Below are positions 1-64,000 of a stretch of 64,000 nucleotides of DNA, piece after piece; positions within the stretch are counted from its first letter, which is position 1, and every line of letters begins with the position of its first letter. Below the pieces are notes generated by a model. That model had not been told where the DNA came from, searched no databases, and worked only from the letters and a program-made list of their open reading frames with translations. The translations under genes were made by a program, and so were the position numbers. This DNA comes from an uncultured Chloroflexia bacterium (GTDB lineage Bacteria > Chloroflexota > Limnocylindria > Limnocylindrales > CSP1-4), in contig CAVVNQ010000006.1 in assembly GCA_963749705.1 (NCBI GenBank), positions 176,650-240,649 of the forward strand. The letters run 5' to 3'.

Positions 1-19
1 TGTGTACGGCAGTGTGTAC
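1..19. repeat. TGTGTAC-N5-TGTGTAC tandem heptamer, copy 1
   Basis: TGTGTACGGCAGTGTGTAC; 17/19 identical to 59908-59926. Confidence 0.6.
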
Positions 20-371
20 GCCAGACAGTTGCGCGGCCGAGACCCTGTTCCGCGACTGGGACGATCTCACGGCCTTCTACGACTACCCGGCCGAGCACTG
101 GATCCACCTGCGCACGAGCAATCCGGTCGAGTCGGTCTTCGCCGGCGTCCGGCTGCGGACCAACGTGTCCAAGCGGATGCGTCGGCGCGACTCGGCCCTC
201 TACCTGGTCTTCAAGATCACCCAACGGCTCGAGCTCGGCTGGCGACCGCTCAACGGCGGGCTGACCCTGATGACCCTCCTGCTGCGTGGTGCCCGCTTCG
301 TCGACGGAATCTACATCCCGGCCGACATCGAGCGTCCGGACGACCCCGGAGAGGAGGTATCCGCGGCCTGA
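12..371 (+). pseudogene. IS256-family transposase, C-terminal fragment
   Basis: TAFYDYPAEHWIHLRTSNPVESVFAGVRLRT is the IS256/Mutator catalytic-Glu region; N-terminal part absent. Confidence 0.85.
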
Positions 372-395
372 TTCTCACGTTCGTTCGGAAGGGTG

Positions 396-420
396 TTTCC
401 ACTCAACTTGACGAGGGCTC
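396..420 (+). mobile_element. IS256-type right terminal inverted repeat
   Basis: TTTCCACTCAACTTGACGAGGGCTC just after the transposase stop; resembles the ...TTGAC...CTC ends of this IS256 subgroup. Confidence 0.5.
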
Positions 421-712
421 GGGAGGAAGCTCCGGCTGGTGTCGCTTGGACAGTCCCATGTTCGACCGTCAGTCATCAGCGTTCCGGTGCCTGCGGCCCG
501 ACCGGGCGCGTCGACGCTCGGATCCGGGCGTCGCTTCTGGGACGGCGAGGTCGGAGGCCCAAGTGGGCTTGCGCCTCCTATAGCGACCTCAGCGTGGCGG
601 AGATCCGGCTGGCACCCTCTCGCAGCTGACGGCACACGTCGTCGAGGATCAGTCGCTCCTGGCATCGCGACACCGCCCTAACCTTGCATTCCCATGCCCC
701 AAATCCTCCGGC

Positions 713-1849
713 CTAGCCATGGGCCGCCCTTTCTCCGATCACGGCCGATACGGCGTCGACCACCGTCTGCGCTTCACCTTCGTTCAATGTGTCGGGGGTC
801 ATGTAGAACATCTCGTCGCCCCCAGCCAAGACCGCGACCCTCGGGTTGCGGTCCCACAGGGCGTCTACGACATCCTTTGCGCTGAAGCCGAGTTCCAGGC
901 GCGAGACGGTCACGCGCAGCCTCGGAGTCGGTTGTCCTGCCTCATTGGGCCATGCGCGCTCCGCGCGCACGCCCGGGAGCTGCGACAGCTGCCCAGCCCA
1001 TTCGGCCACGGTTGCCTCCCACCGAGCGAGTAGGGCTTCGTGATCCAGCGCGACGTATCGGCGAACCGCGGCAACGAGACCGGCGATCTCCTCCTTGCCG
1101 ACCTTCATGGATCGGACGAGTCGCTGATTCGGGGTCCCATTCGCCCGAGCCGCCGCCACGAGATCGGCGCGTCCAAGGAGCAGCCCGCTCGCCTGAGGGC
1201 CCTTCAACGCTTTGCCACCGCTGAACACGACGAGGTCCGCTCCACAATCCCTGGTGAAGTACCAGAGATTGCTCGCCGGAGGTACCTGCGCCGCCGCATC
1301 GACGATGACGGGCACCCCGTGTGAATGGGCAATGGCAACCGTCTTGCGCAAACTCAAGCTCGCTGGCGGGAGGTGGCTGCCGGCCACCCACACAACGGCC
1401 GCGGTTCGATCGGTGAGTGCACTCTCGAGCTCCCAGTCGAACGTTTGGAGAACGTTCCCGATCTCCACGATCTTGCAGCCCACGAGATCAATTGCGCGGT
1501 CGTAGGGGATCCGGTGGGCACGGTGCATCACCACGTCCGTTCGCAGTCCCGTGCCTCCAGGCATCGCGGCGATCGCGGCCGGGTCGCCGCCGGTGACGCA
1601 CGCGAGGACGCCATGAGCGATCGCCGCCGCGGCGCCACAGGTAACATAAGCGGACTCGTTGCGGGTCAGACGTGCCAGCTCCTCTCCCGCCAGCACGAAG
1701 AGCTCGTTCATGTCCACCTGATAGCGCGACGCATCGGCCATCGCGCGCACGACCTCTTCCGGCAGGGTCCCCCCGCCCAACGCGGTCAGAGTCGCTGCGG
1801 CGTTCAGCACCTGCCGAGCGCCCAACGCGCCGACTTGCTCGCTAGTCAC
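713..1849 (-). CDS. SelA-like/DgaE-family PLP-dependent enzyme (aminosugar-acid ammonia-lyase-like)
   Basis: VLNAAATLTALGG, VIVDAAAQ, FSGGKALKGPQASG (PLP Lys), RSMKVGKEE. Confidence 0.85.
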   Translation of the reverse strand: MTSEQVGALGARQVLNAAATLTALGGGTLPEEVVRAMADASRYQVDMNELFVLAGEELARLTRNESAYVTCGAAAAIAHGVLACVTGGDPAAIAAMPGGTGLRTDVVMHRAHRIPYDRAIDLVGCKIVEIGNVLQTFDWELESALTDRTAAVVWVAGSHLPPASLSLRKTVAIAHSHGVPVIVDAAAQVPPASNLWYFTRDCGADLVVFSGGKALKGPQASGLLLGRADLVAAARANGTPNQRLVRSMKVGKEEIAGLVAAVRRYVALDHEALLARWEATVAEWAGQLSQLPGVRAERAWPNEAGQPTPRLRVTVSRLELGFSAKDVVDALWDRNPRVAVLAGGDEMFYMTPDTLNEGEAQTVVDAVSAVIGERAAHG

Positions 1850-2263
1850 TGGTGAAGGCTCCCTTCGTGTCGCGGCCGCTATCCAAGGCCCGTCCCGGCG
1901 TGCCCATCTATAGGCGTCGGCTTGGCTCGTCGTTCGACATTCGGTGCGCGAATCCGGAACCTCGGGCCCGCTCGCGACCGCGACAAGCAGCCTCCGATCG
2001 CCACCGTGGCTTCAGCGAGTCCATGCGGAGGATCGCCTCGCGGCTTCGCGGGTTGCGCCGGGTCAGTATCGGACGGCAGGCCCTCGAAATGTCGAGCACC
2101 AAATCGACGTTCGATCTGCGTTCGTCTCCGCACCCGAGGAGCCGGACGTCATTGGTCAGATCGTCGATCACGTCGGTCACACCGTCGCGGCTGACCTGCG
2201 CGCAGTCCTCCCGATCGGCCTCCGGGACGGTGACGGTCGTGAATACCGCCTGCGAGATGCGCA

Positions 2264-2686
2264 TCACGTCCGCCTTGTGGAGGTACGCCTCGTCGGAACA
2301 GCAGCCCCGCCCAGGACGGCGATCGCCTGGATCTCGACGAGAATGCCGGTCCCCACAATGTGCGCCTGAACGGTGGCGCGCGCGGGAGGATCCGAGGGGA
2401 AGAACTCCGCGTAGGCCGAGTTGTAGGCCGCGAAGTCCTCGTCCGCGTGCTCGAGGAACGCGGTCACATAACACACGTCGGCGAGGGTTCCGCCAACGGA
2501 GGCTAGTCCGGTCCCGAGGTTCCGTAGGGCTTGTCGCGTCTGCGTGCCCACGTCGTTGCCGACGAGTCGCCGGTCTTCGTCCTGGCCGGCCACGCCGGCC
2601 AGGAACACGAAATCACCGACACGGACAACTTGGCTGTAGCAACCGCCGGGCGAAGGCGCACCCGGGGGATTCATCGCCTGTCTCAT
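2264..2686 (-). CDS. RidA/YjgF family enamine/imine deaminase
   Basis: YSQVV..GDFVFLAG, QTRQALRNL, PPARATV, VEIQAIA; AAAGGAG RBS. Confidence 0.9.
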   Translation of the reverse strand: MRQAMNPPGAPSPGGCYSQVVRVGDFVFLAGVAGQDEDRRLVGNDVGTQTRQALRNLGTGLASVGGTLADVCYVTAFLEHADEDFAAYNSAYAEFFPSDPPARATVQAHIVGTGILVEIQAIAVLGGAAVPTRRTSTRRT

Positions 2687-2845
2687 GTCTACTCCTTTCC
2701 CGTCTGGTTTCCGCGGCCCGAGAGATGCCGGCTGCTCTGCTCACCCCGCGAAGGCCGCGAACGAGATGAGCTGTCAACGTGCCGAAGGGCGCGCGCCCGG
2801 CCTCGAGCCGATAGGAACGCTGTTCCAGTGTCCAAGCGCGCACTG

Positions 2846-3688
2846 CTAGCGTCTTGCGTCAACCCCAGGGGTAACCCCGGACGGACCGACGCCTTCCACG
2901 AACGGATTCCCGTGACCATTGGTCACGACCGACAGACCCCCGTCAACCATCAAGCTGGCGCCGGTGACGAAACTCGCCTCGTCCGATGCCAGGAAGACAG
3001 CGGGCCAAGCAATCTCGTCCGGCTGACCTATGCGACCGATCGGGTGGATGCTGCCTGCCCGTCGACGTTCGGCGTCTGGATCCGCGAATGTTGCCCAATA
3101 GTCGCTTGTCTGCTGCGTCTCGACATAGGCTGGACAGATTGCGTTGACTCGAATGTGGAGTGCGGCGTACTCGACGGCAAGTGCGCGGGTCAGACCAATT
3201 AGGGCGTGCTTCGCCACTGGATATGGGAAGGCACCAGGAATGATCTGAAATGCGTGACTCGACGCGATGTTGACGATGCTGCCGCCGCCTACCCGAAGCA
3301 TGTGCCGAATCACTTCGCGGCTCAGCCACCAGGACCCGTCGAGGTCGACCGAGAAACAGCGTCTCCACTGCTCCTCAGACAGCTTCAGTGGGTCCGCGAA
3401 TACGTCGACTGCGGCATTGTTCACCAACACGGTGGGTGGCCCGTATAGACCGACTACTTGCGCCACAAGCTCAACGATCGATTGTCGCTTGCTTATGTCG
3501 GCACTCACGAACTGGGCATCGTGTCCGGCTGACCGGAGCGTCGCCGCCTGGCGTTCGCCGACGCTGGCGGTCCGCTGCGCAATTACGACCCGTGCTCCTT
3601 CCTCAGCAAACCGTCGAGTGATCGCCGCCCCTATCCCCTGACCGCCACCCGTGACGATGGCTACCTTTCCCTTCAGCCTTTCGCCCAT
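2846..3688 (-). CDS. SDR oxidoreductase, GalD-like aldose 1-dehydrogenase
   Basis: TGGGQGIG, NNAA, SSHAFQIIPGAFPYPVAKH (YxxxK); ATG 3688 with AGGAGG RBS. Confidence 0.85.
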   Translation of the reverse strand: MGERLKGKVAIVTGGGQGIGAAITRRFAEEGARVVIAQRTASVGERQAATLRSAGHDAQFVSADISKRQSIVELVAQVVGLYGPPTVLVNNAAVDVFADPLKLSEEQWRRCFSVDLDGSWWLSREVIRHMLRVGGGSIVNIASSHAFQIIPGAFPYPVAKHALIGLTRALAVEYAALHIRVNAICPAYVETQQTSDYWATFADPDAERRRAGSIHPIGRIGQPDEIAWPAVFLASDEASFVTGASLMVDGGLSVVTNGHGNPFVEGVGPSGVTPGVDARR

Positions 3689-4168
3689 GACGTACCTCCT
3701 CGGACAATGCGTCCCAATCCAGTCGACTCGCGAACCAACCCCACTTCCGAGGGCGCGCAAACCCGGACCTCCACCCACCGCGTCTCCCAAGGGGAGTCCG
3801 CTGGACGGCGTGAAGAGGTTGAGCCATCGGGTGTAGGCCGCCGCCATCTACCCGTTCTCGAGGTGAACCGTGGCGCTTTGTATGCCGATGCCCGGAGTTC
3901 ATTACCTGGGCGACACTTGTCCAATGGGCTACTTTTCGATGCTCTCGGCGACGAGGGACCTCCGCCAGATGAGACAACCAGCCGATTTCGGGGTTGCGGG
4001 ATGAAAGAGTCGTCGATCTGAGGTAGTGCGTCCGAGCCCAGGCAGCGCTCGGTGCTGATGCGCAGCTCCGACGCTCGAGCGACCAGCTCCTTTAGCGATG
4101 TGCGCAATTCGATCGCTGTGACACCAATAGCGACCGCAAGCCTCCCACGCATGTCCTCGAATGCCTGG

Positions 4169-5059
4169 CTACCCGGCGAATGTGTCCGTTGGTAGACCCC
4201 TTACACCGGGGCGGACAACGAACAGGGCGCCGGCATGTGGCTGACGGTCAAGTTCCAGTTGCGCGAGCCCATGCGTTGCGGAGGTCACGTACAGGTCGGC
4301 TAGGTCGTCACCCCCGAAGACGCAGCTCGTGACCTGTGTCACTGGAAACCGAACCTCAGCCTCCAGCTTGCCCCTTGGCGAATAGCGCCGAACGGCTGAG
4401 CCACCCCACAATGCGACCCAAATATGCCCTTCAGCGTCAACGGTCAATCCGTCGGGGGTACCCTCGGATTCTGGGATCGTGACCACGTTACGTCGATCGA
4501 AGATCCTTCCCGTTTCCGGATCGTGGGAGAACGCGTCGACCTGCTGAGTCAGCGAATCGATGTAGTAGAAGATCTGGTCATCGGGGCTCCACCCGAGCCC
4601 ATTCGAAAGCTTCACGTCCAACAGGACCGTCGCAACTTCGCCGTTCTTGTCGAGTCGGTAGAGCGCGCCAGTTGACCCCTGTTCGTCGACTGCTGTGGTG
4701 CCGGCCCAGAATCGCCCAGATCGATCGCACTTCCCATCGTTCATCATGTTCTCTGGAACGTCTGACTCGACCAACGCCACTTTGGTCAAGGTGGCTCGGT
4801 CTGATTCAAGGCACCAGAAACCATCAGCAAGCGCAAGAACGAGTCCGCCAGACTGACGAGGTGCGGCCGCACCCACAGGCTGACCCAAATGAAGCGATGT
4901 AGATCGGCCTGTTGCAGGGTCGTACCATTGGATGATGCCGCCGAACTGGTCAACCCAGACAAGCTGACGACCACGTGCGTCCCATGCCGGACTCTCGCCG
5001 CAATCAGCGTGAGCGTCGAGGGCGATGCGAGGCAACAGCTCGCTCACCGCCTCCGCCAT
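4169..5059 (-). CDS. SMP-30/gluconolactonase family sugar lactonase
   Basis: GESPAWD, NDGKCDRSGRFWAG, SNGLGWSPD, PDGLTVDAEG. Confidence 0.92.
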   Translation of the reverse strand: MAEAVSELLPRIALDAHADCGESPAWDARGRQLVWVDQFGGIIQWYDPATGRSTSLHLGQPVGAAAPRQSGGLVLALADGFWCLESDRATLTKVALVESDVPENMMNDGKCDRSGRFWAGTTAVDEQGSTGALYRLDKNGEVATVLLDVKLSNGLGWSPDDQIFYYIDSLTQQVDAFSHDPETGRIFDRRNVVTIPESEGTPDGLTVDAEGHIWVALWGGSAVRRYSPRGKLEAEVRFPVTQVTSCVFGGDDLADLYVTSATHGLAQLELDRQPHAGALFVVRPGVRGLPTDTFAG

Positions 5060-5713
5060 CTAGAAGATGCCGAATGTCCTGAACGCATCAGATGCGCTTG
5101 CGCCACCTTCGATCGCCTCCCTCATGCGCTCTTCTTCATGCATCTTCTCCAGCGCAAGCCCCAGCACCTCAGCTTCGACGATCTTCGGGACGACCAACAC
5201 GCCGTCGCGGTCACCGACAACAAGATCTCCCGGGCTGACGTCCACACCGTGGACATCGATCCGCACGCGAAAGTCAACGACCACCGACCTGAACGCGGCG
5301 TCCTGCGCATACGACCCACGGCTGAACACCGGCCAGGACTGCTCCAAAATCCGGTCGGTGTCGCGATGGAAAGCGTTGACGACTGCGCCCACAGCTCCCC
5401 GGCGCCGCGCCGCTGCGGTCATCAGCTCCCCCCAGGCGGCGCACGGGAGATCTCCACCAGACGCGAGGTAGACGTCGCCCTCTTCCAACTGGTCCAGCGC
5501 TGCCGTAAGGTTCGCGAACCCCTGCCCTCTGACCTTTGTTGAGGCCGCCAGCTGCACCGGCATCGCTCGGCCCACCACCCTCATGCCGGTGTCGATCGCA
5601 CGAACGTCGGCCGGCAGGAACTGGGTCATGTAGCCCATCGTGTCGAGAATGTCCCCCAGAACCGCGGTGTAGAGCCTCTCCCGGACGACGAGATCGACGG
5701 AGTTGTCAGTCAC
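5060..5713 (-). CDS. RraA/HMG-aldolase family protein
   Basis: YTAVLGDILD, AAWGELMT, GDLVVGDRDGV; start placed at GTG 5713. Confidence 0.85.
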   Translation of the reverse strand: MTDNSVDLVVRERLYTAVLGDILDTMGYMTQFLPADVRAIDTGMRVVGRAMPVQLAASTKVRGQGFANLTAALDQLEEGDVYLASGGDLPCAAWGELMTAAARRRGAVGAVVNAFHRDTDRILEQSWPVFSRGSYAQDAAFRSVVVDFRVRIDVHGVDVSPGDLVVGDRDGVLVVPKIVEAEVLGLALEKMHEEERMREAIEGGASASDAFRTFGIF

Positions 5714-5892
5714 GCTGGGACCCCGTTTCTGAAGGTCTTCGAGGGTGTGGGCGACGTCGACATATTCGATGCCGAGAATGGCAGCAGGCTCCGCTCTGTC
5801 GCCCGTATCTCTGTCGCCATCGACGGGTCGCCCGCCTCGATCGCAAATGCCACGAGAATCGAGATCAGCAGGGATTCGCTCCTGCATCTTAG

Positions 5893-7345
5893 CCCGGATC
5901 CACCGAACCTCATCGTCTGATGGGTCGATGACGGGCGCGGGGCCCCGATCGAGCCGTTGGCGGGGCATGGCCGGGCGAAGGACGGTCGATGGACAGCCGA
6001 AGCAGGCTCCCACGGCGTCGCCGACCGACGGGGGGTCGATTTCTTCCCACGCTCCCGCCAGCCCCGGATCGGCGACTGGTGATCGCGCTCAGGTCAGGCG
6101 AGGAGCGGCATGGCCCGGAACCGCGCCAGGGCTGCCGTCCAGTCGATCGCCCAGGGCCAGCGACCCGGCAAGTGCAGCGTGACCCGCCGGGCTGAGCGGG
6201 TGAGCCGCCCGACGAGCCCGAACAACCGCCGCCGGAGGGTCTTGGTGGTGACGATCCCGGCCCCCAGACCGAGCCGCGCCGTCCAGCGGGCGAGGTTGTG
6301 CGCAATGACCTGGACCGCGAGCCAGGCGCCGTTGGCCGCGAACCTCCCGGACGGCAGGTGGTTGAGCCCCATGCCGTACTTGAGATCCCGGATCGCGTTC
6401 TCGATCTCGGCGTGCCGGCGGTGGTCCGCTTCGAGCTCCAGCATCTCGCCGTCGCGGTCGGTGATGAACGCGTGGTAGTCGTACAGGGTGAGGAGCGCGA
6501 GCTGGCTGCCTGGCGTCGGCTTCACCCGGCGGACGATGAGCCGGACCGGGACCGCGTCCTTCTCGTCGGCGAACGGGACATAGCTGGTCTCGGCGACATC
6601 CGCCCCGCCCCCGATCCAGTACGGGATCGGCGTCCAGTCTGACTCCGGGATCGCCTCGATGAGGCCCCGGAGCTTGCGGCCGTGCAGCCGCGCCGTGATC
6701 GAGAAGCGGACATCCATCGCCCGGCAGACGGCGACGACCGCGTGAGCATAGAAGCCGGAGTCGGCGCGCATCGTGAGCTCGCCCATGGCTCCCGCGGATC
6801 GGACCCGCCCGATCGTCTCGCGCAGGAAGTGGGCGGCGCCCCGGACCGTGGCGGCCCGTCCCTCGCGCAGCCTCGCCATCAGCACGTCGCCCGTGCCGGC
6901 CGCGACCGCGAGCAGCGGGTGATAGCCGCGGACGTGGGTGTACCCGTGATGGATGGCACCCTCCTTGGCCAGGCCGTACGTCTCGCAGATCGTGGAGTCG
7001 AGGTCGATCGTGAGGGGTGCATCGCCCGGACCCGCGCCCGCCGCCCACGCCCGCGCGAGGAGCTCCCGGCTCACCCGGTCGAGCTGGCGGACATGGCCCC
7101 AGCGGAAGCTGCGCAGGAAGGTGCCCAGGGTGGAGGGGGCCTTGACGCTGAAGCCCAGGATCCGGCTGGTTCCGCCGGCGCGCAGGGCGTCCGCGTCGTC
7201 GATCGAGTCGCCGCCCGCGAGCGCGGACATGATGAGCGTGAGCAGCTTGTCGCCCACGTTCGCCCGGCCGGCAGCCCGGCCCAGATCGAGGAACCGATCG
7301 ACCAGTCCCTTCAGGCCCAGGTGGAGAGCCAGGGTGGCAGGCACG
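5893..7345 (-). mobile_element. IS1380-family element, 5'-truncated
   Basis: Right end ...TTCGGTGGATCCGGG next to a CTAA target; left end and first ~25 codons missing. Confidence 0.75.
6094..7345 (-). pseudogene. IS1380-family DDE transposase lacking its native N-terminus
   Basis: APSTLGTFLR, TIDLDST, GYHPLLA, MRADSGFY, HRRHAEIENAIRDLKYG, LPSGRFAANGAW. Confidence 0.88.
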
Positions 7346-7400
7346 GGTACCCAACGGCTCGATCTCTCCACGACCATCCAGATTGTTGGGCCAGAGGCTC

Positions 7401-8348
7401 TCACCCTACGTAATAGTCGTGTTCCTGCAACCATCTAACGGCTTCCTTGACAGCGCCCAGCGATGAGTGTCGCGGTTCAAAGCCGATCAGGCGCCTGGCC
7501 TTCTCCATGCTGCAATTGGGGCTGTGAGAGATGTGATCCCATGTTGCGGCCGCGTCTTCCGCGACCACCGTCTTGCGCCAATCTTCCCACGGTAAATACT
7601 CGATCTTTGGTTCATGGTCATGCCACGCGAACATCAATTCGGCATAGCCGCGAAGTGTGAGTGCGGCAGGTGACACGGCGTGGAACGATTGCCCTACGGA
7701 CGGACCCCAGTTATTGATGGCGGCAATGAAGAGTGAGGCAACATCCTCCGCGTGGACGTGGTGTACCGTCTCCAGGCCGAAGTTCGGTAGGCAGATCGTC
7801 TCGCCGGCAGCCACGCGTCGGAACACCTCGACGTTGACGTTGCCCATGGGATTCACGGGAAGCCAGCCAGGACCGACGATGTGGCCCGGATGGACAACAG
7901 TCGCCGGGAGACGGCCCGCGCGCAATTCCCGCTCGAGGTATTCGGTGATAGCAAGTTTCTGGAGGCCGTAGCTGCCAAAGGGTTTCCTGTTGGCGTCCTC
8001 GGTCGTTGGAACGGCGCTGCTCGCGCCGTGAATCCAGATTGAGCCGCACACAAGCAGGTGCGAGATCGATCCGCGCAGGGCCTCCGCGAGCGCCACCGCG
8101 CTCTTGAGCTCAAGGCAAATCATGTCGATCACGATGTCGGCATTGAGCCCTGAAATGGCCGCGGCAAACGCCGCGTGGTCGCCGGTCCGCTCCAGAGACA
8201 AATGGTCGGCGTGCGCAAAGGCGGGATGGTTGCGGTAAGGACGTCGCTTGCCCCTGCTCACCGCGATGACCAGGTGCCCCGCCTCTTCGAGCATTGGGAC
8301 CAAATACGTTCCAACGTGGCCGGTTGCTCCGATTACGACAACTCTCAT
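7401..8348 (-). CDS. NAD-dependent epimerase/dehydratase family protein
   Basis: GATGHVG, YGLQK, HPGHIVGPG. Confidence 0.9.
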   Translation of the reverse strand: MRVVVIGATGHVGTYLVPMLEEAGHLVIAVSRGKRRPYRNHPAFAHADHLSLERTGDHAAFAAAISGLNADIVIDMICLELKSAVALAEALRGSISHLLVCGSIWIHGASSAVPTTEDANRKPFGSYGLQKLAITEYLERELRAGRLPATVVHPGHIVGPGWLPVNPMGNVNVEVFRRVAAGETICLPNFGLETVHHVHAEDVASLFIAAINNWGPSVGQSFHAVSPAALTLRGYAELMFAWHDHEPKIEYLPWEDWRKTVVAEDAAATWDHISHSPNCSMEKARRLIGFEPRHSSLGAVKEAVRWLQEHDYYVG

Positions 8349-8523
8349 TGGTCTCCTCTGCGGCTTCCACGCAGTCTTCGCCCGCTATCGTCTGGCGGAC
8401 CCCAAGACGATCCGGCTCGAACTGGCACGCGCATGCCGAATTGTTGCGCGCCCTGGGAAATGCCGCGTGGAGGCTGCCCCTCCCAACCCGCGAAGGACAG
8501 GCGCTGGAGACGCGAAAGGAGGG

Positions 8524-8915
8524 CTACCAGACAAGGTTATCGTGCTCCGTCGACATCAGCCGCCGCCATCCAACTCCCAAGTGCCACGCCGGTCCACCGA
8601 GTCGTAGTACGTCTGGGGCCGCCACCACCGAACGTTGGCTTCGGCGAAGAGTATCCGGCCGAGACGACCCTTGCGACTGCATCATGCATGGCCTGCACGG
8701 CGGGCAGGAACCGCCGATTGAATATCGGGGCAAGGATGATCCCCGCCGCATCGCAGGCCGCGATCGTCCGATCGACCCGCTGCACCATCACCTCGAGGGG
8801 CTTTACGCAGACGACGTGCCTGCCGGAGCGGGCCGCGGCAACTACAGGCCCAAGGTAGTCGCCACTTCGAGTGCAGACGCTGACAACATCGATGTCCTCC
8901 CGCTCCAAGCATGAC
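8524..8915 (-). pseudogene. Gfo/Idh/MocA oxidoreductase remnant
   Basis: EDIDVVSVCT..GRHVVCVKPLEV..IFNRRF, frameshifted and cut by IS remnants. Confidence 0.65.
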
Positions 8916-8934
8916 GTTGTAGTCGCTGAAAGAC

Positions 8935-9178
8935 GGAGAACCGGCGGGGTTCCAAACTGCTGTTCCAGGTGCTGACCGAGCGCGGCAAGCAAGCTTCGAT
9001 CGCGGTCGCCTCCAACGCGCGGTTCTCCGAGTGGGGCCAGGCCTTCACCAACCCCAGGCATGCCGCGGCGGTCGTCGACCTGTTCAAGTTTCGGGCCTAC
9101 ATCCTCGAGACGGGCGGCTCGTCCTTCCACCTGCGGACCAGCCAGACTAGACGGAAGGAGACACCCCCAGCCGGCTGA
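8935..9178 (+). pseudogene. istB: IS21 helper ATPase, C-terminal fragment
   Basis: LLFQVLTER..SIAVASN..FSEWGQAFTNPR.AAAVVD..ILETGGSSFHL. Confidence 0.8.
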
Positions 9179-9189
9179 TCACCGACCAT

Positions 9190-9465
9190 ATCGAAGGTCA
9201 AGCCCTCCGGACCAGGCCAAGCGTGAGGCATTCGCGAGGCTCATCGCCGAGGGCGTTCCCTCGGCCCGGGCGTGCCGGGTTGTCGGGCCCAACCGCGCAC
9301 CTGCAAGCGGTGGCGCAACGGGCGCCGCATACGTCCGGCGGTCGCGTGCTGGACTATGGCTCCCGTGATCACCTCCGTTCCCGAGAGGCAGTATTCACCG
9401 CGATACCTGTCCGCGAGGACGAGCGCGTGCGCCTGGCCGACCTGCGCCGGGAGGGACGCACGAAC
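9190..9465 (+). pseudogene. IS30-family transposase N-terminal fragment (second, inverted copy)
   Basis: REAFARLIAEGVPSARACRVVG and YSPRYLS..ERVRLADLRREG, matching the N-terminus at 10262-10561. Confidence 0.75.
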
Positions 9466-9469
9466 GCAC

Positions 9470-10603
9470 CGACCTCTGTGGACTTGGGGAAGTAGTCGCG
9501 GAGCATCCCGTTCGTGTGCTCGTTGGTGCGCCGCTGCCATGACGAGTGCGGGTCGCAGAAGTAGACGCCCGTCGAGCCGAGGGCCGCGGCGACCTCGGCG
9601 TGGCGGGCCATCTCGGCGCCCTGGTCCCAGGTGAGCGTCCGGCGCAGCCCGGGCGGCAGCGCGCCGAGCGCCGCCACGACGGCGTCGCGCACGGTCGCCG
9701 AGTCCCGCCGCGCCCCGGGCAGGTGGCCAAGCAGCGTGTACCTCGTGGTCCGCTCGACCAGCGTGACGATCGCCGACACGTGCCCCCTGCCCATGATCAG
9801 GTCACCCTCCCAGTGCCCGGGCTGCTCGCGGTCAAGCGCGGACGCGGGCCGCTCGCGGATCGGGGTCATGCCGGCGACCGGACCGGTCCGGCGGGCCTGC
9901 GCGTCGCGCCTGCGGAGCCTCCGCCGGCGCCGGAGGCGCAGCACCCGACCCGGGAGCTCACGGGGGAGGCCGCCGAGGTCGGGGCGGTACACGGCCTGGT
10001 AGATAGTCTCGGCGCACAGCCAGCGACTGGCCTGGCCGGGGAACCGGCGCCGGAGGCCGCGGGAGACCTGCTCCGGGCTCCAGCGCGCCAGGAGCCTGCC
10101 CGCGACCCAGCCGCGCAGCTCGGGGTCCACGGACAGTCGGCTCGGGCGGCGCAGCCGGCGGCGGCCCAGCGCCTTGCGGTGCGCCTCGAACGGGCGGAAC
10201 CGGCCGGCGTCGTCCGCGCCGCGCCGGAGCTCCCGGCTCACCGTCGAGGGCGACGCTGCCATCATGGCGGCGATGTCTCGCGCACGCCGCGCCCCTCGAG
10301 GCGCAGGTCGGCGAGCTGGATGCGTTCGTCCTCGGACAGGTAGCGCGGGGAGTAGTGCTTCTCGGGGACGGGGGTGATCACGGGCGGCAAGTCCAGCACA
10401 CGGCCGCCGGACGCGAGTCGCCGGCCGTTGCGCCACCGCCTGCCGGTGCTTGGGTTGACCCCGACCATGCGCGACGCCCGGGCCGAGGGGACGCCCTCGG
10501 CGATCAGCCGGGCGAACGCCTCGCGCCTGTCATGGTCGGGACTCTTTCCTCGGCGGCCCATCGCAACTCCTCGCGGGTGTTGCGACGCTCGCCAGATTCC
10601 GCC
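9470..10603 (-). mobile_element. IS30-family element with frameshifted, C-truncated transposase (ATG 10561)
   Basis: STVSRELRR, WSPEQ, PGHWEGDLI, TLTWDQGAEMA, NEHTNGMLRDYFPK; IRL GGCGGAATCTGGCGAGCGTCGCAACAC starting at 10603. Confidence 0.88.
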
Positions 10604-10700
10604 TGATCATTCCCACCCGTGCGATTCGAGGGAGATGCGGGGTCCGCATGCGAGCGTCCCATGGGCACGGCGAGCGGAACACGGTCCTGCTGCCCATCAG

Positions 10701-11573
10701 TCACTGCACCTCCCCGATGCCCGGGCCGGATCGTGGGTCGAGCCGGTCGAAGATGTTCTGGAGGTGATCACGGCTCTGCGCCATGACCTCCCGCGCCGGC
10801 GGGAGGTTGGCCAGATCCCAGCGGCGCTCATATTCGAGCGAGAGGAACCCGGAGTAGCCGCCAGCATCAAGTTCGGCGGCAATATCGGTCCAGTCCACCG
10901 CCCCGGCTCCGATGGGAACGGCCCGCGGAGTGCCCTCAACGAAGACGAAGTCCTTGGCATGAACGTGCCGCACGTACGCGGCCTGAAGTGCAAATCCAGT
11001 CGCGGCTGACGGATCGTTGACCAAGATCAAGTTCGCCGGGTCGAAGATCACCCCAAATACCGGATCCTCGAGCGCTTCGAGAATCGCCAGCGTGCTCCCG
11101 ACCGAGTCAGCAAGTGTGCCTTCATGGTTCTCGATGTTCAGACTTACTCGCGCAGATTTAGCCTCCGCGGCAACAGCAGCGAGAGAGTCAAGCAGCTTCC
11201 CGACACGCGCGCGGCCAGTCTCGGCGGAGCGTCCCGCGAGGATCCTGACGCCCGAGCAGCTCAGTTCGTGCGCCATGCCGATGACGCGTCTGAGCTGATC
11301 GACGGCGGCAATTCGCACTCCCTCGTCGGCAGCGTTGAGCCCATATGTGTATGGCGTCAGCCCTGCAATCACCAGACCAGCATCAAGCGACATCCGAGCA
11401 ACTCTGCGAAGCTGCCCGGGCGATGCACGGTGGCTAATGCCACACTGATAACCGTCATCAACGATTACTTCGATCCCGTCGAGATCCAGTTCGCGAAACA
11501 GACGGATTGCCGACTCTAGGTCGAGTTCGGGTGTTCCTAGCGTATGGCCACAGAACCGAATCGACCTACTCAC
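10701..11573 (-). CDS. Sugar-phosphate isomerase/epimerase (xylose-isomerase-like TIM barrel)
   Basis: IENH, FDPAN, HVHAKD, LSLEYE metal ligands; GTG 11573 with GGAG RBS. Confidence 0.88.
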   Translation of the reverse strand: MSRSIRFCGHTLGTPELDLESAIRLFRELDLDGIEVIVDDGYQCGISHRASPGQLRRVARMSLDAGLVIAGLTPYTYGLNAADEGVRIAAVDQLRRVIGMAHELSCSGVRILAGRSAETGRARVGKLLDSLAAVAAEAKSARVSLNIENHEGTLADSVGSTLAILEALEDPVFGVIFDPANLILVNDPSAATGFALQAAYVRHVHAKDFVFVEGTPRAVPIGAGAVDWTDIAAELDAGGYSGFLSLEYERRWDLANLPPAREVMAQSRDHLQNIFDRLDPRSGPGIGEVQ

Positions 11574-11954
11574 TAGACTCCAGGGATGCAAGGCAATAGA
11601 TGACCGGAACATCTGGCGATTGACAGTCAGCAGATCGTTCCAGGCCCCGCGGATGACATCCTCGACGAGTCGTGACCGTCAGCAGAATGTAATCTTACCA
11701 TTCAACGGTGAACAGCACCTATCGGTTGTCGTCCGACACGACGCCGACCGCAATCTTGTCGCGCACCGCAAGCCGGTGGCCGTCGACAGACAGGCCGATC
11801 GCTCCACCGATGCTCAGCACGAACTGATCCGTCAGTGGGGCGCGAGCACCCATACCGCGGCGGTCGAGTCAGCCCGCGCGCCAAGGGGGCCGCTGCCGTC
11901 GCCTTCGCCGGCTTGATGGCCCAGCCACTGCAGACAGACCGGGCTGAATGCGTC

Positions 11955-12199
11955 TGAACCGTACTGTGCGATGGAGGCTCCCTTCCTTGGAGGAAGTTTG
12001 AGCCATGGCAGAACACCTCACGTCCCGCCCTGCCCTGCGGCGGTATCCTCCAGAGTTGAAGGAGCGAGCCGTCCGGCTGGTCGCCGAGACGGCCGCCGAG
12101 CACGGCGAGCGCCACGGCGCGGTCGGCCTCGAGGCGAGACGGCTCGGCATCGGCCTCGAGTCCCTCCGCCTGAGCGCCGGCGATGTCGATCCGTCGTGA
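11955..12199 (+). mobile_element. IS3-family left end with truncated orfA (12005-12199)
   Basis: IRL starts TGAACCG; RRYPPELKERAVRLV..ARRLGIGLESLR. Confidence 0.8.
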
Positions 12200-13516
12200 C
12201 GACGATCCACCGGTCCCCCAGGTCGGGCGCTCGCGCGGCTTCCTCGTGGCTGGACGTGTTCCGCCACGAGCGCCTGCCGTCGTGGGCGCTGGTGCGCCAT
12301 GAGATGGACCGCACCGAGATCGACGACATCGACGCGGCCGTGAACGCAGCGATGGGCCCGGTCCGCGATCGCCTGCCGCGCGGCGGCCGCGCGTGCGTCG
12401 CGCTCGGAAGCCGTGGGATCGACCAGATCGACGAGGTCGCCCGCGCCACCGTGGGCGCGCTCCGTGCCGCCGGCCTCGAGGTGTTTGCCGTGCCCGCGAT
12501 GGGCAGCCATGGGGGCGCGACCGCGGACGGTCAGCGCGGCGGTGCTCGCATCGCTGGGGATCCGCGAGGACACCATCGGCTGCGAGATCCGCTCGAGCAT
12601 GGAGACCGTGGAGATCGGCGACGTCCACGGCGTGCCCGTGTTCGTGGATCGCGAGGCGCTCTCGGGCGCCGACGTGATCATCCCGATCAACCGGGTGAAG
12701 CCCCACACGGACTTCTCGGGACCCATCGAGAGCGGGCTGCTCAAGATGATCGCGATCGGCCTCGGCAAGCAGCGCGGTGCCGACACGTTCCATCGCGAAG
12801 GGTTCTCGACGTTCGCGGAGCTGATCCCCGCGGTCGCCGCCCACACGCTCGCCGCGGCACCGATCCCGTTCGGCCTGGCGCTGATCGAGAACGGCTTCGC
12901 GCGCCTCCGGCGGATCGAGGCAGTCCCGGCTGCCGGCATGTACGAGCGCGAGCAGGCGCTGCTCGCCGAGGCCGACGGGTACCTCGCGCGGCTGCCGATC
13001 GCGGCTCTCGACGTGCTGATCCTGGACCGGATCGGCAAGGACGTCAGCGGGCTGGGCATGGACTCCAACGTCGTGGGGCGCTACTACACGGGCCCGACCG
13101 GGCGGGACCCGCTCATCCAGCGGATCGTCGTGCGCGACCTGACCGATGCAACCGAGGGCAACGCCGTGGGCATCGGGATGGCCGACGTCGTGCTCCGGCG
13201 GGCCGTCGACCGCATGGACGCCGCCAAGACGTACATGAACTGCGTCACGGCCAAGACACCCGAGGGCGGGCGCATGGCGCTGACGGTTGACACCGACGGG
13301 GAGGCACTGGACGTGGCAATCGCGTGCTGCCTCAAGGTGCAGGCGGAGATCGCGCGGATCGTCCGCATGCTGGACACGAAGCACCTGGAGTGGTTCTACG
13401 CGTCTGAGCCGCTGGTCGACGAGCTGCTGGCGACCGGGGCCTGCGAGCTGGCCGGCCCGTTGACGCCGATTAGATTCGACGCTGCCGGACGGTTCACGGA
13501 TGCGCTGCCGATCTGA
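12196..13516 (+). CDS. LarA-like (DUF2088/DUF362) racemase-domain protein, one frameshift at ~12538
   Basis: GSRGI, VPAMGSHGGATADGQ then AVLASLGI, NRVKPHTDF, ESGLLKMIAIGLGK, GKDVSGLGMD. Confidence 0.82.
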
Positions 13517-13699
13517 TGGCCCGCGGGCAACGAGCGACATCCGGACGGCGAGCCGCGCCCGGCCGCCGAGCGGGACCACCCGCTCCCTCGACCCCTTGCC
13601 TATGGCGCGATTACAGGCGGCGGTGAAGTGGTAGGATCGGCCTCGGGCACCGTGTTCGTGAATGTGGCACCTCCCACACCGAGGCAGCACTGCTTGAAG

Positions 13700-14016
13700 C
13701 GTGAACTCTCCACTATGGCGCCGACGTCCCCGGCGGCGGGGCGCTTGTGCTGCAACGCGGGGATTTCATTGCCAATGACCAGCACCAGTTCGTTCAGTTC
13801 CTTAAGTTGAGCGGCCTCGCCTCCATCACTCTCGGAATCGATGGCGCTTCACAGCACGTGTCTTTCGGCACTTCACTTTACACGTCCGAAACACTGACCG
13901 TTCAAAATTGGTCTTCGGACCCGACCAGCAACACCATCTACTTTGTCTCGACACCCGACCAGGAGTTTCCCGACACCATATTTTTTGAGGGATGCGCACC
14001 GTGGATGTCTCGTTGA
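13700..14016 (+). pseudogene. Fragment of a beta-rich surface/autotransporter-like protein
   Basis: GGGALVLQRG..LKLSGLASITLG..TLTVQNWS..IYF; lower-GC codon usage. Confidence 0.3.
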
Positions 14017-16011
14017 ATGCGCCGGGGCAGGAAGCCACTGCCGGACGTCAGGAGGCGGCAACCAACCGCCTAAGAGAGGTGGCCGCGGAAATCTCCGCGC
14101 GCGCCCTCCAAGACATCCACACTCTCGAAGACATGCAACGTGCCCGTCCTGAACTGCGCCGTCAGTTGCTCGACATGTTGGGACTTGATCCATTGCCGGA
14201 GCGGACACCGATGCAGGTCAAGATCACCGGCACATTGGACCGGCCACTCTACCGGATTGAGAAGATCGTCTTCCAGAGCCTGCCCGGCCTCTACGTGACC
14301 GGCAACTTCTATGTCCCCAGCGATGCGACTCAACCGTTGCCAACAATTCTGTATCTCTGCGGGCATAGACCGGATCCGCTGGGCGCCAAGGTTGGTTACC
14401 AGGACCGGGCGGCGTGGTTTGCCGCCCACGGTTTTGCCTGCCTAATTCTCGACACGCTCGAATTCGGCGAAGTGGCTGGCATCCACCACGGACTGCATGA
14501 TTTGAACATGTGGCACTGGCTCTCGCTGGGATACACGCCGGCGGGAACGGAAGTCTGGAACGCAATCCGGGCGCTGGATTACCTCGAGACGCGCCCGGAA
14601 GTGGATGCGGCCCGAATTGGACTGACCGGCATCTCCGGCGGCGGTGGGATTACCTGGTACACGGCCGCGGTGGATGACCGGGTCGCTGCGGCGGCACCGG
14701 TGTGCTCGACGATCACGTTCGGTACTCAGGCGAAACACTGGCGCGCCTTCGGGCAATGTGACTGCATCTACTATCACAACACCTATCAAATGGATTTCCC
14801 GGTGGTCGGCGCACTGATCGCGCCGCGGCCCCTGCTGATCCTGAGCGGCCGCCAGGACCCGGACTTCCCGCCCGACGGTTACCACGAAGTCTTCCGGCGG
14901 GCGAAGCGAGTCTTTGATCTGCAGGCCGGTGGAGATTCGGATCGCATCCGTGAAGTGGACGATGAGGTGGGCCACACCGACGCGCCGTTGTTCCTGCGGG
15001 AAGCGAGACAGTGGATGTGGCGCTGGTTGAAAGAGCGGCGGGGAACCCTTCCCGGAGGACGAGTTCGTGGCGCCTCGTGAAGAGTCGACGGATCTGGCGT
15101 GCCTGACCGAGCTGCCGTCCGACGCGATCAACTACAGCATTCACAATCAGCTCATCCCGCACGTGGAACCCACGATACCCAAATCACTGGCGTCGTGGCA
15201 GGTGCGTCGTGGCGAGCTCGTCGAGCAGCTGAAGGGAAGAGTCTTTCGCTGGTTTCGGTGGGAGCCCGTTCCATTTGCGACCGAGGCCTCCGACAACGGC
15301 GCCGGTTGGACGACCAGTTACGCCGACTACGAGGAAGTGACATTTCAAACGGAACCCGGCGTGCGCGTCCGCGCGCGCCTGCTTACCCCGAAGGATCGTT
15401 CCACGAAGACACCGCTGGTCGTTTACGTCAAGCGGCCGGGCGACTCCTCCTATTTCATGGACATGGATGAACTGCTGCCGCTGCTGGGCCGCTGCTCGGT
15501 GTTGATCCTGAACCCTCGCTTCACGGAGGAGATGATGAGTCCGGTCGAATATGCGGACATCCAGATGACGTCGGCGTGGACCGGGCGAACGATCGGCACC
15601 CAGCAGGTCTGGGACATCCTGCGGGCCGTCGATTGGGCCGTGGCAGAAAAGGGATTCGCTGGTGCTGCCATCTCCGTCTTCGGCAAGGATGACATGGGGA
15701 TCCTTGGACTGTATGCCGCGATAATGGATCATCGGATCAGCCAGGTGGTTCTGAGCAATCCCCCGGGTTCGCATTGGGACGGGCCGGCGTTGCTGAATGT
15801 GCTGCGGGTCACCGACGTCGCCGAAGTGGCGGGGGCGCTGGCCCCGCGGCGGCTGACATTCTTGAATCGGCCGCCGCCGGAGTTCGATTTGGCGAAACGG
15901 ATCTACACGCTGCAGGGTGCCGCTGATCAGTTCGTGCGGGCGGACAGTCTGGCTGATGCTCTGGAAGTCTGGAAGTTGCCGCTGTCGATCGGTGCCGCGG
16001 CGCAGCCATGA
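13992..16011 (+). CDS. Two-domain alpha/beta hydrolase (acetylxylan esterase/dienelactone hydrolase-like), split by a frameshift near 15035
   Basis: VTGNFYVP, LYLCGH, GISGGG nucleophile elbow, GQCDC, LIAPRPLL; second ORF continues in a shifted frame. Confidence 0.8.
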
Positions 16012-16313
16012 ATGCCCGTTGCGCTGAAATTCCGTGGACCGCCACCCGGAGGGCCGAGTTACACGGGGCGCCAATTGTCGGGTGCTAGGAACTTGTGACG
16101 GTATTTCGTGACTCACAGAACTCGTCCCTCCGATCGATCCGGCACATGGCTTCAGTTCACGTCTGGATTCTGGAGACGAGGCGGCCGGAGTTGAGGGTTC
16201 TGGAGTCGACGCGCGAGGCGCGGTGCTCGGCCCAAGTTGACCCGTCAAGCCCCGCTCTTGGAGATTGCCGCTGGCGAGGCGGCGGTGTGTGCGCTGGCGG
16301 GAGCGGCTAGAGC

Positions 16314-17093
16314 ATGTCCGTCCAGGTCGCCGTCGTCCAGCAGGATGGCAATCCTGGTCAGGTCGATGTCAATCGAGACAAGGCGCTCGGGTTCGCCCGT
16401 GAGGCTCTCCGTGAAGGAGCCGACATCATCGTCTTTCCCGAAGAGATGCTCATCGGCTACGTCGAGAACCTGCGCGAGCTCGCCGAACCGGTCAATGGTC
16501 CGACGACCCTGGCCTTTGCGAAGCTACTGGCCGGCTCATCGACCCTTGTGCTCTACGGACTCACCGAGCGCGACGACGATCGCTTCTACATTGCGGCCAC
16601 ACTCGTCGGAGCTGGCGGCGTCGTGGCCAACTATCGAAAGACTCACCTGTGGTGGAAGGCGTCTGGACTCCGTCATGAGCCGACCTTCTATACACCAGGT
16701 GAACACTTGGTCACCTTCGATCTTGGTGGCTACAAAGCAGGGATCATGATCTGCTACGACGGTGATTTTCCCGAGATGACCCGAGCCTATGCGAACCGTG
16801 GCTGCGAGATGCTTGTCTGGCCCAACAACCGTGGCGACCGTGGCCATGCCGAAGTCAAGCCACTCGCCGTGGCCAACTCCATGATCATCGCTGCCTCATG
16901 CGTCAATGGTCCTGATGAGACCGGCGAGATCTGTCGCGGTGGCAGCAACATCACCTCTTACGACGGCACGCTTCTCGCTGAGATCTGGGACGCCGAGGGT
17001 GTCATCTATGCCGAGGTGCACCCAGAAGAGGTGGCCGAACATCGCCGGCAGAACCCATCGATCAGCGGGCGGAGGCCTGAGTTGTATGGGTAG
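16314..17093 (+). CDS. Carbon-nitrogen hydrolase (nitrilase superfamily)
   Basis: FPEE, YRKTHL, ICYDGDFPE: Glu-Lys-Cys triad. Confidence 0.92.
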   Translation: MSVQVAVVQQDGNPGQVDVNRDKALGFAREALREGADIIVFPEEMLIGYVENLRELAEPVNGPTTLAFAKLLAGSSTLVLYGLTERDDDRFYIAATLVGAGGVVANYRKTHLWWKASGLRHEPTFYTPGEHLVTFDLGGYKAGIMICYDGDFPEMTRAYANRGCEMLVWPNNRGDRGHAEVKPLAVANSMIIAASCVNGPDETGEICRGGSNITSYDGTLLAEIWDAEGVIYAEVHPEEVAEHRRQNPSISGRRPELYG

Positions 17094-17125
17094 GGGTCAA
17101 GACCGCCGACCGCGGCCGTGGCGCA

Positions 17126-17926
17126 TCAGAAGCGGTTGAATCGCCAACCGCCGTCGATCGGAATGGTCGTCCCCGTTACCATCGCGAGGGCCGGACTGCA
17201 GAGGAGCCCGATCAGTTCCGCGACCTCGGCGCGAGTCACCAGGCGCCCGGCAGGCGTATGGGCAATGGCCCGTGACACGAAGGTAGGATCGAAGGCTTCG
17301 ATGTCGACGGCGCTCTCGGCAATCTGGCCGGGCGCCACCGCGTTGACGGTGATCTCCGGCCCTAGCTCGACAGCCAGTTCCTCCGTGAGTTGAATCATCG
17401 CGTTCTTCGCCAGCCCGTAGATCGAGTGGTTGCGCAGATAGGCGCTGCCAGCCGACAGGTTGACGATCCGGCCCCATCCCGCGGCGCGCATGCCCGGCGC
17501 CACCAGCTGTGTGGCCAACCACGCCGCCCGCACGTTGCTGTCCCAGATTCGGTCCCACTCGGACTCGGGTAGCTCGGCAAAGGGCTGCATCGAGAAGGGT
17601 CCGCTGTTGTTCACGAGGACGTCGATCCGACCTCCGAGTCGGTCGGTCGCCTCGTCGACGAGACGACGGACACTGTCACCCGTGCTGACGTCGCAACGGA
17701 CTGCCACATGCTCGGCCCCCGTCCGGTGCCGGAGCTCGGCGACGAGCGCAGCAGCGACCTCGCCCGATCGATGGTAGTTGACAGCGACCGTGGCGCCCAG
17801 TACGGCGAGACGCTCGATCACGCTGGCTCCGAGGTTCCGGGACGAGCTTGTCACGAGTGCCGTCCTGCCGGCCAGGAACCGATCAGCCGTCATTGACATC
17901 GCCTCACTTTCGTGTCCGCTCGTCAT
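17126..17926 (-). CDS. SDR oxidoreductase
   Basis: TSSSRNLG, NNSG, YGLAK, VNAVAPG, IDGG. Confidence 0.9.
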   Translation of the reverse strand: MTSGHESEAMSMTADRFLAGRTALVTSSSRNLGASVIERLAVLGATVAVNYHRSGEVAAALVAELRHRTGAEHVAVRCDVSTGDSVRRLVDEATDRLGGRIDVLVNNSGPFSMQPFAELPESEWDRIWDSNVRAAWLATQLVAPGMRAAGWGRIVNLSAGSAYLRNHSIYGLAKNAMIQLTEELAVELGPEITVNAVAPGQIAESAVDIEAFDPTFVSRAIAHTPAGRLVTRAEVAELIGLLCSPALAMVTGTTIPIDGGWRFNRF

Positions 17927-18016
17927 CCCAACCTGGGCAGGATCTCCCGCGCGGCGAGTTCCACGCGATCCGTGGCTCGGGCGGCAGCGAGCCGCGAGCC
18001 GCCGGCTCCGGCGTCG

Positions 18017-18331
18017 CTACTCGATCACCTCGCCGAAGACCGCGATCGACTCCCCAACGAACGACGACCACTCCCGGATGAATGCCTCAGTCGCCGGGCC
18101 GCCGTCGAGTTCCGCCCGATACGCCGCGACGTCAGTGACCTCCACGACCTCGAGGTAACCGTACGGCGGCGGGTCGCCATCGAGCGTTCCGTGGAGCCTA
18201 GTCACGACGTACCTGCGGATGCTCTTGAGGCTGCGCGCGAACGGGTAGTCCACCTCCCGGATCCAGCGTTCGTAGTCGGCCGCCGCCGTTCCTTCGCGGA
18301 GCCGGTTGAGAAAGAAGACGCGCTCAGCCAT
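18017..18331 (-). CDS. REDY-like/HapK (EthD-like dimeric alpha-beta barrel) protein
   Basis: LREG...ADYERWIREVDYP, PYGYLEVVEV. Confidence 0.75.
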   Translation of the reverse strand: MAERVFFLNRLREGTAAADYERWIREVDYPFARSLKSIRRYVVTRLHGTLDGDPPPYGYLEVVEVTDVAAYRAELDGGPATEAFIREWSSFVGESIAVFGEVIE

Positions 18332-20654
18332 GGCCCATCTCCCGCCCTCCCAGCTCGCCCGCTCGATCGCCGCCGAGCGCCTCGAGGACGCGCTCGGCGG
18401 TCAGCGGCAGCCGCTGGATCCGCACCCCCGTCGCATCGGCGACGGCGTTGGCGAGCACTGCCCCGGCGGGTATGACCGATGGCTCCCCGACACCCTTCGC
18501 CCCGTACGGGCCCTCGTTCGAGCCGGCCTCGACGAACAGTGCCTCGATGTTGGGCACGTCCATCGACGTGGGCATCTTGTAGTCCGTCAGATTCGGGTTA
18601 CGGACGATCCCGCCCTCGTACACGATCTCCTCGCTCAGGGCGTAGCCGATCCCCTGGGTGACACCGCCACGCGTCTGGCCGTTGATGCCCTCGGGGTTGA
18701 TCGCCCGGCCGACATCGTGCGTCGCCACGTACCGTTGTAGTCGGACCTCTCCCGTCACCGGATCGACCTCGACCTCGGCCGCGTGGCAGTAGAAGGTCGG
18801 CTCGCTGAATGCTGGGTAGAGCATCCCGTGGATGGTCGAGTCGTCGAACTCCGTCGGCGTTGCCAGGAAGCTGCCGCGACCGGTGATGTAGCCGCCCTTC
18901 CAGAGCGAGGCGAGCCCGACTTCCGCGAGCGTCATGCCTCGGTCGTGGTGGCTGCTGAGCTGAGCTCGTCCATCGACGAGCTCCAGCTCGGCCGCATCGC
19001 AACCGAGCTCGGCAGCGACGAACTCGAGGATCTGCTTCTTGCAGTCCTGGGCGGCGAGACGGGCGGCACTGCCCACGTTGTAGAGCGTACGGCTGCCCTG
19101 TGCCCCGAAGTCGTAGGGGGTGGCGTCCGTGTCCGAGGTTACGAGCACCAGGTCGCTCATCGACACGCCCATCTCCTCGGCGAGGATCTGGGCGACGCCG
19201 GCCTGGACGGCACCGGTCCCGATCTCGGTTGCGCCTGTGATCAGACCGATCGTGCCGTCCTCGTTCAGCTTGACGTAGGCGCTCGCAGAGCCCGTCGTCG
19301 TCGTCCACCAGCCGCAGGCAAGCCCCATCCCACGCCCCGGGCGACGGTCCCGGTCCCTGTAGCCAATCTGCTCGACCGTCGCCTTCATCGCTGCCTCGAG
19401 CCCGACATGCTGCAGCACCTGGCCGCTCGGCCCGAGATCGCCGTTGCGGACGATGTTCTGTAGCCGGAAGTCGAGCGGATCGATCCCGAGCGCGCCAGCG
19501 ACGATGTCCATCTGGGACTCGACACCGAACAGCGGCTGGGGACCGCCCGGCCCCCGGTATGCCCCGGCGTTGCAGCGGTTCGTGTAGACGGCATAGCCGT
19601 GCAGGTCGACGTTGTCGATCCGGTACGGTCCAGCAGCCATGAGAGTCGCCACCGATGCGATCACGCAGGAATCGCCGCCATAGGCCCCGGCGTTCAGATA
19701 GACGTTTGTCCGGCGCGCGACGATCGCGCCGTCGTTCATGACGCCCGTCTTGACCGTGACCCGGGCGGCCATTCGCGGAGCGGCCGCGATCATCTCCTCC
19801 TCCCGGGTCCAGATGAGCCGAACCGGACGGCCCGTGGCCAGGGCCAAGAGGGCGATGAAGTGCTCGCACCCCAGGTCCAGCTTGCCGCCGAATCCACCGC
19901 CGATGAGCGTGCTGCGGACACGGACCTTGTTGAGCGGCAGCTCCAAGACCTTTGCCAGGGTGGCGCGCAGGTTGAACGGGTTCTGCGTCGAACTCGACAC
20001 CGTCACCCGCCCGGCCGAGTCGACCCAGGCGACGCCAGCGCGCGGCTCGATGTAGCCCTGGTGGACCGAGTGGGTGATGAACGTATGCTCGAAGATGCGG
20101 TCGGCGCGCGCGAACCCCGCCACAATGTCGCCCCGGGTGATCTGAGCGTGGGCCGCCACGTTTCCATCGCGGCGCAGCGAGGGGTGGGCCCCGTACGAGG
20201 ACCACTCCGGGTGGACCAGCGGTGCTCCCTCGGCAAGCGCCTCTTCGATGTCGTTGAGGACGGGCAGTGGCTCGTACTCGACATCGATCAGCTTGAGCGC
20301 GTCCTGCGCGATCTGCTCGCTCGTGGCCGCAACGGCAGCGATCGCCTCGCCGTGGTAACGGACGCGATCACGCGCGAAGACGATCTCGTCCTCGACGGCT
20401 CCACCGTAGCGAACATCCGGGATCTCGGCGGCTGTGATGACTGCCCGGACGCCCGGCAGGGTCCGGGCGCGAGAGACATCGAGCCGGCGGATGAGCGCGT
20501 GCGGCACGGTGCTTCGGAAGATCCGCGCGTAGAGCATTCCCTGGATCTGCTGGTCGCCGCCGTAGAGGCCCTTTCCGGTCACCTTCTCGGTCGCGTCGAG
20601 GCGGATCGCGTTCGTCCCGATGAGGCTCGCCCGCTTTCGGGTCGCGATCGTCAT
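18324..20654 (-). CDS. Xanthine dehydrogenase-family molybdopterin-binding subunit
   Basis: KVTGKGLYGGD, HQGYIEP, GGGFGGK, AYRGPGGPQ, GAQGSR, AKGVGE. Confidence 0.93.
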   Translation of the reverse strand: MTIATRKRASLIGTNAIRLDATEKVTGKGLYGGDQQIQGMLYARIFRSTVPHALIRRLDVSRARTLPGVRAVITAAEIPDVRYGGAVEDEIVFARDRVRYHGEAIAAVAATSEQIAQDALKLIDVEYEPLPVLNDIEEALAEGAPLVHPEWSSYGAHPSLRRDGNVAAHAQITRGDIVAGFARADRIFEHTFITHSVHQGYIEPRAGVAWVDSAGRVTVSSSTQNPFNLRATLAKVLELPLNKVRVRSTLIGGGFGGKLDLGCEHFIALLALATGRPVRLIWTREEEMIAAAPRMAARVTVKTGVMNDGAIVARRTNVYLNAGAYGGDSCVIASVATLMAAGPYRIDNVDLHGYAVYTNRCNAGAYRGPGGPQPLFGVESQMDIVAGALGIDPLDFRLQNIVRNGDLGPSGQVLQHVGLEAAMKATVEQIGYRDRDRRPGRGMGLACGWWTTTTGSASAYVKLNEDGTIGLITGATEIGTGAVQAGVAQILAEEMGVSMSDLVLVTSDTDATPYDFGAQGSRTLYNVGSAARLAAQDCKKQILEFVAAELGCDAAELELVDGRAQLSSHHDRGMTLAEVGLASLWKGGYITGRGSFLATPTEFDDSTIHGMLYPAFSEPTFYCHAAEVEVDPVTGEVRLQRYVATHDVGRAINPEGINGQTRGGVTQGIGYALSEEIVYEGGIVRNPNLTDYKMPTSMDVPNIEALFVEAGSNEGPYGAKGVGEPSVIPAGAVLANAVADATGVRIQRLPLTAERVLEALGGDRAGELGGREMGHG

Positions 20655-21130
20655 CGTGCCGCCTCCATCGTCCGCGCTGCGTCGAGGATCGACTGGACAA
20701 TCGTCGTGTAACCCGTGCAGCGACACAGGTTGCCGGCGATGGCCTCGCGCACGTCAGTCTCCGTCGGGCTCGAGTTGACGCCCAGCAGGGCCACAGCCGA
20801 CATGATCATCCCGGGGGTGCAGATGCCGCACTGGGCTCCGTTGCCCCTGGCGAAGGCTGCCTGGACGGGATGGAGCTGCCCACCCGGGGTGGTCAAGCCC
20901 TCGATCGTCGTCACATTGCGACCGGCGGCCGTGGCTGCCAGGACGAGGCACGAGTCGACGGCTCGGCCGTCGACGAGCACGGTGCAGGCTCCGCACTCAC
21001 CCTCATCGCAGCCCTCCTTGGTGCCCGTCAACTGGAGGCGTTCACGGAGGACCCACAGGAGGCTGTCGTCCGGGTCGATCTCGATGGTGGTCGGCTCACC
21101 GTTGACGCTCAGGGAAAGCGAATGGCTCAT
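20651..21130 (-). CDS. (2Fe-2S) subunit, CoxS-like
   Basis: GCDEGECGACTV, QCGICTPG, NLCRCTGY. Confidence 0.95.
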   Translation of the reverse strand: MSHSLSLSVNGEPTTIEIDPDDSLLWVLRERLQLTGTKEGCDEGECGACTVLVDGRAVDSCLVLAATAAGRNVTTIEGLTTPGGQLHPVQAAFARGNGAQCGICTPGMIMSAVALLGVNSSPTETDVREAIAGNLCRCTGYTTIVQSILDAARTMEAAR

Positions 21131-22014
21131 GATGCGTGCTCCTCGTTCTCGCCGGCCGCGCGACGACGACACGCAGCTGCGGCCCGGGCAACCAACGACG
21201 TGATGATCCGGCTTCGGTAGGCCGCACTCGCACGGATGTCGTCGATCGGGCTCGAGGCGGCAGCAGCCAGCCGACCGGCCTCGGCCAGGGTCGACATGTC
21301 GAGCCGGGTTCCCACGAGCCGACGCTCGGCCTCCGCGGCTCGGAATGGACGCGGTGCTGCCGCACAGATCGCAATTCGTGCATCGAGTACCGTCTCGAGC
21401 CGTTGGTCGAAGGTCAACCGCATCGCCATCCCGACGATGGCGATCTCCATCGCCCGGCGGCGACCGACCTTCAGGTAGGCCTCCCCGGTCGCGTCAGCGG
21501 CTCGTGGGAACTGGACGGAGGTCAGCAGCTCGTCCGATCGGCGCTGCGTCGCACGTCGGCCGAGGAAGAAGTCCGCGAGGGGCAGGGTCCGCTCGCCCTT
21601 CCGGTCGTGAAGCGTCACGGTCGCGTCGGCAACGAGGAGCGTCGGTGGCAGGTCGGCGGCTGGCGAGGCGTTGCAGATGTTGCCCCCGATCGTGCCGACG
21701 TTCTGGGTCTGCCAGCCGCCCACCTGGGCGGCTGCATCGACCAGACCCGGCACCTCGCGACGAAGGACGGGGTTCGTGGCGAGGTCCCGATGCGGAGTCA
21801 GTGCCCCGATGCGGATCGTGCCGTCGGCGCTCACGCCGCGGAGCTCGTCGTCGAGGCCGCCGATGAAGATCACGTGCTCGGGTGCGATCTCGCCGCGCAG
21901 GTACTGGACCATGACATCGGTGCCGCCGGCAAGGATCTGCGTGCCGCTGCCCAGGCTGCCGAGCAGCTCGAGGGCCTCCCCGACCGACGAGGGCGTGTGG
22001 CATGTGAAGCTCAT
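21127..22014 (-). CDS. FAD-binding subunit, CoxM-like
   Basis: LAGGTD, GTIGGNICNASPAAD, PIDDIRASAAYR. Confidence 0.94.
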   Translation of the reverse strand: MSFTCHTPSSVGEALELLGSLGSGTQILAGGTDVMVQYLRGEIAPEHVIFIGGLDDELRGVSADGTIRIGALTPHRDLATNPVLRREVPGLVDAAAQVGGWQTQNVGTIGGNICNASPAADLPPTLLVADATVTLHDRKGERTLPLADFFLGRRATQRRSDELLTSVQFPRAADATGEAYLKVGRRRAMEIAIVGMAMRLTFDQRLETVLDARIAICAAAPRPFRAAEAERRLVGTRLDMSTLAEAGRLAAAASSPIDDIRASAAYRSRIITSLVARAAAACRRRAAGENEEHAS

Positions 22015-22236
22015 CTACGTTCCTCCTTGCCCAGCTACCGTGGCTGTCGCACCGCCACCGGTCACCGCCGGCTTGAGGTTCGGTCGGCGATCCAGAAACG
22101 CTCAGCCAGGGCCATCGGTCATGGCGTCGGGCGCCTCCCCGGCGAGCAGCGTGTGCCGTCGTCGTCGCCCGGGTTCCAGGACCGGATTGCCGGGATCGGC
22201 TCACAGATATACAGATGCAGTCCCTGCTCTCGTTGC

Positions 22237-22386
22237 TCACCTCACTGGTTCGGGGCAACCGTGGAAGGGCCCGCTCGGGCCCGCAAGTTCCTCTGCGTCC
22301 TGGTGGTCGAGCGCCAGGAGGCGGTCAATCGATTTCGTGTTGCACGCGCTGACGAGCTCTCGGACGATCGGCTTCGGGTCATTCAT
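22237..22386 (-). pseudogene. Possible SnoaL/NTF2-like gene stub
   Basis: MNDPKPIVRELVSACNTKSIDRLLALDHQDA, overlapping the IclR stop; frame decays afterwards. Confidence 0.3.
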
Positions 22387-23218
22387 CGGCGGGCACTTCC
22401 GCGGCGATGATCGACCCTGCCTTCGGCACGCCGTCCGGCCGGTAGCCGAGCATTGCCGAGATCTCGGCACCGGCATCGCGGGCGAGCGGACCGAGGCCGG
22501 CGAACCGGTCGGGCGTGACTCGCATAGCGGGACCGGCGATGCTCACACCGGCGCATACGGCCCCGGTGTGGTCGAAGATCGGGGCGCCGACGCAGGAGAT
22601 TCCATCCTCGTTCTCCATGTCGTCGGTGGAGTACCCGCGCGCCCGCACGCCACGCAGGTGCTCCATCAGCTGGTCGCGGCTACTGATCGTCGCCGCGGTG
22701 CGCACCTCGAGCTGGTCCGGGAGCCGTGCCCTGAGGTCCTCCTCGGGGAGGTAGGCCAGGATCGCCTTCCCGATCCCGGTCGAGTGCGCCGGCATGGTAT
22801 GGCCTATCCGGCTGAACATCCGGACGGACTGCGGGCTGTCCACCTTCTCGATGTAGACCACGTCGACGCCGTCCAGGATGCTCAGGTGGATCGTCTCGCC
22901 AGTCTCCGCCGCGAGACGCCGCATCGTCGGGAGCGCTTCCCGACGAAGGTCGAGACCCTCGAGGTAGTCCATCCCCAGCCGGAGCGTCATGGGACCCAGG
23001 GTGTAGGCACGCCGGTCGCGATCATGGGTGAGCAGGCTCCGGGCCCGGAGGGTGCGCAGAATCCGGGACGTGGTCGGCTTGCTGTAGCCCAGGATCGCGG
23101 TGCACTCGGCCAGACTCAGTCCGCGTGAGCCGCTGGCGCCCACCTGGAACAGGACGTTCAGGGCGCGATCGAGCGTCTGCGTACCCGCCAGCAACGTCCC
23201 GTCGGGTTCGGCATCCAT
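22379..23218 (-). CDS. IclR-family transcriptional regulator
   Basis: QTLDRALNVL HTH, GETIHL, HSTGIGKAILA, CVGAPI. Confidence 0.93.
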   Translation of the reverse strand: MDAEPDGTLLAGTQTLDRALNVLFQVGASGSRGLSLAECTAILGYSKPTTSRILRTLRARSLLTHDRDRRAYTLGPMTLRLGMDYLEGLDLRREALPTMRRLAAETGETIHLSILDGVDVVYIEKVDSPQSVRMFSRIGHTMPAHSTGIGKAILAYLPEEDLRARLPDQLEVRTAATISSRDQLMEHLRGVRARGYSTDDMENEDGISCVGAPIFDHTGAVCAGVSIAGPAMRVTPDRFAGLGPLARDAGAEISAMLGYRPDGVPKAGSIIAAEVPADE

Positions 23219-23313
23219 CAGATGTAAAACACCGTGTCAAGATTCGACGAAGAGGCGCCTACTATACAGGCGGGAGTCGAGCGCCGACAGAGGTTCTGAG
23301 ACGTGATGCAGAG

Positions 23314-24474
23314 ATGAAGCCAGTCGCACAGAGGATCGTCGACATGCGCCGTTCCGGGATCCGCGAGGTGATGGACCTTGCGGCTGGTCGCCCGGACGTC
23401 CTCCATCTCGAGGTCGGCGAGCCCAACTTCGCAACGCCGGACCATGTCCTGGAGGCGGCGGCCCGCGCCGCCGCCGACGGGTTCACGAAGTACACCGAGA
23501 ACCGCGGCCTTGCCTCGCTGCGGGAGACGATCTGCGCCAAGCTCGCGCGCAAGAACGGCATCCGGGCCACGCCGGACCAGATCGTGGTCACGACGGGTGG
23601 TGTCACGGCTCTCATGGAGACGCTGATCGCCCTGACCGATCCCGGCGATGGCGTCCTCATCCCCGATCCCGGCTGGCCCAACTACGCAATGATGGCCGCC
23701 GTCGTCGGGGCAGATGTCCGCCGCTACCCGCTTGATCCGGCGAAAGCGTACGAGCCAGATCTCGACCGGCTCGGCGAACTGGCCACCGACCCCCGGGCGA
23801 AAGTGCTGATCATCAACAGCCCGGCAAACCCGACCGGATCCGTCTGGCCGCCCGAGACGATGGCCCGGGTCGTCGCCCTGGCAGCGCGCCACGATCTGTG
23901 GGTGATCAGCGACGAGGTCTACGAGGAGATCGTCTTTGAGGGCCATCATGTGAGCCCGGCCACGATCGACGACGGGGGTCGAGTGATCAGTGTCTTCAGC
24001 GTCTCCAAGACGTATGCGATGACCGGCTGGCGGATCGGCTATCTCGTCGCCACGGAGCCCGTGGCCGCCCTCGTCGCAAAGGTCCAGGAACCCGTGGTCA
24101 GCTGCGCTACGGCCGTGGCCCAGAAGGCGGCCGAAGCGGCGATCGGCGGTCCCCAGGAGTGCGTCGCCCTGATGCGAGCCGCGTACCGTAGGCGCCGCGA
24201 TCTCGCTGTTGACGCCCTCCGGCGAGACGGCTGTCTGGCCAGCGAACCGCATGGTGCGTTCTACATCCTGGCGGACGTCAGCAGGGCGACTCGTGACACG
24301 TATGCGCTGGCCCGCTGGCTCGTGGCCGAGAAGGGTGTCGCGGTTGCCCCGGGCGAGACCTTCGGCCCCGCGGGAGCCGGGCTGGTCCGCCTCTCGCTGG
24401 CGACCGATCCCGTCGTCCTGGCCGAGGGGATCCGTCGCCTCACTGGGGCGATCGCTAGCTGGACGGAGCCCTAA
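23314..24474 (+). CDS. Class I/II PLP aminotransferase (aspartate aminotransferase-like)
   Basis: GEPNF, NSPANPTG, SDEVY, SVSKTYAMTGWRIG. Confidence 0.93.
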   Translation: MKPVAQRIVDMRRSGIREVMDLAAGRPDVLHLEVGEPNFATPDHVLEAAARAAADGFTKYTENRGLASLRETICAKLARKNGIRATPDQIVVTTGGVTALMETLIALTDPGDGVLIPDPGWPNYAMMAAVVGADVRRYPLDPAKAYEPDLDRLGELATDPRAKVLIINSPANPTGSVWPPETMARVVALAARHDLWVISDEVYEEIVFEGHHVSPATIDDGGRVISVFSVSKTYAMTGWRIGYLVATEPVAALVAKVQEPVVSCATAVAQKAAEAAIGGPQECVALMRAAYRRRRDLAVDALRRDGCLASEPHGAFYILADVSRATRDTYALARWLVAEKGVAVAPGETFGPAGAGLVRLSLATDPVVLAEGIRRLTGAIASWTEP

Positions 24475-25568
24475 CCCCGCCCCGCGGTGACGCCGGTGCG
24501 CGGAAGTGGTCGATACTCGATCTCGTAGCCGAAGGCGCGCGGACCGACGAACCGGAGAGCCGTCTCGGTGGCCAGCCGGGGATGGCAGGGGATCCCGACC
24601 ACATCGGCGCGGATTCCGTAGCGGACGAGTTCCGTCGTGACCGGCTCACCCTCCTCCGTGGTGAGGAGGGTGATCAGGTCCGGGACGCTGACGACCGCGT
24701 CGCCGTCCCTCCAGAGGATGAGGTTCTCGTTCTGGAAATCGATCCGGACGCGGGCGCCGGCATCGTCATCGAAGCCTTCGAGATCGATGTGTCCGACGAC
24801 GAAGCCGCCGGTGAGACGCCGCTCGACGTCGACGACCTTGCCGCGGAAGAGCCGCGACCCGCCGGTGACCGACAGGACGGCCTCCGTGGTCGAGCGCTTC
24901 GCGGCGCGGGCGACAAGCGCGGCGCGACCGATCTCACGAGTCAGCGAGAGGGTCCCGGGCACGATCGAGCGCTGGCACTCCGCACCGCTCATTGGTGCCA
25001 TCGCCAGACCTGCCGAACCACCCATCTCCACCGTGATCGCACGCGCGATCCGCTCCAGACTGCGGGCGTCACGCACTCGTTGGATGATGACCGCGTTTCC
25101 CTTGTCGTCGGCCAGGCCTGCCGGCCACGGCTGGCCGCCGTACATGAGGAAGGTGACCATCTGGAGCTCCGGGAAGGCGCGGCCCATCCCATCCCCGTCC
25201 ACAACCGGGATGTCCAGCTCGGCGGCGATGCTCATCGCGGTCATCGAGTTCTCGCCGCCGATCTCCATAGGCGCGATGGCATCGATCCGTCGTCCGACGT
25301 GTTCCTGCAGCGCCTCGACGGCGCGGACCTCCTCGTGGCCCTCGCGCAACTTCTCGTAGGTGACGACCGGGGCTCCCATGAACCCGCCGGCCACGAGGAA
25401 CCAGTCGTCGCGCAGCTCATCCGGAGTGACGACGCGCACGCGGAGCCCGCTGCGGAGCTGTTCGCGCAGATGGATCATGCCCAGGTAGGCATTTCCGCCG
25501 CCCCCGGTACCCATGGCTGCAGCGCCGATCGAGATCGCCGCCAGGTCCTCCTCGAGTACCTCCCACAT
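24471..25568 (-). CDS. DUF917 family protein
   Basis: GTGGGG, EIGGENS, VVDGDGMGRAFPELQM, FQNENL, VPDLI. Confidence 0.88.
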   Translation of the reverse strand: MWEVLEEDLAAISIGAAAMGTGGGGNAYLGMIHLREQLRSGLRVRVVTPDELRDDWFLVAGGFMGAPVVTYEKLREGHEEVRAVEALQEHVGRRIDAIAPMEIGGENSMTAMSIAAELDIPVVDGDGMGRAFPELQMVTFLMYGGQPWPAGLADDKGNAVIIQRVRDARSLERIARAITVEMGGSAGLAMAPMSGAECQRSIVPGTLSLTREIGRAALVARAAKRSTTEAVLSVTGGSRLFRGKVVDVERRLTGGFVVGHIDLEGFDDDAGARVRIDFQNENLILWRDGDAVVSVPDLITLLTTEEGEPVTTELVRYGIRADVVGIPCHPRLATETALRFVGPRAFGYEIEYRPLPRTGVTAGRG

Positions 25569-25579
25569 CCGTTCGCTCC

Positions 25580-27127
25580 TCAGTTCGAGATCAGCTCACC
25601 GACCACCTTGACCCGAACGCGGACCGCGTTGCCGGGCAGGTAGGAGAGCGGCACGTCCTCCACGTCGAGGACGTAGATCGTGGCAGGATCCGCGCCGCTC
25701 TCGACTGCCTCGCGGATGGCATCCCCGCGGGCCGTATCGAGGGCCGCCTCGCGGCTCGAGCCGGCCAGCGCCACGACCCGGTCGACCTCGCCGGTGACCT
25801 GGGCGATCGCCGCCCCGACCGCGTTGGCCGCCTCGAAGTGCTCGGGGACGACCAGCTCGCTTGCCCCGGCGACGGGCCGCGTGACGAGGATCCGGCCGCC
25901 GCCGACGATGATCACCGGCAGCGGCTCCTCGGAGAGGCGCATGCGGTCCACCGCGAGATCGATCGCGTCGCCGATCATGGCTGTGACCTGCACGACGAGC
26001 TCGTGCGGCAGATCCGCCACCCGATTGCCGTCGCCGAGATGGGCGAAGCCACCGGCGACGGCGATGTCCGTCGCCGTCAGCGTCTCCCCACCGAAGATGC
26101 GGGCACGCTGCGTCAGCTCGTACCCGACGCTGTCGGGACCGACGGAGATGGCATCGCCGTTGACACGGACGAGCGAGCCGCCACCGAGCCCGGTGGCGTG
26201 CACGTCGGGCATTCGAAAGTTGGTCCGGACCCCGCCAACCTCGATCGCCAGCGCCGCCTGGCGGGGGAAGCCGCGAGTCAGCGCGCCGACGTCGGTGGTC
26301 GTGCCGCCGACATCGACGACGATCGCGTCCTGGAGGCCGGAGAGGTAGGCGGCTCCGCGCATCGAGTTGGTCGGCCCCGAGGCGAAGGTCAGCACTGGGA
26401 AGAGCTCCGCTTGAACGGCGGTCATCAGTGCACCGTCGTTCTGGGTGAGGTAGACCGTCGCGCCGAGGTCCATTTCCTTGATCGCCTGGCGGAAGCTCGA
26501 GATCGTCGTTCGGGCCAGATCGCGCAGACATGCGTTGAGGATCGCCGCGTTCTCCCGCTCAAGCAGCCCGATCCGACCGATCTGATGCGAGTAGGTGACG
26601 TCAAGGCCAGGCACCCGGCTGGTGAGGAGCTCGCCGGCCCGGAGCTCCATCTCGCCGTTGATCGGCGAGAAGACGCTACTGACCGCTACCGCCGTGGTTC
26701 CGCGAAGGCGGAGGTCGTCGGCGACGCGCGCGATCTCTGCCTCGTTGAGCTCGCTCAGGATCCGGCCATCGAACTCGTTGCCCCCGTGAACGAGATAGTG
26801 ATGCTGCCCCACCACGGCAGCGAGGTCGGGCGGCCAGTCGATCATCGGCGGAAGGCATTCGGTCGCCGGCAGGCCGAGGCGGACAGCTGCGACGGGCTGA
26901 AGCCGTCGCCGCTCCACGACCGCGTTCGTGAAGTGGGTGGTCCCGATCATGACGGCCGAGACCTCGGATGTCGGGACACGAGTCTGGTCGAGCAGTGCGC
27001 TGACGGCTGTGACGATGCCGCTCGTTACGTCCACAGTCGTCGGCGTCTTCACCTTGCCCAGGACGCCATCAACGCTCATCAGGACAGCGTCTGTGTTGGT
27101 GCCTCCGACGTCAACGCCGACGCGCAT
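25580..27127 (-). CDS. Hydantoinase/oxoprolinase A-type protein
   Basis: GVDVGGTNTD, GTTHFTNA, LERENAAILNA, SGPTNS, DVGGTTTD. Confidence 0.9.
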   Translation of the reverse strand: MRVGVDVGGTNTDAVLMSVDGVLGKVKTPTTVDVTSGIVTAVSALLDQTRVPTSEVSAVMIGTTHFTNAVVERRRLQPVAAVRLGLPATECLPPMIDWPPDLAAVVGQHHYLVHGGNEFDGRILSELNEAEIARVADDLRLRGTTAVAVSSVFSPINGEMELRAGELLTSRVPGLDVTYSHQIGRIGLLERENAAILNACLRDLARTTISSFRQAIKEMDLGATVYLTQNDGALMTAVQAELFPVLTFASGPTNSMRGAAYLSGLQDAIVVDVGGTTTDVGALTRGFPRQAALAIEVGGVRTNFRMPDVHATGLGGGSLVRVNGDAISVGPDSVGYELTQRARIFGGETLTATDIAVAGGFAHLGDGNRVADLPHELVVQVTAMIGDAIDLAVDRMRLSEEPLPVIIVGGGRILVTRPVAGASELVVPEHFEAANAVGAAIAQVTGEVDRVVALAGSSREAALDTARGDAIREAVESGADPATIYVLDVEDVPLSYLPGNAVRVRVKVVGELISN

Positions 27128-27295
27128 GGACTCTGTTGCCACCCTGGGCTCGGACCGCCCATCCTCGACCAGCCGACCCTCGACGACGAGGTCCGTTGTG
27201 CGCTTCGTACCCACCCTAGCCCCTCAGGCCAGTCAGGGTGATCTCCTCGACCCGATCGGGCAGCACCACCCGCCCCCCACGGATCGCCAGCCGAC

Positions 27296-28528
27296 TCATC
27301 GTGTGATCGTCGGCTGCGCCAAGAACCAGGCCGGTTCGGCGAAGTACCGGAACATCGCAAATCCGTGGTCGAGGTCAGCAGCCTCCCAGACAAGGTCAAG
27401 CTCCGAATATGCCGTGTGGCCGTGCGAAGGGGGTGCCAGCTCTGGCCGGGTCAGGAAGTCCGAACGTGGCCACACCGCACGGTGCCGGAAGCACGCGCCG
27501 GGCAACAGCACGTCGCGGATCCACCGTCGCATCGTCGGCACGCAATTCTGGTAGGCGTGTCCGGGGCCCCACCGCACATGTCGTTGCAGATCGGACCCCG
27601 CGCCGCGCACCTCCTCGACCGACATCGGTCGGCCGCCGTCGAAGAACAATGCATCCAGGTTGGGATCGACAACGATCCATCGGCTGACATCTTCGAGCCA
27701 GACTTCGGCAACGAAATGTCCGTTGTGACCGTTCACCTCCTCCGTCAAGACGGCCGGCCGTGCGGGGATCCCGATGGCGACACACGCCGCGACGAACGTC
27801 ACCGCATAGTGGACGCACACGAGGAACGGCTCGCGCCCATCATGCCCGCTGCCGGCCTTGCCCCAGGACACGATGGTAAGCGGGTCCCACGGCGCATACT
27901 GCACCCCCTTATCCCGGTACCGCCAACCGGTCGAAGTCCACGTCGCGAGGGCGCGAACGCGAGTGAGCGTGTCGCCGGAAGCGACGACATCCGGGGGCAG
28001 GAGCCGTCGAAGCTGCACGGCTCCTGGGTCGTCGGGCAGGCCCGCGATGAAGGTCGGAGGATCGGGGTCACGGCCTTCCTCGAGGCGCAGCCTGACCAGG
28101 TACTCCCCTGCCCCGACGTGGAGGTGGCCGATCCGGTCGGAATTCCAGGTCACCCCTCCGTCTGTGCTCAGGTGACTGGCCGAAGGGTAATGGCCGTATT
28201 CGATGCCAAGCGACCAGGCGTCCATCGCGTCCGCCTCCGCCCAGAACTCGAACCGGTTCGAGCCGACGAGCAGGGCGTTCGCTGGAACGACCACCTCGTA
28301 CCAGAGGTAGTTGGCTCCAGCCGGGCGGATCGGTTCGAGCTCACGCCCGTTGACGGTGATCCGCAAGGGTCGTCCGTTGCCGGCGTAGCTCCGGGCCAGT
28401 ACGAACAGCCGGCCAGGACCGTCCGTCGCAGGCAAGGCCATCTCCTTGCGTGCCCGACGACGGGTGGTGAGCTCCTCGCCCAAAGTGGGCAGGACGAATC
28501 CGGTCTCGGTGTAATACAGGCCCGACAT
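27296..28528 (-). CDS. Transglutaminase-like domain protein with N-terminal beta-sandwich
   Basis: CVHYA..GIPAR, HFVAEVW, WIVVDP: Cys-His-Asp triad. Confidence 0.78.
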   Translation of the reverse strand: MSGLYYTETGFVLPTLGEELTTRRRARKEMALPATDGPGRLFVLARSYAGNGRPLRITVNGRELEPIRPAGANYLWYEVVVPANALLVGSNRFEFWAEADAMDAWSLGIEYGHYPSASHLSTDGGVTWNSDRIGHLHVGAGEYLVRLRLEEGRDPDPPTFIAGLPDDPGAVQLRRLLPPDVVASGDTLTRVRALATWTSTGWRYRDKGVQYAPWDPLTIVSWGKAGSGHDGREPFLVCVHYAVTFVAACVAIGIPARPAVLTEEVNGHNGHFVAEVWLEDVSRWIVVDPNLDALFFDGGRPMSVEEVRGAGSDLQRHVRWGPGHAYQNCVPTMRRWIRDVLLPGACFRHRAVWPRSDFLTRPELAPPSHGHTAYSELDLVWEAADLDHGFAMFRYFAEPAWFLAQPTITR

Positions 28529-28529
28529 G

Positions 28530-28679
28530 TCAGGAGTCTCCGCCCGGCGCGTTGAGGAAGCCCCCAAAGCCCGGGTTGACCTTGAGGAGCTCCGACACGT
28601 AGTCGGTCGCGGCTGCGTCGACTGTCGCCCGGTCCGCGAGGACGACCGTCCGAAGCTGATCCGTCACGAACTCGGTCAT
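28530..28679 (-). pseudogene. 49-aa ORF resembling the N-terminus of NagB/6-phosphogluconolactonase-like proteins
   Basis: MTEFVTDQLRTVVLADRATVDAAATDYVSELLK..., stop 1 nt before the next ATG; below the ORF-track cutoff. Confidence 0.35.
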
Positions 28680-28817
28680 GCGCGTTCGGGTGATGCCCAT
28701 GCCGGGGATCGTAGCGGCGACCGACCCTGCTGCAAATCTCCCCGCGCCAAGGATTCGCAGCCGGTAACGGGAGGTCCCCCGCTGCGCGGAAGCAGAGACT
28801 CCAGTTCTGCGACTCGC

Positions 28818-29807
28818 TCAGTAGGTGAGCACAACCCCCAGATACTCATCGAGGCTATCCTCCAGGCGGTCATACAGCATCGGGGCTTCGGTGTAACGGA
28901 GTTCGTGTGTGCGGAAATCGTCAATGTGCAAGGGACCTCTGCACAGGGAGAAGAGGTACGGCACGTCGCGGTTGCGCACCGCCGGGCTGATCATCCTGGC
29001 ATGCGCGCCGATGATGGTAAGTCCCTTGCGGTGGATGTCCGTATAGGGGTCGATTTCCATTGGCTTGCGCGGACTGCCGAGAAGCACAACACGTCCGCCC
29101 GGCGCCGTCACCTTCAGACAGGCATCGATGTTGCTTTCGATTCCGGCGGCCTCGACGCTAAGGTCAGGCGACGTTCCCGGATGCGTCGCGTACCACTCAA
29201 CCAGGCTGGTTTCACGGAGATTGATCACAGGGTTGAAACCCAGCGACGCTCCGTGACGGAGGCGACCTTGAGATGGGTCGGCCGCGGTGACCGCAGCCCC
29301 CGCAATGCGATATAGCTGCCCAGCCAGGATGCCCACCAATCCCAGTCCACTCACCAAGACGGTTTGGCCAAGCTCTGCAGGTGCGAGACGAACCGCGGTC
29401 ATTGCAATCTGCGCCAGACCGAAGAAGACTGCATCTTGAGGCTCGATGCCCTCGGGCACCAGCACGCACTGCGATGCTCGTACGACCGATACAGTGGCGT
29501 GAGAGCTGGGATGCCACACGAGATCGCCAACCGCGAAATCGGTGACACCCAAGCCGACATCCTCGACGTGCCCAACCGCCGCGTATCCGGGGTAGAAGGG
29601 GTACTTGAACGAAGCGGCAGCCTCTCCACCGGAAGTGAAGGCACGGTGCCGCTTGCGGAGCACAGCGAGCTCTGTTCCGGCGCTGACCAACGAAGCGTCA
29701 TTGCGAATCAGCATCTGATCCGCTTCCAGTGAGGTGGATACGGTGAACTGCTCGATCCGACAGTCGTTCTCTCCCGCGAACAGAATGCGGTCTTCGTGCT
29801 CAGACAC
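28818..29807 (-). CDS. MDR-family (zinc-type alcohol dehydrogenase-like) sugar dehydrogenase
   Basis: SLVSAGTE, YPGYAAVG, GLGLVG. Confidence 0.88.
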   Translation of the reverse strand: MSEHEDRILFAGENDCRIEQFTVSTSLEADQMLIRNDASLVSAGTELAVLRKRHRAFTSGGEAAASFKYPFYPGYAAVGHVEDVGLGVTDFAVGDLVWHPSSHATVSVVRASQCVLVPEGIEPQDAVFFGLAQIAMTAVRLAPAELGQTVLVSGLGLVGILAGQLYRIAGAAVTAADPSQGRLRHGASLGFNPVINLRETSLVEWYATHPGTSPDLSVEAAGIESNIDACLKVTAPGGRVVLLGSPRKPMEIDPYTDIHRKGLTIIGAHARMISPAVRNRDVPYLFSLCRGPLHIDDFRTHELRYTEAPMLYDRLEDSLDEYLGVVLTY

Positions 29808-30009
29808 GGATCTTCCCTTTGTCCTTCGATCTCATCAGCGAGCGCAGCCGTGCCACGCGGTGCCCGCGTCGGCGATCGCGGCCTGGGTCCAACCTAGGTC
29901 TCGTATCGCCGCTCGACGGTGCTAATCGACGGGACATCACCTGTGAGCTTGGCGACTCGCGTCACCAGCTCGGCAGGGGCCGATCACACCGATCCTCGGC
30001 TTCGCCATA

Positions 30010-31152
30010 TCACTCGACTTCGTCGATCCCGAGGCCGGGGCCGGCCGGGACCGGGAGCCGCCCTGAGGCCATCGCCGCCGCAAGCGCCGGCCGACGGACC
30101 ACGTCTCGCTCGACCATCAACGGCCCGATTAGCTCGCACGGATAGAGATACCCAGGTGCCGCCGCGGCGAACTGGGCCGCGGCGAGGGTTGCTACTCCCA
30201 TCTCGGGCATCGAGCCCACCATCAGACCGATCCCAGCAGCCTCCGCGACCGCCGCGATCTGGAGTGCCCGATACAGCCCGCCGGGCTTCACGATCTTGAT
30301 GTTGAAGACGTCACACGCGCCGAGTCGTGCGAGCTCGTGGGCATCGGCGAGCGACTGGAGGGATTCATCGGCCATCACCGGGGTGTCGAGAGCCTGCGAA
30401 ATGGCTCGCAGGCCGACGCGATCGTGGCCGGCAATGGGCTGTTCGATCAGCTCGAGCTCGTACCGTTCCATCGCCCGGAGGATGCGGATCGCTTCAGCTC
30501 GACTGTAGCCCTGGTTGGCGTCGACCCTAATCTGGATGTCGGGAAGTGCGTCGCGGACGGCGGCCACGACATCGAGGTCTCGCCGCGAGTCCCGACCGAT
30601 CTTGAGCTTGATGACCGAGAACCCCGCCTTCGCATGGGCCACAGCTTCGGCGACGATGTCGTCGACCCGACCGATCCCGATGACCCAGGCGAGCGAGATC
30701 TCGGAGCGCCGCCGTCCGCCAAGGAGGGCAGAAACGGGGACCCCCAGACTTCGACCCATAAGGTCGTACACGGCGATGTCGATCGCCGACTTGGCCATCG
30801 CTGCGTCCCTGAGCACATGATCCATTCGCTCATGCACCACTCCGGGAAGGGCCGGCACACCGATCAGAGATGGCGCGAGAACACTATCGATAGCCGCGCG
30901 GAGCCCAGCCGTGGTCTGCCCCGAGTACGGCGTCATGGGGCTCACTTCGCCGACGCCGCAACGCCCATCCTCATCCCACACTGAGACGATCACGGACTCC
31001 AGGGCATCGACCGTCCCGCTGCTGATGACGAACGGGGACCGATAGAGCGAGCGCGCAACTCGGGTCTCGATTCGGGTGATCTTGATGTGGGCCCTCCCCG
31101 GCGGCCCTGAGACATCCTCAGCTGCATCGTTCATCGATACGCCATGGTCCAA
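30010..31152 (-). CDS. Enolase superfamily, muconate cycloisomerase/dipeptide epimerase-like
   Basis: KLKIG, RVDANQG, IEQP, ADES, NIKIVKPGG. Confidence 0.9.
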   Translation of the reverse strand: MDHGVSMNDAAEDVSGPPGRAHIKITRIETRVARSLYRSPFVISSGTVDALESVIVSVWDEDGRCGVGEVSPMTPYSGQTTAGLRAAIDSVLAPSLIGVPALPGVVHERMDHVLRDAAMAKSAIDIAVYDLMGRSLGVPVSALLGGRRRSEISLAWVIGIGRVDDIVAEAVAHAKAGFSVIKLKIGRDSRRDLDVVAAVRDALPDIQIRVDANQGYSRAEAIRILRAMERYELELIEQPIAGHDRVGLRAISQALDTPVMADESLQSLADAHELARLGACDVFNIKIVKPGGLYRALQIAAVAEAAGIGLMVGSMPEMGVATLAAAQFAAAAPGYLYPCELIGPLMVERDVVRRPALAAAMASGRLPVPAGPGLGIDEVE

Positions 31153-31204
31153 GGTTCCAAATCCCTCAACCCGAAATCTTCAACCACCCGCCGGGCCGCA
31201 TCGA

Positions 31205-32170
31205 TCAGGCCGTGCGGTCCTGTACGGCCTGCAGGATGCGCATTGCGGGCAAGATCGCCTCGGCGGCCGTCACCGGACGCTGGCCCGAGGTGATCGATGA
31301 GACGAAGTCCTGATCCTGAGCGACGACGCTATTCCCGTGGACTGTCGCGAGGTCCTTGCCCTGGAAGATTGGTCCGTGCGAGTTGGCAACATTCGGGTAG
31401 GCGATTTCAATCATGTCCTGCTCGCCGACCACGAGGTAGTCGTTCGTCGCGATCTGCGCGTTGTAGGACAGGGAGATGGTCGCCACAGCGCCGGCCGGGG
31501 TGCGGAGCGTGATCCCGTAGTCCATCGGTACGCCGGTCGCCTGCCAGACAGGTCCGACCACTGACGTGACCTCCGAAACAGGTGCACCAAGCAGGCCGAG
31601 AACCACGTCAACGATATGGCCACCCTGGTGCCATAGGAGACTGTCCGTCCAGCTCCTCTGGCGACCGGTCCACCCGACGTTGTCTCGACGAAGCATGAGG
31701 TAACGAGCCACGACGTTGGTCGGCTCCAGACCGACCTGTTCGATCGCAGCTCGGGCGACCTGGAACGGTTCGGAGTAGCGGATTGAGTGGCACACCATCA
31801 GCACACGCTTGGCCTCTTGCGCGCGTGCGACGAGGGTTTCGGCCTCGCCTGCCGACAGGGCCAGCGGGATCTCGACAAGCACGTGACGGCCCGCCTCGAT
31901 TGCGGCGCGAGCCTGTTCGAAGTGGACGGCGCTGGGCGATGCAATGACCACGGCCTGAACGCCTGGCATCGTGATCGCCTCGTCTACGTCGACGGTCCAG
32001 TGCTCGATTTCGTGGCGAAGAGCGAAAGCCTGGACCTCGGCCGCGTTCGGGCCCGCGACACTCAGGATGCGAGCGCCTAGATCACGGAACGCCTGGGCGT
32101 GCATGTCAGCAATCGCCCCGTAGCCGAGTATCGCTATGGCCGGAACGCTGTCTCTGTCGATCATCGTCAT
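31205..32170 (-). CDS. Gfo/Idh/MocA dehydrogenase, LigC-like
   Basis: GYGAIA, HVLVEIPLA, RSWTDSLLWHQGGH. Confidence 0.85.
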   Translation of the reverse strand: MTMIDRDSVPAIAILGYGAIADMHAQAFRDLGARILSVAGPNAAEVQAFALRHEIEHWTVDVDEAITMPGVQAVVIASPSAVHFEQARAAIEAGRHVLVEIPLALSAGEAETLVARAQEAKRVLMVCHSIRYSEPFQVARAAIEQVGLEPTNVVARYLMLRRDNVGWTGRQRSWTDSLLWHQGGHIVDVVLGLLGAPVSEVTSVVGPVWQATGVPMDYGITLRTPAGAVATISLSYNAQIATNDYLVVGEQDMIEIAYPNVANSHGPIFQGKDLATVHGNSVVAQDQDFVSSITSGQRPVTAAEAILPAMRILQAVQDRTA

Positions 32171-32264
32171 CTTGGCGTAGCTCCAATAGTTTGCACCGCC
32201 CGCGGGCGCGGGCACGGATGGGTCGGCTCAGCCTCCAGACCATCGAGTGGCCCGGAGAGCCGCA

Positions 32265-33353
32265 TCAGTCCGATAGTCGTTCACCCGTGGCCGCGCTGAA
32301 TAGATGGATGATGGCGCCCTCTGCAGGCACCAGGCTGACCCGGGTATCGGGGGTTGGCGCCGCTCTTCCCTCGGTACGCACCGTCAGGAGCTCGGGACCC
32401 CCCGTAAGGTCGACGTTGACGTAGACGAAGGCATCTGCGCCCAGCTCCTCGACCAGCACGACCAGCCCCGGCAAGCCACCCTGGTCGGGCGGTCCAAGGG
32501 CGAATCCTTCGGGACGAATCCCGACAATCGCGTCGCCGCCACGGAGCGCCGCCTGCTGGGTCGGCGTCAGCGGCATCCTGATCGCCCCGAGGTGCACCGA
32601 TGCGTCGTCAACCCCGGCCGACATGAGGTTCATCGCTGGCGAGCCGATAAAGCCGGCGACAAACGCGTTCGCCGGTCGATCGAACAGCACCGGTGGCTTG
32701 TCACATTGCTGGAGCACGCCCTCATGGAGCACGGCGACCCGATCGCCCAGCGTCATCGCCTCCACCTGGTCGTGTGTCACGTAGATGGTCGTGATCCCCA
32801 GCCGCCGCTGAAGCGAGGCGATCTGCGCTCGCGTCTGCACCCGCAGCTTCGCGTCGAGGTTCGAGAGCGGCTCGTCCATGAGGAAGACCTGGGGCTCACG
32901 GATGATGGCCCGACCCATTGCCACCCGCTGGCGCTGGCCGCCCGAGAGTTTGGCCGGCTTACGGTCGAGATAGGGCTCGAGGTCAAGCAGTTGTGCCGCC
33001 GCCAAGACTCGACGCTTGATCTCGTCTTTCGGGCGCTTCGCAATCCTGAGGTGAAAGCCGATGTTCTCGGCCACCGTCATATGCGGGTACAACGCGTAGT
33101 CCTGGAAGACCATCGCGATGTCGCGGTTCTTCGGCGGCAGCTTCGTGACATCCCGATCGCCGATAAAGACGGCACCCTCGTCGACGCCCTCGAGCCCTGC
33201 CAGCATCCGCAATGCTGTGGACTTTCCTGAGCCGGATGGCCCGACGAGCACCATGAACTCGCCATCATCGATAGCGAGGTCGAGGGCGTCCAATGCCGGC
33301 ACCGTGGTGCCGGCGTAGATGCGGGTGGCGCCTTCCCATCGAACGGTGGCCAT
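32265..33353 (-). CDS. Carbohydrate ABC transporter ATPase (MsmK/UgpC-like)
   Basis: GPSGSGKST, LSGGQRQRVA, DEPLSNLDAKLR, THDQ. Confidence 0.95.
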   Translation of the reverse strand: MATVRWEGATRIYAGTTVPALDALDLAIDDGEFMVLVGPSGSGKSTALRMLAGLEGVDEGAVFIGDRDVTKLPPKNRDIAMVFQDYALYPHMTVAENIGFHLRIAKRPKDEIKRRVLAAAQLLDLEPYLDRKPAKLSGGQRQRVAMGRAIIREPQVFLMDEPLSNLDAKLRVQTRAQIASLQRRLGITTIYVTHDQVEAMTLGDRVAVLHEGVLQQCDKPPVLFDRPANAFVAGFIGSPAMNLMSAGVDDASVHLGAIRMPLTPTQQAALRGGDAIVGIRPEGFALGPPDQGGLPGLVVLVEELGADAFVYVNVDLTGGPELLTVRTEGRAAPTPDTRVSLVPAEGAIIHLFSAATGERLSD

Positions 33354-33400
33354 TCAGACGTCCTTCCCGTTGTCGCTCATCGCAGTGCAGGCGACCCGCC

Positions 33401-34288
33401 TCATTTGGCAGCGCCAAGGCTCAGGCCCTCGACGAGACGGCGGCCAAACCAGATGTACATGGCGAGGATGGGCATGACGATGATGCAGATGCCCGCATAC
33501 AACAAACCCCAGTCCGCACCGGTGAACTGGAACGTGCCCAAGAGACCGAAGAGGGCCAGCGGCAGTGTCTCATACCTCGTGTCCTGTATGAAAATGAGCG
33601 CAAACAGCAGTTCATTCCACAGCCCCATGATGTTGAGGATGAGCGCGGTGATCAACCCGGCTCGGGCCAGGGGCAGCATGACCAATCGGAATGTCTGGAA
33701 CGGTGAGCAGCCGTCAATGGCGGCGGCTGCTTCGAGAGTGCTTGGCAGCGACCGGAAGAAGCCGGTTAGCAAGAAGACCGTGAACGGCAAAGACGCAGCG
33801 ACGTAGATGACGTATAGGCCGACGAGGCTATTTGTGAGACCGAGCGGCTGCAGCATCACGAACAACGGGATGACAACGAGCTGATCGGGGATGCCAATCC
33901 CTACGATGAACAGGAGAGTCAGCGCGCTCGAAACCCGACCCGCGATTCGAGCCAGGGCGTACGCAGCTGGAGCGGCGATCGCGACGATTGTAAGCGCCGA
34001 TGCCGCGACCACGAGGGTCGAATTCAGTGCAGCCTGTCCGAAGTTTGTGACGTCCCAGGCTCCGACGTAGTTCTCAAAGTGGAAGGCTGTTGGCGGCGAC
34101 CAAGGACCATAGACGATCTCGCGCGATGTCTTCAGCGAAGACCCGACAATCCACAACAGGATGAAGACGTTGAAGGCAACCACCGCCCATGCGGCCAAAC
34201 TGCCGACGCGCTGAATGGCTCCCGTTCCGTGCGCAGCCGGGGCTGGCCGGCCGCCTCTCCGGCGACGGCGCAGCGTCAATGCGGTCAT
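33401..34288 (-). CDS. Carbohydrate ABC permease (MalG-like)
   Basis: LPSTLEAAAAIDGCS EAA loop; transmembrane segments. Confidence 0.93.
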   Translation of the reverse strand: MTALTLRRRRRGGRPAPAAHGTGAIQRVGSLAAWAVVAFNVFILLWIVGSSLKTSREIVYGPWSPPTAFHFENYVGAWDVTNFGQAALNSTLVVAASALTIVAIAAPAAYALARIAGRVSSALTLLFIVGIGIPDQLVVIPLFVMLQPLGLTNSLVGLYVIYVAASLPFTVFLLTGFFRSLPSTLEAAAAIDGCSPFQTFRLVMLPLARAGLITALILNIMGLWNELLFALIFIQDTRYETLPLALFGLLGTFQFTGADWGLLYAGICIIVMPILAMYIWFGRRLVEGLSLGAAK

Positions 34289-34307
34289 CGGCGCAATCCC
34301 TCCGCCA

Positions 34308-35270
34308 TTAGAAATGAATGGCCTCGCGCCGCATGAGTCTGCGCAACACGACGACGAAGACAATCACGAGTAGGAGCATCACGAAAGCCGCCGCGGAAGC
34401 GTAGCCCAGTTGGTACGAAGGTATGCTTCCCCCGAACGATTCCCCATATACGAACACCGCCGAATCCCAGGTTCGGAGCGGTGGCAAGCCAGAACCGGTC
34501 GAAGACGCGACGATGAAGTCGAAGATCTTGATGCTGTTGATCGTCCACAAGACTGCCGCTACGGAAACCACATCCCACATGAGCGGTAGCGTCACGAAGC
34601 GGAAGTGCTGGAGCGGACTGGCCCCCGCGATCTCGGCGTCCTCGTACAGGGAACTGGGGATCCGGTCGACCCCGGCCATCAGGATCGTAACGTAGAAGCC
34701 GGTCATGATCCAGGTGAGCGCGATCATGATCATGTTGAACCGATTGTCGAGGTCCAGCCATCTCGGCCCTTCGACCCCCAGGAGGCCTTGAATTGCCGAA
34801 TTCACGAGCCCGCCTGACTGGAATAGGTACCCCCATACAATCGCAAGGACGATCGAGCTGACGATGCTCGGGAAAAACAGGATCGCAATGACCGTCCGTC
34901 TTGCGGCCATCTGGCGCAGGACCATGATCAGGGCGAAGCTGAAGAGGAACACTGCGCCCCCGACGACCACCAGAAGCTCAAGCGTATTTACGAACGCGAT
35001 CTGAAAAGCGTTGTCCTGAAAGAGAATCGCGTAGTTGTCGAGCCCTCGCCAGCTCAGCGGCCCGCTGCCGCGCCAGCTGAACAGGCTGAGCCCGACGGTC
35101 ATGACCACCGGCGCGAGGAAGATCGCGACGTAGACGACAACCGCCGGCAGGACGAACGGAAGGAAGATCCGTCGCCGCTGCGCGTCGACCGGATTGCCGG
35201 CCGGCGCGCGCAACCCGGCCCCCCCGCCTCGCGGGGGGGCCGGGTCAGAGCGCTGTATGGCGCTGGTCAC
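34308..35270 (-). CDS. Carbohydrate ABC permease (MalF-like)
   Basis: GLDNY, IPSSLYEDAEIAGAS..FRFVTLP. Confidence 0.93.
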   Translation of the reverse strand: MTSAIQRSDPAPPRGGGAGLRAPAGNPVDAQRRRIFLPFVLPAVVVYVAIFLAPVVMTVGLSLFSWRGSGPLSWRGLDNYAILFQDNAFQIAFVNTLELLVVVGGAVFLFSFALIMVLRQMAARRTVIAILFFPSIVSSIVLAIVWGYLFQSGGLVNSAIQGLLGVEGPRWLDLDNRFNMIMIALTWIMTGFYVTILMAGVDRIPSSLYEDAEIAGASPLQHFRFVTLPLMWDVVSVAAVLWTINSIKIFDFIVASSTGSGLPPLRTWDSAVFVYGESFGGSIPSYQLGYASAAAFVMLLLVIVFVVVLRRLMRREAIHF

Positions 35271-35275
35271 TTTCC

Positions 35276-36634
35276 TTATCCTTGGAGCTTCCAGAAGTCG
35301 ATCGAAGCCCTCTTGACGTTGGCAACGAATTCCTCGGCGCTGACCTTGCCCAAGAGAAGCTCCTGGCTCGCCGGCTGGAAGATCTTCTGCATGTAGTCCG
35401 GGATACCGTAGAGCCCGTCGGAGCTCTCACCGAACGGCCTGCTGTCGATGGCAGCCTTGAGACTCGTGAGCTGTGAGGGCACGGAGACGTCAGCACGCGG
35501 CGTGAGGTTGAGCGACTCCGTGGCGATGCCTGCGAGGCGGTCCTTGTTGAGGAAGTAGGCCATGAACTGCTCCGCTTGTGCCGCGTTCTTGGCCTTCGCC
35601 GGGATCGACCAGCCAATGGCTCCTACCTCGACTGAGGGGGTGGCTGTGCCGAGCGACGGGAATTGGAATGAGTCGTACTGGAAGCCAGCTTTCGCGTCTG
35701 GTGCCGTCTCACTCGGAGCCCAGATGCCCATCAGGAGGAAGTCGGCGTTGCCCTGGGCCCAGGCCTGCTGCATCGCCGGCCATGCGCTGCTGTCGTAGCC
35801 CTTGATGAAGTAGCCGCCCTTGACGAGCTGTTCGACCGCCTTGGCCGCGGCGAGGACCCTCGGATCGTCCCACGCGGCGCCGCTCTTGTCAGAGGCGGTC
35901 GCGTGGAGGTTACCCGCGCCGAGCGCTGAGATCAGGGCTGCGGTGGTCCACATGGAGTCGTAGTCAGGCTGATCACCGTCGAGCGCGAGCCCCGCTCGGC
36001 CCGCGGCCTTCTCCTCGTCGAGAACCTTGATGAACGCGTCCCACGTCATCGGCGGGTTCGCGGCAACGTTCGGAAGATCGGCCGCGTTGAACCACATCGC
36101 GGATGATGTGATTTCGTAGGGGACCATGAACGGCGCGCCGGCGTCGTCTCGCACGACGTCTACGAACTTGGACGGAATCACGTCCGACACCTTCGTGCCG
36201 GGCTCGCCCGCTACCTCCAGCGCATAGGCATCGGTCAGATCCTTGGCCTGGCCGTTGGGAACGAGCGCGCCGCGCATGTTGGCTGCACCCTGGTCAACGA
36301 GATCCGGGACCTGGTCCGTATTGAGCGTCGGCAGCAGCTTGGTCAGGTTTCCCCGGCCCTGCCACTGGACGTCGACCGTGATCCCCGTGTCTTTGGTGAA
36401 CGAGTCGATCGCAGCCTGAAGCACCTTCTGCTGCGGCTCGCCTTCCTTCCACATCGCCCAATACGTAAACGAGCCCGGTTCCGCGCTCGGACCAGCCGAC
36501 GGCGCAGCACTGCCGGCCGCTTCGCTCGCTGCGCTGCTGGCCGCCGGGCTGCCGGACGAACTGCCGCAACTGGCGACGACGAGAGCCATGGCACCGGCAG
36601 CGAGCCACCATCGTGCTTTAGAACGTCGATCCAT
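35276..36634 (-). CDS. ABC substrate-binding lipoprotein
   Basis: Lipobox LVVASC, Ser/Ala/Pro linker, SBP fold motifs; ATG 36634 with AGGAGG RBS. Confidence 0.9.
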   Translation of the reverse strand: MDRRSKARWWLAAGAMALVVASCGSSSGSPAASSAASEAAGSAAPSAGPSAEPGSFTYWAMWKEGEPQQKVLQAAIDSFTKDTGITVDVQWQGRGNLTKLLPTLNTDQVPDLVDQGAANMRGALVPNGQAKDLTDAYALEVAGEPGTKVSDVIPSKFVDVVRDDAGAPFMVPYEITSSAMWFNAADLPNVAANPPMTWDAFIKVLDEEKAAGRAGLALDGDQPDYDSMWTTAALISALGAGNLHATASDKSGAAWDDPRVLAAAKAVEQLVKGGYFIKGYDSSAWPAMQQAWAQGNADFLLMGIWAPSETAPDAKAGFQYDSFQFPSLGTATPSVEVGAIGWSIPAKAKNAAQAEQFMAYFLNKDRLAGIATESLNLTPRADVSVPSQLTSLKAAIDSRPFGESSDGLYGIPDYMQKIFQPASQELLLGKVSAEEFVANVKRASIDFWKLQG

Positions 36635-36994
36635 AACCTTGCTCCTCCTGCTGCCGGGCCACATACCCATGGCTCCTAGCAAAGCGAACATGATTGGCAC
36701 AAGAACTGCCACAAGATGGGTGGTCACGGTGTCGATGTCAAGAACCGAGTTCACCCTAAGAAGGTCGGTTGCAGCATATGGAGCAGGAGCGGCAGTCGCG
36801 AGATGACCTCACGTTACGCGGCATGGGTAGAGCTCCGTCCGGGGTTCAGCGACTGCAACCGGGTTGTGCAGCCTGAAACTGGAGCATTGACACCGGGTGC
36901 CGCTTGCGCCACGATTTGGAGCATTACCGTCGATGCGAATGCTGGCGAATTCTCTTGGCTTGCTGCCGCCCGACGCGAGAAGGAGGGTAGCGCC

Positions 36995-39037
36995 ATCAGT
37001 GACCTGCGCATTGAGAGCCTGGTGCTGCCGGGCGCCGAGCTTGGGCCTACGAACCCGCTCCCTCAGCTGGTTGGCCCGGGTGTCGCGTTCGAGGCGGGGC
37101 CCGGGGTACCCGACGAGATCGTCAGGAATGCCCGCTATGGGGGAGTGCCCGGTAGCCTGCCGTACCTCTTTCAGGACGGCTTTGGGCGAGAGCGACCGGA
37201 TCGGGCCCTCAAGGTCGCGGTGCTTGAGAACGAGGTCCTTCGCGCGACATTCCTGCTCGAGTATGGCGGGAGGCTCTGGTCGCTCGTTCACCGGCCCTCT
37301 GGGCGAGAGCTCCTGTACCGCAACCCGATCTTCCAGCCCGTGAACATCGGCCTGCGCGGGGCCTGGTTCTCGGGCGGGGTTGAGTGGAGCATCGGGACAA
37401 TCGGGCACTGCCCGCTGACCTGCGAGTCGCTCCATGCCGCTCGGGTCGAAGGCCCCGACGGAGCCCCCATCCTCCGCCTCTACGAATGGGAGCGCCTTCG
37501 GGGGACGCCATTTCAGATCGATGCGTATCTTCCCGATGGCTCCCCGGTGCTGTACCTGAACTTCCGGATCCGGAATCCGCACGACACTGAGATCCCGATG
37601 TACTGGTGGTCGAACATCGCGGTGAGCGAACGAGACGACGTCCGCGTCGTTGCCCCGACCGAGTCCTCGTATCTGGCGGACGCCGCGCACGTTCTCCGAA
37701 AGGTTCCGTTCCCCATCCAGAACGGAGTCGATGTGTCCTACCCGACCGCGATCCTCGGCGGCAGCGCCTCGGACTTCTTCGACGTCCAGTCCAAGCGTCG
37801 TCCATGGTTCGCGGCTGTCGGGCGCGATGGTCGGGGGCTCGTCCAATTCTCGACTGACCGCCTCCAGGGCCGGAAGAGGTTCGCCTGGGGCATGTCACCG
37901 GGCGGTCGTTGGTGGCAGGACTTTCTGTCAGAGCCGGGGCACCCATACCTGGAGATCCAAGCAGGACTCGCCAAGACGCAGGCCGAACACCTACCGATGC
38001 CGGCCGGGGCGTCCTGGTCCTGGGCAGAAGCCTATGGGCTACTCGAGGTCGATCCGGATCCCGTCCACGGTTCCTGGGAGTCCGCACGGCGCACCGTGCA
38101 GGAGGCGGTCGCGAACCTCGATTCGACGACGAACGTGGACGCTGAACTCGCAACACTCGGCGCATTCGCGGACAACGCACCGGTCGAGGCGCTGCATTCC
38201 GGGTCAGGCTGGGGCGCGCTAGAACGACGACGCCGCGCCTCGGCAGGTGAACCGTCGGCGGATTCTGCTGGACTTCCGTTCGGCGATGACACGCTAGGAC
38301 CCGAACAGGCACCTTGGCTCGCTCTCCTCGACGAGGGACGGCTCCCGGCGTCAGATCCAAGCCTGCCGCCGATCAACTACATGGTGGACGCGCAGTGGCG
38401 AAGGCTCCTGGAAGCCAGCCCCGAGTCGTGGCTGATGCAGCTCCACCTCGGGGTGATGCAGTTCCATTCGGGTGACCACGCGGCGGCTCGAGCGGCGTGG
38501 GCAAGATCGCTCGAATTGGCGGTGAACCCGTGGGCGATCCGTAATCTCGCGGCCGTCGACCGCCTCGAAGGAGAGCACGGCAGGGCGGCCGAGCGTCTGT
38601 TGAAGGCGCTTGAAATGGCGCCCGGACTCCGACCCCTCGTCGTCGAGACAGTCCGGACACTGATCGAAGCCGGCCGCCCGGCCGATGGCCTCAGCGTGAT
38701 CGACGCATTGGATCCTGACCTCAGGGCCCACGGCCGAATCCGAGTCGTCGAGGCGAGCGCCGCGCTCGAGGCGGGGGATCTCGATCGAGCGGAGCGCATC
38801 CTCGCCGACGATCTCGTCGTGCCTGACTTTGGCGGCCACAGTCGTGGTGATGAGATCTGGCCCGATCGGCTTTGGTACGAACTCTACGAGCGGCGCCTCG
38901 CAGAGGCAGAGGGGGTACCGATCAACGACGAGCTGCGGTTGCGCGTTCGTCGCGAGCACCCGGTGCCGGCAATCTACGACCACCGGGACCACCGGGACCC
39001 AACGGCCCTCAAGCTTCGGTCAGGGCTCTCCGGGTAG
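36995..39037 (+). CDS. DUF5107 domain + TPR protein
   Basis: VLENEVLRATFL..GGRLWSL, NPIFQP.NIGLRGAWFSGGVEW, YWWSNIAV, EIQAG; apparent ATC start behind AAGGAGG. Confidence 0.8.
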   Translation: MSDLRIESLVLPGAELGPTNPLPQLVGPGVAFEAGPGVPDEIVRNARYGGVPGSLPYLFQDGFGRERPDRALKVAVLENEVLRATFLLEYGGRLWSLVHRPSGRELLYRNPIFQPVNIGLRGAWFSGGVEWSIGTIGHCPLTCESLHAARVEGPDGAPILRLYEWERLRGTPFQIDAYLPDGSPVLYLNFRIRNPHDTEIPMYWWSNIAVSERDDVRVVAPTESSYLADAAHVLRKVPFPIQNGVDVSYPTAILGGSASDFFDVQSKRRPWFAAVGRDGRGLVQFSTDRLQGRKRFAWGMSPGGRWWQDFLSEPGHPYLEIQAGLAKTQAEHLPMPAGASWSWAEAYGLLEVDPDPVHGSWESARRTVQEAVANLDSTTNVDAELATLGAFADNAPVEALHSGSGWGALERRRRASAGEPSADSAGLPFGDDTLGPEQAPWLALLDEGRLPASDPSLPPINYMVDAQWRRLLEASPESWLMQLHLGVMQFHSGDHAAARAAWARSLELAVNPWAIRNLAAVDRLEGEHGRAAERLLKALEMAPGLRPLVVETVRTLIEAGRPADGLSVIDALDPDLRAHGRIRVVEASAALEAGDLDRAERILADDLVVPDFGGHSRGDEIWPDRLWYELYERRLAEAEGVPINDELRLRVRREHPVPAIYDHRDHRDPTALKLRSGLSG

Positions 39038-39241
39038 AGCAACTCCTGGCCCAGGGCATCACCTTCGTTCAGTCCGGATCAGTGCCGTACGCCGAGTCCG
39101 AGTGGGGTTTGGCTCGCACGGCCATGCGTAGATAGGCGGCCGTGCGGTCCGGGCGCTGTCTCGTTCGCGTCGCGCGGCCGCCAGCGGACCATGCGCTCGT
39201 TGCACGGCAGACCCGATGCGCAGAGAGGACGCGCGAAACCG

Positions 39242-40225
39242 ATGACGGATCTGGTCACGTTCGGCGAGGCGATGGTCCGCCTGTCCCCGCCCGGGCACCG
39301 CCGGCTCGAACAGGCGACGAGCCTCGAAGTGACCGTCGGCGGCGCCGAGCTGAACGTCGCGGCCGGCGCGGCGCGCCTCGGTCTGCAGACAAAGTGGGTC
39401 TCCTGCCTGCCCGACAACCCGCTTGGACGGATGGTCCGGAACAAGGCGCGCGAGTTCGGGGTCGACACGAGTTGCATCGCGTGGGATCCGGGGGCACGGA
39501 TGGGCCTCTACTTCGTGGAGTACGGCGCCTCCCCGCGGCCGAGCAGCGTTCTCTACGACCGCAACCCCTCGGCGATGAATGACCTGCGCGCGAACTTCGA
39601 CTGGGACGCCATCCTCGACGGAGCCCGGGCCTTCCACGCGACCGGGATCACGACCGCGCTCTCTGAGCGAAACGCCGAGCAGGTCGCGACGGGCCTCCAT
39701 ACCGCCCGGGCCAAGGGTGTCCTCACGAGCTACGACCTGAACTTCCGGTCCAAGCTCTGGTCGAAGGAGCGAGCGCGGGCGGTTCAGGAGCCACTCATGG
39801 GGCTGGTCGACGTCTTGATGACGACCGAGGAGGATGTGACAACTGTCTTCGGGATCCGGGCAAGCGACTGCCGCGAGGCTGCGCGAGAGCTCGCGCAGCG
39901 GTTCGGCTGCAAGATCGTGACGATCACCCTCAGGGGCGATATCTCCGTCCTTCGCAACACATGGACCGCGGTCGCGTGTAGCGATGGGTCGTTCTACGAC
40001 GATCGGACGTATGACATCGAGATCGTCGACCGGGTTGGCGGCGGGGATGCCTACGCCGCCGGGTTCCTCTTCGGGGTGCTCAGTGGCGATGTTGCGAAAG
40101 GCGTTAGATACGGCAACGCCTTCAGCGCACTGAAGCAGTCGTCATGGGGCGACTTCAGCTGGGCGACGCTGGCGGAGGTCGAAGCACAGGTCGCGGGCTC
40201 CGGCGGCCTGCGGATCGTGCGCTGA
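39242..40225 (+). CDS. kdgK: 2-keto-3-deoxygluconate kinase-like PfkB kinase
   Basis: FGEAMVRL, GGAELNVA, DLNFRSKLW, DRVGGGDAYAAG; adjacent to Eda. Confidence 0.8.
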   Translation: MTDLVTFGEAMVRLSPPGHRRLEQATSLEVTVGGAELNVAAGAARLGLQTKWVSCLPDNPLGRMVRNKAREFGVDTSCIAWDPGARMGLYFVEYGASPRPSSVLYDRNPSAMNDLRANFDWDAILDGARAFHATGITTALSERNAEQVATGLHTARAKGVLTSYDLNFRSKLWSKERARAVQEPLMGLVDVLMTTEEDVTTVFGIRASDCREAARELAQRFGCKIVTITLRGDISVLRNTWTAVACSDGSFYDDRTYDIEIVDRVGGGDAYAAGFLFGVLSGDVAKGVRYGNAFSALKQSSWGDFSWATLAEVEAQVAGSGGLRIVR

Positions 40226-40344
40226 TGTCCACACAGATGGCCTCGCCGTGTGCTCTGACTCAGACGAGCGGCTCGCTGTCGAGCTGCGGGAACACCCTCG
40301 CGGCCCGCGTCATTGGCTCCGCGGCGCGTAGACAGGAGACGACG

Positions 40345-41028
40345 ATGGACAAGCATGTCCGGCTCGCCCGGATCTTCGACTCGGGCGTCATCGCGATCGT
40401 GCGACTCGATTCCGCCGACCAACTCCTGCGGGTCGCCGAGGCAATGATGGCCGGTGGGGTTGACGTGATCGAGTTCACGATGACGACGCCCGGCGCCCTC
40501 GACGTGATCCGGAAGGCGTCCGACCGCTTCGGCGACGAGATCCTCCTCGGCGTGGGGACCGTGCTCGACCCCGAAACCGCCCGGGCAGCTATCCTCGCCG
40601 GGGCCCGTTTTGTGGTCACCCCCACGCTCCGGCATGAGGCCATCGAGCTCTGCAATCGCTATAGCGCCCCGATCTGTGCGGGCGCGTACACGCCGACCGA
40701 GATCCTCACTGCCTGGGAGTGGGGCGCCGATCTCGTCAAGGTCTTTCCGGCGACCTCACTGGGGCCAGGCTACATCCGCGACGTCCTCGCTCCCCTTCCC
40801 CAGATCCGACTCGTGCCGACCGGCGGCGTGAGCAGGGACAACGTCGCGGCCTTCATCCTGGCCGGGGCTGCCGCTGTCGCGGTTGGGAGCAGGCTGGTCG
40901 ACCGCACGGTTGTCGCAGCCGGAGACTGGGCCACGCTGACTGCAAACGCCAAGGCTTTCTCCGAGGCGGTCCGAGCGGCAAGAGAGCCAACGGCCGGGTC
41001 GGAGCAAGAACGTGGGTGGGAAGAATGA
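40345..41028 (+). CDS. eda: KDPG/KHG aldolase
   Basis: IEFTMTTP, GVGTVLD, TPTEI, VKVFPA, PTGGV. Confidence 0.9.
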   Translation: MDKHVRLARIFDSGVIAIVRLDSADQLLRVAEAMMAGGVDVIEFTMTTPGALDVIRKASDRFGDEILLGVGTVLDPETARAAILAGARFVVTPTLRHEAIELCNRYSAPICAGAYTPTEILTAWEWGADLVKVFPATSLGPGYIRDVLAPLPQIRLVPTGGVSRDNVAAFILAGAAAVAVGSRLVDRTVVAAGDWATLTANAKAFSEAVRAAREPTAGSEQERGWEE

Positions 41029-41065
41029 TTGATGCGTGTCGCGCTAGACCCCGCCGGACCAAACT

Positions 41066-41411
41066 GTGCTCGTACGAGGGCCGCTTCTACACGTTCCACG
41101 ACGCGCTAACCGCGCCGCGGCCGATCCAGGCCTGTCTGCCGATCCTCGTCGGCGGCTCGGGTCCCCGGAAGCCGCTCCGCAGCGTCGCCCTCCAAGCCGA
41201 CGCCTCGAACACGGCTGGCTGGCTCGCCGAGGTCCGAGCGCAAATGGCCAACCTCGAGCGGCACTGCGTGGAGGTCGGCCGTGACCCGCGCGAGAGCGAG
41301 CGGACGCTCAGCTTTCCGATTGTCATCCGGGACAGCCGCCGGGCCGCGGAGGCCGCGTTCGCCACCCTCGTCGCGCACAACAGGGCGTCGAAGGCCGGTG
41401 AGGTGGTTTGA
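41066..41411 (+). pseudogene. LLM-class flavin/F420 oxidoreductase internal fragment
   Basis: YEGRFY..PRPIQ..PILVGGSGPRK..HCVEVGRDPRE; paralogous to 50042-50980. Confidence 0.7.
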
Positions 41412-41412
41412 G

Positions 41413-42303
41413 ATGGAACGGATCGGCTGGATCGGGCTCGGCCTCATGGGGAGCCGGATGCTCCCCCATCTCCTTCGGGCGGGGCATCCCGCGACCATCT
41501 ATGCGCGCAACCCTTCGTCCGCGCTGGTGTTCCTCGAGGCTGGGGCGGTTCAGGTAGAAACCCCGACGGCGGTCGCCGCAGCGTCGGACGTTGTCTTTAC
41601 GATCGTGTCGATGCCGGCAGATGTCGAGGCGGTCTACCTTGGCCCCGACGGCCTGCTCGCGGGCGCCCGGCCGGGGTCGATCCTCGTCGACATGACGACG
41701 AGCAGCCCCGAGCTCGCCCGCCAGATAGCCGCGGCCGGCGAGGCGGCCGGACTCAACGTCCTCGACGCGCCGGTCAGTGGCGGGCCCAGCGGCGCGGAAA
41801 CTGCCTCACTTTCGATCATGATCGGCGGGCGTGATGAGGTCGTTGCTCGCGTCCGGCCAATCCTCGAGCGCTTGGGGACGGCCGTGGTCCACCAGGGGCC
41901 GGCAGGGGCGGGCCAGAGCGCGAAGATCGCGAACCAGATCGCCGCCGGCGGGTCGATGCTCGGGATCTGCGAGGCCTTCCTGTTCGCGGAGGCCAGCGGC
42001 TTGGACTCGGAGGCGGTGCTCGAGACGCTTGGCGCGGGGATTGCAGGCTCCGGTCTCATGCGGTTCATATGGCCACGGATCGCGGCCGGCGATCTCGAGC
42101 CCGGCTTCCGCGTCGAGCACTTTATCAAGGACCTCGGCCTCGCCTTGGAGGCCGGCCACATGTCGACGATTGCTCTTCCAGGGACGGCACTCGTGAAGGA
42201 GCTCTACCACGCTGTGCAGGCCGCCGGGTACACCGGAAAGGGAACCCAGGCCTTGATCACTGCCATCGACCGGCATTGGGATAAGCGGGAGGATTTACCA
42301 TGA
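41413..42303 (+). CDS. Beta-hydroxyacid dehydrogenase (tartronate semialdehyde reductase/3-HIBADH family)
   Basis: GWIGLGLMG, LDAPVSGG, KIANQ, HFIKDL. Confidence 0.92.
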   Translation: MERIGWIGLGLMGSRMLPHLLRAGHPATIYARNPSSALVFLEAGAVQVETPTAVAAASDVVFTIVSMPADVEAVYLGPDGLLAGARPGSILVDMTTSSPELARQIAAAGEAAGLNVLDAPVSGGPSGAETASLSIMIGGRDEVVARVRPILERLGTAVVHQGPAGAGQSAKIANQIAAGGSMLGICEAFLFAEASGLDSEAVLETLGAGIAGSGLMRFIWPRIAAGDLEPGFRVEHFIKDLGLALEAGHMSTIALPGTALVKELYHAVQAAGYTGKGTQALITAIDRHWDKREDLP

Positions 42304-42379
42304 GTGGCGACGACGTTCTCGTGAACGACAGCGGACGACCTCGGTGGCTGCCGCGTTGTCGTATGGGCGAGGTCGGAGA

Positions 42380-43210
42380 ATGACGGGCATTGGTGGTTTT
42401 GCTGACGCGCTGATCGTGGACACTCACGTCCACGTCTGGCCGCATGGCATGGTCCATCCCTTGCAGCGAGTGCAAGTCCCGATGAAGGCAGCGCCGGCGG
42501 ACCTTGTCGCGACGCTGGATGCGGGCGGTGTCGGCGCAGCCGTCGTCTGCCCGGCGATGGTCCACCCGGACAATGGCTATGTCCTCGGGTTTGCGGGGAC
42601 CTTGCCTGAGCGGATCCTGGCGGTCGTCTTGATCGACCCGCGTGATCGCGCAGCGGTCGAATTGGTACCGCGCCATGCGGCTCAAGGCGCCGTCGGGGTT
42701 CGAGTCAATGCGCACGCCGCGCCGCTCGAAAGCGACGAGGACTTGGCTGGCTTGGACGCCATGGTCGACGCCGCGAGCGCGGCAGGGCTCGTTATCCAGT
42801 GGACGGTCCCCCTGCGTTCGGCCGGTCTCATCGAGCGAGCGGCTGCCCGCGCCCGCAATGCCCGCCAGGTACTCGATCACCTCGGCCTCCCGGTGGACGC
42901 CAGCGATCTGACCGCACTCGACCGGATCCGCGCCCTGGCGGCGATCCCCGGGCTCAACGTCAAGCTATCTGGGATGTACAACCTTTCGCGCGCTGGGTAT
43001 CCATACGCGGACACGTGGCCGTGGATTGAAGCGGTCGTGGATGCTTTCGGCCCTCAGCGAACGATGTGGGGTTCTGACTGGCCGTTCGTCGGCGAACACG
43101 GATCCTACGCTCAGCAGCTCACGCTCATCGAGCAGATGCCATTCCTCGATACGGCGGCAAGGCGGTCGATCCTGGGAGGCACGGCCATCCAGGTGTGGTC
43201 GCACCTGTGA
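42380..43210 (+). CDS. Amidohydrolase_2 family, sugar lactonase-like
   Basis: DTHVHVW, LDHLGLP, VKLSG, MWGSDWP. Confidence 0.9.
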   Translation: MTGIGGFADALIVDTHVHVWPHGMVHPLQRVQVPMKAAPADLVATLDAGGVGAAVVCPAMVHPDNGYVLGFAGTLPERILAVVLIDPRDRAAVELVPRHAAQGAVGVRVNAHAAPLESDEDLAGLDAMVDAASAAGLVIQWTVPLRSAGLIERAAARARNARQVLDHLGLPVDASDLTALDRIRALAAIPGLNVKLSGMYNLSRAGYPYADTWPWIEAVVDAFGPQRTMWGSDWPFVGEHGSYAQQLTLIEQMPFLDTAARRSILGGTAIQVWSHL

Positions 43211-43375
43211 CGCGGCACTGCCGCAGGCATCTGTGGGTACGCCCTGGTGTTGTCTGTGCCGCGAATGGGGGACATCGTTGCCTGTTTTCCGCTGTGGAGA
43301 CTACAACGCGGGCTTGCTGACTGCGATGGCGGTCGGAGGGCGGCACGCGAATCTCGAGAGTTGAGGTGCCTCAAG

Positions 43376-44212
43376 GTGACGACTCAGTCGGCGTCAAAGC
43401 TCATCGCGACACTCGAGTCCATTGTCGAAGCGCCGGGGACAATCACGGAGGTCGCGGAGCGCCTCGGTGTCCACAAGTCCAGCGCGCTCCGATACCTCCG
43501 ATTGCTGGAGGAGCACGACTGGGCTCGACGCGATGCGAGGGGGGTATACCACGGTGGTAGCCGGATCATCGAGCTCGGCCAGGCAAGCCTTGATGCGATC
43601 GACTTGCGGGTCCTCGCCCATGACACGCTTGCAGCGTTGAACCACACAACCAAACAGACCATCCACCTGGCGGTGCTCGAGGGCTCAAGGGTCGTCTACG
43701 TCGACAAGCACGAGGCGGACAACCCAATCCGGATGTTCTCTCGGATCGGGAGCGCGGCCGTACTACACGGTACCGGCGTCGGCAAGGCAGTTCTCGCATG
43801 GAGTGACTCCGTGACCGTCGATCGTCTCTGCCGGTCGATCGAGTACATCAGGTATACGGAGAACACGCACACGACGTGGGAGAGTCTCGCTGCCGACCTG
43901 GAGGCTTCCCGCGCCCGCGGCTACGCGATCGACGACCGTGAGCACGAGGAATACATCCACTGTATCGCGGCGCCGATTCGCGACGGCCGAGGCAGCACGA
44001 TCGGAGCGATCTCCATCACCGCCGTCTCACTACTGCCACTGGCGGAACTTGAGGCGTTTGCTCCAGACCTGCTGAAGGCCGCCGCGAAGATCGGTGCGGG
44101 TCTTGGGTGGCGAGGAGAGCCAGTCGATGTCCCTAAGCCGATCCCGGCGACGGTGATTCCGGACGATGGCGTTCTCCCTGCCCCCGCGGGCGTCGCCATC
44201 AGGGGCGCCTAG
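43376..44212 (+). CDS. IclR-family transcriptional regulator
   Basis: VHKSSALRYL HTH, HGTGVGKA, CIAAPI. Confidence 0.9.
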   Translation: MTTQSASKLIATLESIVEAPGTITEVAERLGVHKSSALRYLRLLEEHDWARRDARGVYHGGSRIIELGQASLDAIDLRVLAHDTLAALNHTTKQTIHLAVLEGSRVVYVDKHEADNPIRMFSRIGSAAVLHGTGVGKAVLAWSDSVTVDRLCRSIEYIRYTENTHTTWESLAADLEASRARGYAIDDREHEEYIHCIAAPIRDGRGSTIGAISITAVSLLPLAELEAFAPDLLKAAAKIGAGLGWRGEPVDVPKPIPATVIPDDGVLPAPAGVAIRGA

Positions 44213-44289
44213 CTGTCGTTCTCGTTCACATCGTTGACAACGTGAGAGCCCTCGTGCTCGGTTTGGGGCCCGCTGTCACACGGGTCTGG

Positions 44290-44621
44290 GGACACGACCG
44301 CGCCAGGTGGTCCGGCGCCTTCGGACGTGGTGGACGTTCGACTGGCGGCCGGCCACTGTGCTCCACGATCCGCCGGACGGTCTTGGGGGTCGTCCCGCAC
44401 AGGCCGGCGGCAGCCCGATGGCTTCCGAGCTCGCGGTAGGCGGACGTGATGTCCAGCTGGTTCCGCGCAGACCACACCGTCGGCGTCCCTCAGGTCTGCC
44501 GGTGATGGGTTCTGAGCAACCGCATCGTGGCAGTCCCCGGGGGCTCCCGGATGGCGCAGCTCAATCGAGCGGTGGGGGAATTCCCGTGGCCGCCAGCGGG
44601 ACCTTCTCATGGCCGCGGGCA
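44290..44621 (-). mobile_element. istA: IS21-family left end with IstA N-terminal stub
   Basis: SARNQLDITSAYRELGSHRAAAGLCGTTPKTVRRIV; end starts TG with repeated GCGGCCA boxes. Confidence 0.75.
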
Positions 44622-44757
44622 CTCGTCGGCATCGATGTCCTGACCGCGTCCAGAGTGTTGACCGCCCCTGGGCGTGTTCATGCTGATACGTATAGTCGAC
44701 AGGAATCCGATGACCGTTTGGGGTGACGCTGGACAGGTAAGGCTCACAGGAGGACGT

Positions 44758-47292
44758 ATGGAGTATTCGTTCGCGCCAGTGAAAGCATCCGCCCTGATCT
44801 CGGCGCCTCGCCTGGAACCGCATCCCGCCGTCGCCTTGCACCCAGGCATCGACGGAGCTGCCAAGGCCCTTCCCGCCGGTGACCAGACGCTGTGGGGGAT
44901 CCCGTTCGAGTTTGCTTCCGAGGCAGCGACCCCGCGACAGCGCTGGCTCTCTCTACCAACGCTGCCCCGCGCCGATGTCGCCATCGATCATGCCCTTGCG
45001 GACTGGGTCGTCTTCGCCCACTTTTCGACAGAGCCGCATGCGACGAACGGTGAAGCTCCAGGTCCGGGAATCCTCAACCCCGGCGCTCGCCTCGCCACCT
45101 ACTCGCTGGTCTATGCGGACACGGTCGAGCGGAGCGTGCCGATCCGCCGACGCTTCGAGATCAATGACGTCGTCATTGGCTGGGGCCAGTCCGCGTTCGC
45201 GAGTCTTCCCCATCGCGATTTCCGACCCGGCGAGTGGCGCGGTCCGCACGCCGCGGGCGAGTGGGCCCTCGATCAGACGGGCGTCCATGGTGGGGACTAC
45301 GCCGGCGTGGCACGTGGCCAGCCGACGTTTCCTCCGTTCGGCAACTACTGGCTGTTCGCGCTTAGGAACCCGAGGCCGCGCGTGCCGCTCACCGGTCTAC
45401 GCCTCGAGGCGGCCACCTCGGACTGGATCGCCATCGGGGCTATCACCCTGATCCGGTCAGCAGCGCACCCGCTTCGGCGTGCCCGCCTCCTGAGCCTCGT
45501 GGTCGAGTCGGATGCCTCGGATCCCCCGCCGGCGGTCGAAGTCGATCTTGGCGAGGTCGCGCGCACACTGGATCGCCAACCCACGGATCGGACGTCATGG
45601 CTGCGCTCCGCGGTCATCGGGTGGGGAGACGAGCTCGGACAGGGGCCGCGCACCGACCGCATCGTCCAGGTCGCGGCTGCTGAGGCTGGAGCCGTCACGG
45701 TTGCCGGGGCGAGCGTATCGATCGCTGAACTGGCGCGGCGGCGACACACACGGCTATCAAACGGCATCTGGATCGACACGCTCCCCGAGCCATCGCAACT
45801 CGTCTCCTTCGAGATTCGCGATGCAGAAACCGGCGCCCTGACGCCGTCGCGAGTCCACGTTCGGACCAGTCAAGGCATGTACCTGCCTCCGGTCGGTCAC
45901 CGACAGGAGGTGAATGACCGTTGGTTCGAAGACTTCGGCGCAGATCTCAAGCTTGGTCAGACGCAGTACGCGTACGTGCCAGGCTCGTTTCAGATCCGCC
46001 TTCCGGCCGGCGACGTCTTCCTCGAGGTGGTCAAGGGCTTCGAATATGAGCCGGTCCGGCTGGTGGTGAGGGCCGGGGCCATCTCCGCCGGCCCGGTGGT
46101 CGTCCACCTGAAACGAACGGATGACGTTCGTCGACAGGGTTGGATTGCGGCCGACACCCATGTGCACTTCCTCTCGCCTGAGACGGCGTGGCTGGAAGGT
46201 CAGGCAGAGGGCCTGAGCATCGTGAACCTGCTTGCCGCTCAGTGGGGCGACCTGTACACCAATGTCGGTGACGTCACCGGCGAGTTGTCGCCTGTCAGTC
46301 GAGACGACACGCTTGTATGGGTTGGGACCGAAAACCGCCAGCACATCCTGGGGCACCTGTCGCTGCTCGGAACGAACGGGAGGATCACGGCTCCACTCAG
46401 TTCGGCCGGCCCGGACGAGTCGTACCTAGGAGACGCGGCCTGGACCAGCCTCTCGGACTGGGCGGATGACAGTCGAGGGCGTGGCGGCCTGGCCGTCATC
46501 CCACATTTCCCAAACCCGTACTGCGAGGCGGTCGCCGACGTCGCCCTCGGACGAGTTGACGCCCTGGAGATCCGCGACTTCTGGTCGGGTGTCGACACCA
46601 ACGCCACGCGCGAGTGGTATCGCCTGCTCAACTGCGGCCTGCGCGTTCCCATCGTCGGTGGTACCGACAAGATGAGTGCCGGCATGCCCATCGGGGGTTT
46701 GCGGACATACGCGCAGGTGGGCGCCGGCCCGACTTCCTGGGAGAGCTGGACCGACGCCGTGCGGGCCGGTCGAACGTCCACCTCCAGCGGGCCGTTCATA
46801 AACCTGTCAGTGGAGGGCCGCGGACTCGGCGACGAGATCGCGATCGGACGGGGAGCGAGCATTGACGTGCATGCGACGGCTCGCTGCATGGCACCCCTCG
46901 ACCGCCTGGAGCTCGTCTACAACGGGAAGGTGGTCGAGGCGACCACCGAGCCCCGCGGCAATCGGTTCCTGGAACTCAAGACGACGATCCGGGTCTCGCG
47001 CGGTGGCTGGATCGCTGCGCGCGCGTCGAGCCCATTCGTCGCCCAGCATGCGTGGCCGGTCCAGATGGCCGCCCACACGTCGCCCATCTACCTTGTTGGC
47101 GATCGTCGCGTCGCAGCGCGCGAGGACATCGCCTATCTCCGAACGATCGTCGCCGGCGGCCTCACTTGGCTGGACACCTTGGCGACAAGAGGTGATCGCT
47201 CGTCCCAGCGCCGGATCAGAACGGTCTTCACGTCCGCCGACCGCGAACTCCGCGACCTTGCCCGCCGAAACACATCGCGCGCCGGCGAATGA
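44758..47292 (+). CDS. CehA/McbA-family PHP-like metallohydrolase
   Basis: ADTHVHFL, GTENRQH, PHFPNP, WYRLLNCG, GGTDKM, AHTSPIY; AGGAGG RBS. Confidence 0.82.
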   Translation: MEYSFAPVKASALISAPRLEPHPAVALHPGIDGAAKALPAGDQTLWGIPFEFASEAATPRQRWLSLPTLPRADVAIDHALADWVVFAHFSTEPHATNGEAPGPGILNPGARLATYSLVYADTVERSVPIRRRFEINDVVIGWGQSAFASLPHRDFRPGEWRGPHAAGEWALDQTGVHGGDYAGVARGQPTFPPFGNYWLFALRNPRPRVPLTGLRLEAATSDWIAIGAITLIRSAAHPLRRARLLSLVVESDASDPPPAVEVDLGEVARTLDRQPTDRTSWLRSAVIGWGDELGQGPRTDRIVQVAAAEAGAVTVAGASVSIAELARRRHTRLSNGIWIDTLPEPSQLVSFEIRDAETGALTPSRVHVRTSQGMYLPPVGHRQEVNDRWFEDFGADLKLGQTQYAYVPGSFQIRLPAGDVFLEVVKGFEYEPVRLVVRAGAISAGPVVVHLKRTDDVRRQGWIAADTHVHFLSPETAWLEGQAEGLSIVNLLAAQWGDLYTNVGDVTGELSPVSRDDTLVWVGTENRQHILGHLSLLGTNGRITAPLSSAGPDESYLGDAAWTSLSDWADDSRGRGGLAVIPHFPNPYCEAVADVALGRVDALEIRDFWSGVDTNATREWYRLLNCGLRVPIVGGTDKMSAGMPIGGLRTYAQVGAGPTSWESWTDAVRAGRTSTSSGPFINLSVEGRGLGDEIAIGRGASIDVHATARCMAPLDRLELVYNGKVVEATTEPRGNRFLELKTTIRVSRGGWIAARASSPFVAQHAWPVQMAAHTSPIYLVGDRRVAAREDIAYLRTIVAGGLTWLDTLATRGDRSSQRRIRTVFTSADRELRDLARRNTSRAGE

Positions 47293-47651
47293 TCGCCGAA
47301 TGAGTATTGATCACCGCGCGCGAGCTCAGCGTCGGGGCCGACGCTCGAATAACGAGCGAACAAGGGTCCGGCCCTGTTGATGGCGAGCTGAGCGATCAGC
47401 CGCGAGCATGACGGGCTGTTACACCGGTATTGGGCTTGAACCCTGGCGCCTTCGGGTAAGTGGACCACGTCCGCGCTGCGACGCGACGCGACTCGGATGG
47501 AGAGGGCGTCGCCAATCAAGGATCGACGGTGGGCGTCGCTCGCACAACAGCCGACAAGAGACGACAATCATGGGGACGGCGGGCCGGCCTGGGCGCCCGA
47601 GCATCCAAGCACCACCGGCCTACCCCTATCGTGACGAGGGTCGAAAGCAAC

Positions 47652-48578
47652 ATGGAAACAACGACGAAGCCGATCGACTGGAATGGGATCTACCCGGCCG
47701 CCCTGACGATGTTTGACGAGGCCGGTCGATTCGACGAGAGCGCCACAGCAGCTCACCTCGATCGCCTCGTCCGAGATGGCGCCCACGGGGTCATTGCAGG
47801 GGGTACAAGCGGCGAGTTCATCGGCCTCTCTGACAGCGAGCGCCGACGCCTCATTGACCTCGCCGTCCAGGCCGTTGGGGGCCGTGTGCCGGTCGTCGTC
47901 GGGACGGGCTGGTACTCAACCTCCGAGACGATCCGCCTCACCGAATACGCCGCGGCCGCGGGGGCGGACGGAGCGATCGTCATCCTGCCGTACTACCAGC
48001 GACCGAGCGAGACCGAGGTGCTCGAGCACTTCCGGATCGTCGGTCGGGCATCGCCCATTCCGATCATGGTCTACAACAACCCGACCAACTCGAGCGCCCC
48101 GGCTCTCGAGCCCGCACAGCTCCGCGAGCTCTACGAGAGCGGGTACGCCCAGGCAGTGAAGAGCACGTTCTCGACTGTCCACGAGATCCACGAGCTGCGC
48201 GCGATGACCGACGAGGGATTTCGCGTCTTCTACGGAAGCTACATGGCCCCGCTCGAGGCCATGGCAGGCGGAGCGCACGGCTGGGTGAGTGGGATCCTCA
48301 ACGTCATCATGTCAGACGCGGTCGAGCTCTGGACGGCGATGCGGGCGGGCGACCTGGACCGCGCACGCGCGGCATGGCGCGCGATCCTGCCGGTCAAGCT
48401 GATCTACACGCGCCAGCTGGTGGGTCCGGTCAGCAGCCTCGCGATCTACAGAGGAATCCTGCGGTTGCGCGGTCAGGTTGCGGGTCATTGCCGGGCCCCG
48501 CTGCTCGACCTGACCCCGGGGCAGACCGAAACACTCCGGTCGTTGCTTGCGGCGTTGCCCGCGGAGGATGAACTCTAG
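47652..48578 (+). CDS. DHDPS/NAL-family aldolase or dehydratase
   Basis: GGTSGE, PYY, MVYNNP, AVKST Schiff-base Lys. Confidence 0.9.
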   Translation: METTTKPIDWNGIYPAALTMFDEAGRFDESATAAHLDRLVRDGAHGVIAGGTSGEFIGLSDSERRRLIDLAVQAVGGRVPVVVGTGWYSTSETIRLTEYAAAAGADGAIVILPYYQRPSETEVLEHFRIVGRASPIPIMVYNNPTNSSAPALEPAQLRELYESGYAQAVKSTFSTVHEIHELRAMTDEGFRVFYGSYMAPLEAMAGGAHGWVSGILNVIMSDAVELWTAMRAGDLDRARAAWRAILPVKLIYTRQLVGPVSSLAIYRGILRLRGQVAGHCRAPLLDLTPGQTETLRSLLAALPAEDEL

Positions 48579-48868
48579 TTCGCTTGGGCTGGCCTCGCGA
48601 TCCGCTGGGCTGAACGGTACCTCCGCTCGTTCTCCCCGGGCCTGAGTTCATCGAGGCCGCCCGGCGTGTCCGGCGCGAGGCAGTCAGTTGGCCTCAGGCG
48701 TCACCTCGCCCGACGTCGTCCACCCGAGGTGCTCTCGATTACAGCCGCGACGCCTCTCAGGGCGTGGTGGGAATGATCAGGCCCAGCGTGACGAGACAAG
48801 GGCTCCTGTCCTGGGACTTGACCTAGACTTGGGTGGACGAGGCCCCTTGGAATAGGCGGTGTATTCGG

Positions 48869-49879
48869 ATGACGGTCTTCTCGTATCCACCTCGATGGAT
48901 CGATGCCCATACTCACATCTTCTCTGGGGACGAGCGCGTGCTTGAGCTGCTCGAACGAGCCCACGTGAAGATCAATCTGATCTGTATGGGCTTTGGCGAC
49001 GACGAGGAGCTGGAGCGACAACATTCGCTCGCCTCGAGTTTGGCCGGGAACGCTCGCCTCCGATACGGCTGGACCGCAGGCTGGCCGTGGGCTCGGCTAG
49101 AAACGCCCGAGTACGGTTCCGCGGCGACGGCGATCCTGAAGGACGCGCACGAGAAACGGGCGGTGGGCGTCAAGGTCTGGAAGGACATAGGCCTGGCGGC
49201 ACGTCGCCGCGATGGGCAGTGGGTTCAGATCGACGATCCGGTATTTCAGCCACTTCTCGACGAGCTCATTCGGAATGGGACCCCCTTGGTGGCGCACCTG
49301 GGCGAACCACTTGCCGCGTGGCTCCCGCTCCAGCCCGACGATCCGAACTTCGAGTACTACCGCTCGCATCCAGAGTGGCACTTGTACTCGCGCTCCGTTC
49401 CATCCCACGCTGAGATACTGGCCGCCCGAGATCGGATGATCGCCCGCAATCCCGCTCTGACGGTCGTGGCCTGCCACTTCGCGAGCATGGATCATGACCT
49501 CGTCGCACTTGGCGCACTGCTCGATCGGTACCCACAGCTCGCAATCGACACCGCCGAACGGCTGGAGCAGATGATGCTTCTGGACCGAGACGACGTGCGT
49601 TCGTTCTTCATCCGCTACCAGGACCGGATTCTCTACGGGTCAGACTTGGACTTCAACATGTTCGACGACGACCGGACGGACGTTGACGCCCTTGTCGAGC
49701 GGGCCGAGCAGGTCTGGCAGTCCGAGCTGACGTGGCTCCGGTCGTCAGAGTCCGTGGTGACACGTCATGGCTCAGGGCCCGGTCTTGCCCTGCCGGACGT
49801 GGTCCTCGAGAAGATCCTGATATCCAATGCCGAGCGGTGGCTCCCACGCCTCGCAAAGTCCTTCGAGCTCCAGCCATGA
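48869..49879 (+). CDS. Amidohydrolase_2 family protein
   Basis: IDAHTH, GVKVWKDIG, AHLGEP, YQDRILYGSD. Confidence 0.88.
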   Translation: MTVFSYPPRWIDAHTHIFSGDERVLELLERAHVKINLICMGFGDDEELERQHSLASSLAGNARLRYGWTAGWPWARLETPEYGSAATAILKDAHEKRAVGVKVWKDIGLAARRRDGQWVQIDDPVFQPLLDELIRNGTPLVAHLGEPLAAWLPLQPDDPNFEYYRSHPEWHLYSRSVPSHAEILAARDRMIARNPALTVVACHFASMDHDLVALGALLDRYPQLAIDTAERLEQMMLLDRDDVRSFFIRYQDRILYGSDLDFNMFDDDRTDVDALVERAEQVWQSELTWLRSSESVVTRHGSGPGLALPDVVLEKILISNAERWLPRLAKSFELQP

Positions 49880-50010
49880 AACCATCTGCACGCGCGCGCT
49901 CGCCCGGAGGCAGGTCCGGGTGCCCTCTACCTCGCTTCCGATGCCACAGCGTTCGCGACCGGGACCAACCTCGGCGTCGATGGTGGGTACTCGATCCGGC
50001 AAACATATGA
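49876..50010 (+). pseudogene. SDR C-terminal remnant
   Basis: PGALYLASDATAFATGTNLGVDGGYSI read directly from ~49916-49997. Confidence 0.6.
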
Positions 50011-50041
50011 GCGGTGTTCGAGGGGACGTGGAGGAGTTCAC

Positions 50042-50980
50042 ATGACAGACATCAAGATCGGCGCCCTGTGCTGGAACCAGTACACCGAATGGCCCGCGCT
50101 GCTCCACGCCGGTATCCGCGCCGACGAGCTCGGCTACGACACTTTGTGGACGTGGGACCACGTGTACCCGATCGTGGGCGACTCGCACGGGCCGAACTAC
50201 GAGGGCTGGCTGACCATCACCGCGTGGGCGCAGGCGACGACACGCGTCCGCATCGGGCTGATGGTCGGCGCCAACACGTTCCGGGCGCCGACGCTGACCG
50301 CGAAGATGGCGACGACGCTCGATCACATCTCGGGTGGCCGGGCGATCCTGGGTGTCGGCGGCGCGTGGTTCGAGGAGGAGCACGAGGACTTCGGGCTCGA
50401 GTTCGGGTCCGGCTTTCCCGAGCGGCTGCGGTGGCTGGGCGACGCGCTGCCGGTGATGCGCGGCATGCTCGACGGCACCGAGCCCACGGCGAGCGGCGAG
50501 CATTACCACTCGAAGGACACCCGCAACCTGCCGGCCCCGATCCAGGCCCATCTGCCGATCTGCATCGGGGGTGGTGGTGAGAAGGTGACCCTCAAGCTGG
50601 TCGCGAAGTACGCCGACATGAACAATCTCGTCGGAACCCTCGACCTGGTTCGCCGGAAGGAGGAGATCCTCGTCCAGCACTGCGAGACCGTCGGCCGCGA
50701 TCCAGCGGAGATCGAGCGGACGGCCAGCGTCGGCACGATGTTCATCCGCGACGATCGCGCCGAGGCAGAACGGCTCTTCCACGAGGCATTCGACCGGAAC
50801 CGTGTCGCCAACCACTGGACGGAACAGCCAGTGGGCACGCCGGAGGACGTGGCCGAGAAGCTCGCGCCGTACCTCGATCTCGGCTATCGGCACCTCATCA
50901 CCGGCTTCCCGGCCAACTACGACGAGGAGTCGATGACCCGGTTTGCGACCGACGTCAAGCCGCTACTCGAGAAGGGCTGA
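50042..50980 (+). CDS. LLM-class (F420-type) oxidoreductase
   Basis: LWTWDH, AKMATTLDHISGGRAILGVG, IGGGGEKVTL. Confidence 0.92.
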   Translation: MTDIKIGALCWNQYTEWPALLHAGIRADELGYDTLWTWDHVYPIVGDSHGPNYEGWLTITAWAQATTRVRIGLMVGANTFRAPTLTAKMATTLDHISGGRAILGVGGAWFEEEHEDFGLEFGSGFPERLRWLGDALPVMRGMLDGTEPTASGEHYHSKDTRNLPAPIQAHLPICIGGGGEKVTLKLVAKYADMNNLVGTLDLVRRKEEILVQHCETVGRDPAEIERTASVGTMFIRDDRAEAERLFHEAFDRNRVANHWTEQPVGTPEDVAEKLAPYLDLGYRHLITGFPANYDEESMTRFATDVKPLLEKG

Positions 50981-51047
50981 GCTGGGCGGTTGCCCGCGTG
51001 GCCGTGCAGCGCAGCACAACAGAGGACAGCCGAGTGCGCGTATTCAT

Positions 51048-51120
51048 CGCGTGGGAATCGGAAACCCGGATTCGATCACGCGGCGGCGCCGTAGTACTCG
51101 TGGATCAGCCCACCGAAGGA
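51048..51120 (-). mobile_element. 3' tip of integrase-core (rve) transposase element, copy A
   Basis: Minus strand encodes GLIHEYYGAAA* followed by CGAATCCGGGTTTC...CCCACGCG. Confidence 0.65.
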
Positions 51121-51213
51121 CGCCGTGCGAGAGGGCGACCACGATCGCCCGACCACTCGCCAGATCGAACAGCCGGCCGGCGCGGATTCGCCGGCCAGTC
51201 CGCGCGTGCACGG

Positions 51214-52290
51214 TCAGACGCCCACGATGTGTGTGAGGCCCTGGCTGTGGTAGCGCTCGGTCCAGGACGGCCGGTCGGGGGTGGCGCCGCGGAGGCGGGC
51301 CAGGACGTACGCCAAGAGCGCGACCGGAGGGACCAATGTGAGCGGGGCGAAGCGCTCGTCGACCGCGGCGGGAACCGCCAGCAGGTGCGAACCCTCGACG
51401 GCCCGGCTGGGGGCGACCTCGATGACCTGGGCGCCCCACTCGCGGCAGTGGCGGACGACATCGTCGGTCGCGGCCCGCGCCGCCCCGTCGGGGGCGAGGG
51501 AGACGACGACCGTCGAGGCGCCGACCATCGTCGCTGGTCCCGACGCCATCTCCCAGGTCTCGGAGGCCTCGGCATGGACGAGGGCCATCTCCTTGAGCTT
51601 GAGCGCGGCCTCGAGAGCGGCCGGGTGGGCGAGCCCGCCGCCGACGACGAACAGGTGCTCGGCATCAGCGAGCTCGGCGGCGAGGTCCTCCACGAGCGGC
51701 CAGGCGTCGGCGATCGCACGCTCGGCGTGATCGGCAGCTAGGCTGAGACCCCTTGTCACCTCGGCCAGCGGTCCGTCGCCGAGGATGGCCGCGAGGGTCA
51801 GGATCGTCGCCGCCAGCGTCGAGGAGAAGGTCTTGGTCATGACCGGCGCGCCGCTCGGGCCACCGCCGGAGAGGATGAGATGATCGGAGATCCCGGTCAG
51901 GGTGGAGCCCGACACGTGGACGATCCCCACCGTCGGGATCCGTCCGCGGACCTCCTCGAAGACTCCGACGACGTCCCGAAACTCGCCCGACGCCGAGATG
52001 CCGACGATCACGTCACCGGGACCAAGGCGCGGCCGGAAGGTCCGGAAGTCGCCGGCGGTGACCGGGATCGCGATGGGATCGTCCGGTCCCGCGAGTCGCC
52101 GGGCCAGGCCCGCGGCATGGAGGCTGGAGTGATACGAGGTCCCGTTGCCGATCACCCAGATGCGGCGGATCTGCCGCACCCGCAGGGCTCCGGCGACTTC
52201 CCTGGCGCCAGCCTCGGCGCCCGCGACCGTCGCCCGGATCGCGGCGGGCCCTTCCAGGATCTCGCTGGGGACGACCCCTTCGATTGACAT
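51214..52290 (-). CDS. SIS-domain sugar isomerase/deaminase (GlmS C-terminal/AgaS-like)
   Basis: GNGTSYH, ISASGE, MTKTFS, EAALKLKE. Confidence 0.88.
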   Translation of the reverse strand: MSIEGVVPSEILEGPAAIRATVAGAEAGAREVAGALRVRQIRRIWVIGNGTSYHSSLHAAGLARRLAGPDDPIAIPVTAGDFRTFRPRLGPGDVIVGISASGEFRDVVGVFEEVRGRIPTVGIVHVSGSTLTGISDHLILSGGGPSGAPVMTKTFSSTLAATILTLAAILGDGPLAEVTRGLSLAADHAERAIADAWPLVEDLAAELADAEHLFVVGGGLAHPAALEAALKLKEMALVHAEASETWEMASGPATMVGASTVVVSLAPDGAARAATDDVVRHCREWGAQVIEVAPSRAVEGSHLLAVPAAVDERFAPLTLVPPVALLAYVLARLRGATPDRPSWTERYHSQGLTHIVGV

Positions 52291-52307
52291 GGTTCCTCCT
52301 GCAGCCC

Positions 52308-53063
52308 TCAGGCGACGATGACCCGAATGCGCCGCGCCACGAGGTCGTCCACAACCTCCTGGCGCACGCCGCTGTCGGTGACGATGACGTCGACCTCGTC
52401 GAGCCCGAACACAAGAGCCGGGGCGACGTGGTCGAACTTGGTGGAGTCGGCCATGACGACGACCATGCTCGCGATCGAGCGCACGGCCCGGTCGGTCACG
52501 ATCTCGGGTATATAGTCGTTCATCAGGCCCCGATCCAGGGTGATCGCGCCGATGCCCAGGAAGAGCGTGTCCGCCCGCAGCTCACGGCAGGCTTGCTCGG
52601 TGAGGTGGCCGAGCAGGCTGTGCATCCGCGGTCGGGCCACGCCGCCGAGGACGACCAGCTGGATCCCGTCGCGATCAACGAGGATCTGGGCTACGTCGAG
52701 CGAGTTCGTGATCACGGTGAGATCGCGCCGGTCGACCAGTAGGCGCGCGAACTCGATCGCTGTGCTGCCGCTGGTGATCGCGATTGTCTGGCCGTCGCGG
52801 ACCAGCCCGGCCGCCGCGACGGCTACGCGTCGCTTCTCGGCCATGGCCGGGGCGATCGACTCGGGCCGTCCCGCGTTCGGCCGATCGGCCAGCGTGGCAC
52901 CGCCGTAGGTGCGGACAAGCCGGCCCGCGTCGGACAGGCGGCGAAGGTCCCGCCGGACGGTGGACGGCCCGACGCCGATCCCCTGGCTCAGGGTCTCGAC
53001 CGAGGCCGTCCCGCTGAGCCGCACCAGCTCGACAAGGCGGTCGTCTCGGTGTCGGTCTCTCAT
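52308..53063 (-). CDS. DeoR/GlpR-family regulator
   Basis: STVRRDL, RTYGGA, SGST, ITNS, ADSTKF. Confidence 0.93.
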   Translation of the reverse strand: MRDRHRDDRLVELVRLSGTASVETLSQGIGVGPSTVRRDLRRLSDAGRLVRTYGGATLADRPNAGRPESIAPAMAEKRRVAVAAAGLVRDGQTIAITSGSTAIEFARLLVDRRDLTVITNSLDVAQILVDRDGIQLVVLGGVARPRMHSLLGHLTEQACRELRADTLFLGIGAITLDRGLMNDYIPEIVTDRAVRSIASMVVVMADSTKFDHVAPALVFGLDEVDVIVTDSGVRQEVVDDLVARRIRVIVA

Positions 53064-53152
53064 GCACACATCGTGTCAACCTGGTGCGCACATTGTCAAG
53101 AATCATGCGCATGTCGTACACCATGCGCTGTCGGAGTGCACAGATTGCGCTT
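53063..53152. promoter_or_regulatory. Divergent promoter with repeated TGCRCA boxes (candidate DeoR operators)
   Basis: TGCRCA at 53063, 53085, 53106 and 53137; two minus-strand TTGACA. Confidence 0.45.
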
Positions 53153-53236
53153 GTCGAGGGGGTCGGCGATCGGGTATCGTCGGTCCGGCATCCCACCAGC
53201 CGATCGCCCCCCAAGCCTCTCCCGGAGTCGTGACCC

Positions 53237-54208
53237 GTGACCTACGCCCTCGGCGCCCGACGCGGCCTCTCGGCATGTGCGTCCGACCGCGGCACCTTCG
53301 CCGTCCTCGCGCTCGACCACCGTCAGAACCTGCGCCGGGAGCTCCGGCCCAGCGATCCCGGTTCGGTCACGTACGGCGAGATGGTCGATTTCAAGCGCGC
53401 CGTCGTGCGCGCCCTGGCCGCCACCGCCACCGGCACGCTGCTGGATCCCGAGATCGGGGTCGCCCAGTGCATCGCGGACGGCTCGATGCCCGCGCGTGCC
53501 GGCCTCCTCGTAGCCATCGAGGCGACCGGTTACCTGGGGTCGGCGACGGCTCGCGTGAGTCGCATCCTCGACGGCTGGAGCGTGGCGAAGGCCAAGCGGA
53601 TGGGGGCCTCGGCCGCCAAGCTCCTCGTCTACTACCACCCCGACGCCTCGAACGCGGCCGACCAGGAGCGGCTCGTGGCAGATGTCGCGGCCGCCTGCCG
53701 CGACGCGGACCTCGCCATGTTCGTCGAGCCGCTCTCGTTCTCGCTGGTCGAGGGCCGGAAGCTCACCGGTGACGACCGGCGGCGCGTCGTCGTCGAGACG
53801 GCCCGCCGGCTGACCCGGATCGGCGGCGACATCCTCAAGGCAGAGTTCCCATACGACCCCGCGGTGACGGATCGGGGCCTCTGGCGGGAGGCCTGCGCCG
53901 AGCTCGACGCGGCGTCGGCGGTGCCGTGGGTTCTGCTCTCGGGCGGGGTTGACGACGCGACATTCGAGGCCCAGGTCGAGACGGCCTGCCGGGCCGGCGC
54001 CAGCGGCGTGCTGGTCGGGCGGTCGGTCTGGGCGGAGGCCGCCACGATGGCGCCCCCGGAGCGCGACGCGTTCCTCGCGACCGTCGGCCGCGAGCGCCTC
54101 GGGAGGCTGGTCGATCTCGTCGACACGCTCGGCCGGCCGTGGCACGAGCGACCGAGCCGCCTCACGGCCACGCCGGCTCCGGGCGACGGCTGGTACCGGG
54201 AGTACTGA
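53237..54208 (+). CDS. lacD: Class I tagatose-1,6-bisphosphate aldolase (LacD/YihT family)
   Basis: LALDHRQ, LLDPE, KLLVYYHPD, DILKAEFP, PWVLLSGGV, GASGVLVGRSVW. Confidence 0.85.
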   Translation: MTYALGARRGLSACASDRGTFAVLALDHRQNLRRELRPSDPGSVTYGEMVDFKRAVVRALAATATGTLLDPEIGVAQCIADGSMPARAGLLVAIEATGYLGSATARVSRILDGWSVAKAKRMGASAAKLLVYYHPDASNAADQERLVADVAAACRDADLAMFVEPLSFSLVEGRKLTGDDRRRVVVETARRLTRIGGDILKAEFPYDPAVTDRGLWREACAELDAASAVPWVLLSGGVDDATFEAQVETACRAGASGVLVGRSVWAEAATMAPPERDAFLATVGRERLGRLVDLVDTLGRPWHERPSRLTATPAPGDGWYREY

Positions 54209-54212
54209 CTCG

Positions 54213-55199
54213 GTGACGGCCTTGGCTCGCGACGTCGACATCCTGGTCGTGGGCGAGATCAACCCGGACGTCGTCGTCTCGGACCCGGACCCCGTCCCCG
54301 TGTTCGACGAAGTGGAGCGGGTGGTCGGGTCCATCCACCTGACGGTCGGGAGCTCGTCCGCGATCTTTGCCTGCGGCGCGGTCCGCCTGGACCTCCGGGT
54401 CGCGTACGTCGGTATCGTGGGCGACGACCCCTTCGGGCGGTTCATGCTCGATGCGATGAGCGCCCGCGGGATCGACGTCACGGGGTGCACGGTCGATGCA
54501 ACCCGGCCAACCGGCGCCACCGTTATCCTCACCAGCGGCCACGATCGCGCGATCCTCACGGCTATGGGGACGATCGGCGCGCTGGACGTCGACACCGTCC
54601 CCGAACCCCTGCTGGCCCGGGCGCGCCACATCCACTCGGGGTGCTTCTACCTCCAGGAGACGAGCCGCGAGCGCCTCCCCGCGTTCTTCGCGGCTGCGCG
54701 TGCGCGCGGGACGACGACCTCGTTCGACACCAACTGGGACCCGAGCGGATCGTGGGACGGCGGCGTCGCGGCGATGCTCCGCTCGGCCGACGTCTTCTTC
54801 CCGAACGCTGCCGAGGCGCGCCGCATCACCCGTCTGGACGACGTCGAGGAAGCGGCGCGAGCCCTTGCGGTGGCGGGTACCGCGGGACGGACCGACAGCG
54901 GTCCGATCATCGCGGTGAAGCTCGGTGCCGGGGGGGCACTCGCCTGCACGGCCGACGGCCCGCTGGTCCGCGTCCCGGCGATGCCCGTCGCGCCGGTGGA
55001 CACGACGGGGGCGGGCGACTCGTTCAACGCCGGCTTCCTCCGGGCGTGGCTCGAGGGCGCGGACCTCCGGGAGAGCCTGCGCTGGGGGGCGGTCTGCGGC
55101 GCGATCTCGACGCTGCGGCTCGGCGGGATCGACGGGCAGCCCACCCTCCCCGAGGCGCGGGTGGCGCTGGCGTCGTGGGGCGGCGGCGATCGAGGATGA
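54213..55199 (+). CDS. PfkB-family carbohydrate kinase
   Basis: GSSSAIFA, VGDDPFG, DTTGAGDSFNAG. Confidence 0.9.
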   Translation: MTALARDVDILVVGEINPDVVVSDPDPVPVFDEVERVVGSIHLTVGSSSAIFACGAVRLDLRVAYVGIVGDDPFGRFMLDAMSARGIDVTGCTVDATRPTGATVILTSGHDRAILTAMGTIGALDVDTVPEPLLARARHIHSGCFYLQETSRERLPAFFAAARARGTTTSFDTNWDPSGSWDGGVAAMLRSADVFFPNAAEARRITRLDDVEEAARALAVAGTAGRTDSGPIIAVKLGAGGALACTADGPLVRVPAMPVAPVDTTGAGDSFNAGFLRAWLEGADLRESLRWGAVCGAISTLRLGGIDGQPTLPEARVALASWGGGDRG

Positions 55200-56156
55200 C
55201 CGGCACCACGGGGAGGCCGCGCCTGCTGTTCGTCGCGGCGAACCCGTCGATCGACCGCCTCTACGAGATCGACCTCCTGGTCGGGGGTGCCATCCACCGG
55301 CCGGCCGCGGTCGTCGCGCGACCCGGCGGTAAGGGGCTCAACGCGGCCCGGGCCGCGGCCTCGCTCGGCGCCCGCGTCACGGCGGTCGGGATCGTCGCCG
55401 GGCGGGCCGGCGACTGGATCGTCGAGAGCCTCGCCGCCGCGAGCATTGACGCACGGATGGCACGCTCGGCGGGCGAGACCCGGACCTGCGTCTCTATCCT
55501 CGATCGGTTCACGGGCTCGCTGACAGAGCTGTACGAGCCCGGCGAGGCGATCGGACCCGACGCCTGGGCGACGCTCGAGGCGATCGTGGTTCGCGAGCTC
55601 GATCGAGGGGATGCGGGCTCGCTCGCATTCTCCGGCAGCCTGCCCCCGGGGGCGCCCGACCGACGGCTACGCGCGGATCGCGCGGATCGCCAACAACCGG
55701 TCCGTCCCCGTGCTCGCAGACGCATACGGACCCGCGCTCGCCGCCGTGCTTGCCGAGCGCCCGGCCGTGGTCAAGGTGAACGCGTCCGAGGCCGGCGAGG
55801 CAGCCGGCCTGGCCGTCTCCGATCCGCGATCGGCCGTGGCCGCGGCGCGTCGCCTCGTGGAACGCGGGGCCGCAGGCGTCATCGTGACGCTCGGCGTGGA
55901 CGGAGGGGTCGTCGTGACCGCGAACGAACAGGCCATCCTCATGCCACCGATTGTCCGCGGCTCGTATCCCGTGGGGAGCGGCGACGCCTTCCTCGGCGGC
56001 CTTGCCGTCGCGCTCGGCGGTGGCGAGGCTCTCGTCGAGGCTGCCCGGCGCGGCATGGCCGCGGCGATCGCTAACGCTCTCGTACCCGGGGCCGGCGACC
56101 TGGATCCCTCGGAGGTGGAACGGCTGCTCCCCGCCGTGGTGATCAGCCGGATTTGA
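55196..56156 (+). CDS. 1-phosphofructokinase/LacC-family hexose-phosphate kinase, frameshift at ~55660
   Basis: NPSIDR, PGGKGLNAAR, GETRTC, SGSLPPG then KVNASE, VGSGDAFLGG. Confidence 0.85.
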
Positions 56157-56158
56157 CC

Positions 56159-56245
56159 CGCGTGGGGTCAGAAACCCGGATTCGATCGTGCGGCGACGCC
56201 GTCGTGGTCGCGGATGACCCCGCCGAGCAGATCCCTGAAGGGTTC
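56159..56245 (-). mobile_element. 3' tip of integrase-core (rve) transposase element, copy B
   Basis: Minus strand RDLLGGVIRDHDGVAA; shares GAAACCCGGATTCGATC with 51061-51077. Confidence 0.6.
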
Positions 56246-56328
56246 ATCTTCACTCGACATGGTTCGGCCGGGGAGCGCCGCATGGCGCCTCCCCGGCCGT
56301 CTATTGCACCTGTTGACTCCACACTCCC

Positions 56329-57032
56329 CTACTGCGCGCCGGCCGGGACGCGGAACCAGCTGCGGCTGCGCGCCGCGTTGTGGACCACGTCGAGGTAGAC
56401 CTCGCTGTAGGGGACGCTGCCCTGCTCGGTGACTGCCCAGAGGCAGTTGAGCATCGCGCTTGCGACCATCAGGTTGGTCACGACGAGCTGGGGCCGTTCG
56501 GCCGCGAGGACCGCACAGCCGGTGCCCGGCATGACCTCCGAACTGGCCGCCTGGCCGATCTCCGGGTGGATCTCGACCAGGTGGCCATCGACGCTGTACC
56601 CGTCGCGGCGGCGGACGAGCTGGACGTTGCCGTCCGTCTCGTCGTTGCCGCCACTGATGAGCGTCACGTCCGACAGAGCCGGCGATGTGCCGGTCGACGA
56701 GCGCCCGCGTCGGGTGGTTGTCGACCGCGAGGAGGACAGAGGTCTCCCTCGCGGACGACGAGCCCGACGTTGTCGGGACTCACGTACGCGGCGATTGCCG
56801 CGACCGCCAGCCCACCCCCACGGAACACCTGGGCCAAGGCCTCGGCCTTGTTCGTGCCCAGGGCGTCATCGGGGAACAGCTGCCGCGACCGGTTCGAGAT
56901 CTCGTAGGCGTCACCGTCGACGAGGACGAGGAGCGGTCGCGGCTCCGGGCGGAACGAGAGGTACCGGACGAGCGAGGGGAGCAGCTGGCTCCCGATGCCG
57001 CCCAATCCGATGAGCACGACCCGCTCAGGCAT
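56329..57032 (-). CDS. ThiF/E1-like ubiquitin-activating enzyme (two +1 indels, ~56738 and ~56677)
   Basis: GLGGIG, VDGDAYEISNRSRQ, NKAE, restored LAVDNHPTR, ISGGN, candidate catalytic Cys in GTGC, QLVVTN. Confidence 0.85.
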
Positions 57033-57860
57033 CGGTCTCACCGCCCTTCCGACCCGACCCGCTGACCGGGACGAGCGAGACGGTGAGCTGGAGCCCAAGG
57101 TCTGCGGCCAGGCGGTCCGCCCGAACGAGCGCGACGTCGAGATCGACGCGGCTGGCTCGGGACGTACCTCGACCCGGGAGCCGGGCCATGGCGCCCGCCG
57201 ACCCGGGTCGGCGGCCCTTCGCCTTCGACGGCCGTGGCGGTGGCAGGAGCTTGACTCGCTGACACCACGCCTCCGGCGGCTCGACGAGCCGCCGGGGCCG
57301 TTCCAGGACGGCGGTCACCGGGACCGCGAAGCGGCGTCCGTCGACGGCAATCGCCGCCGAATAGGACGGACGCCGGTCGAAGCCACCGACGATGACGTGC
57401 AGCCCGTCGAACTCCGCCTCGTCGTCTTCGTCGACCGCACTCGCCCCAGGCGCCGAAGGCCCCGTGGCTGTGGATCGACCCGACGACACGAGACCCAGCT
57501 GGCAGCTCGGCCTCGTCGAGCGTGTGGCTCACCGAGGCCGGGCTCACCCTCTGGTCGGGCACGAACAGATCGAAGCCCTCGCCCGCCCACAGCAGGAGGA
57601 CGAGCGCCTCGGTCCGCTGCGCCCGGTAGATCGAGCGGAAGAAGCCGACGACGCGGGCCATCTGGTCCGCACGGGATCTTCGGCAGCCCGTACTCGACGT
57701 ACTCGGTCTCAGGGGGCAGGTGCTCGGCGCCGTCGACCTTCGTCTGGCTCACGCCGAGCAGGCTCCGCTTGCGCAGATACAGCCCGTCATGGGCGACGAG
57801 GAAGGCCGGCAAGTCGGTGTCGGCCGCCGCCGGTGACCCCGCAGGAAGGATCGGGAACAT
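57025..57860 (-). CDS. JAB/JAMM (Mov34) metallopeptidase, PRTRC protein A-like (two +1 indels, ~57671 and ~57448)
   Basis: FLVAHDGLY N-domain, RTEA Glu, restored HSH-x7-S-x2-D (HSHGAFGA[G/W]ASAVD), DGLHVIVG. Confidence 0.85.
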
Positions 57861-57861
57861 C

Positions 57862-58125
57862 TCACTCCCCTTCCCGCTCGGTCGCCGGCAGGCGGTAGAC
57901 GAGGTGCTCGAGCTCGCGGAACCGCGATCGCTCGCGGGTCAGCTCCTCGCGCAGGACTCGTCCGGAGGCCCGAAGGACCGTCACCGCGATCGAGAGGGCC
58001 GACGCTTCGAGCCCGACGAGCGGGTTCGCAGGGTCGGCGACCCGGAGATGCGGTGCCAGCAGGCTCCCGAGATCCGTCGGTCGGGCGACCGGCAGTCCCC
58101 GGATGGTCTCAGGCAGCGAGGTCAT
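57862..58125 (-). CDS. 87-aa hypothetical protein inside the Ubl operon
   Basis: GGAGGTG RBS; stop 1 nt before JAB ATG; helical charged C-terminal half. Confidence 0.6.
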   Translation of the reverse strand: MTSLPETIRGLPVARPTDLGSLLAPHLRVADPANPLVGLEASALSIAVTVLRASGRVLREELTRERSRFRELEHLVYRLPATEREGE

Positions 58126-58879
58126 CTGCCTCACCTCCGTCGGTCATCGGGTCCGGCGTCCGGACGTCGGTCTCGGTCGCGTCGTCTGGGATCGGCGTGA
58201 CCGCCGGCAGGTCCGTGGGGGCCACGCCGGCCATCGGGCAGCGACCTGGCGGAGGGTCCGCCAATAGGGGTCGTAGGCCATCGAGAGGGCGGCGAGCGGA
58301 TCCCGCCGCGAGCGAGACGCCCAGGCCCGGAAGCCACCAGCTGAACGGCAGCGGATGGCGTCGCAGGTCCTGGTTGAAGCGACTCGACCAGAACGCGCCG
58401 ATCAGCGCGTCCACGCGTTCGCCGACGGTGGCGCCGCTGACCCTGACCGAGCCGAGACAGACGAGCCCATCGTCGCTCGTGTTGGGCAGGGTCGAGCAGG
58501 ACAGTCCATCGTCGATCGAGCGCAGGGGCGCCGACCGGAAGTAGGTCGCGAGGCCCTCGATCTGCTCGCCGTAGGTCGAGACGACGAACACGACGTACGG
58601 CAGGGCGATCCGATGTGAGGTCGGCTCGCCGTCCGATCGCCGGCTCGCGTGGTACTCGATCGTCCGCCGCATCGGGGCCTGCTCGGTGACGAAGACCGTA
58701 CGGCCCGTCGACCCTGCTCGGAACCAGAAGCGGCAGCCGGTTGGCAGCCGTGGGCTCAAGTGAACCTGGGTGGTGGTGAGCTCGGCGAGGAGGTCCGGGA
58801 GCGCGACCTCACGGTCGATGACCTCCGATACGAGACTCACGAGATCGCCTTCGATGCGCAGGAATGTGCGCGACTGCAT
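58109..58879 (-). CDS. Prokaryotic E2 family D-like ubiquitin-conjugating protein (compensated indel pair)
   Basis: IALPYVVF, LPNTSDDGLVCLG (PN..G.xC), AFWSSRFN; shifted frame gives FRAWASRSRRDPL; AAGGAAAGGAG RBS. Confidence 0.8.
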   Translation of the reverse strand: MQSRTFLRIEGDLVSLVSEVIDREVALPDLLAELTTTQVHLSPRLPTGCRFWFRAGSTGRTVFVTEQAPMRRTIEYHASRRSDGEPTSHRIALPYVVFVVSTYGEQIEGLATYFRSAPLRSIDDGLSCSTLPNTSDDGLVCLGSVRVSGATVGERVDALIGAFWSSRFNQDLRRHPLPFSWWLPGLGVSLAAGSARRPLDGLRPLLADPPPGRCPMAGVAPTDLPAVTPIPDDATETDVRTPDPMTDGGEADDLAA

Positions 58880-58992
58880 GGGGAATGAGCTCCTTTCCTT
58901 GGGCGATCGGTCGCCCTGGGGCCAGGGCCCGGCGCGCCGCATGGCACCGCCGGACCGCTGGGAACCCTCTGGGTGTGGCCGAAGCCAACGTG

Positions 58993-59232
58993 TCAGGCAG
59001 GCATGCCTTTCACGCCGGCTGCCTTCTGGAACTCGATCTCGTCGCCCGGGCGCACGACGTACTCGTCGTCAGCCCGGGTGCCGTTGACCGTCACGACCGC
59101 ATCGCGGGGAATGTTGAAGACCTGTTCGAGGGTCTTCCAGATCCCGCGGACGGATCTGCCGGCCAGATCGAGGTCGAGCTCGTTGACGCCGTAGATGACC
59201 TTCGTCGTCTCGGCGATCTGCATCGTCTGCAT
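58993..59232 (-). CDS. Ubiquitin-like beta-grasp (ThiS/MoaD-fold) protein with C-terminal extension
   Basis: 79 aa; VTVNG..DEYVVRPGDEIEFQKAAGVKG-MPA; GGAGG RBS. Confidence 0.88.
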   Translation of the reverse strand: MQTMQIAETTKVIYGVNELDLDLAGRSVRGIWKTLEQVFNIPRDAVVTVNGTRADDEYVVRPGDEIEFQKAAGVKGMPA

Positions 59233-59871
59233 CAGAAACCTCCATGTGGAACGAACGCCGCATGAGAAGCGGACCGGGGCAGACGAGCGCAGGCGCGGCA
59301 CGCTGCACTCGGATGCGATCGACGAGGATCGGCCCGGTCCAGCGCGGTTGACTCGACTCGAAATCGAGCGCCGACGGACGCGCAGGCCGCCGGCTCGAGT
59401 GCCAACCCCTTCGGGGCATCACCTCCATTCCGGCGCAGATGTCATCCGCCACAGGTGAGTGGAAGGGAGTCCCGACCGGGCAGGCTCGAGCCGTCGCCTG
59501 AGCAACGCCACAACGAACCGAAACCGGTCGCGCCGCCCCCAAACGAAGGCAGGCCACGACCGAGATCCCGGATCGTCGAGGAGCATTCCTCACGACGACC
59601 GATCCCCGGTCGGACTCCGTCCACGCCCTGGTGGCGGCACGCCTCGCGCGATCGCACGCATCGAAGAGCGCGCGATTGGCAGCGCTATGTGGGGTTGTTA
59701 AGGTGCTTCAGTCGCCCTGGACCGCAGAGGATCCCGACGCCGGCGCTGGTTGGGTCACGGCAACCGCCGTGGGAGCTCGTGCCGGGGAGCCCGCTGCCCG
59801 TTCGACCATCGAACGTGGCGGGCGACTGAAGCGCTCAGGTACGCATCCACTGGCCTCAGTCGCCCGCGGTC

Positions 59872-59900
59872 AGCGTGCGGGCTGCCTAGAGCAAGGTCAA
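59872..59900 (-). promoter_or_regulatory. Putative sigma70-type promoter for the Ubl operon leader
   Basis: TTGACC (59900-59895), 17-nt spacer, CACGCT (59877-59872). Confidence 0.4.
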
Positions 59901-59907
59901 TGGCAGA

Positions 59908-59926
59908 TGTGTACAGCATTGTGTAC
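59908..59926. repeat. TGTGTAC-N5-TGTGTAC tandem heptamer, copy 2
   Basis: TGTGTACAGCATTGTGTAC. Confidence 0.6.
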
Positions 59927-60057
59927 TCTTCCAGCGTCACAGCGGTGGTCGTCCGCGACTCGTCGAGCCTACCCCACCAGACGCGGGACTTCGCAACGGG
60001 ATAAGCATGAGCGCCCTGGGCGGACGGGTATGAACCGCGAGGAATCCGCGATCATAT

Positions 60058-60768
60058 TCAGTCCGGTCGGCCTTCGACCAAAAGGGCGAAGGCGGCGCCT
60101 CGGTTCGTCGCGGCACCGCGGGGAGCAGCCTCCGCAGCAGGGGCGCGGGCCGGTGGGTTGGTCGCGGCCAGTGGCGGCGTGCTGCAGATGCCCGGGGCGA
60201 GCCCCGCGCCGCAGCGAACGATCGTCTCGGTCACGTGGAGGATGTAGTGGTTCGCCCCGAGGTGATAGGCGACATCGACGCCGTCCCAGCCGCCCCCCGA
60301 GTCACCGTCGACCGAGAAGCCGATGAGAAGCTCCGTGAATGGTGTAGTGGGCTCGTCGCTGGTCGCACAAGTTGCGATAACGCTCGCCCCCGCAGCGGGA
60401 TCAAGGTGATCGGACACGCTCGGAGGTGGGTAACCCTCAATGCTGATGATCATCGTGTCGGATGCACTTCGGACGAAGGTGCGGACGAGGGCCCCCAGAA
60501 ATCGGCTGCCGGAGCCCAGCGAGAGCCCGGGGTCCACCAATTCGATCACCGCAGGACCGTCGGTGCCGACGACACACAACGGGATGCCCAGCGACCACGG
60601 ACCAGCCGCTCCCGCTGGAAAGGCCATTGTCGTCCCGGCCGCGACCGACGACAGCGGTCCCGCTCCATCGACGTGGCGCGTGGGCCCCGACCCCCCGATC
60701 GAGAACGCCAGGATCGTTGCCGCGGCGGCGAGTCCCGCCGCGGCAAACAACTTGCCGCCGTTCTTCAT
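60058..60768 (-). CDS. Hypothetical secreted/membrane-anchored protein
   Basis: N-terminal hydrophobic segment; ATG 1 nt after the upstream stop; several Cys. Confidence 0.6.
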   Translation of the reverse strand: MKNGGKLFAAAGLAAAATILAFSIGGSGPTRHVDGAGPLSSVAAGTTMAFPAGAAGPWSLGIPLCVVGTDGPAVIELVDPGLSLGSGSRFLGALVRTFVRSASDTMIISIEGYPPPSVSDHLDPAAGASVIATCATSDEPTTPFTELLIGFSVDGDSGGGWDGVDVAYHLGANHYILHVTETIVRCGAGLAPGICSTPPLAATNPPARAPAAEAAPRGAATNRGAAFALLVEGRPD

Positions 60769-60769
60769 T

Positions 60770-61942
60770 TTATGGAGTATTGTGCCCGATGTCCGTGATG
60801 CGGCTCGCCCTCGAGGGGTACGCGTTGCTGCCGCACAGGTACGACCACGTCTGAAGGCTGTAGACCGTCTTCTTGATGTAGTTCGAGGTCGTCGAGTAGT
60901 TGGTGTTTACGGAGAGCCCGATCCCGATAATGCTGGACGATTTGACCCCGCCCGAGAGCGCGTAGGCGCTGTAGGACGAGTCCTCTCGCTTCCAGACCCC
61001 GGCGCCGACGTATGCGCAATTGGCGCTGCTCCATTTGCCCTGGTACGAGATGGAGACCGTCTTCGCGCCGCCCGTCGGGCCATCCGGGTACATGTCGTAT
61101 TCCCATGTGCAGGAGTAGTACCACTTGCCGTAGGCCATCTCGACATCGTACTCGCGGTAGAGCGTGCTCGGGGTGGGCGTCCACGAGTAGCCCGCGGTCG
61201 TCGTATGCGTTCCGCTCTCGGACCAGGTCGAGCCAAGAGTCACGCCAACCCCGACGGTGACCGAGTGGCTAGAGGAGAGCTCGACCCATCCGGTCGAGGT
61301 GGAGTAGTACGGCCAGGTCTCGGCGACGCGCGTCCAGAACTTGTACGTCCCCACGCGGGTGCCGTCGCAGTAGTGGATGAGGGGGGTGACACTTGCGGTC
61401 GAGTCCGCGGTCGTGGATACCGTGCCGTGGAGCGGAAGCAGCGCCCGCACGTCGATCGAAGCCGGAGCCGCAATCGACGCCTCTGCGGCAGCCTGCTCCC
61501 GGTCAGGTGTGCCAAGCTGGGCGGAGAAATGCACCGTCGCCATCCCATCGCCGGTCCAGCCCAAGACGTCGACGTCAGCCTGCCCGGTGTCACTCAGATA
61601 ACCGTCGGGGAGGAGCGTCGGGTCGAGCCGGACTTGAAACCGCCCGCTTCCGTCGGTGCGCGCCCACCCGACGGTGGGGAACTTGACCAATTCGCCGACC
61701 GGCACGCGACGCAGGACCTGCTCGGTCGGCCAGGCCAGCAGGGCGACCCAGCCCGATGCAATCGCGCCGTCGCCGCCGGTCAGCCTGCCGGACGCAACGA
61801 TCGGGCCATGAGTGGCGCGGTGGAAAACGGCAGTGTCGAGGCCGACCGGGACGGATGCCGGCGACTCCGACGCCTGGGTGACGGATGGAGCGCCGGCGAG
61901 TACCAGCGCGACGACCATGATCATTGCGACACGGTGTCGCAT
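60770..61942 (-). CDS. Hypothetical secreted beta-rich protein
   Basis: Signal peptide MRHRVAMIMVVALVLAGAPSVTQA; ARTDGSGRF prealbumin-like motif; Ser/Thr/Tyr-rich C-terminal half. Confidence 0.7.
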   Translation of the reverse strand: MRHRVAMIMVVALVLAGAPSVTQASESPASVPVGLDTAVFHRATHGPIVASGRLTGGDGAIASGWVALLAWPTEQVLRRVPVGELVKFPTVGWARTDGSGRFQVRLDPTLLPDGYLSDTGQADVDVLGWTGDGMATVHFSAQLGTPDREQAAAEASIAAPASIDVRALLPLHGTVSTTADSTASVTPLIHYCDGTRVGTYKFWTRVAETWPYYSTSTGWVELSSSHSVTVGVGVTLGSTWSESGTHTTTAGYSWTPTPSTLYREYDVEMAYGKWYYSCTWEYDMYPDGPTGGAKTVSISYQGKWSSANCAYVGAGVWKREDSSYSAYALSGGVKSSSIIGIGLSVNTNYSTTSNYIKKTVYSLQTWSYLCGSNAYPSRASRITDIGHNTP

Positions 61943-62278
61943 CAGACAGCCCCCTTTCCGGCGCCCGCGAAGCTGCTCCGTTTCGCGGTAGCGCCCCGTG
62001 CATGTCATTGGCGCCGCTCAGTTGTCCCGTCGCACCTCCCCCGCTCGCCCCCGGATGACACGCTCCTCACACCGATATCGCCCCAGCCGCGCCCGTCCGT
62101 TCGGGACGGCAACCCGTGTGGCGGTCAAGGTCGTGGCAGCCCGGCCGCGGCACAAGGGCGCGTGTCGCCATGGAGTGCGGCACGAGTCTCGAACAAGAGG
62201 GACGTGGTTCGCAGTTGCAGCTGTATTCGTGGCGGCGGGGGCGTAGCCGCGCAGGACAGCCATCCGCGAGATGCTTCA

Positions 62279-62986
62279 CTAAGTTGCGGTCACCCGGGCG
62301 TGCCAGGAGATGTCGCGGGCAGGATCTCGGGCGATCGCCTGCAAGCGAATGGCGTCAACCAAGATGAAACGGCCGCGGCGGTGCTGGACAAGTCCGGCCT
62401 GAGCCAGGATGCGAACCTCATTGCCGACCCGCTTGCGCGAGGCACCGATCATCGCGGCAAGCTCTTCCTCGCTGAGGCGCACCTCGAGCGGCTCGCCTGC
62501 GGGGCTGAGATCGAGGAGCATGCCGGCGACGCGCTGCAGGACGCTGCCGCGGATGCTCCCGATCTCGATCTCGGTGTCCTCGAGCCGGCGATCGATTTCA
62601 GCGGCAATGGCCATCGCCAACGCCACGTCTCGGCAGGCCATGTCGACCAGCCGATGGGCGTCGATGTCGAGAAAGACGACATCCGTGATCGCCTGCACGC
62701 TGAGCTGGTTGCGGCGCCCGAGGAGGGCCCTTATGCCGACTGCGGCGCCCACCCCGACCCGCCGCAGCGTCACCTCGGAGCCGTCGATCCGGGTGGTGAA
62801 GGCGCGAGCGAGGCCGGACACGACGAGCCCGCACCGCTGCGGCTGGGCCTGATTGATGAACACACGCCCGGCGGGGATCTCGCGGAGCCGTTGGCCCTGC
62901 GTAAGAGCCTCGACCGACGCGCGATCGATCTCGGCCAAGAAACTGGCGTCCAGCGCCGCGCGAGCGATTGGATCGCTGAGCGTCAA
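62279..62986 (-). CDS. Crp/Fnr-family transcriptional regulator
   Basis: cNMP-binding fold (GLVVSG..DGSEVTL) and HTH SEEELAAMIGASRKRV; TTG start at 62986. Confidence 0.85.
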   Translation of the reverse strand: MTLSDPIARAALDASFLAEIDRASVEALTQGQRLREIPAGRVFINQAQPQRCGLVVSGLARAFTTRIDGSEVTLRRVGVGAAVGIRALLGRRNQLSVQAITDVVFLDIDAHRLVDMACRDVALAMAIAAEIDRRLEDTEIEIGSIRGSVLQRVAGMLLDLSPAGEPLEVRLSEEELAAMIGASRKRVGNEVRILAQAGLVQHRRGRFILVDAIRLQAIARDPARDISWHARVTAT

Positions 62987-63144
62987 TGCGGCCCCCCACG
63001 TCCCAAGTGGGGGTACCTGGCGTCCCCCCGGTGCACGGTCATCTTGTCTCAGTGTTGATATATACGCAATGCTTAGCTCAATTGAAAGTTGACTCTGATT
63101 GCCGCGTGCTCTATCCAAGCAGCCGCGGACGAGAGTGTTGGGAC

Positions 63145-63790
63145 AGCTTCCGCGTATGCGTTCGCATTCGGTGCCTGGATCGGCGTACGGATTACCCGCA
63201 TGACCTCCGAGCGCAGGACCGCGTCGAACGGCCCAGTCAACTTCGCGTCGCGGTCGCGGATCAGCAACCGGACCCCCGGCGAGCGTCCATCGAGCGCGAT
63301 GGCAAGGTTCCGCGCCTGCTGGGTCACCCACGCCGAGTCCGGGTGAATCGTTGATGGACTGATGTGGATCTGCCGGCTCGCGAGCTCGATGAACACGAGG
63401 ACGTATGGCGTCCGGGGCCAAGCGGTCTCCACGGTGAAGAAGTCGCACGCGATGATCCCGTGCGCCCGGGCCCGGAGAAACTCGGCCCAGGTGGGGCCGG
63501 TCCGCCGCGGTGCGGGCCCAGCTCGCGCAGTTCGGAGCAAGGTCCTTATCGTCGTGGCGCTGATGCGGATCCCGAGCTTGCGCAGCTCGCCCTTGATCCG
63601 GACGCAACCCCAGCGCGGGTTCTCCCGGGCGAGTCGCAGGATGAGCGCACGGACCTCAGGATCGATCGGCGGCCGGCCAGGGCGGCCCGTCCGGCGGTAT
63701 GTCCACTTCCTCAAGCACGAGCTCGCGGTGCCAGCGCAGGAGCGTAGCCTGGGTGACGAGGAAGGCGACCCAGCGATCGCGGACACGAAC
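63145..63790 (-). pseudogene. Integrase-core (rve) transposase, frameshifted and truncated at both ends
   Basis: VTQATLLRWHREL / GRPPID..LARENPRWG..IKGEL, ACDFFTVET, LIRDRDAK, TPIQAPNANAYAE. Confidence 0.85.
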
Positions 63791-64000
63791 AGCACGCGGA
63801 TCGGGTCGGGCATAGGGGTCGTCCTCCTGGCGCGGCCCGCAGCCGCGATGGTCAAATAGGTTCCCGCGTCGCCATACCAGGCGCACCACCCGGGTCCTAG
63901 GCACCGGTGACCGCGAGACCTTGACGTGGCGAAGTCAGCGGCGGACGATCGCGAATCGCGAGGGCCGTTCGAGCGTCACCGTTGCCGACGTCCCAGCGGG

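Follow-up and report, generated by a model that had tools for sequence, protein, structure and literature searches.

The locus analysed here probably represents a single copy of a mobile 3.7-kb cassette in which a structured leader RNA precedes five coupled genes that encode a ubiquitin-like conjugation machinery of the 6d/Prok-E2_D type, and the frame breaks that obscure it in the window (the whole 64,000-nucleotide stretch of DNA) are more readily explained as consensus errors. Iyer's other four bacterial E1/E2/JAB operon classes have since been named and studied (6a as 6A-MBL, 6b as CBASS type II, 6c as Bil type II and 6e as Bub), and published accounts of CBASS, Bil and Bub describe real protein conjugation. 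Class 6d is the last of the five for which no experimental study of any system was found in the literature searched. The Chloroflexota family described here is compact, highly conserved and equipped with a minimal 233-aa E1, and is therefore a convenient target for reconstituting the simplest E1-E2-Ubl cascade.

Organization of the locus

An earlier note on this DNA had proposed five co-oriented minus-strand genes hidden by single-base indels. The same five-gene order (Table 1) was found at 58 loci, which excludes chance. The genes are translationally coupled: orf3 begins within the end of the E2 gene, 1 nt separates its stop codon from the ATG of the JAB gene, and the stop codon of that gene overlaps with the ATG of the E1 gene. 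The clear ribosome binding sites claimed for the first three genes were recovered as GGAGG-type sites ahead of Ubl, E2 and orf3, that of orf3 being GGAGGTG, 6 nt 5' of its ATG. All of the motifs quoted earlier were also found, namely PNTSDDGLVC in the E2, E...HSH-x7-S-x2-D in the JAMM peptidase, and GLGGIG, D..SNRSRQ and NKA in the E1.

Table 1. Features of the cassette, with positions in the window
Feature	Position	Strand	Description
Leader	59233-59938	minus	Conserved, non-coding, candidate structured RNA; upstream of the Ubl gene
Ubl gene	59232-58993	minus	79 aa, beta-grasp; ends AGVKG plus the 3-residue tail MPA; frame intact
E2-like gene, Prok-E2_D type	58882-58109	minus	Frame open, with ~35 codons (58342 to 58236) out of register
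orf3	58125-57862	minus	87 aa, small conserved protein; frame intact
JAMM/JAB peptidase gene	57860-57025	minus	In three frames; +1 insertions near 57671 and 57447
E1 gene, ThiF type	57032-56329	minus	Minimal, single-domain; intact length 233 aa; frame broken by +1 insertions, near 56735 and near 56680
Cassette 3' end	56255-56328	minus	Conserved; G+C-rich hairpin past the E1 stop, read from the sequence

On the 3' side, homology ends at 56255-56256 with the relatives G006 and G014 and at 56327 with G008. A terminator scan returned nothing at the 3' hairpin; its two terminator-like sites are both away from the cassette ends. A promoter scan of 56100-60200 found no sigma-70-like site.

Predicted gene products

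The Ubl ends in AGVKG, which all 24 aligned sequences share without change (alignment A8), followed by 1-3 variable residues. Its best family was Pfam ThiS, for both the window protein (E=0.0028, below the cut-off) and its ortholog in G006 (21.9 bits, cut-off 22.5). An AlphaFold model has the bb-a-bb order of a beta-grasp, and among the best 50 Foldseek matches listed almost all were ubiquitin-type or related beta-grasp proteins, with Urm1 the best (E=9.2e-4).

The second gene had been assigned to an E2 of the Prok-E2_D kind, and this assignment is supported. The window protein matched Prok-E2_D (PF14460) with E=0.0032 (17.6 bits, cut-off 25) and PRTRC_B with E=0.0031, the G006 ortholog scored 22.9 bits against the same Prok-E2_D cut-off, and a precomputed PF14460 label is attached to many close members of the family. 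All 17 aligned sequences keep N133, C141 and H175, the first two within an LPN-x7-C motif; catalytic-residue invariance rests on 17-29 aligned family members, depending on the protein. The model of the G006 ortholog (pLDDT 85.4) had only E2/UEV chains among its 28 best structural neighbours (Z 5.3-4.0) in a fold search with VIA, a tool for which a Z of about 5 falls short of what it regards as safe. When the E2 model was compared with the PDB by Foldseek, nothing matched at E<=0.001.

The intact JAB of G006 matched Prok-JAB (E=1.5e-4; 22.1 bits, cut-off 25) and PRTRC_A (E=1.1e-4). Across the family E84, H130, S131, H132, S140 and D143 are invariant, and an N-terminal extension of ~80 aa carries an invariant R30; the sole invariant tryptophan, W91, lies past the catalytic glutamate. 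The JAMM motif had been described as intact. Its residues are indeed all present, but in the window the frameshift near 57447 splits the motif.

The intact E1 of G006 has ThiF as its only significant Pfam domain (E=2e-16) and matches PRTRC_ThiF over nearly its full length (E=9.8e-13, below the cut-off), and MoeB is among the closest sequences of solved structure (1jw9, E=2.5e-8). It has no rhodanese domain. The GxGGxG motif, D39, N47, R50, Q51, K62, D104, N105 and C172 are invariant (alignment A7). The "lone" cysteine claimed for this protein stands in the sense that C172 is the one cysteine invariant across the family.

Homologs of orf3, 85-92 aa long, occupy the same slot in 28 aligned loci. 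This protein had no match in Pfam, NCBIfam, PADLOC or PDB sequences, and in the ESM Atlas only sub-threshold, unnamed clusters. Profiles of E2, JAB and orf3 against PDB sequences likewise returned nothing useful (the only match was an enoyl-CoA hydratase, E=0.15). A complex prediction of E2 and JAB with orf3 as the partner, run without controls, scored 0.00 in two runs and is uninformative on binding; in at least one run the pLDDT of orf3 was <50.

Assignment to class 6d and relation to PRTRC

Class 6d corresponds to Pfam Prok-E2_D (PF14460) and is the core of PRTRC. As set out by Iyer, Burroughs and Aravind in 2006 (PMC1779556, Table 1 row 6d, section 14), its five parts are a Gly-ending Ubl, an E1, an E2-like protein in which a Cys is followed further on by a His, a JAB extended by an N-terminal domain, and an alpha-helical protein. 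The E2-like protein is described there as having an absolutely conserved downstream His and no classical HPN histidine. The JAB is said to adjoin the E1 and to have an N-terminal a+b domain in which an Arg and a Trp are strictly conserved, and the additional protein to be rapidly diverging and alpha-helical with conserved charged residues (PMC1779556). The window family agrees with that description in its small, stand-alone Ubl with a conserved C-terminal Gly, its E2 with an invariant Cys and downstream His and no HPN histidine, its E1 without rhodanese, the extra N-terminal region of its JAB, and an additional small protein likened by gene slot, which is here just 85-92 aa. The earlier note had considered the architecture novel on account of the 87-aa "orphan", taken as an extra subunit. 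The architecture is not new, because the five-part set, orphan included, matches class 6d as predicted in 2006 (PMC1779556, Table 1 row 6d, section 14).

The family also departs from the published class in several respects. Row 6d lists no Chloroflexi, and neither that row nor section 14 speaks of a large structured RNA leader (PMC1779556). In the JAB of the window family, the stretch ahead of the catalytic Glu includes an invariant Arg, whereas an invariant Trp is absent there. In addition, the window family scores just under the Pfam cut-offs.

The ThiF, Prok-E2_D, Prok-JAB and PRTRC models suggested earlier for this locus (PRTRC_A, PRTRC_B and PRTRC_ThiF being NCBIfam TIGR03735, TIGR03737 and TIGR03736) identified the matching families, mostly below cut-off. 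The G006 orthologs matched, in gene order, ThiS, Prok-E2_D/PRTRC_B, Prok-JAB/PRTRC_A and ThiF/PRTRC_ThiF, and no cassette protein reached the curated cut-off of Prok-E2_D, Prok-JAB, ThiS or any PRTRC model. For E2 and JAB the only NCBIfam match was the corresponding PRTRC model, the E1 was matched nearly full length, and both PRTRC and the window family reside on mobile elements. The family nevertheless falls far below the PRTRC cut-offs (PRTRC_A 21.8 bits against 101.8, PRTRC_B 24.1 against 131.45, PRTRC_ThiF 48 against 144.75), its Ubl matches ThiS and no PRTRC model, and it has no ParB on the contig. A PRTRC_B search of the window's genome gave 17.1 bits, and in 14 control genomes only a sub-threshold signal appeared, in Bacteroides thetaiotaomicron.

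Distribution and mobility

The earlier note had passed over the mobility of the cassette, the leader RNA and the question of whether the indels are real. The 3.7-kb unit occurs at 58 loci, 56 of them in Chloroflexota-titled MAGs; going by record titles, two MAGs hold four loci each and a third holds three. The homology block is 3.68 kb long with unrelated flanks in all three relatives compared, and genes for HerA/FtsK/TrwB-type ATPases, Replic_Relax proteins and Tyr/Ser recombinases recur in the flanks of 8-15 loci. The cassette is thus a mobile unit of soil and freshwater Chloroflexota (Limnocylindria-type MAGs), often carried on integrative or conjugative elements.

The system had been called ParB-less and free of neighbouring sulfur-transfer genes, and both descriptions agree with our results. 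No ParB_N match was present on the window's contig (C6), the matches in this genome being only on contigs C15 and C3, and the neighbouring genes that could be identified included none for sulfur transfer. A tblastn search with the E2 against 72,556 plasmids gave no match, and a scan of IMG/VR viral contigs found no relative of the cassette. PADLOC returned nothing for the downstream AAA_16 ATPase and the two upstream ORFs of the window, and only generic HerA/mad8 models for the HerA-like flank protein. We sought the left flank in 60 genomes of the genus, and an empty insertion site was not definable because this flank is not syntenic past the first PfkB gene.

Comparison with Bil, Bub and sulfur-carrier systems

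Apart from orf3, the cassette shares the Ubl-E2-JAB-E1 order of BilABCD. Its Ubl has the same form of a conserved Gly with a non-conserved tail (in published descriptions of Bil, the tail is cut by the JAB of the operon), its E2 has a Cys and a nearby His, and there is no E3. It is possible, although we consider it doubtful, that the cassette is a dedicated Bil-like antiphage system that tags a phage structural protein with Ubl. The gene order and the Ubl form would fit, as would a PADLOC match of the E1 core to BilD (E=1.1e-7, covering only model positions 207-320 of 453) and a patchy, multi-copy presence on mobile elements of the kind typical of defence genes. However, PADLOC found no match for Ubl, E2, orf3 or JAB, including to BilA, BilB and BilC, and the single-domain 233-aa E1 differs from the multi-domain IAD-AAD-CYS form of Bil. 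The extra small gene and the RNA leader are further differences. The genes that recur in the flanks are those of conjugation and integration rather than known defence, and the related PRTRC cassettes are found with ParB on plasmids and ICEs, which suggests a role in element maintenance.

Bub (formerly 6E/DUF6527) is likewise a bacterial E1/E2/Ubl machinery, and BubB is among the structural neighbours of the E2 model (Z 3.6). In contrast to the window family, in which C172 and C141 are invariant, the E1 and E2 of Bub lack Cys and act through oxyesters, and the Bub operon carries a DUF6527 serine protease where the cassette has a JAMM peptidase; Pfam returned no DUF6527 match for any of the five proteins of the cassette. 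The earlier view that this is neither a characterised Bil nor a characterised Bub system is supported.

A beta-grasp carrier with a single-domain adenylating E1 is also the arrangement of ThiS/ThiF and MoaD/MoeB, and ThiS and ThiF/MoeB are the best families for the Ubl and E1. It is nonetheless very improbable that the cassette is a sulfur-carrier system for cofactor or thionucleoside synthesis rather than conjugation. Unlike those systems it includes, as integral parts, a JAMM peptidase and a protein of E2 fold whose Cys is invariant, its Ubl ends in KG plus a tail rather than GG, and its E1 has no rhodanese domain. In addition, no partner synthase, rhodanese, thiamine or Moco genes were among the identified neighbours, and the cassette is mobile and multi-copy.

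Proposed pathway

Because no experiment on 6d-type systems was found in the literature searched, every step of the pathway that follows is borrowed, and we infer the biochemistry and the target by analogy with Bil and eukaryotic pathways. What the analysis itself shows is the identity of the genes, their catalytic motifs, the folds of the Ubl and the E2, conservation, mobility and covariation in the RNA. The JAMM peptidase would first cut the variable 1-3-residue tail of the Ubl, baring the invariant Gly76. The E1 would then adenylate Gly76 and load the Ubl onto its invariant loop cysteine, Cys172, from which it may be handed to Cys141 of the E2, in a putative active site made up of xPN-x7-C with Asn133 and the downstream His175. 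The E2, possibly aided by orf3, would place the Ubl on target lysines, and the JAMM peptidase could presumably reverse the attachment. As the cassette is often found on integrative or conjugative elements, the likeliest arena for such a pathway would be conflict among mobile elements, phages and the host.

A conserved leader upstream of the Ubl gene

A conserved leader of ~560-700 nt, directly upstream of the Ubl gene and always co-oriented with it, is a candidate structured non-coding element without an Rfam match. Its core (59228-59800) aligned across 29 loci, and a covariance-model domain, R1, matched window positions 59298-59455 with 140.6 bits. Identity to the leaders of G006 and G014 is 88-90%, and to that of G008 72%, while the flanks are unrelated. 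RNAalifold predicted 106 pairs, 27 of which have compensatory changes, in some 21 helices across ~560 nt. Across the alignment 95.4% of cells were paired, compared with 30.6-44.4% when the partners were slid, and 138 cells carried double changes, compared with 51.9 +/- 6.8 in shuffles (0 of 500 reached 138). Of the 25 genomes G000-G024, the four that contain the RNA domain are also the four that contain the E2 gene, and the two are adjacent each time. An Rfam search of both strands of 55000-64000 gave no match at E<=0.1.

We also considered the leader as protein-coding sequence and rejected this, as matches between loci were about equally poor and fragmentary in each of the six frames. A codon HMM called no coding sequence in the leader.

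We infer that this RNA most likely regulates the operon or acts as its partner. A more specific proposal, tentative and rather unlikely as it stands, is that the RNA is a working component of the pathway, such as a riboregulator that would sense an element, whether invading or resident, and thereby license Ubl conjugation, or a scaffold or specificity factor for the E2. If so, this would be the first ubiquitin-like conjugation pathway tied to a dedicated large non-coding RNA. A large covarying RNA strictly linked to the cassette is in any case unexpected for ubiquitin-like systems and is directly testable.

The leader could instead act as DNA or single-stranded DNA (a transfer origin, an attachment site or a single-strand origin), or be a long 5' UTR with a promoter and operator and without a function of its own. 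Its position at the edge of the mobile block would suit a DNA role, as would the paired GTACACA repeats at its 5' end, and G-T pairs are also tolerated in folded single-stranded DNA. We regard these readings as unlikely, since the element is always co-oriented and immediately 5' of the Ubl gene, and it co-occurs with the cassette genes and not with recombinases (no integrase adjoins the copy in the window or that in G006). Some 21 helices with compensatory changes would also exceed the needs of known transfer origins.

Frame breaks in the window copy

The claim that indels hide the cassette was confirmed. DNA alignment with three same-genus relatives, in which the E2, JAB and E1 copies have no frame change, located exactly six one-base indels within the coding sequence: the four insertions in JAB and E1 (Table 1), and in the E2 gene a +1 near 58342 and a -1 near 58236. 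The out-of-frame E2 stretch displaces ~20 family-invariant residues in the family alignment. With the intact G006 protein as the query, tblastn split the JAB into three collinear segments, which lie in frames -3, -1 and -2, and the E1 was also recovered as three collinear pieces. Among the matches listed, contigs 95-99% alike from four other metagenome studies do not contain the extra base at 56679, 56738, 57672 and 58339.

Consensus errors of the assembly appear more likely than genuine decay as the source of the six breaks. Frame-broken copies make up nine of 18 loci from one assembly series (titled "MFD") and three of 40 others (Fisher p=5.8e-4), and the unrelated, adjoining PfkB gene of the window is also broken, near 55658. 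Frameshift candidates cluster across the genome (36 clusters among 230). A search of sequencing runs found none with at least half of the sampled words (best share 0.39).

That the window copy is instead a genuine pseudogene, inactivated in this lineage and decaying, perhaps because the cassette is costly, is possible but not the reading we favour. The density of six indels in 2.9 kb is ~26 times that of the genome as a whole (background 0.074-0.08 per kb; Poisson P ~1e-7) and fits real local decay as well. Three of the six lie outside homopolymer runs, and five of the six are insertions. Copies L042, L059 and L079, outside the MFD series, also have frame breaks or truncations, and real decay may therefore occur in the family. 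However, six independent neutral indels should be accompanied by many neutral substitutions. The window branch has 16 synonymous and six non-synonymous substitutions, with no non-synonymous excess, and dN/dS between the window and intact copies is 0.30-0.33 (0.20-0.44 among intact pairs), which gives no clear sign of relaxed constraint. The concentration of breaks in one assembly series and the break in the neighbouring gene likewise argue for assembly error.

With respect to annotation, an entire operon can be concealed in some metagenome assemblies where single-base indels cluster, and even a seemingly open frame, such as that of the E2 gene, can still have ~35 codons out of register.

Six single-base indels in a conserved five-gene operon

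The cassette in the window carries five closely spaced genes on the minus strand (59232-56329), which encode a ubiquitin-like protein (Ubl), an E2-like protein, an 87-aa protein, a JAMM (JAB) peptidase and a ThiF-type E1. In the deposited sequence the JAB and E1 genes each lie in three frames, and the E2 gene has an open frame, yet about 35 codons of it are out of register. When the window copy was aligned as DNA with the cassettes of three relatives of the same genus (G006, G014 and G008), exactly six one-base indels appeared in its coding sequence, which bears out, count included, the earlier note's proposal of a five-gene operon hidden by six single-base indels. The E2, JAB and E1 genes of all three relatives were each free of frame changes. 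At four of the six indel sites, those among the rows shown, the extra base was absent from contigs of four other metagenome studies that were 95-99% alike.

Genes and frame breaks of the cassette and the adjoining kinase gene (window positions)
Feature	Position	Strand	Remark
Ubl, 79 aa	59232-58993	minus	
E2-like protein	58882-58109	minus	
87-aa protein	58125-57862	minus	
JAMM peptidase	57860-57025	minus	
ThiF-type E1	57032-56329	minus	
Indel, +1	near 58342		four-way DNA alignment
Indel, -1	near 58236		four-way DNA alignment
Indel, +1	near 57671		four-way DNA alignment
Indel, +1	near 57447		four-way DNA alignment
Indel, +1	near 56735		four-way DNA alignment
Indel, +1	near 56680		four-way DNA alignment
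Second PfkB-family sugar kinase gene	55191-56142	plus	two frames, break near 55658

Single-base problems are present even in the relatives used as reference for E2, JAB and E1: the Ubl gene of G014 (locus L008, about 3140-3150, codons 1-10) has an extra base near codon 10, and its N-terminus is unlike all others.

Origin of the frame breaks

Two methods gave similar backgrounds for frame changes. Forty G006 genes whose orthologs were 70% or more identical yielded 4 changes in 50.4 kb (0.08 per kb), and a codon-usage HMM run over 3.10 Mb of coding sequence returned 230 candidates (0.074 per kb), which form 36 clusters genome-wide. Six breaks in 2.9 kb place the cassette at about 26 times background (Poisson P about 1e-7). 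The PfkB gene just downstream is unrelated to the cassette and contributes one more single-base frame break, the seventh in about 2.8 kb. Elsewhere in the window, the codon HMM marked a candidate frameshift at 12526, between same-strand coding segments 12248-12526 and 12527-13454.

The breaks could reflect true pseudogenisation or errors in the consensus sequence. Long-standing decay sits poorly with the 16 synonymous versus 6 non-synonymous substitutions on the window branch and with the pairwise dN/dS of 0.30-0.33 for the window against G006 or G014; for comparison, the value was 0.20 between G006 and G014, and 0.43-0.44 for the window, G006 and G014 each against G008. Among the 58 related loci compared, moreover, broken copies were found in 9 of the 18 with the record-title prefix 'MFD', which marks one series of assemblies, versus 3 of the 40 others (Fisher p=5.8e-4). 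Because all three observations argue against long-standing decay, we favor consensus error as the probable cause, with true pseudogenisation the less probable one. The window copy is either mis-assembled or dead.

Conserved residues and predicted folds of the encoded proteins

Family searches with the intact G006 orthologs gave scores that were all below the curated cut-offs. The matches were ThiS for the Ubl (E=2.6e-4), Prok-E2_D (7.6e-5) and PRTRC_B (1.9e-5) for the E2, Prok-JAB (1.5e-4) and PRTRC_A (1.1e-4) for the JAB, and ThiF (2e-16) and, over the full length, PRTRC_ThiF (9.8e-13) for the E1. PADLOC matched the E1 core only, with its BilD (1.1e-7) and E1-E2 models.

In the family alignments, all 24 Ubl sequences end in an invariant AGVKG followed by 1-3 variable residues. 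In the E2, N133, C141 and H175 were invariant in 17 of 17 sequences, and the surrounding motif, LPN-x7-C-L, corresponds to the classical HPN...C site with another residue in place of its His. The 28 JAB sequences share E84, H130, S131, H132, S140 and D143 as well as an N-terminal extension of about 80 aa that carries an invariant R30. The E1 retained GxGGxG, D39, N47, R50, Q51, K62, D104 and N105 in all 22 sequences, with a single invariant Cys, Cys172, behind a variable loop.

The structure model of the Ubl (pLDDT 75) has the beta-grasp order, and ubiquitin-type or related beta-grasp proteins made up almost all of the 50 Foldseek matches listed. The E2 model (pLDDT 85.4, pTM 0.73) had no Foldseek match at E<=0.001. 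The best 28 rows of an exhaustive VIA search with this model were all E2/UEV chains (Z 5.3-4.0, residues 42-202), so that the support for an E2 fold is consistent in kind and moderate in score. The E2 candidate of the earlier note thus combines a conserved Cys with a predicted UBC-like fold.

The third gene, described previously as an orphan and an extra subunit, proved to be a real conserved gene. At 28 aligned loci this position holds a gene for a homologue of 85-92 aa, which overlaps the E2 end and has its stop just ahead of the JAB start. We detected no relatives of the 87-aa protein in Pfam, NCBIfam, PADLOC, PDB sequences or the ESM Atlas.

Relationship to known ubiquitin-like systems

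Operon type 6d was described by Iyer, Burroughs and Aravind (2006). Their paper (PMC1779556) assigns five components to the type: a Ubl whose C-terminal Gly is conserved; an additional, mostly alpha-helical protein; an E2-like protein that has a Cys and, instead of the classical His, one located downstream; a JAB that carries an N-terminal domain; and an E1. The Chloroflexota cassette has a matching parts list, in which the 87-aa protein is the candidate counterpart of the helical one and the N-terminal extension of the JAB that of the N-terminal domain; its extra subunit therefore does not make the architecture new. The PRTRC models, which are the best NCBIfam relatives of the cassette proteins, indicate the same class as 6d; however, the cassette is not a member of PRTRC proper, as its scores are below the cut-offs and contig C6 of this genome has no ParB_N. 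Bil shares with the cassette its gene order and a Ubl with a Gly plus tail but has a multi-domain E1, unlike that of the cassette. Bub lacks catalytic cysteines and uses a serine protease. Taken together, the cassette is real and is a distant member of the class predicted in 2006. No experimental study of a 6d-type system was found in the literature searched.

A candidate structured RNA upstream of the operon

The conserved block includes the 700 nt ahead of the Ubl start, and the DNA of this stretch is conserved at least as well as the genes. No reading frame of this leader was kept across loci, indels between copies were not multiples of three, and a host-trained codon HMM called no coding in it. 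From a 29-sequence alignment, RNAalifold predicted 106 pairs in 21 helices, 27 of the pairs with compensatory double changes. Scored on the same alignment from which the structure was derived, 95.4% of cells were paired versus 30.6-44.4% with partners slid by 1-3 columns. Double-change cells numbered 138 versus 51.9 +/- 6.8 after shuffling (0 of 500 shuffles reached 138), and the covariation score was 0.231 versus 0.165 for shuffled and 0.036-0.067 for slid partners. G-U pairs were frequent and fit the operon strand. Several lines of evidence therefore point to the leader as a putative structured RNA on that strand.

A covariance model of a sub-domain of the leader, R1 (152 positions), matched the window at 59298-59455 with 140.6 bits. 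At 20 further loci a full-length match lay upstream of the Ubl gene, some of these matches, in a divergent subfamily, being weak; the model had no match at L061, L062, L064, L066, L067 and L071. R1 matched 11 of 61 genus genomes. Within the set G000-G024, the E2 gene was present in 4 of 25 genomes and R1 in exactly these four, adjoining E2 each time. A search of both strands of window 55000-64000 gave no Rfam match at E<=0.1.

At one locus (L065), two R1 matches about 900 nt apart (5530-5667 and 6433-6577) lie upstream of one cassette, which suggests that part of the leader may be duplicated there. The 5' edge of the conserved block (window 59890-59940) has two GTACACA repeats about 10 nt apart, then TTGACC. 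This stretch is common to the window, G006, G014 and G008 and could serve the leader as operator and promoter.

Distribution and mobility of the cassette

The E2 family comprised 237 clusters at 90% identity; the 120 clusters listed were 67-96% identical, and with a single exception every source name given read 'hypothetical protein'. More distant relatives amounted to 977 representatives at E<=0.001, fused forms among them. Contigs from one genome per species yielded 58 cassette loci, and the gene order, for which the earlier note had proposed a search in related genomes, was conserved throughout. Fifty-six of the loci were from MAGs titled Chloroflexi, Chloroflexota, Chloroflexia, Anaerolineaceae or Limnocylindr-. 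Judging by titles, two MAGs hold four loci each and a third holds three.

The two remaining loci came from other bins. L024, from a bin labelled 'Legionella', is a short contig (1.9 kb) with 91% identity to G006, for which mis-binning seems likelier than transfer. L079, in an Acidimicrobiia bin, has many frame breaks.

The homology block covers 3.68 kb (window 59938-56255), and its flanks were unrelated in all three relatives. An AAA_16-type ATPase gene directly downstream of the E1 formed a blast cluster of 21 loci, about 10 of them clear full-length matches. Other recurrent flanking genes encode a HerA/FtsK/TrwB-like ATPase (15 loci), a Replic_Relax protein (10 loci), Tyr recombinases (11 loci) and Ser recombinases (8 loci). 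From these recurrent genes we conclude that the cassette often travels on integrative or conjugative elements. With the queries used, searches of IMG/VR contigs and PLSDB plasmids did not recover it.

Proposed mechanism

We infer every step of the following pathway. The JAMM enzyme would cut the Ubl tail and expose Gly76, which the E1 would adenylate before forming a thioester at Cys172. The Ubl would then pass to Cys141 of the E2 which, perhaps aided by the 87-aa protein, would modify target lysines, a modification that the JAMM enzyme may reverse. For the leader RNA, the likeliest role is that of a regulator or partner of the operon. That mobile elements carry the cassette suggests that it acts in conflicts involving elements, phages and host, whether in defence, counter-defence or transfer control. 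This mobility and the linked large candidate structured RNA raise the interest of the cassette.

Surroundings of the window copy

A homolog of the AAA_16-type ATPase is encoded at C6:175792-176541, about 100 nt before the window start and 58 kb from the cassette; the match is 61% over 255 aa, and an IS256-like fragment (window 31-354) lies beside it. Possibly this homolog is what remains of a further cassette copy. A 75-90-nt sequence located between the PfkB stop and the cassette 3' end (window 56159-56249) recurs at 79-91% identity in many places in many genus genomes, with one additional occurrence in the present genome (C6:227697-227765); it resembles an intergenic repeat of the REP type. 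Transposase-like genes, named by translated sequence alone, were at window 31-354, 6095-7336 and 9457-10520. Much of window 1-50000 has 60-68% G+C versus 70-73% for the contigs of the genome, and this stretch may be a large acquired region at the contig end.
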